A DNA stretch of 64,000 nt from Rhizophagus irregularis. Taxonomy: Eukaryota. The first letter of the stretch is position 1, and every line of letters begins with the position of its first letter. The translations under genes were made by a program, and so were the position numbers. Shown piece by piece: positions 1 through 64,000 of the stretch. Under the pieces are notes generated by a model. That model was given only the letters and a program-made list of their open reading frames with translations, searched no databases and was not told the DNA's origin. The stretch is taken from contig NC_089430.1 of assembly GCF_026210795.1 (NCBI RefSeq), positions 4,898,001-4,962,000 of the forward strand, given 5' to 3'.

Positions 1-299
1 TGCATTATTGTGTTCAAAAAGTTGGCTTGAAAAAGGAATAGGAAAGAAAAGAAATTAAGAGTAATGGGTAACGTTTAATTGTTTATAGTAATATAATCAC
101 TGTATATACTTTTATTAATCAAGTTCAGAAAAATTTTTTTCAACTTACAAAATAAAAAATGTGGCTTTGGTGGGAATTATTACAACGCCATTACTTAAAT
201 GGTTAGCATTTTGATTATCGACGAATTAATAAATTTTTTTTGTAGCTCGTAATAAATAAATTATTTAAGTATTTTTTGTTTAAAATTAACCAATCAATT

Positions 300-424
300 C
301 AATCGGGACTAAGTCCTAACTTAAGTCCTAGTTTCGGTCCTTAAACTGGGTCCGGTCTGTCCATGTGCCAGGACCTGTAAGTCTTGGGACTTTAACCGGA
401 CTGTAACGGACTTTCCATTCCCTA
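300..424. mobile_element. hAT-like terminal fragment interrupting the hAT transposase
   Basis: Subterminal GGAC/GTCC-rich repeats end in ccattcccta at 424 (reverse complement TAGGGAATGG, a hAT-like terminus). Transposase coding sequence resumes immediately afterwards. The other end is not in the window. Confidence 0.5.
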
Positions 425-1476
425 ACTTCAACTAAATATAAATTTGTCATGTTCTCTCAAACCTGAAGAAAAAGCTGATGGTAATAGATTAAAAAAACTT
501 GTGTTAAAGGATAATGAATGGGAATTATTGGATGAATTATGTAATATATTAGCACCATTTGAAAAAGCTACACGAGATTTTTCTGGAAGTACCTATATAA
601 CATTAAGTCAAATGTTCCCCATCATTACAAATCTTACAAATTCCTTAAAACCAGTTGATAATTTACATGAGGAATATGAAGAACCTGATGATAATACCAT
701 TATATCTGATACAGAAGAGAATTTAACTAACCAGTCAACTGGAATAGATTATAATAATATTTCAGAAGTTATAAAAAATGTAAAAAAATATATATATATA
801 GGCTTTAAAACACTACTGGTCAATGCCAGATGAGTTTGGCATTATGGCAGCACTTTTAGACCCACGATATAAAGATCTTAATTTTATATCTGATGAAAAT
901 ATAAAAGTAAAAATTCATTCAAGTTTACAGATACAATATGATCAGTTGAAAAGAGAAATGCAACAACAAATTAGTACTCCACCATCACCCACAATTACAC
1001 CAATTTCAACAATTTCAGCTGATACTAGTAGAAGTTCAACTCCCAGTACAAAATCTTTACATGAGTATAGAGAGATGCGTGAAAAATCAATAAGAAAAGT
1101 ATTTCAAACAACAGAAAAATCTACTGCATCATCAACAATAGCTGATGAAATTACTACTTATTTTCTCTTGCCAGTTGTTAGAGAAAATAAAAATCCATTA
1201 AATTGGTGGAAGACTAAAAAAGAAAATTTTCCAATTCTTTCTATTATAGCACAAAAATACTTAGGAATTCCTGCTACTTCTGTAGCTTCTGAGCGACTTT
1301 TTTCTGATGCAGGGAATTACATTACGGCAAAAAGAAGTTTATTGGATCCTAATTTAGTAGGAAAAATGGTATTTTTAAAACGCAACATGCAAACTATGGA
1401 TCATATTAATGTATTTCCACCAGATTTAGAAGTGGAAAATAATGATTTTGTGGAGGATGAGGATGTATTAGAATAA
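425..1476 (+). pseudogene. hAT transposase, C-terminal part (frameshifted, 5'-interrupted)
   Basis: EWELLDELCNILAPFEKAT, AALLDPRYK, and the hAT dimerisation motif NPLNWWK...FPILSIIAQKYLGIPATSVASERLFSDAG...R..L. ORFs 444..833 and 823..1476 are joined by a frameshift near the (TA)n run at about 790-800. Confidence 0.9.
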
Positions 1477-1925
1477 TTGATATTAAATTTATTTTTGTTA
1501 GTGTCTTATTTTTATTATGTAAATGTTTTTAAATAAAGTGAATTTTACTTTTATTAAATAAAATGATAAATCTTTTAGTAAGTTATATTTTTTTACTCTT
1601 TTATTGAATAATTCTATTCTAACAGTATAAGATTTATTGTATTATATAAAATAAATTCTAAATCATGATAAAATAATTTTATTAGACAAATAAATCTTTT
1701 TTTATTAATAAATCAATGATACAAATAGAATATTTTACAAATGAAATGAAAATTAAAAGGATAAAATTAAAATCAAAAAAAAATTTTTTTTTATCCGGAT
1801 TCTGGGTCAACCTGGATAATTTTTAACCGGTTTCTTATCCGGGTAAAAACCGCAATTATCTGGATATCCGAAAAAAAAATTATCCGGATATATCTGGTTG
1901 AATCCGGTTACGGATCCAAACACTA
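1477..1925 (+). mobile_element. 3' end of the hAT element carrying the transposase
   Basis: ATCCGG/CCGGAT subterminal repeats at 1790-1918, ending in ccaaacacta (reverse complement TAGTGTTTGG). Confidence 0.6.
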
Positions 1926-2029
1926 TTCATACCTGACCTGAATTTTTTTTAAAAATCTCATACCTGACCTGAATTTCAGGTCAGGTCAGGTCAGGTTACC
2001 TGAATTTGGCTGACCTGTTCGGAGCTCTA
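1926..2029. mobile_element. Third hAT-like terminus (outer host element)
   Basis: ACCTG/CAGGT repeats end in gttcggagctcta (reverse complement TAGAGCTCCGAAC), nearly identical to the TAAAGCTCCGAAC TIR of the element at 7872-9059. Confidence 0.6.
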
Positions 2030-2399
2030 ATTATAAATATAATTTAATACATATGTTTTGTTAAGTAATTATTACAATATTAAATTCCTAATTATAAACA
2101 AAAAAACTTCTTTAATTTACTTAGTATTACATTATAATACTAAATCTTTCTATTTAAAAAAACTCATTGTTCCCGGCATGAAGCAACAGGTAACAGCTAG
2201 TCATTCATTAAAAAAAATTTGGATTTGCGAAATGTACTGATAAACATTTACTGCAATATTTGCAAATCCAAATTTTTTTAATAAATGATTTTGTTGATCC
2301 AATTTCTAACAATATTTAAAATAATTTGTATCTAATAAAAAAAAATAAAAAATAAAAAATAAAAAAATACTAAAAATACTGTAAATAAAAACAAAACAA

Positions 2400-3990
2400 A
2401 AATTAAGTTTTATATTAATAAAATAATTTTAAATATTAAATTCCATTATTAAATAAGTATGTTTATCTAACTTCCATAAATATATAATGTACTAATAATT
2501 AAGAATCAAATCCTTTAATTTTCTATCAAATTTTAAATAATTTAGATTAAATAAAAAAATAAAATAAAATTAAAATAAAATCAATGTTAATTGCTAAATT
2601 ACATTAAATAGATTAAACAAGTATGTTTATTTAACTTCTATAAATATATAATATATTAATAATTAAAAGAGCCAAATAAATCATTTAATTTTCTATTAAT
2701 TTTTAAATAATTTGGATCAATAAAAAAAATAAATAAAATCAAAATAAAATGTTAATTGCTAAATTACATTAAATAGATTAATAAATAAGTATTTATTTAA
2801 CTTCCATAAATATGTAATGTATTAATAATTAAAAGAGCCAAATCATTTAAATTTCTATCAATTTTCAAAATAATTTGGATCAAAATCATCAAATAAAAAA
2901 AAAATTAATAAAATCAAAATTAATCAATGTTAATTGCTAAATTACATTAAATAAGTATACAGTCAACTCCCTCTATAGTCACTCCCGTTATAGTCACATT
3001 CTACTATATAGTCACACCAGTTGAATGTTCAAAACACTTTATTATTAAAACCTATCCTATATAGTCACAATCTATCTATAGTCACTATCACACCTATCCT
3101 CAAAAATCTTATATTAAAAAAAACCGTTTATAATCACAGTTATATAAAGAATATATTAAATAACTTGGCATCTAATAATCGTACAAAGATGTATCATAGC
3201 TTGTTAGAATCGTCTCACTGAGATGAATCGAATGGTGGTAGTTTTATCCTTTTGCGATCACTGGCTGATGAGTTATTCAACAAAATGTTAAGCATCGGCA
3301 TTATTATATTTCTTAATTTACGTTTACTGCGCCATTTAACATTTTGCTAAATTTCTCGGTACCTAGTGATTGTAAAAAGACGATTAATAGCTCGTTGGAA
3401 TCGCCTCATCAAGACGAATCGAATGGTGGTAAGCTCATCTCTCTGTGATCAATATTGACGGAGTTACTACTTAAAAACCATTTAATATTTTTTAATTTCG
3501 GAAATTAATCTAGGGATTGAATTTCGATGTATTTTATACCATTAGAACCGTCTCATCAAGACGAATCGAATGGCGGTAAGATCGTCTCTCTAGGATCAAT
3601 ATTGGCAGAGTTACGATACAATAAAGTTTTGAGTATAATTTTGGCTAAAATTATGTTAATTTTTGGCCGGAATTATGATATACTAATATAAGAAATTTTT
3701 TATATAGTCACATCTCTTTATAATCACCAAATATGGACTGTCCCAAATGTGTGACTATAAAGAGAGTTGACTGTATTTATTTAACTTCCATAAATATGTA
3801 ATGTATTAATAATTGAAGGATTTAAATTTCTGACAATTTTTAGATCTAATAAAAAAAGTAAATAAAAAACAAAAAAATTAATGTTATATTTAATAGCATA
3901 ATTTTTAAATAATAATTAAAAGATTTAATTTTCTGCATTTTTGAAATAATTTGTATTTAATAGTAAAAAATAAAAACAAAAAATCATTTT
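2400..3990. repeat. AT-rich tandem repeat, unit about 165-180 bp, about 4 copies, interrupted by a MITE
   Basis: The block aagtat(g)tttatttaacttccataaatat...taataattaa recurs at about 2455, 2620, 2787 and, split by the MITE, at 2953/3776. Confidence 0.8.
2960..3773. mobile_element. Tc1/mariner (pogo-like) non-autonomous element
   Basis: TIR cagtcaactccctctatagtcac / gtgactataaagagagttgactg, with TA on both sides (2958-2959 and 3774-3775) and subterminal tatagtcac repeats. Confidence 0.9.
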
Positions 3991-4132
3991 TTAAATGTTA
4001 AATAACTTAAGTGACAGATCGACACTTAACAGGATAAAATGATCGGCAACTTATAATTAATTTTATGGGCTTCGTTATTAATAAAAAAACTTTTTTTGGA
4101 ATCTTGCGTTCTTTATTATACAAACTTTCTCA

Positions 4133-7100
4133 ATGAGCAAAAAAAGACAGTATACAATAACCCTTTTGGCCAAGGGAATTATTTCAGAAGATTTGCATTA
4201 CGGTATATATGCACGAAATTGGTGGGAATTATGTAAATTTGATAAAACTAACGCTAATTTGATACCTTATCGATTATTTATGTCTGTTAATTGTTATCTT
4301 AACAATAAGAACTTTGCAATAACAGTTCTTAATAATGAACAAACACAAAATCCATGTTTCTGCTGTGTTTGTGATGATAAAGATTCTGGAGCTCAGCCAT
4401 CAGCTTCTGTAGCAATTAATGAAACGTATAACCAAACTTTTGGTAATAAAACAAAATATTCAGGATTAGCTGTTATGGGGTTTGACAATGAATCAATTGT
4501 TCATGAGTTAATAGCAGATGTTCAATTTATTCCAATATTTATTCGTTTAGATAAAATATTAATTGTGGTCAGTAAAATTGGTATTTCATCTTGTGAAGAA
4601 TATTATGGTGCTGGTCTAGGATATCTTTCTACACTTATAACGAAATATAATGGTAAACAATCACTTTTTGTACAATCTATACTAGAAGATGAATGTAGTT
4701 TGGACATTTATTATGAAGGTATTAAATTATACTATAATAAGGATACTACGCCTAATAAAATTTGGGAGACTATTGGCATTCTCAGAAAATATGATGGAGT
4801 GACTTTATTTGGAATCACTAATTCATACGTTCAACAAAAATTGGAAGAATTGAAAAAGAATAATAATATAATTACTTGTACAAGTGATAATTGAAAAAAT
4901 ATTGATTTACTGAATCTTATATTTGAACAAAATATAAAAAAACGTAAAATTGCTAATACATTTTCAGATTGGTCAAACTTATTTACAAACTGGTACAAAC
5001 AAACTAATACAATAATTCAATTTCCTGCAATTTTATTTCAAATTTATCCGGAAAATTATCAATTTCAAGAAAAAGAATTAGGTGCATGGCAAGCAATGCT
5101 TCGTGCCTCTGGTTGTATTAATATCACCCATTTCAAAAAAACGGCATATAATTGAATTTTGGACAAAGGCACCAGATCCTTCACCTGATAGGAAAAATCT
5201 AGCGAAACTTTTTGAATCAGGAATGCTAGTAGTGATAGAAAAGAAATCTAACCCTGATAATGAAAATAAAACACTTTGGAAAAGCTTACAAAAAGCTTTA
5301 GAAAAAAATAAAAGAGGAGATGATGGAAAAGTTAGAATTCTTTCAATAATTGCCGAAAATTTTACATATAAAAAACTCAAAGAAAAGTTTGGGGTAAAGC
5401 CAAAATCTATATTTATTGAATTCACTATAAAATAAATCTTAAAAAAACTGTTATTATTACATACAGGTAGGAAATGATACAATTAATTCCGCATGAAAAC
5501 ATGCAAGACTTAATGGACCAGGAGCACCAAGCCTAATAAAACCAAGAAGAATTGTTAAACAAATGTCTGAAATTAAAGAAAAACAATTTCTAATATTTTT
5601 TCGGGATCGAAGTATAGTTGCACAAAGTTCTTACAAAGTGGATAAAAATGGATTGCCAATATTATATATGTGTGATCAAAAAACTAAACTGTGGAAAAAA
5701 TTTGAAGAAACTTTTCCTAATGGTATGAAAAAGACATCATTTATGGGCCGATTAGCAAACTGTAGTAATATCAAATATTGAGATGATATGGGTGGACTTT
5801 GTCTCACCTGTAATGAGTATGGCTATACTCCATTTGAATCTTTAATAGCTATTGCACGCAATACATTTTCACAAAAAGATCAATTAGTAAGTAAATTCTA
5901 TTTTGATAAATGAATTATTTTAGGTTGAAAAATATTATTTACCTTTTAATATATCCTCAGGATAATATATTGCGAAAAATTGATGCTTTAAAGCACCATA
6001 TGCATCGTGGTTATGAAAGAGAATTAGTGGTTGATGCTGATGGTATAACAAAACATAATCCTTGTATTTCCCATTGTTTGCCATATGCCTTTGGAAAATG
6101 TTCTGAAAAACATAATTCACGGTGCTCAGAATGTGATAAGTTTTTTGAATTTTTTGAATTTATGCAATTACATGTAATGGAAGATCAAGCCACTTCTTTA
6201 GAAGAAATAAAAGAACAATTGCAGTATTTTTTAGCCCATACAACGTGTAAAGTATACTTGAATGCTCAATTTAAAGCTACATTAACCACTCTTGATGAGC
6301 ATGGTGCGTTATTTGTTGCTGATTATAAGATGAGAATTTTGCCAAAATCTGCTCGGGAAACTAAAGCAGAATTTTTTGGCAAATGTGGATGGACTCTTTA
6401 CACAATTCTAGTTTTTATAAAAAAAAATAATTGCAAAGAATTAGTATTAAAAGCTTACAATCACTGGTCAACTGATACCAAGCAAGATGCTTGGTTTACT
6501 TCCTCCTCTTTTGAAGCTGTTTTTGAAACAATAAAACATAAACCAAAATGAATTAGAATAATATCAGATAATGGGGCACATTACCATTTATCAGAACTTA
6601 TGGCTATAGTTGCGCATTGGAATGAATGGTATCAAATTGAAGTTCGTGATTGGCAATTCCTCGAGCCATGTGAAGCTAAAACAACAATTGATTCACATCA
6701 TGCTGCAGTAAGTATTATAATATATATAGATATAGCAATAGATTTTATATTAAAATTACCATTTTCTTTTAGATTTCCCATTCAATCAAACGATATATTC
6801 AGATTGGATATGATATTCGTGATGGAGAGGATATGGTAGAAGCGGCTAAACATTTATCTGGTACATCACTAGCACATTTGGAACCAAATCGAAGTCAATT
6901 TGAATCTGAAAATGAAAATCCAAATAATGTTAGCAAAAAAGAACTAAATTCAAAACCAAGTGTCAAAACTATAAAAGGGATTTCAAATTTATTTTACTGG
7001 AAATGGCCAATTTCCGGCGAAATGATAGGCTACATATGTGCCCGATCACTTCCACATTTTGGTCTATGGAATAATTTTTCTCCCTCTGCAATTGCAAAAC

Positions 7101-7705
7101 TTTGTACCAAACCAATTGTTCGTCCCCATCCAAAGATTTCCGAACAAACTGAACCTGAGTCAGCTTGGACAATTCCCCTGCCAGGTAATCAATTGAAATA
7201 GATGTGTTTTTTTATAAACATGTTTGACTAACATGTTCTATAGACATAAATTCAGTTAGAATACCAGAATTCACGGATAATAACAATCGCAATGATGAAT
7301 TAGAAGATGCAAGGTAAAGAAACATGTAAGCTTAAACAGACATAATTCAAAAATTGAAAACTTACGTTTTTTTGCATTGAATCAGTTCTGTTGATGTGAA
7401 TTTTCAATTACCTATAGGATGGGTGTTGAAAAGCAATCAAAAATTAGGAGGGAAAGGAAGGGAGAAAAGAATGAAAAAGAAGGTGAAGGAGTTGTCGAAG
7501 GGTTTTTTTTTTGAATGGAAATCTCAACCAAAAGGATAAAATGTCGGCAAAGGATATGTATAATGAGCTGATGACATTTGTTGAATCTGGTGAATTGGAA
7601 GCTGAAGATGTCCCTAAGATAGCAATGATACAAAACTGGATTTCAGCTTATACACGAACATTTAAAGAGCAAGCTACAGAAAATATGGTAAACAACATAC
7701 TATAG
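4133..7705 (+). pseudogene. Sola3-like DDD transposase, multi-exon, with premature stops
   Basis: Motifs ADYKMRILPKSARETKAEFFGKCGW, QDAWF, ISDNGAHYH, FLEPCEAKTTIDSHHA and C-terminal GWVLK...IQNWIS. In-frame TGA at about 4892, 5494, 5779 and 6549. GT-AG introns are present. Confidence 0.75.
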
Positions 7706-7871
7706 TATAGTATAATAAGCAGATCTAGTAAATATTGGTAATACTCAATATATTAAGATAAAAAAATAAAAAAAAAGGCTAAATTAAAACCAAAAAAGGT
7801 TTAAAAACTAAATAAAAACCTAAATTAACTCATTTTTTGGTTGAAATTGTTGAAAAATAAATTGTCTAAAA

Positions 7872-9059
7872 TAAAGCTCCGAACGGTTCGGGCTAAACCG
7901 GGGAACTGATCCGAAACCGTCTCAAAATTCGGTTCGGTTCGGTTCGGGTATTAGAACCAACCGGTTGGTTAGAAGGTTTAATCTGATTTTTTATAAAAAT
8001 GCGAAAAATCGAATAGCCGGCCATCTAGTGATCGTAAAAAGTCGAGCCATATATCATTGGATTCCTCGCGACGAGACGCGTCGAATGGTGGTAAGACCAT
8101 GTCTCTAGCATCGATATATCACACGTTAACCCACGCTAAATGATTTATAAATAATTTGAATTAGCAAGCTATCTATCGGTGCTAGAGACATGATCTTAGC
8201 ACCATTCGACGCGTCTCAGTGCGACGAATCCAATGAATATAAATTCGTTCGTGTACGACCACTAGATGGCGAATAATATCAAGTTTCGCATTTTTTTTAA
8301 AATTTTCGAGCGTTAAAAATTAAAAATTCCGATACATGAATTTATTCGTCGTCCAATGGTCATACAAATATGAATTAGCACTCATTGGATTCGTCTCGAT
8401 GAGACACGTCGAATGGTGGTAAGATCATGTCTCTAGCATCAATAGATCGTAAGTTAATGCCAATTTTTTATAAATTATTTAGCGTGAATTAACTTACGAT
8501 CTATTAATGCTAGAGACATGATCTCACCACCATTCGACTCGTCTCATCGAGATGAATCCAATGAGTTCTAATTCTACGACCATTGGACGACGAATAGATT
8601 CATGTATCGAAATTTTTAATTTTTAACGCTCGAAAATTTTAAAAAAATGCGAAACTTGATATTATTCGCCATCTAGTGGTCGTACACGAATGAATTTATA
8701 TTCATTGGATTCGTCTCACTGAGACGCGTCGAATGGCGCTAAGATCATGTCTCTAGCACCGATATATAGCTTGCTAATTCAAATTATTGATAAATCATTT
8801 AGCGTGGGTTAACGTGTGTTCTATCGATGCTAGAGACATGATCTTACCACCATTCGACGCGTCTCGTCGAGACAAATCCAATGATATATGGCTCGACTTT
8901 ATACGATCACTAGATGGCCGGATATTCGATTTTTCGCATTTTTATAAAAATCGGATTAAACCGAACTGAACTGCCAGTTTTTCGGTTCGGTTCTTACGGA
9001 TTTCGGCTCTAATCCGAACCGTCTATAATCCGGACCAAACCGACCCGTTCGGAGCTTTA
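7872..9059. mobile_element. Non-autonomous hAT-type foldback element
   Basis: TIR taaagctccgaacgg / ccgttcggagcttta with a perfect 8-bp TSD gtctaaaa (7864-7871 and 9060-9067). The interior, about 7975-8962, is a long imperfect palindrome. Confidence 0.92.
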
Positions 9060-10017
9060 GTCTAAAATTCGAATTACCGGAAATTTATGGCCAGAATCTC
9101 GCGTTCCTACATAGTAAAGTCAAAGCTGTGGAACTTTGACGACTTCAAATTTTGCGAGTAGCTTAGCTAGGATTGTCACTATCGACTACCATCTTTAAAA
9201 TTTGTACGTCATATCACGTGATGAGTCGACGATCTGGTAAAAAAGGAGTATTAGCCATTTTTGGCAATAATCTGTGTAAATTGGCATTATTAAATTTCTC
9301 CGGTTGAATGGCGATCTGTCCCTTAAATTTACAATAAAAAAATTTTTTTTTGGTTAAAATATACCAAATTGCTAAAAGTTAAATTGCATTAACTTGTCAT
9401 CAAGTAATTGTAAAAAAATAATACACAGCTTGTTGGATTGTATTGAGATGTATTAAATGGTAGGAGTTTTATACCTTTAGGATTAATAAATAATAAGATA
9501 TTTACATTGTTTGAAAAGAATTTTTTTGTATTCTTAAATATTTCCAAATGCCAATAACTTTCCATCTATTGATGATAGAAACCACAATTTAACAATTTAA
9601 CATGTCTTGATGAGATAAAGCTAACAAGTTATAATTTATTTTTTCTATGATTACTGGATTATAATAAATTGATGCAATTTATAATATTTGCATTTATAAT
9701 GCTGACCAAATTTACAAAAACGGACATAAATGTCCATTTTTATAATTCTGAACAAATTTGCAAACGGACATTTATGTCTGTTTTATAATTCTGGCCAAAT
9801 TTTGCTGGGCGAAATTATCTTAATTCTGGCCAAATTAGTGTGTAACCTTAAAAAAATTTTTGCCTTTTTTATAGTTATAAGGTGATACAAAATGTACATT
9901 AATGCAATCCTTGACTATGAGTTTATAAGTAAATATCCGATCAAAAGTTATAAAATTGCCTTATTTGTAATTTAATGTTGGTAAGTTGTTTGGACCAATC
10001 AGATCTTGTGGGCTAAT

Positions 10018-10216
10018 CTGCCCATGGTATATATGCTGCCCAAATTATTTTGGGATGCCATAATTATAATTTGGGATGCCATAATTCATTCAGTTTATAT
10101 ATAATTTACTATGTAAAGTGCCAAAATAATTTGGGATGCCATAATTGAATTTGGAATTTTACTTATAATTACGGCAGTCCAAAATAATTTGGGTGGCATG
10201 TATAGCCCATGGGCAG
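10018..10216. mobile_element. About 200-bp MITE-like inverted repeat element
   Basis: About 50-bp imperfect IR: ctgcccatgg..cccaaattattttggga.tgccataattataa versus ttataattacggcagtccaaaataatttggg..cccatgggcag. No TSD identified. Confidence 0.6.
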
Positions 10217-10477
10217 TTTATAAGCTAGGATGTAGTGCACGCCCACTTAGCTTAGAAACTATGTCGATCATTTGGCTGGGATGGATTCAGAAATTCTAAG
10301 GGTCGCAGCTCTAATTGCATTGCATGATCTGATTGATCTGAGTAATACAGTACATAAAAAGATTAGAAAAAAAAACAATACGTAGATCCTTTCTTTTTAG
10401 ATAATTTCAGGTGGCATTACGTAATTTTGGCTCTGATCATTTGTTACCTTATTCAATTACGCAAGACGAGTATTTAT

Positions 10478-11703
10478 TTATTTATTTTATTTTATTTTTT
10501 TTTTAAACTTTATTAATAACATGATGATCGCAGAAACAGCGCATCATGTTCTAGATGACATGCATCTGCTAATAAAGTATCTATCTACTACAAACAAAAA
10601 CAAAACAAAAAACATACAAGAAGAAAAACTAAAACTAAACCCAATAACAAAAAAGAAAACACGAAATTTAACACTAGCTATTTATACTCCTAGTTTAACA
10701 AATTTTTAACCAAGCGTTTGCGCCAATGCTAAACTCCCTCAAACTCCCCACACATAGATACTTTATTAATCATAAAAATCCTACCTTACGCATTTTACAC
10801 TTCTCAGAAGAAAAATGAAACAACAAAAACTACCCTAATTCTAAACCAAACTAAAAAAATCTTCCTAACAACTATCTATTCCAAAAAAAAAAAAAAATCA
10901 CTGGAGTTGGCTAGGCCTCACAGTGAAATGTCTATCTTCCCGAAAAGAGCGTTTTCCCTGAAGAGTTGGCTAGGCCCGCAGTGGAGCGTACATCTTCCCA
11001 AAAAGCGCGTTTTCTATAACTACCCTGTCCATTCACAGTGACTTGCCCAACGTTAGTTCTTTGAACAAAACAAAAGTTTGTCTACATTTATTTACATTGC
11101 TACCGCCCAAGTCAAAACTAGAATCCTCATGTGATTACTGTGGATATGGCTGATCCCCATATGGCTGATCCTTTCCTCAGATAAATTTGTTGCCACAATT
11201 TGTCCTGCAGTAAATCACCTCATTTCCTGACCATCCAATTGGTTCCTTACTGAATCTTCTGTTTCTACTTTTAGATTTCATCCGCATGCTAAAATTTTTG
11301 CTGCGCAGACAAAAAAAATTCTGCGACAAAAAATTCCCAAGAAACCACTATTTCCAAGCTATCCAAGAAGCTTCCAAAGGCCAACTTTTTATTTTTCCAA
11401 ACCTCTATTATCGCCCACTGACAAACCTTTATGTGGAGCAACACCCAGCCCTTCCTTGGCATTTTTGGATCACTACCATTAAGTTGACAACGAGAAATAA
11501 ATTTTTTGGTCAAAAAAATCTGTAACCTTCTAGCAAACTTCTTCTAAACTTCATATCAAAATGTTCAGAAAGGACTGAATAAACAGTTGGTGATGTTGAA
11601 ATGCGTAAAACAATTAATTTCCATAAGCACTTTTGAACTCTTCCACCTTTTTTTCGTCCTGAAATTTTTGGTCTGAATGATCAGCGGGAAGAGTTCCCTC
11701 TCC
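10478..11703 (-). mobile_element. 5'-truncated non-LTR retroposon insertion
   Basis: T-rich tail at 10478-10504 followed by tttatt (AATAAA on the minus strand). A 16-bp direct repeat caagac(g/a)agtatttat lies at 10462-10477 and 11704-11719. No RT domain recognised. Confidence 0.7.
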
Positions 11704-11836
11704 CAAGACAAGTATTTATATAGCCTCGGTTAAAAAATTTTCCATTATATTTATTCAAAAAAAATTTTTTTTCTTGTTTTTTTCTTTTTTTTTTTAAAAA
11801 AAAAAAAATTCCGACACCTTTAAATTATATTATTAA

Positions 11837-14800
11837 GGGGAGAGTGTAATTACGTGACTTTTAATTGACTATCATGGCGCAAAAATTTTTTTGTGCTATT
11901 CAGAACGTCCATGTTTAATAAAACATTTGTAAATTACTAAATATTAAAAAAAATATATTATTTTCTTACCTTTTGGTACCTGAAAGTTCACCAGTATAGT
12001 TTTATTTAGACTTAAATATTATTTCGTGATCTGTGTAACAATCGGACAAACACTCATATACGAAGCCGGGATAATAAACATATAAAAAAATAGGTCTAAC
12101 CTGAATCCACTTTATTTTATACTCAAATATTTTTTTAAGACGCGTAAACTATGAACAAACGCAAAAGTCAAACCAAAAGTTATAATACAACTCTCCTTAC
12201 TACCGGAAAAATTATTCCAGAAATACATTATGGACATTTTTCTCGGGAATGGTGGATAGCAACTGAAAATAATATAAACGATCAGGCGACGCGACTAGTT
12301 CCAATAAGGTTGGGTATGCAAACACTTACAAAACTCAATAGTTATGAGTTTATTATTGTTGTTTTAGGTGCAGATATAGAAATTACACCTGGTCCAAGAT
12401 ATCAAGCAAATTGTTATTTTATAAATAACGAGTTAATAAATGGTGATATATGTACAAACTCTTCATTTGCTATTACATCATTATATAAACGTCTTTTTGG
12501 AACAAAAACAAAATTTTCTGGGCCGCTTGTTATGGGTTTTGACCAAGAGATTATCGTAGAACAATTACTAAAAGATGTTCAATTTCAGCCTTTTGAATTT
12601 TTTGTGGGACGACTTCGGATAGTAGTTTTTGGAATTGGAATTTCAAATAGTCAAGAATGGAACTATGCTGGAGAAGGATACCAGTCATCTTTTATTGATA
12701 ATGTTAATAAAAAACTATTTTTATATGTTCAAACTTTTACTGCTAAGAAATGTATTCTTACTGTTTACGAAGATAATAAACTTAGAAAAATTATTTGTGG
12801 AAAAACTCCAGCAGATGTGTGGTCTCAAGTAGATTATAAACCAGAATTTGATGCGAACAAATTATTTGGAGTTGATAATGAATATACACAAACATTAATC
12901 AGTGAGCTGCAAATTCCATCATGTACACCAGAAGAATGGAATAATTTACCTTTATTGCAGCAAATCTTTGAATATCATCTAAAAAAATGAACAATTTCTG
13001 ATGTTAACTGGATGGGGTTTATTGAAAATTGGAAAAATCAACAGAGTGAAATTATTGAATTGCGAATATCTTTGATGCAACTATATGGATCTGAATATCA
13101 AATGAATTCGCGTGAATTTTGTGCCTGGAAATCAATGCTTAGGCATATGGGTTGTGTAGAAATTACACCTTATAATAAAGATCAAAGTGAGGTAAGAAAT
13201 GGACATATTAATTAATACTAAGCAATAATACCAAATAAATATTTATCTAATTTGAATTATTTATATTTACAGTTTGAATTTTGGACAAGATCGGTAAATT
13301 CAGAAAAAGATCGTGAGACGTTACAAATTTTACATGATCTTGATTTTCTTCATCCTGCACCAAGAAAATTTTGTGATCAAACAGGAACTCTATGGAATTG
13401 TATTCATGAATCATTGAATGCAAATAAAAGAGGTCAAGATGGAAAAAGGCGCATTTTGTCTATTGTTGCAGAACAATTTCCATATTGTGAAATTAAAAAG
13501 AATTTGAATGTTAGTGATATTTTCATATAAAAATTTAGTATTTCAGTTTGACTAAGATTATTTTTTTTCTATTAGATCTCTTCATCAGATACGATTAATG
13601 AGGCACGCAAATATGCAAGAATCCATGGACCAGGTGCTAAATGTGTCGAAAAACCTATTTTTACATGAACTACAATTTCGCGTGAAAAACTTGATCAGTT
13701 GCAACAATTTTTGGACGATAAAAATAATGTGATAATGAGTAGCTATAAAACAGAAACTAAAACTGGGCTTCCAGTAAAATATCTCAAATATACAAAAGAA
13801 TCTTTGTGGGAAAAATTCAGCTACCAATTTCCAGATGGTGTTAAAAGAACATCTTTTATGATGTTTTTGCAAGGAAAACAATATATTTATCAAGAGAATC
13901 TTGGTGGTCTTTGTTCAATTTGCAGTCATTATGGATATGAGATTTTTGTAGAAATGAAAAATTTTATTGAAAAAAATATTCAAAACAACAATCTTCAAGT
14001 AAAAATTTTTTCAATTTATTTTATTTATATATTACAAGTTGGTTTATTTGTTTTGATTTATTTTATAAATGGTAATCTAAAAAGACTATATAAATAAACT
14101 TGAGCACCTGCGCCGATATTTTAAAAAGTCTTACGAACAAGAGCTTGAAATTGCTGTGAATGGAACTGTTGCCCATAATGCATGCATTAGCCACTGTCTC
14201 CCATACGCCTTTGGTACCTGCACAGAATCACACAGTCACGAATGTGTTGAATGTGGACAATTATTTGCAATTTTTTATCAATTGAAAAATGATACTCCAA
14301 TTACATTGCATAATGAATTAGAAGAATATCAGGAACACCTCCTATACTATCTTGCTCATCAAACACGAAAAGTATACCTGAACACACAATTCAATGCAAA
14401 TTTGTTAGAGTTAGATGAAAAAGGAGCACTTATTGTCGTGGATTATAAAATGAAGGTATTACCTAAAAGTGCACGAGAGACAAAAGAACAGTTTTTTGGA
14501 AAAAAGGGCTGGACTCTTCATTCAGTATTGGTATATACTCGCAAGGAAGATTCTTTTGAACTTGACATCCAAGCACACGACCACTGGTCCAACGATCCAC
14601 GTCAAGATGCTTGGTTCACCGCTTCTAGTCTTCACGCTGTTATTGAATCTATGAACAAGAAACCAGAATAGGTTACGATTATTTCAGACAATGGAGGTCA
14701 TTATCATAATGCAGATTTGATGATGACTCTGAGATATTGGCAAGATTGGTACGGTATTTGGCCAAAAAAATGGATATTTCTTGAGCCGGGGGAGGCGAAA

Positions 14801-16720
14801 ACAACCATTGACAGTCATCATGCTCAGGTTTGTTCATACCTTTCCATTTGATAAATAATATCTATTAGCAAGAATTAACTACATGATATTAGCTTACTTT
14901 ATATTTGAAATAGATTGCACATTCCATCAATCGATATGTAAAATTAGGATTTGATATATCATCAGGAAAAGACATTGAAAATGCAATATCTGGAATTTGC
15001 GGAACGTCAGTATCTCACCTGGAACCAGTTAGAACAAAAGGTTGTAAATTAGAAGTTGAATTATTATACAGCTAGGTTTATTAGAAATTATTAGAAATTC
15101 TCAAACTGTCTCTTTACAGAACCTGGAAAAAGGAGAAACCAATTACCTGGCATTTCAAATTTGAATGGTCATGGCCAATTACTGGAGAGTATGCTGGTTA
15201 TATTCAAGCGAGAGATATTGCAAATCTTGGCGCCTGGACGAATTTTTCTCCAAAGAAACTGGAAAAATTACAATCAAAAACAATCGAAAAACCAGATCCC
15301 AATGTATCAACGTCTTCAATACCTAAAAATCCTTGGACAGTTCCATTGCCAAATGATACAGGTTTTATGGATATTAATTGATTCAGTTAGGATTATTTAT
15401 GATAATCTTCAGATGAAACAACTGATTCAACATGCAAATATAGGAATTCAGGTAAAGAAACTAAAAAAAAACCACGTGAAAGAACAACTGGAAATTCGTG
15501 GCATTCTAAAGGATATAGATACGAATAAAAGAGATTTGGTAAAGGAGTTAGAAATAGCATTGGCCAAAGACACCTTGGCAAAGATACCAGGCACGCAAAA
15601 TGTGATCTTCACGTTGTTAACTGCTTTTTGTAATATGTTACTTTTTATCAGTTTTAGATAACACAAATTTATCAAGCCATGATCCCTATTCAGACGAAAG
15701 AAAAAATTCAGCTAAAGACAGAAATAAAGTAATATTGGATCCAAGGTATGACATGATTTGAAAGCTAAATAGTTACCTGGTATAATGAACTTACATCTGT
15801 ATTTGATATTATAGCTTGCAATTTTTGTTTTGGCCATTAGCTTGTGGGTGGGCATTGAAATCTGCGCAAAAATATGGAAAAAAAGGGAGTGGTAAACGTA
15901 TTTCTAAGAAAGTGTGGAATCTCCTGCAAGAATATTTTTTGGAGGGTAATGTTAATAAAAGTGAAAGGCATACGGCGGAAAGTATGCTTGCCCGGCTAAA
16001 GAAAAATGTGGAAGACGGCGTAATTGAAGAAGAAGAAGTACCAAAATTAGAGACTATACGTAATTGGATATCTCGTTATACAAGTCAACACCGCCAAGAG
16101 TCAGCAATAGTAGCTCAAGCGTCTAAGATATAAATAAGTCAAAATTTGTAATAAATAAGTCATGTATGTAGAAAAATTTTTGAAAACGTAAAATTTTTGG
16201 TGTTGGAATCCAACTGGCATACAAGTAAAAAAAATTTTTTTTTTTTGAAAGTTATTAAAAGAATCATTAGACGTACGATTTAGGTATTGATGTACAAAAT
16301 GACATAAGTTTTGTATCGATTAAAATTATATAAAGTGACGTTGCATTTACATCGAAAAAATCAATTTTTTAATTTTATTATGAAGATCGGCAAATTTTGC
16401 CCCATTTTTATCTAACAAATTTGTCCGGTTGTTACACGAAATACGAATTATATTTTGGAGAAAATATCAAAAGAAGTTCCAAAAAGGTTGCGAATTGCTT
16501 ATTGAAAGTTTAGAATCTCTCTACTGGAAAACATAATATTATTTTTTTAACAAAAGGCATTTTATCATTAATTAATTTAATATATTTGTATTCTATAGGT
16601 ATGTTTTCACATGTCTTTACAAATAATAATAAAATAATACATAATTATTCAAATTAAATCATATTTTAAATTTTTGCGCCATTGATAGTCTTATTATAAA
16701 TCACGTGACTACACACTTCC
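11837..16720 (+). mobile_element. Sola3-like DNA transposon B (decayed)
   Basis: TTAA at 11833-11836 and 16721-16724. Imperfect TIR ggggagagtgtaattacgtgac...gactatcatggcgcaaaaattt versus reverse complement ggaagtgtgtagtcacgtgat...gactatcaatggcgcaaaaattt. A second inverted block gtgtaacaatcggacaaa at about 12033 pairs with tttgtccggttgttacac at about 16420. Confidence 0.85.
12151..16133 (+). pseudogene. Sola3-like DDD transposase, multi-exon, with premature stops
   Basis: VDYKMKVLPKSARETKEQFFGKKGWTLH, QDAWF, ISDNGGHYH, FLEPGEAKTTIDSHHA and GWALKSAQKYGKKGSGKR. Collinear with element A. Stops at about 12988, 13666 and 14669. Confidence 0.78.
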
Positions 16721-18053
16721 TTAATGGATTAGTACCATTGATAAATTTATTCACCCGCCAGCCTTTCCTACCTTCTTTTTCTCGTTTTTCTTTTTATTTC
16801 CTTTCATTTCCCATTTTTTTCTTATTTATTTTCTTTGGTGTACCTTTTCTTTTTTTATGTTATTTTAGTTTAAGAATTTGTCTAATAGTATTATACTTGA
16901 GAAAATAAAATTTGGCTAAAGGTACGTTCCCTGTTTTTTCTTTCTTTGTTTTTAATTTTGCTTTTCATTTCTAATTTCTTTTTTTGTTTTTTGTGTCTTT
17001 AAGTTCTTTCAATTTTGCGTTAAAGATATTTCTTTCTTTTCTTTTTCTTCACTTTGTTTTTTTGTTCTTACTAACTTTATTTTATTTTTACTTTATGAAT
17101 TTCATTTTTCATTCTCCAAACTTTTTTTTTTGATCTTAAATTCTGTGGTCTTTGCTGTTGATTTGTTTGGATCTTCATGGGTTTACCTTAAATCTTTATG
17201 GGCTTCATTATTTACTTGGTACTTTTTATTTTATTAAACTTTTCACTATTCATTGTTCTTTTATTTCCATTCTTTTCATTTCTTTTATTTTTCTTGTTAT
17301 TCATCTCATTCTGTTTCTGTTATTCTTTTCATCATTTTTTTTATTCCGTTATTTCAATCAACTTGTTAGACATTTTCTTCATTTTTTATTGTTATAATTC
17401 ATGTATTATTATCAGGTTTTTCTTTTTATATCATTATTACTAGTCATTAAAAATTAAAATTTTGATTTTAAATGAATTTTCAATCAATAAATTTTCTAAT
17501 AAACTATTTTTAAAACCTATAAGTGCATAACTTTACAGTTTAATGTTGTATTTATCAAACGAATTTAAATAATTCAAATAAAATTGTTTTGTAAAAAAAG
17601 TATGCTTAATGAAAAATTCAAAAAATTAGCCAATTAAAAATTAGCCAATCAGAATTGAGATCAGATCTTCGCCCAGATTAGGAAATATTAATGATCATTA
17701 AGTTACATCATATGCAGTAAAATTAAATTATGATTACACAAAGTTATTTTAATATAAAATGATCTTCATACAGTACATATTCCATTCGGGAGTAAAAAAT
17801 TTCTTTTTCTTCTTACTATTGCAAATAATACTAAATACAGTATAAAAGGTAAAATAAGGTGTCAACTTATTTATTTAACTGGAAAACAACATAAAATTAC
17901 AGCTGGAAGATAAAAGAAACTAATCTAAAGATCAGCAACTAAATACGACCAATTTCTATAACCCTACAACTCCTTAAGAGATAGAGTCTTCCTGCTTGTG
18001 GCCTGAATACTCACCTACTATAGAACGAACATTGAGTGACCAATAAAGTGTCA

Positions 18054-21000
18054 ATGGATTCTTTAATTATATCTATTAAGAAATTAACTAAATCATGTGA
18101 TTGCGATCTTAGAGGCATTGAATGCAATGCAAAACGTTTTAAACGAAATTTTAAAAATTGGACTAGTGGTAATAATAATATTGATAAATTCATTCAAGAT
18201 ACTCAGCTATCAGAGCATACTAATTATGTAAGAAAAGCATTGGAATGGATACCTTATGATAGATTTTGTAATGTGAGATATACTGCAGAAGACAGAATGT
18301 ATAGAGCAAATTGGATTGATGGACATATAGATAAATGGGAGAACTATAATGAAAATTGGAAAAGAAAGGATCAAAATATGTTTGTAATTCTGAAAAATTT
18401 GGATGATTCAATTAATGTTACATTGAAATCTATTAAAGAGGTCAGTATAATAAATTTATTATTTAATCAAATTCTGGATATTTTAATATTTATTAATGTA
18501 TTTTGCTCAATGTACTGTTAATTGTAGATCACAATACATCATAAAGTTTACGGAATAACTCAAAACCCAGAAACTAATAGTTATATGGTAGTTGTTATAG
18601 ATATATGTAAAAAATGTAATAATATATGCAATGCAATACATTTTCAACAAAATTTTGAAAATTGGACCAGTGGTAATGGTGATATTGATGAAATTATTAA
18701 AGATACTCAATTATCAGCTCATATAGATAATAAAATACCAAATGTACTAGAATGGATACCTTATGATAGATTTATTAAAACTCAATATATTACTAGAAAC
18801 AAATTTGGTAAAGAATATAGAGCAAATTGGATTGATGGATATATAGATAAATGGGATAATGAAAGTCAAAATTGGAAAAGAAAAAACCAAAATATGTTTG
18901 TAATTCTGAAAAATTTAAATGATTCAACTAATTTTACATTGAAATCTATTAAAGAGGTCAGTATAATAAATTTATTATTTAATAAAATTCTGGGTATTTT
19001 GCTTAATGTATTGTTAATTGTAGATTACAAAACATCATAAAGCTTATGGAATAACTCGAATACCGAAATCTAAGAGTTATATAGTAGTTGTTAAAGATAT
19101 ATGTAAAAAATGTAATAATACATGCAATGCAATACATCAACGAAATTTTGAAAATTGGACAAGTTGTAATAAAAAAATTGATAAATTAATCCGAAATACT
19201 CAATTATCAAATTGTTATACAAATAATATATTAGAATGGATATCTTATGATAGATTTTGTGATATTAGAAATACTGCAGAAAATGGAGTATATAGAGCAA
19301 ATTGGATTGATGGATGTATAGATGAATGGGATAATATAAATCAAAAATGGAGAAGAAAAGATCAAAATATGGTTGTAATTCTGAAAAGTTTAAAAAATTC
19401 AAATAATATTGCATTAAAATTTATAAATGAGGTATACTAAATTTATTACCTAATAAAATCTTTAATTATAAATTTTAATTTATTATTATTATATTTGTAG
19501 GTTAAATTAGGAATAACCAAGAAACCAGGTAAAAAAAATTATATGATGGTTTTAACATGTAAAGTCAAATGCAATAGCATGTGTAATTCAAAATACTTTC
19601 AACAAAATTTTGGAAATTGGACTAGTGGCAATAATAATATTGATGAATTTATTCAAGATACTCAGATATCAGATTGTTACACAAGTAATATATTAGAATG
19701 GATACCTTATGATAAATTTCATAATATTAAAAATATTAAAAGTATTACAAAAGATGGGTCTACTAATATGTATGAAGCAAATTGGATTGATGGATGTATA
19801 GATAAATGGGATTATGAAAATCAAAATTGGAAAAGAAAAGAACAGAACATGTTTGTGATCTTGAAAAGTTTAGATAATATGAATGTCATAAGATTTATTA
19901 ATGAGGTATAATAAATTTATTATTTAATGGAATTTTGAATGCTTTAATTTTAATAACATTATTATATTTTAGGTTGCAGTATACAAATTTTATGGAATAA
20001 CTCGAGATCCAGAATCAAGAAATTATATGGTAGTTTCAACATGTAAAGAAAAATGTAGTCATGTATGTAACGCAATACGTTTTCAACAAAATTTCAAAAA
20101 TTGGACTAGTGGTAATAATGATATTGATAAATTTATTCAAGATACTCAACTTTCAACGCATACGGTCTATGAAATAAGAAATGCGCTAGAATGGATGCCT
20201 TTTGATAGATTTTATGACATTAAATATATTGCAAAAGGCGGGTTTAGTACAGTGTATAAAGCAAATTGGATTGATGGACATATAGATGAATGGGATAACA
20301 AAAATCAGAATTGGAAAAGAAAAGATCAGGGTATAACTGTAGTACTGAAAATTTTAAATAACTCAAAAAATGTTACATTGAAATTTATGAATGAGGTAAA
20401 TTTATTTCAATTTTTTAATCAAATATATAATACCATAAATACTAATACATTATGTTATGTATAGTTTTCGTTGCATTATAAAGAAGGAGTAAATAATGGT
20501 TTTATCATTGAATTTTATGGAATAACCCAAGATCCAAAAACAAATAATTATATAATGGTTTTGGAATATGCAAAGAATGGAAGTTTGCGAAATTATTTAA
20601 ATATAAATTATAATAAATTAAGATGGAGTGATAAGATTTATCATTTACTTAATATTACATGTGGAATTCAACATATTCATAATAATGAATTAATTCATCG
20701 GGATTTACATGTTGGAAATATACTGGTGGATGATGATACTATTATAACTGATATGGGATTATGTAAACCTGCGGATTACAACGCATCAGAAAATACAATA
20801 AGCAACATATATGGTGTTTTGCCTTATATTGCTCCCGAAATTTTACGAGGCCAAACTTATACTAAAGCTGCTGATATTTATAGCTTGGGTATAATTATGT
20901 ATGAAATTATTTCTGGATTGCCCCCATATCATGATGTAGACCATAATAAAAATCTAGCAATAACAATTTGTCAAGGACTTAGACCAAGGTTTAAAATTAA

Positions 21001-21779
21001 AGTACCTCAGTTGATTGTACATCTAATTAAAAAGTGCCTAGACGCAAATTCGTCAGATCGACCTACAGCAAATGAAATTGAGGAAGTTTTATATAAATGG
21101 TATTATATGCCAAGTGACAATCAAACAGTAAATTTACAATTGGAAATTAAAAATGCAGAAGTAATTAATAATAATTTATCAGATAGCAATATACCTTCAA
21201 CTAATTTAGGATTATATGAAATACATCCAGAGGCTATTTATACAAGTAGATTACTTAAATTTTATGATGATACAATTGGCGTGGAGTCTTTAGGTATTGA
21301 TTAATAAAAAATTTTCAAATTGAGTGTCAAAGTAATAATTTTTAATCCCTTAAATAGAGTCCTTACAAATTAATATTTCTCAATTGAATATTAATAACAA
21401 TCTTCCTGAACCGAAAAATTCTGATGATTATTATAAGCAAAATGATAATATAATAAGCGAGGAATTTTTAGGTATTGTTTATAACTTGTACTTAAAGAAG
21501 AATGTTGAGAATATAAATACTAATTAAATCTTATTCACTTAAATAGAATACCTACAGAATGCTAATTCTCAGTTAAAAATTGACGATATTTTTTCCAAAC
21601 CAAAAAATTCTGTTGATTATCATAAAAAAGATGTTAGCATGGAATCCTCAGGTATTAGTTAACAAAAAAAATAACTGAATTATTTGTAAAGAGTACTCAT
21701 GAACTTTATTTATTAAATAGCGTCTTCATCTTTACAAATTGATATTTCTCATGATATTACTAAAAATTCTGACGCATGA
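18054..21779 (+). CDS. Tyrosine-kinase-like protein kinase 1 with five tandem Cys-motif/N-lobe modules
   Basis: Inferred exons 18054-18440, 18528-18956, 19024-19431, 19501-19905, 19973-20395 and 20465-21293, then short tail exons. Motifs KGGFSTVY, VVLK, HRDLHVGN, DMG, APE, DIYSLG. The 3' end is uncertain. Confidence 0.88.
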
Positions 21780-22440
21780 TAAAATAATTAGCACGTAATT
21801 TTCAGGTATTACTTAACAAAAAATATTTAGAATAATTGTAATATACTAATAAACCCTCTATTTATTATTAGCAACTTTATATTTGCTCAATTGAATACTA
21901 ATAGAAATGGACTTTTAATACGACAGTATATTAGTTTGCCCTTTTATTCATTATTAATATTTTGCTGTATCTCATAATTTCAATTTTTTTATAGGTCAAA
22001 ATAGCAAATCTAAAGGCAAAGATAATTCTATTAGAATCAAAGCTTTATTAAGTAATTTTTATTATTAACAGAATGTCCGTATTCAGTTATAGAAATTTAA
22101 TTATATTGTTGTGTTTAAATAGTATTCAAGATATTTTCCTGCCATTATAATTTACGTATGATTCTGTTTAATGTTTACTTGGAATGATTAAAACTTTTTT
22201 ACGTATCACGCAATAAATAGTAGGCCGATTTTTTTTTCTTGTTTTTCTATAAATATTTGAATTGCAAATTTTTTTTTCAAATGGAATTAGTGGATATTTA
22301 TTAAAAGGAGGGATGAGAATGACATTAAATAGAGTTTTAAATTGTAATTTCCTTATTACAAATTATATATTTATTTTATTTTATTTTTATTGAATTAAAT
22401 AAACCAATTAAATTTAATATTTTTTATACGAACCTTCTCT

Positions 22441-23940
22441 TTAAGGTAAAATTTGTTGATTTACTATTGTTTGGGACTCGCCAGTGGCATCCCGAAATTT
22501 GGCACTCATGCAAACCTTTGTAAAACAAATGTCATGCCAAAAGTGCACAACATTTAATCCTCTACCCTGAAGCTGTTCACATGGCCAATATGGGTAGGAT
22601 GCAACAGAATCCTCCCTAGAAAAGTGCACAAGCCATACTTCTCGAGATTTAAGCTTGTCAGCATAATTTAACACTTTATCAAAGTGTTTTCTGAGTTCAG
22701 GGTCGGATCCTGTTGCAATAAGTTCAATAACAGCTTCAGGATAGGGATTTTATCGTTTTTTTATGGTAAGGTCACAATAAAAATGGTGCCAATCTCCATC
22801 ATTGCCAATTCCTTCTAGATGCCACTGGCCAGTTATTTCGAAGTCATGTACCTTTGCAAGCCAATTTACTAAAATTCGGTACATTTCAGCATCATATGTG
22901 CTCTCCCGTGGAACTTTCACGCTCTTTTCAGAATTTACTAGCAAATAGTCTGAACTTTTGTAAGAGCGGAAAGATCCAAGGGTAATTATTTTTTGATCAA
23001 ATGCACATACAGTAGCCTTTACAACTCCTAGTATGTCTAATGATCCATCAGCTTGCAAAGGTACACTCACATTTGGATGGAAGCAATATTGCTTCTTTAG
23101 AGAAGAGTAGGAGCTTTCTACATTTGGATTTTCTCGCCTCTTCCCCAGAACAGTAGATGATGATGGTAATGGTGATGATAATGGTGATGGTGATGATGGT
23201 GATGATGGTGATGATGGTGATGATAATGACAGTTGTGGTGCCGGCAGTGATGGTGGCATCTTCACTTTCGTGCTAGCTTTTTGCCACAAGCTATTTGCTT
23301 TTTTAACATCACCCTATAGAAAGCAAAACTAGGTGATAAATATTTCCCAGTAAACACATCAAACAAAAAACAAGATTTGATGGTGAATGCAGGAATATAT
23401 CAATTATAATTCTTTAATAACGCAAAAAAATATGCATAGCCGAATCCTGCTACAGAATCAACAGATTTTTTACTAATAAATTATAATGATATTTTCCACA
23501 TGTTTACTATGGCGCAGGTAATAAACGCATCCATTTCAGTACTTGTATTCTTCCCACCAGGACGCAGCCAGCAGGTACAGAGCACCTGGCTAAAAGCCCC
23601 ACCAAAGCAAATTAATTGTTTTAAACGGGTGTACACTCCCCAACTGTATGTTAAGGACACCCATCCTAAATATGCTTACCTTACTGTTCTTAATGAGATT
23701 TTGAGCAAAACTATGAACTTCTTCTGCTAGAGATTCATTGTTTATGATATCTTCTAATATTTTGTAGAAGACGCGATGGGCTTTCTCTTTTTCAGCCAAC
23801 TCATAACTGTCAATCACCAATGTTACGTAATGGTGAAGAGACCACTTGTTATATGGAAAGAACTCAAAATACTTTCCATATGGGATATTTTCGCAAGTTT
23901 CTCGAGAATATAAGTCACAGTCAGTATTAATATCAGACAT
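22441..23940 (-). pseudogene. Crinkler-type PD-(D/E)xK nuclease-domain gene with one in-frame stop
   Basis: Exon 23940-23680 (gtaagc donor) and exon 23313-22441. Sequence VPRESTYDAEMYRIL...CDLTIKKR*NPYPEAVIELIAT...HFDKVLNYA...VWLVHF, with TAA at 22750-22752 in frame between the two listed ORFs. Ser/Pro-repeat linker. Confidence 0.65.
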
Positions 23941-24145
23941 GATGAATAAAAAATATTAGAAATAATATTAAAAATTACAAAGTTAAATTACAACGTAAAA
24001 ATTCAAATTCTAACTTACTCTACATCTTTTTATAAATTAAAGTGAATGAGCGGAGATAAAAGCAGAGTATCGTTCGCAGTTTACGATGAGAGTTAATCAA
24101 ATTGATTGGAACGGGGAGTAGCCCAAAATAGGTAGTTGCCCGCAT

Positions 24146-24442
24146 AAAATCACAGCAATTCGAAGTTAGAGGAGTTAGAGGACGGCAAAATACAAACTAA
24201 TTAGTGCTATGTATATACCGGTTTACCGGCTTAGAAAAGTATATTTTAAACTCAATAAGATAATCTAGAGTTCCGAATTTGGAAAAGTTCGGATCAAATC
24301 AAATTAAACTCGCGGCGGGTGAGAAAATCACAGCACTCGATGTTAGAGGAGTTAGAGGACTGCAAAATACCAAGTAATCAGTGCTATGTATACACCGGTT
24401 TACCAGTTTAGAAAAGTATATTTTAAACTCAATAAGATAATC
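24146..24442. repeat. Direct repeat of about 120 bp, period about 178 bp, upstream of the Crinkler-like gene
   Basis: aaaatcacagca...gttagaggagttagaggac...agaaaagtatattttaaactcaataagataatc at 24146-24265 and 24324-24442. Confidence 0.9.
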
Positions 24443-25823
24443 CATAGAAAGCTAGTGTTCCGCGAAAAGTATATTTTAATCATATGACTGATATTGCTAA
24501 CTATTTCTTGCGTGTGAACAGGTTATAAGTAAAGGTTTATAAAAAAGTTTCTGTGTTTTAAATAGTTTTAAATATCATAACGAGTTTCGTTCCCAGTATA
24601 TTCCCGGTGTATCCTATTTCCGGAATAATCACAGTTCGGTATGTAAATTTTATTTTAATCATAAGGGCATAAGGATAATAATATTTATTAATCTGTGTTT
24701 ATCTAATAAAAAATGAAAACCATCGATCTTAAAAAAATTTCAATATTGAGTAAATGAAAGTAAAGTTTAGGTTTTTTTGCCAAAAATTTTATTATTGGAT
24801 TTTATACGTGTAATAATTCTTAATCATAGTAAAAACATGATTCGAACAGAAATATTCAATAAACAAATTTCTTAAACATATGGATATTTCCTTAAAATAC
24901 ATTGTTCTTTTTGATCGTTTAATATTCTTCAATTTAATTTAAAATATTTAAATTATTATAAAAAGTTCATAAATTAAGTTTTATCGCTATACTTTTTATA
25001 ATTTTTACAAATTCCTATATATTCGAATATCAATATTCATCCAATTATCGTCCGGTTTTCGGGTTTCTTTTTTATTATTATTATTCAAATATAACTGCAT
25101 AAATCATTTTGAAAACTGCGACAATTTCACTAAAAACTATATATTTCTTAAATATTTTCAATTTAGTACTGAAAGTTTGATTATACGTTTTGAGTAACTT
25201 GCATCTTTTCCGTTACGGGCCTCCACTTCTTACAATATTCTAAAGGCGATTTCTTTTTTAAGATAAAAAAATATTTTTTTTATTTTGATCGCATTAAAAT
25301 CTAGGAATTTTTTTTTTTTTTTTTTTTTGACAACTCGCGTAAACACATTCTTTATTAAGTAAAGTGTAAAAGAAAACATAATATATGATAAATAATAGAA
25401 ATACATTGAAATTGATGGCGTCAAGCACCAACAATCTCTCCATACCGGGCGCTTCGGTCTATAAAATCTAGGAAATTAAATTAAAATAACGTTATACATT
25501 ATTTATATGCATTGTATTAAAGAAAAAGATGCTCGTGTATAATTAATAGTATAATTAATAAATGGTGTTTTTATTGTTAAAAATCGGTTAAACGATATTA
25601 CTCAATAACAATATTATAAATGATTATTACATCACATCACCGTCGTTACATTATATTGTTGTATTAACGTGATCTGAATTGAGGCACGTTTCACAAACAT
25701 TTTTTTTACGGTTTATAAATTTACAAAATTTAGAAATTGTAAAAATTCTATTTTTGCAGCGTGGGAACTGAGATTATTAAATAATGAATGTGGGTATGTA
25801 GTAGGTCACTTAATTTTTAAATG

Positions 25824-26650
25824 GAGTCCTTACAAATTAATATTTCTCAATAAGAATTTTTAGGTATTGTTTATAGCTTGTATTTTAAAGAAAAATACTA
25901 GAATAATGTTGAGACTATAAATATTAATTAAGTTTTATTCATTTAAATAGAGTCATTACAGAATCCTAATTCTCAGTTGAAAATTGATATTTTTTCAAAA
26001 CCTAAAAATACTTATTATAAATAAGATAATAATACAATTAGAATGGAATTCTCAGGTATTAGTTTACAGAATTATTTGCAAAGAGTACTCATGATCTTTA
26101 TTTATTAAATAGCGTCTTCATCTTTACAAATTGATATTTCTCGACGCTTTATTAAGTAATTACTAAATAATTGGCACGGAATATCCAGGTACAGTATTTC
26201 TTAACAAAGCAATATTTAAAATAATTGTATTATAAAATAATTAATAAACCTTTCTTTGTTATTAGCAACTTTATCTTTACATGATGCTGATATTTCTCAA
26301 TTGAATACTGACAGAAATGGGAGTAATTACTACAGTATATCTGATATTAATTTGCCCTTTTATTCATTATTAATATTTTGCTGTATCAAGAATCAATTAA
26401 GTAATTTTTTATTTATTAACATTCTGAACGTATTCGGTTATAGAAATTTAATTATAGTTGTTAATATTTGAGATATTTTCCCGCCATCATGATTTATGAT
26501 TCTGTTTAATTACTTGAAGGGATTCTAAATAGTAGGGCGATTTTTTTTCTTGTTTTCTATAAATATTTGAATTACAATTTTTTTTAAAAAAAAAATGAAA
26601 CTAGTGGAAGGGGGGACGAAAATTATAAACCAATTAAATTTAATATATGG
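25824..26650 (+). pseudogene. Orphan kinase 3' tail exons and 3' flank (paralog remnant)
   Basis: Collinear with 21357-22420 (gagtccttacaaattaatatttctcaat; cgtcttcatctttacaaattgatatttctc; aaaccaattaaatttaatat), but no kinase domain upstream. Confidence 0.85.
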
Positions 26651-28452
26651 AATAGCAATCCCGGAATTAAGCAATGCCGGCTAGAATTATATTAATATGA
26701 CAGAATTATCGTAACTTTGGCTTATAAAAGTATTGTATGAAATAATAAATAATTACCTCATTTGAACTGGTTTCATATACGAAAACATGAATTAAATATT
26801 ATCGTTATTTTATTTTATTCGATACTGACGTTATAATATTAACATATTGTGCAAATGTAGCTTATATGGTGCAGAATTTAACCAATTTTGTAAATTTATA
26901 AATCGTCATTCGAATTTATAAAATGGGTTGTGAAATATCAAATCACGCTAACATAATAATTATATATTATCGGTTTTCAGTCCGATTTTATCGTTACTAT
27001 CCAATAATTTTATTACATAGTAATATGAGATATTAAACCGACCTAAATAACAATTATGTAAAAATTTGTACCAACTTATGAGGATAACTGATAATATAAC
27101 AGATAACGGCGGCGATAACCGCAAATTAATTTAAAGCGATCGAGATAATTTTTTTTTTTATATTGAAAGAAATCATCTATTAATTGAACTGGGTTTAAAG
27201 TTGAATAGAGAAGAAAATTTTAGAAATCACGACCACACTTTATCTCATTATTCTATTATGTACAATTACTCATCATATCGAAATCCTGTTCTAGTATTCA
27301 TTAATTTTTTACAATTTTTTCAAGCGAATCTAGACCTTCAAAATCCAAAATTATTATTAACTATACTTATACTGATTTGATTTTAATATTTTTGAATCTC
27401 TTTATCTTTAGAAAAACAAAACTTTAAAAAATGAAAATCAAGGGAGTATTCAAAAAAACGGGGGAGAGTTAGAAACCACTAAAAAGAAACTGGATAAAAA
27501 CCACGGATTAAAACAAAAGTTTTACGAAAAATGAATGGAAAGAAAAATATTTTTTCTTAAAAAAAAAAAAAAGGAGAGAGAAAACAAAAATTCTACGAAA
27601 AATAAACGAGGAAACAAGGAAAATAAAGTTTTTAAAAAAACTAAAGACTTTTTTAAAAAAACTTTTTATTTATTTTTCTTTTTACTTATACTGCCTGATT
27701 TTACATTTTTCACTTCTACAAATAGATAATTCGATTGAATTATTTATTCCGAATTTTACACGTGCGTAACTAATTTATTCAGTCAAGAATGTAATATGTC
27801 GATATTAAATTCAGTATTTATCGTTCTACATTAGTTTAACTATACAAGAAATTAAATAGTCGGAATAAAAATGATGAGATAAAATGAGTCTCAACTTTAG
27901 AAGCTTAGTTTGTTACGGTAAACATAATAATTTCGTAAATTTTTATGTCAAAACTAAAACAATGTAAAATAATTACATATAATCGTTTCATTTGTTATTC
28001 ATGAATAATAATAAATTTTCAGGCTTTTTTTTTATAACAAGAAATCCTTCATTCTCGAAAATTCCAAAATATTTGTCTCAGTTTATGAAAAATGCCATCT
28101 TAATATCCAGCTTTATCTTAAAGTGACTAAGAAACAAGGTAAAGTGTGGTTATAATGTCACTACTTGAATAATATTTTAATAATTTTAATTGTCTTTTGT
28201 AGCAGCTCGATTAACGATGTTCAAATCCCACAAAAGAGATAACCATTCTAAGCAACGACAGTGCGCTTATTACATGCAAGACAAGGTAAAAAGTTAGTCC
28301 TTCTTTCATTTTTGAATTCTACAAATATACTAGCCTTCGTGCAAATGTTAGTATAAACGAAATAAGAAAATGAAAATTCTAAAACAAAAGAATTATAAAT
28401 AAGAATAAAAGAGTTACCTTGCGGCGGACGCAGTATACAATTCCAGATTTTC

Positions 28453-28667
28453 CCAGCGTAACCTGAAAAACATGTCACGAAATCACGTGAGATTTTTCAT
28501 TACCGGCGTCACGCCCTTCCTTGTTTCCATTTTACATAAGTATCTGGGGGACAGAGAAATTTTTTTAGTAACAAATCCTACTCGTCACGCACTATCCGTC
28601 GCATGTGCGCTTCAGTCAAGTTGCGTAGTGCCGGTCATTTCGTGACATTTTTTTCAGGTTACGCTGG
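28453..28667. repeat. 31-bp inverted repeat pair, probable MITE core
   Basis: ccagcgtaacctgaaaaacatgtcacgaaat (28453-28483) pairs with atttcgtgacatttttttcaggttacgctgg (28637-28667). Confidence 0.75.
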
Positions 28668-29974
28668 AGTAGCCACAATTCCACTGCACCACACCCCTAC
28701 ATCATTCTTATTTCTATTTACTAGGGCTGCTACGGATGTCGTGCTTTGCAATGGCAGCGAATTTTTGATCTGAAATTTCTAACCAGTTATAGTAAAATAA
28801 ATATGTGTGATCACGTGATCAGATGAAAATTGAAGAAAATTTTGGCTGTCTTAATTTCTGTTAGGTGCGGATAGTGTTGAAATATTTTACTAATAAAAAA
28901 ATAAACTAATTATATCAAAAAAACTGATTTATCCTCTTCTCTTTTCTTCTCTTTCTCTCCTATTCTTTTCTTTTGAATTTTGGATTTGCATTTAAAATTG
29001 TAGTCGATGAGAATGACTTTCGAATTTTGATTTTTGATATTTTAAATAATATCCAGGAAAATTTGAAAATCCTTATTGAAACAGTCGCACTTAATGTCGG
29101 TCTTACTTTCCTATAAGGTAAAAATAAATAAGATTATAACTATGTACTATAGTCTATAGGGCGATAAAATTGGTAAAAATAGTTTACAGATTATCTCAGA
29201 GGTCGGATCGGTAATTCGTGATTCTAAAATTTTTTTTTATATTTTTTTTTATATTTTTTTTTATATTTATATATATATTGACTAATAAAATGATAATATT
29301 TAATATCATGTGATAGTTTGCAAAAAAAAAGTTTGATCCAGTGCATTTTATAAAAAGAAAGTTAATTGGTCATAAACGTCATAAGTCTAATAATTTACGA
29401 ATAATTGACAGTTCATACATTCTTTTTAGGTTATTTAAATAATAATATATTTATGAATGATTCCTCTAAAACGATTTATTACAAATTTATTATATTAAGA
29501 ATGCGCAGTACCAAAAATTTAAATTTTGAGCGGGTAGCCGGGTTGTGAAGCACAATATGTTAAATTTATTAATCAAGCATTTTTGTTTAAAATAAAAATT
29601 TGGGTAGCCAGGTCATACAAAATCAATTTTAGATCCCTTTGCCAGTTAATTTTAATTATTTTTTTAGCATGTAATATTTTTTTTTGTAAAAATTTAAAAT
29701 TTGATATAATGGATTTTTAGAATATCGAACTATTTCGCTGTATTGGACAACAGATAAGCCGAATACTTTTAGTGAACTGATTGAATTTCACTACCATTTA
29801 GAAGCATGAATTTTAAATTTCGGTCAAAATTAAATAAAAAAATAATTCAGAAACTAATTATTTCTAATCTTCTGCATACACGATAACTTTTAAGTCTTAA
29901 TATTCGCAAAGAATAAATTAATTAATTAGTGATCGGCAAAAGGTTGTACAGTAATAAAATTAGTCTCTTCTTTG

Positions 29975-30216
29975 CATTACACAAAACTTCATTACACAAA
30001 TTTGTTTACACAAATTTCTTTACACAAATTTCTTTCTTTGTAAAATTTCTTTACACAAATTTCATACACAAATTTCTTCACAGATTTCTTTGCATTACAC
30101 AAATTTCATTACACAAATTTCTTTACACGAATTTCTTTCTTTGTAAAAATTTCTTTACACAAATTTCTTTCTTTGTAAAAATTTCTTTACACGAATTTTT
30201 TCATACAAATTTCTTT
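29975..30216. repeat. Minisatellite with unit about ttacacaaatttct
   Basis: Many imperfect 14-18 bp copies just upstream of kinase 2. Confidence 0.9.
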
Positions 30217-30359
30217 AAATGTGAAGACAATGAAATGATTTTCATGTGCACGGACCGACCAGACCGTTTCGCCACAAATACTCCATTCTAAGTAAAATAA
30301 TTTTTTTCTTTTTACAATTGCAAACAATATATAGATATAAAAAGCGAAGCAAAGTATTA

Positions 30360-33300
30360 ATGGGTTCTTTAATCAAGTTTATTGAAAAGCTAGTTAGGCC
30401 ATGTGATTGTGATCGCATGGGTATTGAATGTAATGCAAAACGCTTTAAACAAAATTTTAACAAATGGACTAGTGGTAATAATCATATCGATAAATTTATT
30501 CGAGTTAATCAGTTATCGTTATCGCATCGTTATCTAAGTAGTGTGATGGAATGGATACCTTATGATAGACTTTATAATATTAAATATATTGTATCTGGAA
30601 AAGTGTATAGAGCAAATTGGATTGATGGATATATACGTTATTGGGACCATAAAAATCAAAATTGGGAAAGACTAGATCAAAATATGTTTGTAATTCTGAA
30701 AATTTTGAATAATCCAACGAATATTACATCAGTATATATAGATAAGGTACAGTATATAAAAAAATTATTATTTAACGAAACTTTGAAAGATTTAGTTCTT
30801 ACTAATATACTTTATATATATATATTATATTTTGCAGATTGCAATGAACAACGAAGTTTATGGAATAACTCAAATCCAAAAACAAAATGTTATATGGTGG
30901 TTTTGAATGATAGATGTAAAATATGCCATTATATATGTAATGCAAAACATTTTCAACAAAATTTTGAGAATTGGACTAGTGGTAATAATGTTATTGATAA
31001 ATTTATTCAAGATGCTCAGCTGTCAGATCATACAAGTGAAATACACAGATCCCTCAAGGAATTCTTTTTTGAGAGTGGGCCAACAGAAGCATTAGAATGG
31101 ATACCTTATAATAGATTTCACAAAATTAAGTATATGTCAAATGACTGGTTTGGTAAAGTGTATATAGCAATTTGGATTGACGGATATATACATCATTGGG
31201 ATCGTAAAAACTTAACCTGGAAAAGAATAGGTCAAAATATGCCTGTAATTCTAAAAAGTTTAAATATTAATCCAGCGAGAATTACATCAGAATTTTTAAA
31301 TAAGGTATAATAAATTTGTCATTAAATAAAATGGCTGGAATTTGTATTTTATTTTATACTGACGTATTAATTTAATTATATTGTAGTTTTTAGTAACAAA
31401 TAAAGTTTATGGAATAACTCAAGATCCCAAGACCAAAAATTATATTATGGTTTTGGATTATATATGTGAAACATGTAAAAGTGCATGTTACGCAATATAT
31501 TTTCAACAAAACTTGGAAAATTGGACTAGTGGCAGCAAAGATATTGATAGATTTATTCGAAATACTCAGCTATCAAACCATGATAATAAGTGCCAAGCAT
31601 TAGAATGGATACCTTATGATAGTTTTGATGATATTGAATATATTGCAAAAGGTGGATTTGGCCTAATATATAGAGCTAGATGGATTGATGGACATATAGA
31701 TAAATGGGATAACGATAATAAAAATTGGGGGAGAAAAGATCAAAATATGTTTGTAGCTCTTAAAATTTTAAATAAATCAAAAAATGTTAAATTGGAATTT
31801 ATGAATGAGGTGATTGTCTTATTTGTCTAGTAATTACTTAATTAATATTTAAATTTAAATACTAATACCTATTCTTCTTTTTTAAATATATATAGATTAC
31901 ATCTCATTATAAACTAAATTCGCATAAATGTATTATTAAACTTTATGGAATAAGTCAAGATCCTGAAACAGAAAATTACATTATGGTTTTGGATTATGCA
32001 GAAAATGGTGATTTCCGAAGTTATTTAGATGCAAATTATAATAAACTAAGTTGGAATAATAAGATAAATTACCTACATAGCATTGCACATGGACTTAAAG
32101 ATATCCATGAAAGTGAATTAATTCATCGAGATTTACATATTGGTAATATATTAAGGCTTAGAAAGATTACTTGCATAACTGATATGGGACTATGTAAACC
32201 TGCAGATTACGATGCTTCAGAGAATCCAAAAGTCAGTGCATATGGTGTTTTACCTTATATTGCTCCTGAGATTTTACGAGGCCAAATTTATACCAAAGCT
32301 GCAGATATTTATAGTTTTGGTATAATTATGTATGAAGTTATTTCTGGATTACCTCCATATTATGACACATACCATAACGAAATCTTAGCAATAAAAATTT
32401 GTAAAGGGCTTAGACCAAGGTTTAATATTAAAGTACCCCAATTGATTGTGCATTTAATTAAAAGATGTTTGGACGCAAATCCATTAAATCGGCCAAAAGC
32501 AGAAGAAATTAAAAAGACCTTGAGTCAGTGGTTTAGGGAATCATTTGATCTTGAATCTACAAAATATGCAGAGATAAAAAATCAAATTAAAGAAGCTGAA
32601 ATATTTAATATATCCTCAGATAGTAATACATTTTCAACTAGTTTAGGATTATCATATGAAACACATTCAGAAGCTATTTATACAAGTAGACCACTTAATT
32701 TTGATAATCTTCCTGAACCAAAAAATTCTGATGATTATTATAAGAACAATGACAATATAATAAGCAAAGAATTTTCAGGTATTTATTAATAGAAAAACAT
32801 TCATATTAATATATAAGAAATACTAATAAGATTTTAATCATTAAATAGAATCCTTGCAAATTAATATTTCTCAATTGGAAAATAACAATAACCTTTTTAA
32901 ACCAAAAATTTCTAATAACATTAGCAAGAAGTCTTTAGGTATACTTATAAAAAAAAATAATGATTTTAAAACAATACTAATAAATCTAAATTCATTAAAT
33001 AGAGTCCTTGCAAGTTGGTACTTCTCAATTATTTATTGGTAATGGTAATATTTCCGAACTAGAAAATTCTGTTGAGCATTATGAACAAGATGACAATATA
33101 GCCGGCAAGGAATCTTTGGGTATTGTTTAATAGCTTGTTATTTCTAAAAACATTGAGACTTATTATAAAGTACTGATTAGAAATATTCTATAATAGAATC
33201 CTTACAAATCAATGCCACTCAATTGAAGATTGATGATAATAAACTTTCAAAATCAATAAATATTGTTGATTATGAAAAAAATAATAACATACTTATCATG

Positions 33301-33430
33301 GAATCTTCAGGTATTTGTTAATAAAAGAAATACTCAAATTAATTATAAAAAGCACTAATAGGAATTTATTTATTAAACAGTGACTTCTTTAAAAATCGAC
33401 ATTCCTCAATCGAATACTAATATGAGTTTC
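30360..33430 (+). CDS. Tyrosine-kinase-like protein kinase 2 with three modules (possible frameshift in exon 2)
   Basis: Exons 30360-30746, 30838-31304, 31387-31809 and 31896-32778, then tail exons. Motifs KGGFGLIY, VALK, HRDLHIGN, DMG, APE. One base is missing near 30873. The 3' end is uncertain. Confidence 0.82.
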
Positions 33431-35131
33431 AGAATTTTGTGTATTACATTTGCTATTGCTTATTTGTCAAGCCTTACTTACGTTGCTTATATGCAATACA
33501 TGGATGCTTTTATAAAGTAGTTCTCTATTATAATTTATAATTTCATTTGACGTTTAGTATTTTTGATGAGTAAAAAATCTAAAAGTGAAATGTGGGGGAT
33601 TTGATTTTATATTTACACATTATGATTAACAGTAGGCCGACTTTTTTATTTTTATTTTATATTTATATAAATTACAATTTTTTTATGATCAATCATATAG
33701 GATCAGTGGATATTCATCAGAAGGGGCGACGAGAATTACGATAAATAGAGTCTTAAATTGCAATGACTTTATATTTTAAACTAGTAAACCGGAAACCGTT
33801 GTAAGTCCGGAGCGAAAAAGATAAAACTTTAACTTGCGATTTCATTGGATGACGTCACGTGGTGGGACAGAGAAATTCGCGTGATCGTCCAACTTTATAT
33901 TGTAATGCCGTAGTATACATAGTAAATTTATTAATTGTGGGGCGCAGTATTATATTTAATCTTAGTGTATAAAATTTTAATTTATTTTTAGTTGTATTAA
34001 TAATTAGACCGAAAAGTCGTTAAACTATTAGTCATGAGAATCGAGGATAATTGGTCCGGGATGACATTAAACTAACAGGTGATTTAAGGATAAACGATGA
34101 TCCGAGCAGATCATTAAAAGAAAAGTATTACAAAGCATAATTAAGGAGTTAATGATGATCGGATGGATACAGAAACAGAATAATGGAATTATTTTGACAC
34201 AATGGAAATACTTTTAAGGTAATGGAATTAAAATTAGGAATCATAATCCAGGAGGTAAATTATAAATCTGAATTCCTTTAAATAGTCGTGATATTTGGGT
34301 TTCCAAAAAGGAGGAGAACCCCAGATTTAAAAAGAATAAAAATGGTTAAGTATTATAAATTCACCTTAATAATAATATCAACATGAATCTTTTAGCATTT
34401 TTCTTATAATGAAAAATTGCCATTTTAAGAAAATTAATAAAATTAAAGGTTACTAATATGGGAAAATTATTGCATTTTGAAATTTTGACATAACTAATTA
34501 ATTTATTATTTGACAGTATTAAACCAAGCATATTATTGTACTTATTTATATTGTTAATAAAGAGTTATTTTGTTAATATCTAAGGTGGCAACGTGATTTA
34601 TCACGGGCTTAGGTATTACAATATACATAAATAGTCTTTCGCTTCGCCGCGGACATTATTATAGATTTATTTTCTATAATTACTTGATTTTAATATTTTA
34701 TTTTTTTTATCTTTATTGTTTATTAAAAGTATATCTGTTAGCGTTATAAAGCCGTGTGAATCGCTGATCAGAATTTTGTTGATTGTGGCCAGAATTACGG
34801 TAACCGGTCAGCATTAAATTCAGTGTTCGATTCGCCTAATCATTTAATTTCATTTGACATTTATTCATATGAACTTAGTTGAAATCAAAAAAAAAAATCT
34901 CAAATGATGTAGGTCAATTTCGATATAAAAACAGTAATAATTCTTCCGTGAAAAGTTCTCGAATAGGTCGCAAATATGAAAATCATGGATTTTTTTTTTA
35001 TAATCGTTATTGGTTTACATATTAACGGTCATTAGGTATACTACATCAATACTGACATTAAAATTTAAAATATTATACATATAAAAATATAGTGCTCACG
35101 TATTCCTCCTAATCAAGCCTGTAGATCATTA

Positions 35132-35133
<2 letters not shown>

Positions 35134-35163
<30 letters not shown>

Positions 35164-35552
35164 GTAACGCATCTTTATTAGGATTTAAATAATAAATAAC
35201 ACTATCCTAAATACAAAGATACTTAGAGCTAACCGTGCAAATCATCACGTGTTAACCCTATAACAGAGTATTCTGAACAAAATGACACGTTACAAATAAA
35301 ATAGAAATAAATACTAATACCTGAAAGAAATCTATCTAAATAACGAAACCTAACTAAAACCTAATTTGTGTAGGAGAAAAGGGTGAAATTTGTAATATTA
35401 CTAGGTCTACCTAATGTAGCTGTGAAAAGATGAGTCCCAATGGTCTCACACCCAGACAAGTTTATCCCAACATTTCCTCCTAAATCCTACAAAAAAAAAA
35501 AGATTAGTAAACTACTCTAAAATAAAAGAAATTGGACTACAATTTGTGGTTT
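35134..35552 (-). mobile_element. Short poly(A)-tailed retroposon insertion (truncated LINE 3' end or SINE)
   Basis: Poly(T) to 35158 and a perfect 19-bp TSD aagcctgtagatcattatt at 35115-35133 and 35553-35571. Confidence 0.9.
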
Positions 35553-36926
35553 AAGCCTGTAGATCATTATTAATTTTCACACTGCAAAAAATAGAAAAAT
35601 GTTTGTGGAACGTGCTTACGTGCTCAATTCAGATCACGTTAAACGTAACACCTGCTTAATGTTTAAAACGTGTTTAAAACATGTTTTAAAACGCCAAAAT
35701 TGTTTTAAACCATCGATAATTGCTAACCTATATTATTTTGTCGATCATACAGTTAATTATGCATAATATGCAGGTGATATTACATGTTTCTAAAAAAAAA
35801 CATTATTGTCAGTTTAGGTGGTGAAAAATATAAAAATATGGAATTTTTTTAAAAAAAACTTATAAATAGATTAAATGATTATGAAATATACATATATTTT
35901 GTTTTTCGAATATTTCAGGCATCATTATTATTTCCATTACATAATAATAAATAAGAAAATGATGCTTTCGACATTGTCGATCTAAATTATGAAAAAATAT
36001 TTTTGTGATTGGGTGTTTAAATGATCGATCTAATTAATTTCGTACATACCAAGAAATGTTGTGTATCATCACTACAGATCTTTGTTACACTTTGGACTAA
36101 TAATTCCGGACATCATGTTACATTAATCACAGGGTGATAACAGATAATAAAATGATAGTTAACAATCAAATGGAATGGTACATGTGTTAATGAGTAGTAA
36201 TTCAGATATGACGATCAGTTTTTATTCAAATGTACGTTAAGAATATTATTGGCTCTGAATAAATGTCCAAGCAAATTTTTCTCGAAAGTAAAATGGCTAA
36301 ATAACTTTTTATTGAAAATAAAAGTTAGTTCTATGAAAGATTCGAAAATCTATCCAAAAAACTGGGTAGAATTAACGGAGACTTAAAAGAACTCGCAAAA
36401 AACCTTTTCCAAACTTAAACATGCGTACAACTAATAGTAAAATTTTCTAAAATCACCTGACCTCTGCATACCTATTTGAGGGATATATATAACGAAAATT
36501 CAGTGGACGACCTGACTATGCGTCAACTTGTGCATCGGTTGACTATGGCCAAGGTCATGCTTACATAATCGATGATCATCTATCGCCTAATCAAAGAAAC
36601 ATAACATTCTAACTAAAATAATCTAATAAATGTCCTAACAATATAATCTACTGTGTTGTTTCATTTGTTAGATTTTATAGTGTTACAATATAAAACAAAA
36701 GTTTAATTGTTTTTATTATTTTTATTATATTAATTTGTTAACTAAATCTATACATTTCACCGGTGATTAATAATTACTTCGGACGGAAATGATCAACAAT
36801 TACAAGCGTATGTGGTATGTCACATGTATACATAAGTATTGTCTGAAAATAGTTTTTTTTTTATTACTAAAAAAATTTTTTAACCGTAACCTAATAGGTA
36901 AAAGGTGAAGCAAAGTAGTAATCTCA

Positions 36927-39900
36927 ATGAGCTCTTTTATCAAGTGTACTAAGAAAACAACTAAGTCATGCGATTGTGATTATAAATGTAATGCAACACG
37001 TTTTAAACAAAATTTTAAAAATTGGACTAGTGGTAATAAAGATATTGATAAATTCATTCAAGGTACTCAGCTGTCAGAACATTCAATCTGTGGAATAGAA
37101 AATGCATTGGAATGGATACCTTATGATAGATTTTATAGCATTCAATATATTTCAGAAGGCCGATTTGGCAAAGTATATAGAGCAAATTGGACTGATGGAC
37201 ATATGAATTTTTGGAGCGACGGAAATCAAAATTGGAAAAGAGAAGATCAAAATATGTTTGTGATTCTGAAAAGTATAGATAATATAAACATTGTAAAATT
37301 TATTAACAAGGTAAAATTGATTTATCACCTAATGTAATTTTAACTTTTACTAACACATATTTTTAGATTATTATATACTATAATGATAAAGATCAGAATG
37401 GAAGAAGTCTTAAATTCTTAGAAAATTTTTTCTTCCATAATCATCTACAATTTAATAATGCAAATAATGTCGCATCAAAAATTAAAAATGAGGTATATTA
37501 AATTATTAATTAAAATTGGGCAATTTTATCTTACTAATATATAATCAATATTTGTAGATTGCAATACATGATAAAATTTATGGAATAACTCAAGATCCAA
37601 AAACCATGAATTATATGATGGTTTTGAACACTATATGTAAAAAATGTAAATCTGTATGTAATGCAATATATCAACAAAATCCGAATTGGACTAGTGGCGA
37701 TGATATTATTGATAAATACATTCAAGATACTCAGTTATCAAAACATAATAGTTATTTTGAATGGATACCTTATGATAGATTTTATGGCGTTAAATATACT
37801 GCAAAGGGCGAGTTAGACAAAGCGTATATAGCAAATTGGATTGATGGATATATAGATAAATGGGATAATTCTACTAAAAATTGGAAAAGAAAAGGACAAA
37901 ACATGTTTGTGATTCTGAAAACTAGAGATAGTCTAAATATTGAGGTATAATAGATTGTTTTTTTTCAAAAAAAAAAAATAAGCATTTCTTTATAAAATAT
38001 ACTATCCCAAATAATCACTACACAAGAAATACTCAGACCGTTGTACATACGGATAGGAACTGACTCGCTCGGTTCGTTCCAGTTCTAATTGAACGGACTG
38101 ACTTGAGCCAGTTCAAATTGGATGAACGATTTAGTCAGTTTGGTACCAAAATTTGTTAGAACCGATTTAGAACTGAAAGTACTGATCAAACTGCTCAACC
38201 GCGAACTTTTTCCATCCCTAGTTATACAATAGATAAATACGAAATATTATAAATTTGTTGTTTAATGAAATTTTAATTTTTATTCACATATTTTAGATTT
38301 CGACATACTATCGAAATCGAAATACTTCCACTATATGCATATCTACGAAAAGTTCTTTTGATAATGCTGCATCAAAAATTAATAATGAGGTATATTAAAA
38401 TTATTATTTAATGAAATTTGTGGAAATTTAATCATATTAATATATTCGATTTATAGGTTGAAATGCATCATCAAATTTATGGAATGACTCAAGATCCAGA
38501 AACTAAGAATTATATGGTTGTTTTGAATGCAAGATATAACTGTATGTGTAATAAACAAAATTTTGAAAGTTGTAATGCGAAACATTTTCAAAAAAAATTT
38601 AAAAATTGGACTAGTGGTAATGATGATATTGATAAATTCATTCAAGATACTCAGTTTTTGGCTCATTATAATATAAGCAAAGCATTAGAATGGATACCTT
38701 ATAATAAATTTCGTAATATTAAATATATTGCAAAAAATGGTTTGGGTGAGGTATATAGAGCAAATTGGATTGATGGATATATAAGTAAATGGGATATTAA
38801 ATATCAAAATTGGAAAAGAGAAGACAAAAATATGTTTGTAGTTCTGAAAAGTTTAAATGATCCAAAAAATATTTCATTAAAATCTATTGAAGAGGTCAGT
38901 ATTAATAAATTATCCAATGAAATTTTTAGATATTATAACTTTAACTAGTATATTATATTTACTGTATTATTGTAATTGTAGATTGCAGCACCATATAAGG
39001 TTTATGGAATAACTCAAGATCCAAAAACAAAGAATTATATGATGGCTTTAAGTTGTAGTAAATGTGAAAAATGTGAAAGTGCATGCAATGCAATATACTT
39101 TCAACAAAATTTTGAAAGTTGGACTAGTGGTAATGATGATATTGATAAGTTCATTCAAAAAACCCAGCTTTCAGCTCATTATGATGTAAGCAAATCATTA
39201 GAATGGATATCTTATAGTAGATTTTGTAATGTTAAATATATTGCAAAAAATGATTTTGGCGAGGCGTATAGAGCAAATTGGATTGATGGATATATACATA
39301 AATGGAATAATGAATATCAAAATTGGAATAGAAAAGATCAAAATATGCTTGTAGCTCTGAAAAGTTTAATTGATCTAGAAAAATATATTGAAAAGGTACG
39401 ATTATTATTTCATAAAATTATTAGATATTCTAATTTTTATTAATATATTGTATTTATTGTATTATAATTGTACAGTATAAAGTTTATGGAATAACTCAAG
39501 ATCCAAAAACAAAGAATTATATGATGGTTTTGAACAAAATATGTGATGAATGTAAATGTGTGTGTAATGCAATGCATTTTAAACAATATTTTAAAAGTTG
39601 GACTAGTGGTAATGATTATATTGATAAATTTATTCAAAATACTCAGCTATCAGCACATACAGCCTATGGAGCACGAAATGCATTAGAATGGATTCCTTAT
39701 GATAGATTTCATGGCATTAAATACATTGCAAAAGGTGGATTTGGTAAAGTGTATGGAGCAAATTTGGTTGATGGATATATAGGTGAATGGAATGAAAATC
39801 GGAAAAGAAGTGAACATAAATTTGTGGCTCTGAAAATCTTAAATAATTCACAAAATATTTCACTTGATTTTGTGAATGAGGTATGAATTTATTAAACTAA

Positions 39901-41261
39901 TAAGGAAAATGAAGTGAAAGCTTATATAATTATTATTTTTTTTTTTGTAGATTACATTACATCATCAAGTAAATAATAATGTTAATGTTATTAAACTTTA
40001 TGGAATAACTCAAGATCCTGAAACAAAACATTATATAATGGTTTTAGAATATGCAAGCAAGGGAAGTTTACGAAATTATTTAGATACAAATTATAATACA
40101 TTAAGTTGGAAAGATAAACTTCTTCATTTTTGTCATATTGCATCTGGACTCGTAGATATTCATAGAAATGAATTAATCCATCGAGACTTTCATATTGGCA
40201 ATGTATTAGTGTCTAATTTTGTAAAAATAGCTGATTTGGGATTATGTAAACCTGCAGACTACAGTGCATTAGAAAATACAAGAAAAAATGTCTATGGTGT
40301 TTTACCTTATGTGGCTCCTGAAATTATACGAGGATATGATTACACTAAAGCCGCTGATATTTATAGTTTCGGAATAATTATGTATGAAGTAATTTCTGGA
40401 TTACCTCCATATCATGATGTAAGCCATAATGAAATGTTAGCAATAAAGATTTGTAAAGGACTCAGACCAACATTTAATATTAAAGTACCTCAATTGATCG
40501 TGCAATTAATTAAAAGATGTTTGGATGCAAATCCAGTAAATCGTCCAACAGCAAAAGAAATTGAAGAAATTACGAAAATATGGTGGCATGAACCAACAGC
40601 AGAATTACAAAAGCAAATTAAAGAAGCAGAAAAGATAAATAAAAATATATCAATTATTAGTATTATACCTTCAGCTAGTTTACGAATATCATACAAAACA
40701 CATTCAGATGCTATTTATACGAGTAGATTGCTTAATTTTAACAATCTTCCTGAACAAAAAAATTCTGATGATTATTATGAACAAAATGATAATATAATTA
40801 GCAATGAGTTTTTAGGTATTGTTTAATAATATGTTTAAAAAATTATTAATTATTGTACTACTAATTAAATTTAATCTATTGGATAGAATCCTTACAAATT
40901 GATATTTCTCAATTGAATATTGATGATAGCGATAAACTTTCTAAACCAAAAAATTCTGATGATTATGAACAGAATGATGATAATATGATAAGTAAAGAAG
41001 ATTTAGGTATTATCTAATAATTTATTATTTCAAAAAAATCATTAAAAATACTGAGACTTATATAGTAATAATAATCAAATTTACTCTATTGGATAGAATC
41101 CTTACAAATTGATATTTCTCAATTGAACGATTTAGTGAGTGTATAAGTTTAATTTTATTACATTAACTTTTGCTTTTCATTATATTAATATTTTGCTTAA
41201 TTTATTATTATTTTTTTCTCTAGACCAAAACAGGGAATCTAAAGGCAAAGATAAAATCTAG
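36927..41261 (+). CDS. Tyrosine-kinase-like protein kinase 3 with five modules and two spacer exons
   Basis: Exons 36927-37310, 37367-37492, 37558-37944, 38297-38389, 38457-38894, 38982-39395, 39476-39880 and 39951-40815, then tail exons to TAG at 41259-41261. Motifs KGGFGKVY, VALK, HRDFHIGN, DLG, APE. Confidence 0.88.
38040..38220. mobile_element. hAT-like terminal remnant in a kinase 3 intron
   Basis: GAAC/GTTC-rich repeats end in ccatcccta (reverse complement TAGGGATGG). The host intron is about 350 bp against 55-90 bp for its paralogs. Confidence 0.5.
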
Positions 41262-42009
41262 GATAAAAGCTGTTATTAAGTAGTTTATGTTGTCATCCTG
41301 GTTTGTATTAAGTTACTAATAGAAATTATAATATATATATATTGTTTAGTTTTAATACTAGTATTATTATTTTCAAGTTATTTTTCGTCATTATAATTTA
41401 TAAATTCTGTTTAACGTTTAGTATAAGGTGATGGGCAATCTTTTTTTTTTTCTTTTCTATAGTTTTTGAATTGCTTTTTTTTTAAAAAAAAGGGGGACGA
41501 AAATAACGTTAAACAGAGTTTTAAATTATAATGTCCTTAAGTTATATTTTATTTATTTTATTGATTAAATAGAACCGTTAAAATTAAATAAATGACGTAC
41601 ACTATATGACGTAACAAATACTGCCGGAAATAAGTAATCCCGAAATTAAGCAACGCTGGCCAGAATTATCATGCTTTGACCAGAATTATGGTAACCTTCG
41701 GCCAGAGTTAATAGGTGTTGCTTATTCGAATATAGATTGACATGTAAAGATTGTGTGCGAAATAGTAACAAATAATTCTTCCATGAGTTTTCGATTGAAT
41801 ACACGAAACCATGAATTGAGTGGTGTTAAACAGGTATAGGTATAAGGTAGTTATCCATATAAAAAATTTTTCAGAAAATGATCACGTGTCTGGGTTTCTT
41901 CGGAATTAAAACTAGAAAATGATCATTTATCGGAGTTTTTACCAGAATTTTTTTTTATAGGGTATGTGAATTAAATTAATACTGACGTTATAATATTAAC
42001 AATATTGTA

Positions 42010-42491
42010 CAGTCAGCCCTTTCTATAGCGAATGATACAACGAATCTTTAATGTGGTACGCATTAAATCACATGAAAAAAAAATTGTTACACCGAATTTT
42101 ACTAATAAAATGGTGTATAACGTTGAACGAAGAAAAACTTATAAATTCACAGATGTAGGTGACCCTTTTTATGACGAATTTCTTTTAAAACGATTTTTTT
42201 TTTTTAATATAACAAAGATTTTTGCAAGATAAATTTTAATATAAAGGGTAGTTTGATGCTGGATTTGTAGAATTTTTCTCAAATAAGCAATTTTACCACT
42301 TTTAATTCATTTTATCAAAAGATGGATGAATTATGTTTCGAATCATGAGCATGACGTTTTACAAGTATTTTCCTCTATTTTACTGCATTATACCAAATTT
42401 TTCCGCTATACGGAATAATTCTTAACAAATTTTCTCATAACGAAGGCCTGATCGACCCGGACGCCTACTTCGTTATATCGGGTGCCGACCG
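42010..42491. mobile_element. Degenerate pogo-like MITE
   Basis: Starts ta|cagtcagccctttctatagcgaa where similarity to the paralogous flank at about 26850 breaks. Weak inverted match ttcgttatatcgggtgccgaccg. Confidence 0.35.
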
Positions 42492-45400
42492 ACGACCGTA
42501 CCCTCATATAAAAAGTACCGTGTTCGCAACTGGCCGAAGTTAACATTAACGCCATTAACGTGCAAGTCCATAACTCCCAAACTCGGGCACCCCACTGTAC
42601 CACTGTACGACTGTTACGTTAAGGACGCCCGTGTGACATATCACAGATCAGCAGAAATTAATTCCGGCCGATGACAAAATCTGGGACAATTGACCAGGAT
42701 TGTAGATCACTATTCTTTACGCTGCGCAGATTGACAGATTGTTATACCCATGTGATTGATGATCAATCACGTTTAAATCATTATTAGGCGATTGTTTAAT
42801 AATCCCAATTCCCACGTTGTAAAAATAGAATTTTTTACGATTATTATTATTTATAGAAATATCATTTAAATAATGAAAAAAAAATGAAGAAGTTGAAAAA
42901 TTAATAACCAATTTTATTAAATCTATAAAATCAATCATTTTAAAATTTTTTGTATGATGATGATTGATAATAAAAAAAAAAATGATATTGTGAAACATGC
43001 CTCGACTCAGGTCACGTTAACATAACAATATAACACCTGATAATATAACAGCGGTGATAACCGAAATTTGTAACCATCTACCCCACCCCATCTATAATTT
43101 TCATTTTGTAACAATAAAAACGCCATTTAAATTATACACAAAAACATCTTTTTTTTTTTAATACAAACATATAAATAATGTAGTACGTAATTTTGATTTT
43201 TTTTATATTTTTAATTTTTAATTTTCCTAGATTTTAATTTTAAAGGAAAATATCATAAAAAGAAATTCATCTCTTAACTAAACTAGGTTTAAAGTTGAAA
43301 GTTTTTAGAAAATCACAGCCACACTTTATCTCATTATTCTATTCCGTACAACTATTCATCGCATCGAAATCCTAAATCAAAATCTATTTTTTGTATAACT
43401 AACTTTAAATAATACATTACATTAATATTATTATTATGTTATGTTATAATTATATTATATTATATAATATTATATTATATTATATTATATTATATTATAA
43501 ATAATAAATTTAAAAAATATTTTTAATTAGTAATACATTTTGAAAGAAACCTATTAAAGTCATACAATTTATGATAATTTTGGTTAATAATTTTTTTTTA
43601 GTATTTTTTCAAAATTAGTTCAATAAAAAAATTTTTTTTTTTTTCAAGAACGTTTGAGATTTAATCCTTTAATTTATTAGACAATTTTTTTCTCACAATG
43701 ATAAGTATTCTTTAGTATTTTTTTTAAAAAAAATCCAGACTTCCAAATAATAAAATAATATTAACTATACTTATACTGACCTGGTTTTAAAATAATAAAA
43801 CCCCCCTGAGTTCTTGAATGAGTCTTTTTTACCACACTATCCATATTTTCATTAAAAAAAAAAAACCGGACACTCCATTGTTTATTTATTTATTTGTTTA
43901 TTTATATTTTTTCTTTTTTTTTTTAAAATAAAAAAGTAAAATAAATAAAATATTTAATACTTTTTTTTTTCAGTCATTCAAAAAAGCATTGTGTACTTTA
44001 TTTTACAAGTAAGAAATCTAGTTTTTTTTTTTTTCATTGAGGTCCCGAACCTCTTTATCTTATCTTTTAGAAAAACAAAACGTGTTCAACAAACTTTATT
44101 AAAAAAATATGAAAATCATTCGATCTCATTTTTTACAAGTTTCTATTGTTTTAATACCTTAATATGGTACAATAAAAAAATTTAAAGATATCGTTGTTAT
44201 GAGTAATTATGAAACGTTTCAAAAAAATTAAATAATATTAATAATATTTATTAGTTTTATATATTTTGTATTTCTTTTTTGATTTTAATAGCAAAAAAAA
44301 TAAATAAATAATAAAGAAAATAATAAATAAAAAAATTGTATTGTTAAATCAAATTTATATAAATAGGTAATAAAATATATTATAAAAGGAAATGAAAGGC
44401 GTATGAGAATAATAAATAAAGCTTATAAAGTAAAAAAAAAAGTAAAAAAAAAATATATATATATTGTTTCTGATGCCATATTGACCATCATGAAACTAAA
44501 AAGAAAAAAGTTATTAATTTTTATTAATTTTTCCTTCCGCCCCCACATTTTTTCTTTCCACACTTTCTCACTTTCTACTTAAAATGGTAAAACTTATAAA
44601 AAAAACATTCTCATGCATGAATTTAAAATTTTTCCACGCAAAAAAAAAAAAACGCCCATCATGAAACCTTTTTTTTTTTCACAATGGCATGATTAAAATA
44701 TAATTGGCGGAGATCTATTGAAATGATTTTTTTTTTAATTAAATTTTTTTTATCCGGGTAATTAAAGACAATAGCAAAAAAATGGAGGGTATTGTTAGTG
44801 ATATTTTTAAACCTGCCAGGGAACTCGACTTTGAACCTGTCAAAATATTATCACATTAAAAGGTTACTCAAATTTTCAAGCCATTAACTTTAAAAAAAAA
44901 GGTCCAAAAAAGACGAATATTAATAAAGTGAAAATATATTTTTAGTTTGTTACTCAAAACGAGGATTACAAACAAACAAAATAAATAAAAATAAAAAAAT
45001 AAAATAAAATAAAAAAAAATTGATAAAAGATAAAATAAATAAAAAATCATGAAAAAAAAAATAAATAAATTACTATACTATACTATACTATTTATTATAT
45101 CGTAATTTATCTAATAAAGAATTCTTTTTTAATATTAATTATTTAATTATTTTAGTCAAAAAAAAAGAAAAAAATCGAAATTTATTATATTTTACCATGT
45201 GAAATTATGATATTTTTTTGAGAATGGGATTTTTTGATACTTGTGATACTCTATAGAAAAAAAGAAAAAAAAAAAAATTTATTTTTTTTATTTTTTTATT
45301 TTTTTTGCATAAAATCATCAAAATTTACACGTGGGTCGGAAAGGAAGATCCAAATAATAAAGTCATATGAATAACAACTGCAATCGTATGGGGTATTCCG

Positions 45401-47569
45401 CACATAAGTTTGTAAGTATTTCCTTATCTGATACTGTTTCTTTGTAATATCTACAAGGCGCAGTCTATATAGTTTATTAACATACCTAAATACGTGAAAT
45501 ATGTGCATAACAACCTAAGCCCATTGTCATCCAAAAAAAACATTTTATAACGGCCCGCATCATAGAAATTCATTCATTATAATGAATCAAATGTATAAAT
45601 TTCTCATTTTCCGCAAATATGTTATTATGTTATTAATAGTTCTAATGGTTTTTAATAGTTGTAATAATTTTTTCTATTGTGCTTATTGTACTCTAAATGG
45701 AAACAAAAAAAAAATACTACGCTTAGGTAAATCATTTATAATTATTTATTATTTCTCTTTTATCTCTTTTATTTCGACCTTTTTTTATCTCTTTCAATTT
45801 TTTTTATTTCAATTATTTCCTTTGTTCATTCTCCCCATTCATTCCATTTAATAAAAAGAAATCATGAAAATAATATGAGTTTTAAAATAATTTTTTTTTA
45901 TTTTTTTTCATTGGACGGGAAATATTTTACCGCTAAATAAATTAATAATAAACGTAAAATTATGGTATTATATTATTATTATGTACAGTATAATTAATTA
46001 TACATATATTTTTTTTTATTATATAATAATATTATATATTATAATTATATTATAAATTAGAAATTTTTTTAGCAGGACTAAAACTCGTTTTATCTTCTCC
46101 TCGTCTCATAAATTTGACAGTTCCGATAAGAAAAAAAAAAAAAAATTAAAATTTTTTTTTTAATCCAAAGCATATGTCAAGCATATGCAAATCTACCATT
46201 TTTAAGAAGATAGCATTAGTCATAAATAAAATAGCTTGCATTAATATTACCTAAAACACATAATTATTTCTCTCAAAGTAGTAAAAAAAAAATTTAATTA
46301 TACAACTACGAGATGAGTCCCATTTCCATATTGGGCGCAGAAAAAATTTTTTTTTTTTTTTTTTTTTTTTTAATTATGCTTCTTTGATAAATTTTTTTCT
46401 GATGATACATTAAAATTTTTTTTTTCCATTATTATTTACATTTTATTTGTAATGTAACATTATTTTGAAGGTGCGCCATTTAAAAAGGTAAATTTTACGT
46501 AGTTAATAGTCTTCGAAAAGGAAGGAAATAACGCCGTAACAAAAACCACCACATTAAATAATTACGAAATTACGATGATTACGATGAAATATCATCATAA
46601 CTATAACGCCAAATTACTATACTCAGTCTTCTCCCCTAATAAATCGTCTCATATTTTCAAAGTTTAAACCGTCACACACACAAAATGTGATCTATTAACC
46701 AATCAAAGAAAAGAAATGATAATTAACGTTTAATATGCAATAAAAAAAAAATTTTTTTTTATATTTTTTATTAATGTAAAAAAAAAAAACGAAAAAAATA
46801 CGGAAGATTTTTTGATGATGTACAATAAAAAAAAATAAACGGGAAAATTTTTTTACGATGAAATTTTTTTTTTTTTACGAGATAAGCGTAAATCTGATAT
46901 CTTTATTTTTTGTTTTATTTTAAATTTTTTTTCTTTTTGCTAATTATTAAAATAATAATGAAATTAATAGTGAAAAAAAACCCCGTAAAACTAAGACTAA
47001 ACTTAAAACTAATTACTAAATTATTTTTTTTAAAAAAAAGTGAGAAAAAAGGAAAAAAAAAATTTTTTTTTGTACAATATTTTTTTTTGAAATTTAAAAA
47101 ATCTTTAAGAAAAAAATAGAAAAATTGTAAAAAAAAATTATATAATAAAAAAAAAAAGGGAAAATTTCAAAAAAAATAAAAGAAAATTTTTGTAATGAAT
47201 GAAAAAAAAAGTGCGTGTAAAAAAAAATGTACAAGATGAAAGAGGAAAAAAAAAATAATAAAAATGCGAAAAAAAAATTTTAAATACTTTTTGTGGTTTT
47301 TGTAAAATACTTTTTGTAAAAAAATATGCAGTGTATGTATATAAATCCCGAAATCAACTAATCCATTATTTAAAATGTATCATTATTACAGGACAATTAG
47401 ACTACTAATTAGACTAGTATTATTTATCTATTATAATATTAGAAAAAAAAGGAATTTTTTATTCCAAGTCTAACGAAAATTTTTGAATGAGCAATTCCAG
47501 CGAGTCCATAAGTCAATTATAACATTTTGAAACGCTAGAAAAGCCCATAAAATGAAAAACTGTACGTTT

Positions 47570-48103
47570 TTAAGAATATTGAAAACGTACACCAGCGACA
47601 AACATCTCATCATAAGATTCCATTTCCATATCGCTTATGTTATCTTTCTTCTCCACACGAATTTCAGTCCAACATTCGTCTGAAAACTTTTCCAAATTAG
47701 GAAAACTCGTATATTCTATTGATTGATCTGAACTTGAAGAACAAAAAGAAGTTGGAGTTGAAGGAACATCGTCGGGTGAAGATGATAAAGTAGTTGTTGC
47801 TAATGAAGAAGAAGTAGAAGAAGAATGTTGACTTGACATTGAATTTAATGACAATGGACGTGAGAATAGAGCGGAACGTCTTCGTTTATGTATTGGAATA
47901 TAAGAGAATGTTGGTTGTCTATATAATGATGAATGATCACCTTCGAACGATGGTTCAGGCGATAATGAATGTGAAGAAAAACATGATATATGTGAAGAAG
48001 AAAGCGTTTGTGCATGATTATTGTTATTGTTATTACTATTAAGTTCTTCTAAAGCTTTGCGTGATACGCTAACTGGCATTGTTTTTGATAAAAATTGGTG
48101 CAT
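47570..48103 (-). CDS. Ser-rich hypothetical protein, 177 aa, single exon
   Basis: Clean ATG-to-stop ORF with higher GC than its flanks, a basic HKRRRS motif and a non-repetitive acidic C-terminus (YTSFPNLEKFSD). TATA-like sequence at about 48291-48300. Confidence 0.65.
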   Translation of the reverse strand: MHQFLSKTMPVSVSRKALEELNSNNNNNNHAQTLSSSHISCFSSHSLSPEPSFEGDHSSLYRQPTFSYIPIHKRRRSALFSRPLSLNSMSSQHSSSTSSSLATTTLSSSPDDVPSTPTSFCSSSSDQSIEYTSFPNLEKFSDECWTEIRVEKKDNISDMEMESYDEMFVAGVRFQYS

Positions 48104-49859
48104 TTTGAAACTAATTATTTCGTATGAGAATGGTTTGTTAATATAATAATTCTCGTTTTTTTTTTAAAATTACCGTAAAAAAATTCTGGTTAAAATTCTG
48201 GTTGAAAAAATATTTTTTGTATTAAAGAAATATTTTTTGAAGATTTAAAAGATTTTAAGAAAAAAAATTTTCGAAAAAAAAAATGGGACGTATTTATAAA
48301 TAAAAAATTGTTTATGTTAAAAAAGGAAATACACGCCTTATAATCTGATAAAAAAAAAATAGTCAAGTATCAAGTAAACTTGAAAAAGAATTTATGCTTG
48401 TGGCTTGCTTCTTTGTTATTTATTCTCTATTCATATAAAGAAAAAAAGGGTTTAGGAAAAAAAAAATGATTATAGTTTAAAGAGTAAGGTTTAATCTCAG
48501 AATCAGGATTTTTGCCTGTATTTATAAAAAAACGTAAAGTATATTGCATAATATAATTGTGATATTTAAATATTTAATGCATGAATAGGAGTTACCTTTT
48601 ATTGGACATAAAAGTAAAAGTGATGACGATCATTTTGAGGGACCCCACATATTAGCTATTATTAAATGCATTAATTTATATTACGTGTAATAGAAAATTG
48701 TAGAATAAAAAGAATAAATTTATCACACAATACCTATTATTATCACACAATGTCATTTGATATTTTAATATTACCCGGATAACCAGAAACAATCCTTCCC
48801 CTATTTTAACAAAAAAAAATACGGCCAGTCATTATTCCACATTACATTATTACATAAATATATCTTTAAATATGCCTATTGCCTATTAAACATAACAACG
48901 TTCTTGTGACCTTTATTGCAATCATCCCTTTGCATTTAATAATATTTAATAATGTATTACTTATATAAACAACGAATATTGGCTCACTTAGCTGCTAAGA
49001 CAAGTTTTATATAAAAATTTTTTCTTTATATGCATGTAGTAAATTACGCTTTACTGTTATTGGATTTAATTAAATTATAATAACTGTAATGTGATACTGG
49101 TGATACATTTCTTAATGCCTAGTAATTTTATATAGAAAATAAAAAATATCGTTATTTTACGGAAAATAAAAATCTCCGAAATTTTTATTTGGTCCTTTTC
49201 TATTTATCAAATGATTCTTTAATTACAAAATGTTTAAGAAAAAAATTTAAAGGAATTTATGACATAATGACATCAGATGATCAAAAAAAAGCAACAATGA
49301 CATATTACAACTTCTTTTTTTATTAAAAAAATAAAATAAAAATTAGGTATTGATAATCATTCTATTTCATTTTATTTCTAATATTTTATTTCTATTTCGA
49401 AAAATATTTGATTGTAAATATGGTAAATATTGTCAATTAATAAGTAATTACTATAAATAAATTCTTGTATTATGTTCATAATATCATTCGTCCATTTTTT
49501 TTCTTGGCCAGAATTGTTTCCAGAATTTTATTTATAAAAAAAAAAAATCACCAGTAAAACTTTCGGCCCATTTTCGTTTCATTCTGGAAAATCAATGGTA
49601 ACCAATGCATTTGTTATTGTGTTTATTATTATAAAAATAATTTTAACTAAATATTATACGGAAAACACAAACCAAACTTGTGTATCCTTATTATGCATTT
49701 GTTGAAACCGGTTTTACCGGTTTGTTTACCGGTTTATCTTCCAGTTTTGATTTTAGGCTAAAATAATCCCGCCAACAGTTCGAAAATTTGGAAGCAAATT
49801 TCACATTTCAGGAAGTTTCTGGTGTAACAGTTTAAAAATATTTTCGTAACATATAAATA

Positions 49860-50030
49860 TATTTTAGTTTATTCTATTCTATTTAGTTTATTCTATTCTA
49901 TTTAGTTTATTCTATTTTATACTATATTTTATTCTATTTTATTCATTCTATTTTATTCTATTTTATTCTATTTTCTTTTCTTTTATTTTATTTTTCTTTT
50001 ATTTTCTTTTCTTTTATTTATTTTTTTTTC
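49860..50030. repeat. (ATTCT/ATTTT)n simple repeat
   Basis: Directly visible pentamer-based repeat. Confidence 0.8.
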
Positions 50031-53000
50031 AACTGTTCGTTTGTTATTAAATATTATGGAATTTCAGGAGCAAAAAATTCATAGTACTTATAGTATGAAT
50101 GAAATATAAAAGTTATATAAAAGTTATAGAAGTTAGAATTTTTTTTTTTTTTTTTATCATTTAAAAATAATATAAATAAAATTATTTTATGTTGTGTTTT
50201 AAAAAAAAAGATATATATATACATACATACATACATATATTATATATATTATCTATATTATTTATATTATTTATATATATATATTATATTTTTATTTTAA
50301 ATTTTATTTATTTATTTATTTTATTTTAAAACAAACCAATGTTTTTGTTTTCCGGATAAATCCGGATTTATAATCAAGATTATTCCAATTAGGTGGATGA
50401 TTTTCACCCGATTTTTGATTTTGATTCCGGATCGCATGCAAAAAAAGTTTAAAATCTTAAAAAAAAAATTTTTTACACGTTTTTCTGAATTCCATAAATT
50501 GAAAGAAAAAAAACCTTTCATTTCTTTTAAAGAGTTGAAGATTTTCTTTAAGATAAGCCACATTTAGAATGGGTTTTCTCCCTTTTTTTCATGTTTTTTT
50601 TTTATTCGTTACAAAAAGTTTTAGTTCGTTCAATCACGTGATACTAGGAATAAATTTTTTTCGCAGCAAACAGTTCTCAAAAATAACGGATATGATTAAT
50701 TAGGATGAGAAAACATTTGTATTACTAATCTTTTTCTATGGTTCATAAATTATGAAACATTAAAATTTTTTTTTTAAAAAAAAATACTTTTACTATAAAA
50801 AAAAAATTATTGGTTAAACTAATATAAAGAACTTTTTTAAATTAGTAATATAAAAAACGAAAATCAATCAAAATAACGAAATTTTTAATGTTTCATTTTT
50901 AAGTAATAATACATACATAAATGTAATAAACTATCATACTCAATATGTATCATGTAAGGAACGGATATACTACTTGCTATATTACTGCTTATACTACTCC
51001 TTTAAATCTTGGCAAACGCCTCTTCGTCATGGTAATAAAGAAATAAAAATAACTACTACGTAAGCACAACGACTAGCATAACAGATATACTTACTCCTTT
51101 ATTTAATTTATTTGTAATAGAATAAAAATACAAATCAGGGATGTATCCGAGAACACGTGTAGTTCACGTTATCTACAGGGGTATTGATCAGTCGATCATT
51201 CTATATAGTATACTAAAAATGGGTAAGATAAATCAAATTTTCACAGTTGTTTTAGGGCCAGAATTATATTATGTCAATCCATCAATCCATTCGCAATAAA
51301 TTCCAATCGAAATTATCTAAAAAAGGGAAATAGTTATGTGATAATTTTGTTATTTCACAAATTGCATCATTGAAACTATGCTTATTTTTTAAAAAAAGAA
51401 AATTGCATCATTTGCATCATTGGTCTACTTTTATCGCACGGCCCCCTATATGATCATGATGATTTTGTTCGATCTGTTTAACCAATATTTTCACGGAGGT
51501 ATCTACATTTTTTTTAGCGTATAAATAGGACCCTTAAAGGCTTAAAATGAACAGTATAATCTAAAAGTCCGAGGTAAAATAATCTGTACGCATTTTTTAA
51601 GACTATAACTCATTTTTAGTCTCTAATTCGTTATTGCGGAAAGAAAATCGTAAAGTTAACGTTAAGGGAAACGTGAACTGACGCATTATTCAATGCTGGA
51701 ATTATGATAATTTCGGTCAGTATCCAGAAAAGGTAATAGCTTTCACTGGCATTATCTATAAAAGGAGAGATTTTCGGACCGGTTGTGACTTGTGACACTT
51801 TTATGATATATTTCGGGTATACATCATACAATATCCATATTGTGAATGAATTAAAAATTTTGTATTAGAAATCCCTATAATCCCTATGAAAGATTCTCTG
51901 GAAAAACTCCGATAACCCCGATAAATAATCATTTTTCAAGTTTTTATTCCAAAAAAATCCAACATGTGATCAATATTGCAAAAATTACCCTTAATCTTTG
52001 GGTCATACATTAAATTCACCACAAATCACTATCGACAAACCATAATAAGAAGTTAATGACCTAGTCATGTGGTCGTTCAAACATTTTGAAAAATTGAAAT
52101 AAAATTTGATTTCGTTTCGCCGACAGGCAGTGTTATAAATTCAAAAAATTCTTATACGCGCGCATATCATTAATAAAATTCATTTGTGCAACCTATTAAT
52201 TTCATATGCGCTTTATATATTAATGATAGGCGCTACAGTAGGCGCTACTAAGAAAAATTCCGCCTGATATTTTCAACGTAATGTACGCTGCGCCTACTGC
52301 GCGAATCCGATTTAGAGGATAAAATTATATCACGTGATAATATATGTAATTCTGGCCAGCATCATAAATTTGGCCTGAATTTATTTTAAAATAAAATAAT
52401 ATAAAAACGTACTATTTCTATTAAATTCTTTTTAATAATGTTTGGCAGAATTTTATTCCCTGTTTTAGTAACTGACTGACACTATCATAATTCCGGCCCT
52501 GTAAAGATATGCTTTACTAGTATGGCGATGGTAATCACTGCCACATGGTCATTTCGCTCGATAAACGTTTTACCGACAGTTATTTCATCGACAGTTCATT
52601 TTGCTTATTTTTAAAGAAAATTAATTTTTTTTTTCTTGGCTTTTGATCATCACAGGATTCCACAGTTAAAAATAATAAAAATGGTTAAGTGATATGCGAT
52701 ATTAATAACTATGTACATATCAGTAATTACTAAATTAGAACAAAAAAAATCCTTTTATATTTACACGAAAGATATAATAATATACATTTAATATTTTTTT
52801 AAAAAAAATAAAAAAAATTTATATTTAATTTTATTATAATATTTAAAAAATTACTGTGATCCTGTCGTCGATTTAAACGGTTATCGGTGTAATGAAATAA
52901 TTGTCGATGAGTTGAATGCGTCCCTGATCTTTTCGTACTAGGATAAAAATAATAAAATTTTATCACGCTCCATATTTTAGTTTTTAAGAAATTTTTATTT

Positions 53001-53297
53001 AATCATTAGCTAAATTCATGTAATTATAAATTAATGGATAAATATAGTATGCAAATACAAAATAACTAGATAAAATAAATACAAATAAATATAAGACCAG
53101 TACATTATAAAATTCTATTTAACGTAATTCTATAGCATTCTGCTATTTTCTCACTCCGTCTTATTTTTAAAATACGCTAACGTTAGAAAATTATAATGGA
53201 AGAAAAAATATTCTTGAAAATAAAAAAAAATACATAATTAACCAAATTAACCGTAAAAGTGTTAAATAAAAAATTATTGATGATTTTGTATTAGGCT

Positions 53298-56200
53298 TTA
53301 AGATTTATTATTCCGATCTTAAAGAAAAAATCGATCACTATAAACATGTTATAATTTACCATCTTCGTTAATGTTCAATTGAGAAATATCAACTTGTAAG
53401 GATTCTATTCAATATAATAATTTTAATTAGTACTTATAGTCTCAATATTCTTGATATCATTAATTTCTTTAGGAGTGAAACGAGCGACGGTAACAAATTA
53501 TTAAACAATACCTGAAAATTCTTCGCTTATTATATTATCATTTTGTTTATAATAATCGTCGGAATTTTTTGGTTCAGGAAGATCATTAAAATTAAGTAAT
53601 CTACTTGTATAAATAGCTTCTGAATGTGTTTTGTACGATATTCCTAAACTAGTTGAAGGTATGATGCTAGTCTGTAAATTATTATTTATTTCTTCTGCTT
53701 CTTCGATTTGCTTTTGTAGTTCTTCACTTGGCCCATAACACCATTGACTCAAAATTTCGTTAATTGTTTTTGCTATTGGTCTATTGGATGGATTTGCGTC
53801 CAAACATCTTTTAATTAAATAAACAATTGACTGCGGTACTTTAATATTAAACCTTGGTCTAAGTCCTTGGCAAATTTTTATTGCTAGATTATTATTATGG
53901 CTCATGTCATGATATGGAGGTAAACCAGAAATTAATTCATACATTATTATACCTAAACTGTAAATATCAGATGCTTTTGTATAGCTTTGACCTCGTAAAA
54001 TTTCAGGTGCAACATAAGGTAATATACCATAGACATTATTTTCTGATGTATCGTAATCTGCAGGTTTACATAATCCCATATCGGTAATTTTAGCATAATT
54101 AAATACTAATACATTTCCAGAATGTAAATCTCGATGAATTAGTTCATTTTTATGAATATGTTCAAGTCCAGTTGCAAGATATTCTAAATAACCAAACTTA
54201 TAATTCCAACTTAATTTAATATAATTTGTATCTAAATAATTTCGTAAACTTCCATTCTTTGCATAATCTAAAACCATAATATAATTTCTTGTCACTGGAT
54301 CTTGAGATAGACCAAATAATTTAATAATATTTTTACCCAAATTTACTTTAAAATGTGATGCAACCTAAAAATAGTATAATTAGATTAATAAAGATTAAAT
54401 ATTCAAAATTAATTTAGATAATAAAATAATTTCACCTCATTCATAAATTCTAATGTAACATCTTTTGAATCATTCAATCTTTTCAAAGCCACGAACATAT
54501 TTTGATCTCTTCTTTTCCAATTTTGATTATAGCTATCCCATTTATCTATACATCCATCAATCCAATTTGCTTTATAGACTTTGCCAAACCCACCTTTTGC
54601 AATATATGTAATATTATAAAATTTATCATAAGGTATCCATTCTAGTCCATTGTTAGTATGTGCTGATAGCTGAACATCTTGAATAAATTTGTCAACATTA
54701 CGATTACCACTAGTCCAATTTTTGAAATTTCGTTGAAAATGTATTACATTACATACACGATTACATTTTTCACATCCTTTGTTCAAAACTATCATGTATT
54801 TTTTTGTTTTTGGATCTTGAGTTATCCCACAAATTTTACGGTGTTCGTTAACCTATTAATACGATAAATTAATTAAAATGAACTTTTCAACAATTTCAAA
54901 CAATAATTTATATACCTTATTAAGTTCTAATATAACATTTTTTAAGCCATCTATACTTTTCAGAACTACAAACATATTTTGAACTCTTCTCCAATTTTGA
55001 TTATAGTTATCCCAGTTATCTATACATCCATCAATCCAATTTGCTCTATACACTTCGCCAAATTCATTTTCTGCAATATGTTTAATATTACAAAACCTAT
55101 CATAAGGTATCCATTCTAATGCATGACACGTATAACTATGATCTGACAGCTGAGAATCTTGAATTAATTTATTGATATCATTATCACCACTAGTCCAATT
55201 ACTAAAGTTTTGTAGAAAATACATTGCATTACACATGTCTTTACATTTTTTGCATATTTCATTCCAAACTAACATATAGTCATTTGTTTCTGGGTCTTGG
55301 GTTATTCCATAAACTTCATGATGAGTTGCAATCTACAAATATAATGCATTAACAGAAATCGCATTTTAAGATTTCATTAATTAATAAATTCATACCTCAT
55401 TAAATTCCAATTCAATATTATTTAAATTATTCAAACTTTTCAAAGCAACAAATATATTTTGATCTATTCTGCTCCAATTTTGATTATGGCTATCCCATTC
55501 ATCTATACATCCATCAATCCAATTTGCTCCATACACTTTGTAAAATTCACTCTTTGCAATATGTTTAATATTACACAACCTGTCATAAGGTATCCATTCT
55601 AATGCTTTGATTGAACATTGATTATGCACTAATAATTGAGTACCTTTAATAAATTTATCAATGTTTTTATTACCACTAGTCCAATTTTTGAAGTTTCGCA
55701 GAAAATACATTGCATTACACATGACTTTACATTCTTTGCATATTTCATTCCAAACTAACATATAATATTCTGTTTCTGGATCTTGAGTTATTCCGTAAAC
55801 TTCATGACATCTTGCAATCTAACAAATATGCTATTAATAAAAATTTTATTTTTAAAATTTTATTAATTAATAAGTTCATACCTCATTAATTTTCAGTGTG
55901 ATATTACTTAAATTTTTTAAACTTTTTAGAACCACAACCATATTTTGATCTCTTCTTTTCCAATTTTGATTATCGACATCCCAGTTATCTATACATCCAT
56001 CAATCCAATTCGCTCTATACACTTTGCCAAACCTACTTTTTGCATTATATGTATTATTATAAAATTTATTATAAGGTATCCATTCTAATATTTTTTTAAA
56101 TACTTCATAGTTATCATGCACCAATAGCTGCTTATCTTGAATGAATTTATCAATATAAATATTACCACTAGTCCAATTTCTGAAATTTCGTTGAAAACGT

Positions 56201-56779
56201 ATTGCATTACATACATTTTTACATTTTTCACATACATCATCTAAAACCATCATATAATTCGTTGTTTCTGGATCTTGAGTTATTCCATAAACTTCGTGAT
56301 AAAGTGCAATCTACAAATATAGTATATTAACAAAAATTGCGTTTTAAAATTTCATCAAATAATAAATTCCGTCATACCTCATTAAATTCCGATGCGATAT
56401 TATTTAAATTATTTAAATTTTTTAATGTCACGAGCATATTTTGATTGTTTCCTCTCCACTCTTGAATATTATTATCCCATTCACCTATACATCCATCAAT
56501 CCAATTCGCTCTATACACTTTGTTAAATTCATTATCATTTATAATATGTTTAACATCGAAAAATCTATTATAAGGTATCCATTCTAATGCTTTGCTGAAA
56601 GAAAAATTATGTGCTGATAACTGAGTATTTTTAATGAATTTATCAATATTATTATTCCCACTAGTCCAATTTTTGAAATTTTGTTTAAAATGTATCACAT
56701 TACATATATCATTACATTTCTTACATGTTTTATCATTAGCATGTAATATATTAGTTAATTTCTTGACAAAAGAACCCAT
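53298..56779 (-). CDS. Tyrosine-kinase-like protein kinase 4 with five modules
   Basis: Exons 56779-56378, 56310-55882, 55818-55396, 55332-54916, 54852-54436, 54364-53512, 53404-53360 and 53317-53298. Motifs KGGFGKVY, VALK, HRDLHSGN, DMG, APE. Confidence 0.9.
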
Positions 56780-57489
56780 TGAGACTAGATTATGGAAGAA
56801 ATCAAAGAGTTGACTGAAAACAATGCTTTATTCTTAATATTGTCGTACCTGTTTCAAATATTATGGTTTTACAGCAAATCAACTTATGATCGGCAAGTAA
56901 CATCTGGCTAAATATAGAACTGGTATAGAATTTGAACAAGAAGTGAGTAACGTAGATCGGTTATGTGCAACGTAAAAGTCACATGTCTACTTACGTACAA
57001 TATTTACGGGTACGACGGAAACATGTCATGTATAGAGGCCTATATATGTCTGTATAGTGATCAACGTACGGTATGTATGGTCATTTTTACCATACTGTAG
57101 GGTGGGTGATGTATACTGTATGGTGATGTATACCGGACGTTACCATACATTGACCACTATACGTACGTACATAGCTCACCATACGCTGCATGTTTTCTAT
57201 ATAATCTTTATTGGGTTTATTTACTATAGTAGTAATATACAGGGTACATAACGGTCGTAACGTAAAGTGAAATTTTTTTTATTTTACGTTCATTAGTGAT
57301 ACATACAAATAATGTTTTTATTGATTAATTAGTAAAAACGAATGGACAGTATATAAAAAGGCATAACTTTTAACTAAAAAAGTCAACAAAATTATACATG
57401 AGGCTACACAAGTCATATGGTATATTGTAAGAAGAAATAGCAGGTTAGTCTCATTCATCATTAGCCACATATTTTGTGTAACATTTACA

Positions 57490-58397
57490 CATGAAATTCG
57501 ATAAACCGGATCTATTGGTTCCACTAAAAATATCCGGTTTATCGGGATATCCGAAAATTTCGATATACTGAAAATCTATAATTCTGAATTTTCAAAAAAT
57601 TTTCATGCTAATAGAACTAATACACGCTATAATTTAATTTTTTAATCTTAGTTTTAAGTCATAGAGTTCATGAAAATGAATATTAATTGAAGATATAAGT
57701 AATACATAACTTCAGCCGGAATTATGAATTTTATAATTCTGGCCAAAATTAAGATTTACCTCATCACGTTACTTAAATTTTATTGGTCAATAATCACGTG
57801 ATCCGGTTTATCGAATCATTTTTACTACAGTGCATATAACTTAGTCCCAACAAAAAAATTTTTAAGCGGCCAAATTTTTTATATTATGTAATACTTAACC
57901 CTGTAATTTTATTGGTCAGATTTATTTAATTTAAGTTATAATTCTTAATTCTAGCCAGAATTATATATAATTTTAGTAATTTTGACCAGATTTACATGTA
58001 ATTCTGGTCAGAATAAAATGGCCAAATATTTAATTCAATAGTAAAATATTTCAACTTTGAATTGCTACTACTTTATTAAAAAATACTTTACAGGAAATTT
58101 AAAAACATAGTTTTATTAAGCTTAATCTGGTTTATCATTGTACGTTTATACTTTATGTTTATCTTTTTTTTTGAATGAATAGTAGTGATTTAAATTTCAT
58201 CAAATTTAATTGCTGGGACTAAGTTGTACGCACTGTATAGCTGGTTAGAAAATTGATCCGTTATAGCGAATATTGAGCTTTTACTAGTAAATTCCGGTAT
58301 ATCAAAACTATTAATATACGTGATTTGGTTCAAGCAAAAAAGTCCGGTTTAGGCCCAAATCCGGTTTATCAAAGATCTGATTTATCGAATTTCACTG
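57490..58397. mobile_element. Pogo-like MITE (outer, older)
   Basis: Imperfect TIR catgaaattcgataaaccggatc / gatctgatttatcgaatttcactg with internal ccggtttatc repeats. Confidence 0.65.
57828..58235. mobile_element. Tc1-like MITE nested in the previous element
   Basis: TIR cagtgcatataacttagtcccaacaa versus reverse complement cagtgcgtacaacttagtcccagcaa (23/26), with TA on both sides. Confidence 0.85.
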
Positions 58398-59826
58398 TGT
58401 ATTTTTTTTTCGCACGTTAAAATTAATCATATAAAAAAAGTATACATTTTCATGTACTTAAATATTAAAAGAATAAAAAAAATATGTACTTTGTACTGTA
58501 TATATTATAATACAGCCAATTTTTTAACGATTTAATATCATTATAAAGCAGTTAAAAAAATGTTAGTTTATTTTGAGAATACCAAACTTTATTACCCTAT
58601 AAAAAATAAATGTTCCTAGACATATAATAGTACAGAAAACATTCCATAAACACACTCATTTCCGGATACTCATTTTGTCTGGAAATTGTACTAGTTTTTA
58701 TCTTATCTTGTATTTGTCCATATTTATCCAGAATTTTTAATAATCCATTGATTCCATTCTATTGGAAAATCAATATGAACAATTCAGCCAAACTTATAGA
58801 CTAATTCCAGCTGAATTTATAGGATAATTTCCAAACGAAAGAAAGTTATTTTTGTTTATAAAATTGTTGTTATTATTTGTTCAGTTTTTGAATTTGTTCA
58901 GTATTTAAGGCATATTTGAATTTTGTCAACATTATTAATCATTAAATCTCGTAAATTTTGTTAAAGATCATCATAATTAAGATTTTTAAATAATATTTTT
59001 TTAATTATGAAATATAAGAATTCTAACTGAAGGATATCTAAACCTTGGAATATGAAGCGAATGTACTAGTCAAGAGTGTTGAGGTACTAAATACATCTTA
59101 AATGTTAGACTGATTCTTTAGGACCTCTACCAAGGTCAGAAGTGAGCTTTTGAATAGTTTTTATTTATGCTTATAGGCGCCAGTTTGTTAAAAGAAGGTT
59201 TTTTTTTGAAAAATTTTGTTTTTATGATCATTGATCGGAAAGAGTTCCTCTTCTCCTTCAAATATTCGCCAAAATAATTGACTGCTAACTTTAATATTTG
59301 AATTTTGAATACCTTTCGCATCCAAATGAAACTGGAGTAATTTATGGTGAATTGTATTATAAAAAAGAAAAATCATAATATAAAAATGTACTATTTTTTC
59401 AGGGCCAGAATTACGATAATGTCAGTGTCAGTAAGCGTCTAAAAAGGAAATAGATTCTGGTTGACATTATCTATAAAATGAAGGATCTACAGTAAACCCG
59501 TATCAGTCCCTCCTGAAGCAAAATACTGTAAATACCTATTCAACTCTATAATTGTAATAATTATAAAAAAATATAGTAGCGAGTATTTTAACTTTTTGCT
59601 TTTTTTGAAAATGAAATATTAGTTAGGCAGAGCGAGAACAAGAATAATAAACTAAGCTAAATCTAATCTAAAAAAGTAACATAAAAGCAAGAGCGAGAAA
59701 AAAAACTAGAATATTGTCTATTAACTTTTTTCTTATTCTTGTCTTTCTTTTTTACTGTTTGCCATTCCCCTTTATCTTTATCTTCATGGATCAAGAACAT
59801 GTTTACTTCACTGAAACCCGCATATT

Positions 59827-59899
59827 TGAAGCGAAGCAGTTGTATAGTTGTTACCTATTGGTAACCAATAGGCATTAGGTAAGCAACTGCTTCGCTTCA
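59827..59899. repeat. Nested hairpin
   Basis: Perfect 16-bp arms tgaagcgaagcagttg / caactgcttcgcttca enclose cctattggtaaccaatagg. Confidence 0.85.
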
Positions 59900-61450
59900 T
59901 ATTTTTTAATTTATTGTACTATAACATTGATAGGCAACAACTTAGCAGCGGCTTGGTGAGATTATTGATTAGCAAAATTTTGTAAAATTCGTATTTGTTA
60001 TATTTATTTAAAATCGCCTAAAAAAGTCACGATATTGCTGCAGGTTGGCTGCGCAACTCCAACGAATTAAAATGTAACATGATGCAGATCTTTTTTTTGA
60101 AAAAAAAATTTAGCTTTGATAATTACAAAAATAAATTATAACATAGACGTATACACATCTTCTCATTAAAGTATCTATCTATCTAATTTATCTATTCTAA
60201 TATCGAATAATCTTTTGCGTATCTTGAACTTCTAAAAGATGTAAATCTATTATACATCCATAAATCCGAATCATCTAACATTAACCATTTCTAGATGATA
60301 ATACATAATCCATCTGTCGCACACGTCTCTACTAAACCTGTCTTTTATTTTTACATGATCCATAACTCAAAATTCTTGTACAATTACTTTTACCCATTCT
60401 TTTCATTTTTTTTTTTGTAATTCCATACTGTTTTATTTCCCATTTATTTATTGCATTACATCGTGGTATCTATATATACATTTTCACAAATTCCTTGATA
60501 TCTTTAAACAAAGTTGATGATGCCCTCTTTGTATCATTTATCTCGAGATCTACCCAGTAAGCGGTTGATAGCTTCATGAAAGATTCGTATATTAAAATTA
60601 AACATATCTGGAGTCGCTGTACGATCTGCCATAATCATCTGTACTGATGATCTCCACTCCATATTTATATCCTGAATATTCATTCTCAATTATCTATTCA
60701 TGTCTAACGTCAACCATTCCGCTTTACATTTAATTTGATTATATTTTTTCATGAATTCTCTTGGACTTTCTTGCACCATTTCCAATACACCATATATTCC
60801 TATCGATATTAATATAAACTCATCCTTTTACACGATGCAGATCTACTAACGAATTTGTCATATAAATGTAATGTGTCTCCAAGAATTAAAATGTAACACG
60901 ATGCAGATCCACTTTTAACGAATTTGTCATATAAATGTGTCGTCGGGCTGGTAGTGTCGTCACTGCATTCCGCCACCTCGGCCTCATGGCCTCGCAGTAC
61001 TTACATCCCTCCTCCGTGAGGCGGGGAATCCCTATACATCTGAAACAATATGAAACAAGATCTGAAACATAACAATATAAGCAAAAAAGGATAAAATAAG
61101 GGAAAAGAGAGGAAAATAAGAGAGAATCAGAGAGGGTGTTTCGATGTTTCAGATGTTTCGGCAATTTTGGTAAAAGTCAGGCGAGGACAACCCTCCCAGA
61201 AAAAGTTTTGATTTTACCCCCCCAGATCCGAAACTTCTGAAACATCTGAAACTGATTCAGGATTCCGTTCGTTTTCTTATTGGAGGCAGTGAGATAGCAA
61301 ATAAAGTAAACAGATAGGTTAATAACCCCTAGAAGGACTGTAGAACCACAGGAAGGTAACCGGGTAGGAGCGCGGATCTTTGGAAAAAATATATTCGGCA
61401 ATTGAAGATTAGGTAACTATAAATTAGTACTCGATTTGATAGAATAAAAA

Positions 61451-61975
61451 ATGACATATACCGTAGAAAAGTTGGCAGGAATCTTTGGCCACACAGTCCC
61501 CGATGTTATGGGTATTAATAGGGAGATCGTAAAAAGCCACCAAAACCCGCACGCAGTATCAGTAATCCCCAAACTTGTAGGCCATATCCTGGAACGTATT
61601 CCAAGTAGCAATTTTGGACCGCATCTTCTAGAAGTCAACCCAATCTGGAGAGCCAAAGCTGAACAAGTACTCTGGAAGCGGCATAAAGAAGCCGAGGAGG
61701 TATACAAACAGGCAGTAGACTACTACAGGGAGGCCATTGACAATTTCAATAAAGCCGATCAGAAAAAATACACTAGGTTCGCAGGAATGGTGGCAGTAGA
61801 AAGAGCTCTCCTCAGATGTGGCTTTATAACGCAAGAGTCCGACTGGGAGAAATGGACTCAAATAACGTATAACATCCAATTGCTTAAAGAAGGCCGCACT
61901 CTTGATGACTCAGACGATGAATCAGATGATGGAGAGGTATCTCTCGATGACTCAGATGATGAGGAATACTTTTAG
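61451..61975 (+). CDS. Hypothetical protein, 174 aa, acidic tail
   Basis: Intact intronless ORF inside the GC-richer element; no family recognised. Confidence 0.7.
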   Translation: MTYTVEKLAGIFGHTVPDVMGINREIVKSHQNPHAVSVIPKLVGHILERIPSSNFGPHLLEVNPIWRAKAEQVLWKRHKEAEEVYKQAVDYYREAIDNFNKADQKKYTRFAGMVAVERALLRCGFITQESDWEKWTQITYNIQLLKEGRTLDDSDDESDDGEVSLDDSDDEEYF

Positions 61976-61984
61976 AAGGCGATA

Positions 61985-62305
61985 CTAATCTGTCTTCCTC
62001 TTTTTTGCCTCCTTAAGGCATTTATCAATACACTGTTTACACGCGTCATCAGCCTCTAAAATTTTCTGCCCGAGTTTTTTGCATTGCCGATTGTACACCG
62101 TCTGATGTCTTTTAGCCGCGGTTTCTTTTTTCTTCTCCTTAGTTTTCTTTTTGATAACCCAGTCTATCCCAGTAAAAGTATTCTTGTGCATACCACAAAC
62201 TGTGCAATCACCATGCAGCCGGTAACGCCCATTTGTGGTCATATCTTGTATTTCACTAGCAGTTTCAGTTTCCTTCTTACACTTTAGGCAGTAAAATCGT
62301 GTCAT
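61985..62305 (-). CDS. Small basic Cys4 zinc-ribbon protein (DUF5679-like)
   Basis: MTRFYCLKCKKET...TTNGRYRLHGDCTVCGMHKNTF matches the YCxKC...NGR...CxxCG pattern. Likely start is the ATG at 62305. Confidence 0.7.
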   Translation of the reverse strand: MTRFYCLKCKKETETASEIQDMTTNGRYRLHGDCTVCGMHKNTFTGIDWVIKKKTKEKKKETAAKRHQTVYNRQCKKLGQKILEADDACKQCIDKCLKEAKKRKTD

Positions 62306-62349
62306 CTTAAGATTTGAAGTCCGAAATCTTTCCTTTAATTTGTCGTAAT

Positions 62350-63445
62350 ATGTCGCATTTAGAGAATTATTACAAATACTACAATCTCTCCGGAGTACCA
62401 GCACGAATTCTAAAAGGTGAGGAGCACTACAACCTATACAAAAAGCCCTAAAGGAAAAGTCATCAGAGCGTCCACGAGTAGTTGTATGGAAACCAAATGC
62501 GACGCATCAGGCAGATCTCGCAGAGATGCCAGTCGACCCCAAAGGATTCCACTATTTCCTCGTAGTGGTGGAAGTCGCGGGTAAACAAGTCGATGCAGAA
62601 CCCCTAAAGGATAAGACTGCAAATAGGGTTCTAAACGGGTTTGTCAAAATCTACAGAAGAAATCGTATTAAGCCACCAACACACAGACTGGAGACAGACT
62701 CTGGATCAGAATTCACTAACGACCAGGTACGTGATTTTTCCTGAACAGCCTAGGGGTAATGATGAGGTTCGGCGAACCAGGAAGACACAAACAGCAATCA
62801 TACGCTGAACGAGCCATCCAAGCAATCCAGGAACCTCTCCTAAAACGAATGGTGGCACAGGAGTTGAAGACCGGATTGACATCTGTGGAATGGTCAGAAG
62901 ATTTCCGTGATGTAGTTAATAAAATAGATGAAATCTGGCAGAGAAATCCCCCAGACATTCCGACAGGGTCACCCAAAGTGTCAAAAAAGACAGAACTTCT
63001 CTCTGAAGGAACACATGTCCGAGTCAAGTTAGACGAACCTATTTCAGTACTCGGGAATAAACTCCATGGAAAATTTCGTACAGGTGACATAAGATGGAAT
63101 CCCAATATCCGTGTCATCAAAAAAATGATCCTCTCACCCGAACAGCCTCCTACGTATCTTCTTGATGGACCACACGGGCGTCTAGGTGTATTCAGATGTG
63201 CGTACACCCGAAAAGAGTTGCAGATTGTTCCAGAAAATGAACATCCCCCACCTGACTCCGTGATAAGAGGGCAACCCAAAAGATTTGTACCTGAGCGGAT
63301 ACTCCGGCATCGCATTAGGAAGGGTCAAGACCAGTATCTAGTCAAGTGGGAACGATACCCAGATACCGAAGCCACTTGGGAACCCGCTGACCGGTTGGAG
63401 GAGGATGTCCCTGCCTTAATCCGCAAGTTTGGGAATAAAAAATAA
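62350..63445 (+). pseudogene. Retroviral-type (Polinton-like) DDE integrase with C-terminal chromodomain, two frameshifts
   Basis: MSHLENYY...HQADLAEM...YFLVVVEV...AEPLKDKTA...LETDSGSEFTN...YAERAIQAIQ, and chromodomain ERILRHRIRKGQDQYLVKWERYPDTEATWEP. Single-base losses at about 62447 and 62737. Confidence 0.88.
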
Positions 63446-63452
63446 ATATTCC

Positions 63453-63998
63453 CTATTTTTTGTCTCCTCGATTCACATCAGAAACTATCGGGATAAAAAC
63501 ATTCTTCTCATTACAAGTAAGGGCGATATGTTCACGTGATTCATGGACATCATAATTGTAACGTTTCAGACACGTCCGGCTCAATCCAATCTCCCTATGC
63601 TTGTAATCGCTTAAAACCGCGAGATTCTCAGTGATTACACAATCAGGGGTTAGTTTGATTGACACACCTTTTACCATGCCGAATGTCCTACCAGAACCCG
63701 GAGCGCCGGATATGTTATGTGTAATACTCTTGTCGATATCCAACCCTAATTCTTCAGCGGCTTCCCTCTGAATAAAAGACGCGTTAGCACAAGTGTCTGC
63801 TAAACACTGAATTGCTATCCCATTGACCTTCCCATCCAGCGCTAAAAGATCTTTAGTATTCTCCAAACGAGCTATGTCAATATCCATCGGGTCATCTTCC
63901 CTGATATCCTCTTCTTGTTTTTCCTCAACTAGGTCTTCCGGAATCTCCGTACTTTTACGAGCAGACTTTAATTCTTCCCGAAGAATCTTGCGGAGTAA
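63453..63998 (-). CDS. Retropepsin-like aspartic protease domain protein (5'-partial)
   Basis: GKVNGIAIQCLADTCANASFIQREAAEELGL...ISGAPG...IGLSRTCLKRY. The frame stays open upstream to the window edge (LLRKILREELK...EDDPMD). Confidence 0.75.
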   Translation of the reverse strand, partial: LLRKILREELKSARKSTEIPEDLVEEKQEEDIREDDPMDIDIARLENTKDLLALDGKVNGIAIQCLADTCANASFIQREAAEELGLDIDKSITHNISGAPGSGRTFGMVKGVSIKLTPDCVITENLAVLSDYKHREIGLSRTCLKRYNYDVHESREHIALTCNEKNVFIPIVSDVNRGDKK

Positions 63999-64000
63999 TT

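Follow-up and report, generated by a model that had tools for sequence, protein, structure and literature searches.

The last 3 kb of the window (the whole 64,000-nucleotide stretch of Rhizophagus irregularis DNA analyzed here) belong to a Glomeromycota (Rhizophagus-type) Maverick/Polinton present in high copy number and form its left end. We consider it likely that they are the left 3 kb of an 11- to 12-kb element that has Gag and retropepsin in its relatives, with a Gag shell that replaces the jelly-roll capsid and carries the DNA. We are highly confident of the architecture, in which pPolB, ATPase, and chromodomain integrase of the Polinton type are joined to Gag and retropepsin, and we put the chance that the DNA of the element is packaged into Gag shells at about even. 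Virophages with jelly-roll capsids are among the nearest integrase and pPolB relatives in IMG/VR, so a swap of the capsid module, from jelly-roll to Gag, is probable.

Left end of the element and its genes

The GC content of the element was 43.4%, against 27.2% across the remaining window and 34.4% in the highest 3-kb host window, in agreement with the earlier note, which had placed it clearly above the host level. In 4 of 4 runs, the summed contig depth to the right of about 60930-61000 was approximately 100 times that to the left, indicating that the element is part of a repeat family and that its left edge lies near 60936-60940. Five listed contigs from the 4 runs begin matching at 60936 or 60939, with different DNA before, and the exact junction was found again in runs X2 and X3. 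The sharp left edge described earlier is upheld by the depth step, but its TGT start is not: the TGT at 60936-60938 also closes the second copy of a direct repeat of 23 nt on the host side (60847-60869 = 60916-60938), and copies start at 60936 or 60939, so the first bases of the element cannot be fixed exactly. No terminal repeat pair was identified in the 11-kb relative L029, a contig stopping short of both element ends. No contig contained both ends, and neither a right end nor a target site duplication (5-7 bp in Mavericks/Polintons) was seen. L029 too has short subterminal repeats, at positions 52-125 near its far end.

Table 1. Features identified at the left end of the element (positions in the window)
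Feature	Position	Strand	Evidence
Left terminal non-coding region, candidate terminal inverted repeat	60936..61450	.	Depth step, junction contigs, GC step
Subterminal inverted repeat, 25-nt arms 61146-61170 / 61228-61252, 84% complementary	61146..61252	.	
ORF1, 174-aa helical protein with acidic tail; variable accessory gene	61451-61975	+	ORF call
DUF5679 small CxxC/CxxC protein, 106 aa	61985-62305	-	Pfam PF18930, E 4.5e-18
DDE integrase with C-terminal chromodomain	62350-63445	+	Pfam rve, E 1.2e-7; Chromo, E 2.1e-17
Retropepsin domain and linker, 3' end of Gag-protease unit	63453->64000	-	Asp_protease_2, E 2.1e-8

The four genes alternate in strand and are separated by 9, 44, and 7 bp, as the ORF coordinates confirm (Table 1). 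ORF1 had 34% identity over 56 aa to the ORF in the same place in the related locus L004, with no significant Pfam match and no PHROG match; it may be F-box-like, as a motif without Pfam support suggests. In L004, L012, L029, L030, L037, and L038, the DUF5679 gene and the integrase are arranged head-to-head. The retropepsin domain spans 63456-63887 and has a DTCA motif whose catalytic Asp is encoded at 63795-63797. The protease ORF is still open at the window end and represents no more than the 3' part of a longer unit. Searches of Rfam and of a phage collection identified no family and no match, respectively.

The integrase is of the Polinton type, as previously suggested: it is a stand-alone retroviral-type (rve) integrase, one of the features by which Mavericks/Polintons are recognized, with rve and Chromo domains, and its closest viral relatives also have pPolB. 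The window integrase has no N-terminal HHCC finger and is split by one-base frameshifts at two places, near 62445 and near 62734, where many other copies are unbroken; an intact relative in L004 has 363 aa with D56, D117, and E154. With its integrase broken, the window copy looks dead or crippled, unless both frameshifts are assembly errors. The integrase dN/dS of 0.05-0.07 indicates purifying selection. The integrase alignment excluded L037 and L038, which have in-frame stops, and two phage contigs from the IMG/VR integrase scan (L001 and L002) were dropped for a spurious 43-aa match.

Protease-integrase junction and the Gag reading frame

In 23 of 40 related loci (23 of the 30 informative ones), down to about 50% identity, protease and integrase face each other; among the other 17 loci, 10 were too short to tell, 4 had DUF5679 next, and 3 had neither. 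In the 23 loci with the convergent junction, the two stops lie at most 56 nt apart, and a contig of 546 nt with a depth of 75 (run X6, flank depth about 2-6) crosses the junction at 62963-63507. Because it opposes the integrase in 23 of 30 informative loci, the protease beside the integrase is not a chance insertion. The earlier note had described a protease ORF that stops without a reverse transcriptase (RT) and converges on the integrase, and had named gene order across copies as the check on chance nesting; the same loci reveal a stable linkage rather than an unlinked protease.

A Gag match was identified upstream of the protease in 27 of the 40 loci. In 29, an A-run of at least 7 precedes a stop and the protease lies in the -1 frame, which marks a conserved shift site. 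RNA structure after the shift site was not strong (-6 to -8 kcal/mol). Reading the GT after the A-run as a splice donor, instead of a -1 shift, is not needed, as no stop interrupts the -1 frame beyond the A-run. The window protease is 98% identical over 181 aa to the R. irregularis gene model P0147, which holds a coiled coil and Gag upstream of its protease. Most relatives carry the motif D[TS]C[A] in place of D[TS]G, so protease activity is putative. Protease dN/dS was 0.09-0.12, indicating purifying selection, and Gag values of 0-0.73 were near saturation and are weak; four out-of-frame rows (the L006 protease, the L032-L031 Gag, and two integrase pairs) were excluded from the dN/dS set. Four supported subfamilies are common to the protease and integrase trees, and the deep distances of the two proteins agree poorly (Mantel rho 0.17, 61 of 2000 permutations). 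IMG/VR scans with Gag, protease, and ATPase returned no matches, at a sensitivity bounded by the patterns used.

Gag and retropepsin with a -1 shift make up the 5' half of a Ty3-type element, and a remnant of such an LTR retrotransposon, nested by chance in a Polinton, or an assembly artefact might be suspected, the more so with the broken integrase of the window copy. We regard this explanation as extremely improbable: it is refuted by the conserved protease-integrase junction, shared by 23 loci with closely spaced stops, and opposed by the purifying selection, by the high-depth contig across the junction, by the protease stop without RT behind it, and by the lack of LTRs in L029, where no direct repeat was found at E 0.01 in a contig without the very ends.

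Gene set of relatives and the fold of Gag

L029 encodes pPolB, an A32-type ATPase, a coiled coil, Gag, protease, integrase, and DUF5679, and is the one contig with the complete gene set on a single molecule; its protease is 50% identical to that of the window. The pPolB, packaging ATPase, and Gag for which the earlier note had suggested a search were all found in relatives, beyond the window edge. The L029 pPolB (513-2393) was assigned from its DxxSLYP, NxxWG, and HTDG motifs and from its relatives, many of which are matched by PF03175; the L029 protein itself had no Pfam polymerase match, and pPolB had no PDB sequence match. The packaging ATPase was identified by Pox_A32 in L029 (E 3.4e-9) and L021 (E 1.7e-6) and is placed head-to-head with the coiled-coil/Gag gene in 5 loci from 3 divergent groups. 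Of 10 comparable Gag/protease gene models of R. irregularis, 5 are separated from a pPolB model by 5-11 accession numbers and the other 5 by 22-188, with pairs chosen by sharing a same-size contig. The window's own subfamily thus appears to be linked to pPolB, indirectly. No match to an adenovirus/Ulp1-type cysteine protease and no RVT match for reverse transcriptase was found among the L029 ORFs.

No double-jelly-roll capsid was identified in L029, in which there is no unassigned ORF of suitable size and no Pfam or PHROGs capsid family. It is very unlikely that such a capsid sits undetected elsewhere in the element with Gag-protease as a passenger. For other Polintons once considered capsid-less, capsids were discovered at a later time (PMC7805220), no full-length copy of the window's subfamily was seen, and the R. 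irregularis model P0438, from a pPolB cluster, includes a D5-like helicase domain absent from L029. However, L029 is 90% coding, with internal gaps of at most 135 nt and unassigned ORFs that are 129-200 aa long or coiled coil, and its size fits the 11-12 kb tabulated for Glomus Polintons (PMC4028283). The same Pfam scan picks up the capsids of the virophage-like contigs L044 and L047 at once, and virophage MCP families match both of these contigs and no L029 ORF. The penton search in L029 gave no family match, and its 200-aa ORF shows a weak Pox_D5 lead (0.87).

The modeled Gag of the relatives matches the retroviral/retrotransposon-type capsid fold. Model pLDDT was 85.5 (39 for a single-sequence fold), and the top 38 VIA rows were all retroviral, retrotransposon, or Gag-derived capsids, with PEG10 as the best match (Z 11.5, rmsd 2.3, 85 aligned) and the Copia capsid at Z 9.8, rmsd 8.8, and 163 aligned. 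Atlas placed Gag at 0.93 to Retrotrans_gag clusters, and Foldseek found nothing at E <=0.001, its best match being PEG10 at 2.1e-3.

The match to PEG10, a domesticated Gag, together with the CCHC knuckle (an RNA-binding feature) in some Gag relatives, would suit a capsid-less Polinton in which Gag-protease is long-kept cargo, either an RNA-carrying Arc/PEG10-like shell, a scaffold of the integration complex, or a dominant-negative factor against host Ty3. Glomus Polintons are indeed listed without MCP, penton, and cysteine protease, and one also without ATPase, in Table S1 of PMC4028283. We nevertheless find the cargo explanation unlikely: the ATPase keeps its Walker motifs and 73% identity over 235 aa when groups are compared in which Gag identity is about 35%, its gene lies head-to-head with Gag, and the shift-and-protease arrangement fits particle maturation.

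Known elements and a possible particle cycle

The earlier note had inferred a possibly undescribed class of element, which was not borne out. Three Polintons of Glomus intraradices (= R. irregularis), Polinton-1_GI, P_Gi1.1, and P_Gi1.2, are tabulated at 11-12 kb (PMC4028283 Table S1), and Maverick expansions in Glomerales, with recent expansion of the family in Rhizophagus, are described in sections of PMC11952901 and PMC8647823. The element shares with the Glomus Polintons the host group, size, pPolB and integrase, ATPase in one case, and the lack of a jelly-roll capsid and cysteine protease, and is very probably of the same family as the Polinton-1_GI group, matched by description rather than sequence. 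The parts of these sources that deal with the elements treat them as capsid-less and do not mention Gag, retropepsin, or a -1 shift. Gag and retropepsin were labelled in an unnamed MELD element in 2021 (Starrett et al., PMC8502044, Fig. 5 legend), and the Fig. 3 legend of that paper has a Rhizophagus element with an adintovirus-like PolB; NCBI taxonomy includes a 'Rhizophagus glomeromycete fungus MELD virus' (taxid 2707321). By its legend text, the Gag/retropepsin-labelled element probably has the architecture described here; section 3.4 of that paper is silent on it and gives no fold, shift site, conservation, or mechanism. The Gag-Polinton hybrid thus seems to have been labelled once before without being studied.

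As the earlier note anticipated, the element fits neither the canonical Polintons nor Ty3. Canonical Polintons and adintoviruses (Polintoviricetes) share its pPolB, rve integrase with chromodomain, and A32-type ATPase, and Glomus/Rhizophagus ATPases are grouped with those of Maverick-Polintons in a 2026 preprint, but canonical Polintons encode a double-jelly-roll MCP and an adenovirus-type cysteine protease where this element has Gag and retropepsin. In L044, a Lavidaviridae-like virophage contig, an integrase-chromodomain (41% identical) and pPolB (32%) lie head-to-head, and a virophage D5-like helicase is 38% identical to P0438. Both L044 and L047 encode Sputnik/V20-type major capsid proteins, L047 with a minor capsid match in addition, whereas neither has Gag or retropepsin and their ATPase is barely similar to that of the element. 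Ty3/gypsy elements (Metaviridae) and Gag-derived capsids (PEG10, Arc, Copia) share the two-domain capsid fold, and Ty3/gypsy also the retropepsin downstream in the -1 frame and the integrase chromodomain. Unlike Ty3/gypsy, the element lacks RT, RNase H, and LTRs and has a virophage/Polinton-type integrase on the opposite strand, and its Gag differs from Ty3 and Gag-derived capsids by about 100 inserted residues in the N-terminal domain of the capsid. Ginger transposons have an integrase-type transposase as the sole core gene, in contrast to this multi-gene element with pPolB and ATPase.

We tentatively propose, at somewhat less than even odds, a hybrid dsDNA virus of mycorrhizal fungi drawn from two viral realms, combining Polinton/virophage replication, integration, and DNA pumping with Gag and a maturation protease, without reverse transcription. 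The protease is likely produced through a -1 shift, as a minor Gag-protease fusion. As in Polinton biology, pPolB would copy the linear DNA starting at its ends. Following retroelement biology, Gag would assemble, and the rarer Gag-protease would dimerize and mature the shell, into which the A32-type ATPase may load the protein-primed linear DNA. We know of no A32 ATPase that fills a Gag shell. Within the coenocytic hypha the particle would pass from nucleus to nucleus, or it would cross hyphal fusions; the integrase would insert the element DNA, guided to methylated chromatin by the chromodomain.

The element offers a possible answer to the capsid-less look of Glomus Polintons, in that Gag and retropepsin apparently replace the jelly-roll capsid and cysteine protease as a unit, with the packaging ATPase apparently retained through the replacement. 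If particles exist, the cargo of a retroviral-type shell would be DNA without any RNA stage, and the pumping ATPase would serve a capsid family outside its known range. For Rhizophagus, a major plant symbiont for which one paper points out that a transformation protocol is missing, a native integrating vehicle would therefore be of practical interest.

Left end of a repeated element

Over its last 3.06 kb, the window has a GC content of 43.4% against a 27.2% background, and ORF calls and the GC contrast confirmed the four closely packed genes of raised GC reported in the earlier note, with intergenic gaps of 9, 44, and 7 bp. The window's integrase is interrupted twice by single-base frameshifts (near 62445 and near 62734); because many copies on contigs of public runs lack both, these breaks represent decay or an assembly error in the window copy. 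Among the best 120 of 149 matches, the closest named relatives of the protease were gene models of Rhizophagus irregularis; R. clarus and Paraglomus ranked lower.

Features of the window
Feature	Position	Strand	Basis or detail
174-aa ORF (ORF1)	61451-61975	+	ORF call
DUF5679 gene	61985-62305	-	domain match
Integrase with chromodomain	62350-63445	+	domain match
Retropepsin ORF, open at window end	63453->64000	-	domain match
Host-side segment	60057-60938		between 34-nt direct repeats (60064, 60883), 23-nt repeat at junction; decayed minus-strand reading frame; depth in run X1 somewhat higher than single copy
Imperfect palindrome, upstream of element	59824-59902		79 nt
Foldback element	7988-8950		318-nt arms, 95% complementary; nested internal inverted repeats
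hAT transposase remnant	426-1476		Dimer_Tnp_hAT, E 7.5e-22
Two related fragmented multi-exon gene sets	4085-7201, 12148-16133		65% DNA identity over 392 nt
Family of four gene copies that contain internal repeats	18036-21304, 30234-32789, 36909-40826, 53501-56827		tyrosine-kinase-like domain ends at least 3

Summed contig depth, which is not copy number, increased approximately 100-fold rightwards from ~60930-61000 in all 4 runs, and the stretch belongs to a repeat family. At least 5 contigs from four runs start matching at 60936 or 60939, preceded by other DNA, and two cross the exact left junction without any difference; this establishes a true left edge at 60936-60940. The sharp edge claimed previously thus stands, whereas its TGT start is insecure, since a 23-nt direct repeat on the host side ends in the same bases.

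Elsewhere in the window, the two multi-exon gene sets look like decayed transposons, with no Pfam match in the four pieces scanned from them, and the four related gene copies are typical of an expanded mycorrhizal-fungus family.

Protease-integrase linkage and the wider gene set

Scanning metagenome contigs with a protease alignment identified 40 loci, which are not independent (L029-L032 are near-identical). The integrase was the next gene, on the opposite strand, in 23 of them, with 14-56 nt between the two stops (they overlap in one locus), while 10 loci were too short to tell, 4 had DUF5679 next, and 3 had neither, including L042 with only 29% protease identity. Convergent order was kept down to approximately 50% protease identity; protease and integrase form a linked pair, and the convergence first noticed in the window is stable. 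Protease and integrase trees of 19 rows, comprising loci with enough of both genes and the window, resolved four supported subfamilies common to the two genes, with weak agreement of deep distances (Mantel rho 0.17; 61/2000). Against close relatives (3 pairs each, four mis-framed rows excluded), dN/dS was 0.09-0.12 for the protease and 0.05-0.07 for the integrase.

Five contigs (L007, L008, L013, L022, and L026) carry the protease followed by DUF5679 or an ORF1-like gene with no integrase between and are possibly non-autonomous or rearranged subfamilies. The ORF1-like gene of another contig, L004, lies between two 71-nt direct repeats (93%; 3378-3448 and 4041-4111), a possible cassette for accessory gene gain and loss.

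The fullest gene set was found in L029 (11,021 nt; 90% coding, internal gaps ≤135 nt), which begins with a 627-aa pPolB, four small ORFs (of which one has an F-box), and an opposite-strand A32-type ATPase and continues with a 411-aa coiled-coil protein, a 471-aa ORF, the protease, the convergent integrase-chromodomain, and DUF5679. Its polymerase has three family-B motifs, and the relatives of this polymerase (PF03175) are abundant in R. irregularis and also present in R. clarus and Diversispora. No family match to reverse transcriptase, jelly-roll capsid, or cysteine protease was identified in L029, which bears out the lack of reverse transcriptase proposed earlier, and L029 has no direct repeats. 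In five loci, drawn from three divergent groups, the ATPase and the coiled-coil/Gag block are arranged head-to-head. In the window's own subfamily, the R. irregularis gene model P0147 matches the protease ORF of the window at 98% identity across 181 aa and has the coiled coil and Gag upstream. Taking accession order as a mere proxy for gene order, 5 of 10 Gag/protease models had a pPolB model 5-11 accession numbers away and the other 5 were 22-188 away (pairs from the same accession series, picked for contigs of equal length, from a partial pPolB list). Another R. irregularis model, P0438 in the pPolB cluster, includes a D5-like helicase domain (DUF5906) that shares 38% identity with the helicase of the viral contig L044 and is absent from L029.

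A Gag-type capsid protein and its protease

The 471-aa ORF had a weak Retrotrans_gag Pfam score (E 0.08), and some of its relatives scored higher, to 3.7e-6 (24 scanned of the 150 and 27 listed); 363 clusters at 50% identity were matched by the Gag profile. Residues 1-275 were modeled from 85 sequences with pLDDT 85.5, and in a structure comparison covering 48,161 chains, the 38 best-scoring rows were retrovirus, retrotransposon, or domesticated Gag capsids, including PEG10 (Z 11.5, rmsd 2.3, 85 aligned), dArc2 (Z 10.0), MLV (Z 9.9), and Copia (Z 9.8, rmsd 8.8, 163 aligned, both domains), with the first unrelated row at Z 4.1. Foldseek agreed but fell short of E 0.001 significance, and the Atlas gave 0.93 to Retrotrans_gag clusters. 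On its predicted fold, the ORF is a Gag. Its N-terminal domain holds a Gly-, Ala-, and Asn-rich insertion of approximately 100 residues (~72-175; L032:3280-3590), confidently modeled and with a near-invariant Trp, which is possibly a surface protrusion.

In 29 of 40 loci, Gag closes with an A-run of at least 7 and then its stop codon, and the protease is read in the -1 frame; in the others, the run had a slightly different tail (3), no run occurred in the searched stretch (3), the protease frame was broken (3), or the locus started inside the protease (2). No strong hairpin was found downstream in five sites folded; the shift could be ribosomal or arise by polymerase slippage. Among the 120 protease relatives listed, 111 retained the catalytic Asp and 108 had DTCA or DSCA. 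Because this is not the usual retropepsin motif, D[TS]G, the activity of the protease is putative.

Viral relatives, earlier descriptions, and a possible cycle

An integrase alignment search of IMG/VR returned four contigs, one also found with pPolB, and Gag and retropepsin were absent from all four. Virophage-type L044 and L047 carry the integrase-chromodomain, a short pPolB, and a D5-like helicase, and their integrase is the nearest viral relative of the fungal one (L044 against L029: integrase-chromodomain 41% identical, pPolB 32%). In L044, these genes adjoin a Sputnik/V20-type major capsid protein, and L047 has virophage major and minor capsids, whereas relatives of the fungal element carry Gag and retropepsin. 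Virophage capsids beside the nearest integrase relatives point to a swap of the capsid module, probably in the fungal lineage. The pPolB-plus-integrase contigs L045:1-12698 and L043:1-6373 carry several leucine-rich-repeat-like genes and a fibre-like gene, respectively, with no capsid recognized in these parts.

In the accessible portions of the sources, three Glomus entries of 11,019-11,954 bp are described without major capsid protein (MCP), penton, or protease, one with an ATPase (PMC4028283); the lack of MCP in Glomus Polintons is restated (PMC7805220), Glomus/Rhizophagus ATPases group with Maverick-Polintons in a preprint whose accessible text lacks "gag" (10.64898/2026.06.19.733378), and Mavericks are expanded in Glomerales (PMC11952901, PMC8647823). 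"Matrix/Capsid/NC/Pro" is defined for a Fig. 5 element in the parts seen of PMC8502044 and its preprint, so that a Gag-bearing Polinton has probably been labeled once in a figure. Rhizophagus MELD virus is an NCBI taxonomy entry, used in 10.1101/2022.05.25.493380 (partial text). The available parts of PMC11296320, PMC11161782, PMC5751038, PMC10175614, and PMC10120064 hold nothing further on Gag, and our literature searches, whose coverage excluded most subscription journals, returned no paper discussing a Gag-bearing Polinton; in what was searched, it has no prior analysis.

The main rival explanation is a capsid-less transposon that retains Gag-protease for another job. Our own reading is a self-synthesizing, integrating DNA element whose virion would be a Gag shell and not a jelly-roll one. 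The genes present, the capsid fold, the shift site, and the selection are observed, and each stage of the cycle is inferred: linear DNA would be copied from its ends by pPolB, a shell of Gag and a minor Gag-protease fusion would assemble and mature, DNA would be loaded into it by the ATPase, and insertion would fall to the integrase. The element is real, conserved, and unusual; rather than the possibly undescribed class proposed earlier, it is a Polinton family already known from fungi that carries a capsid module of retrotransposon type.
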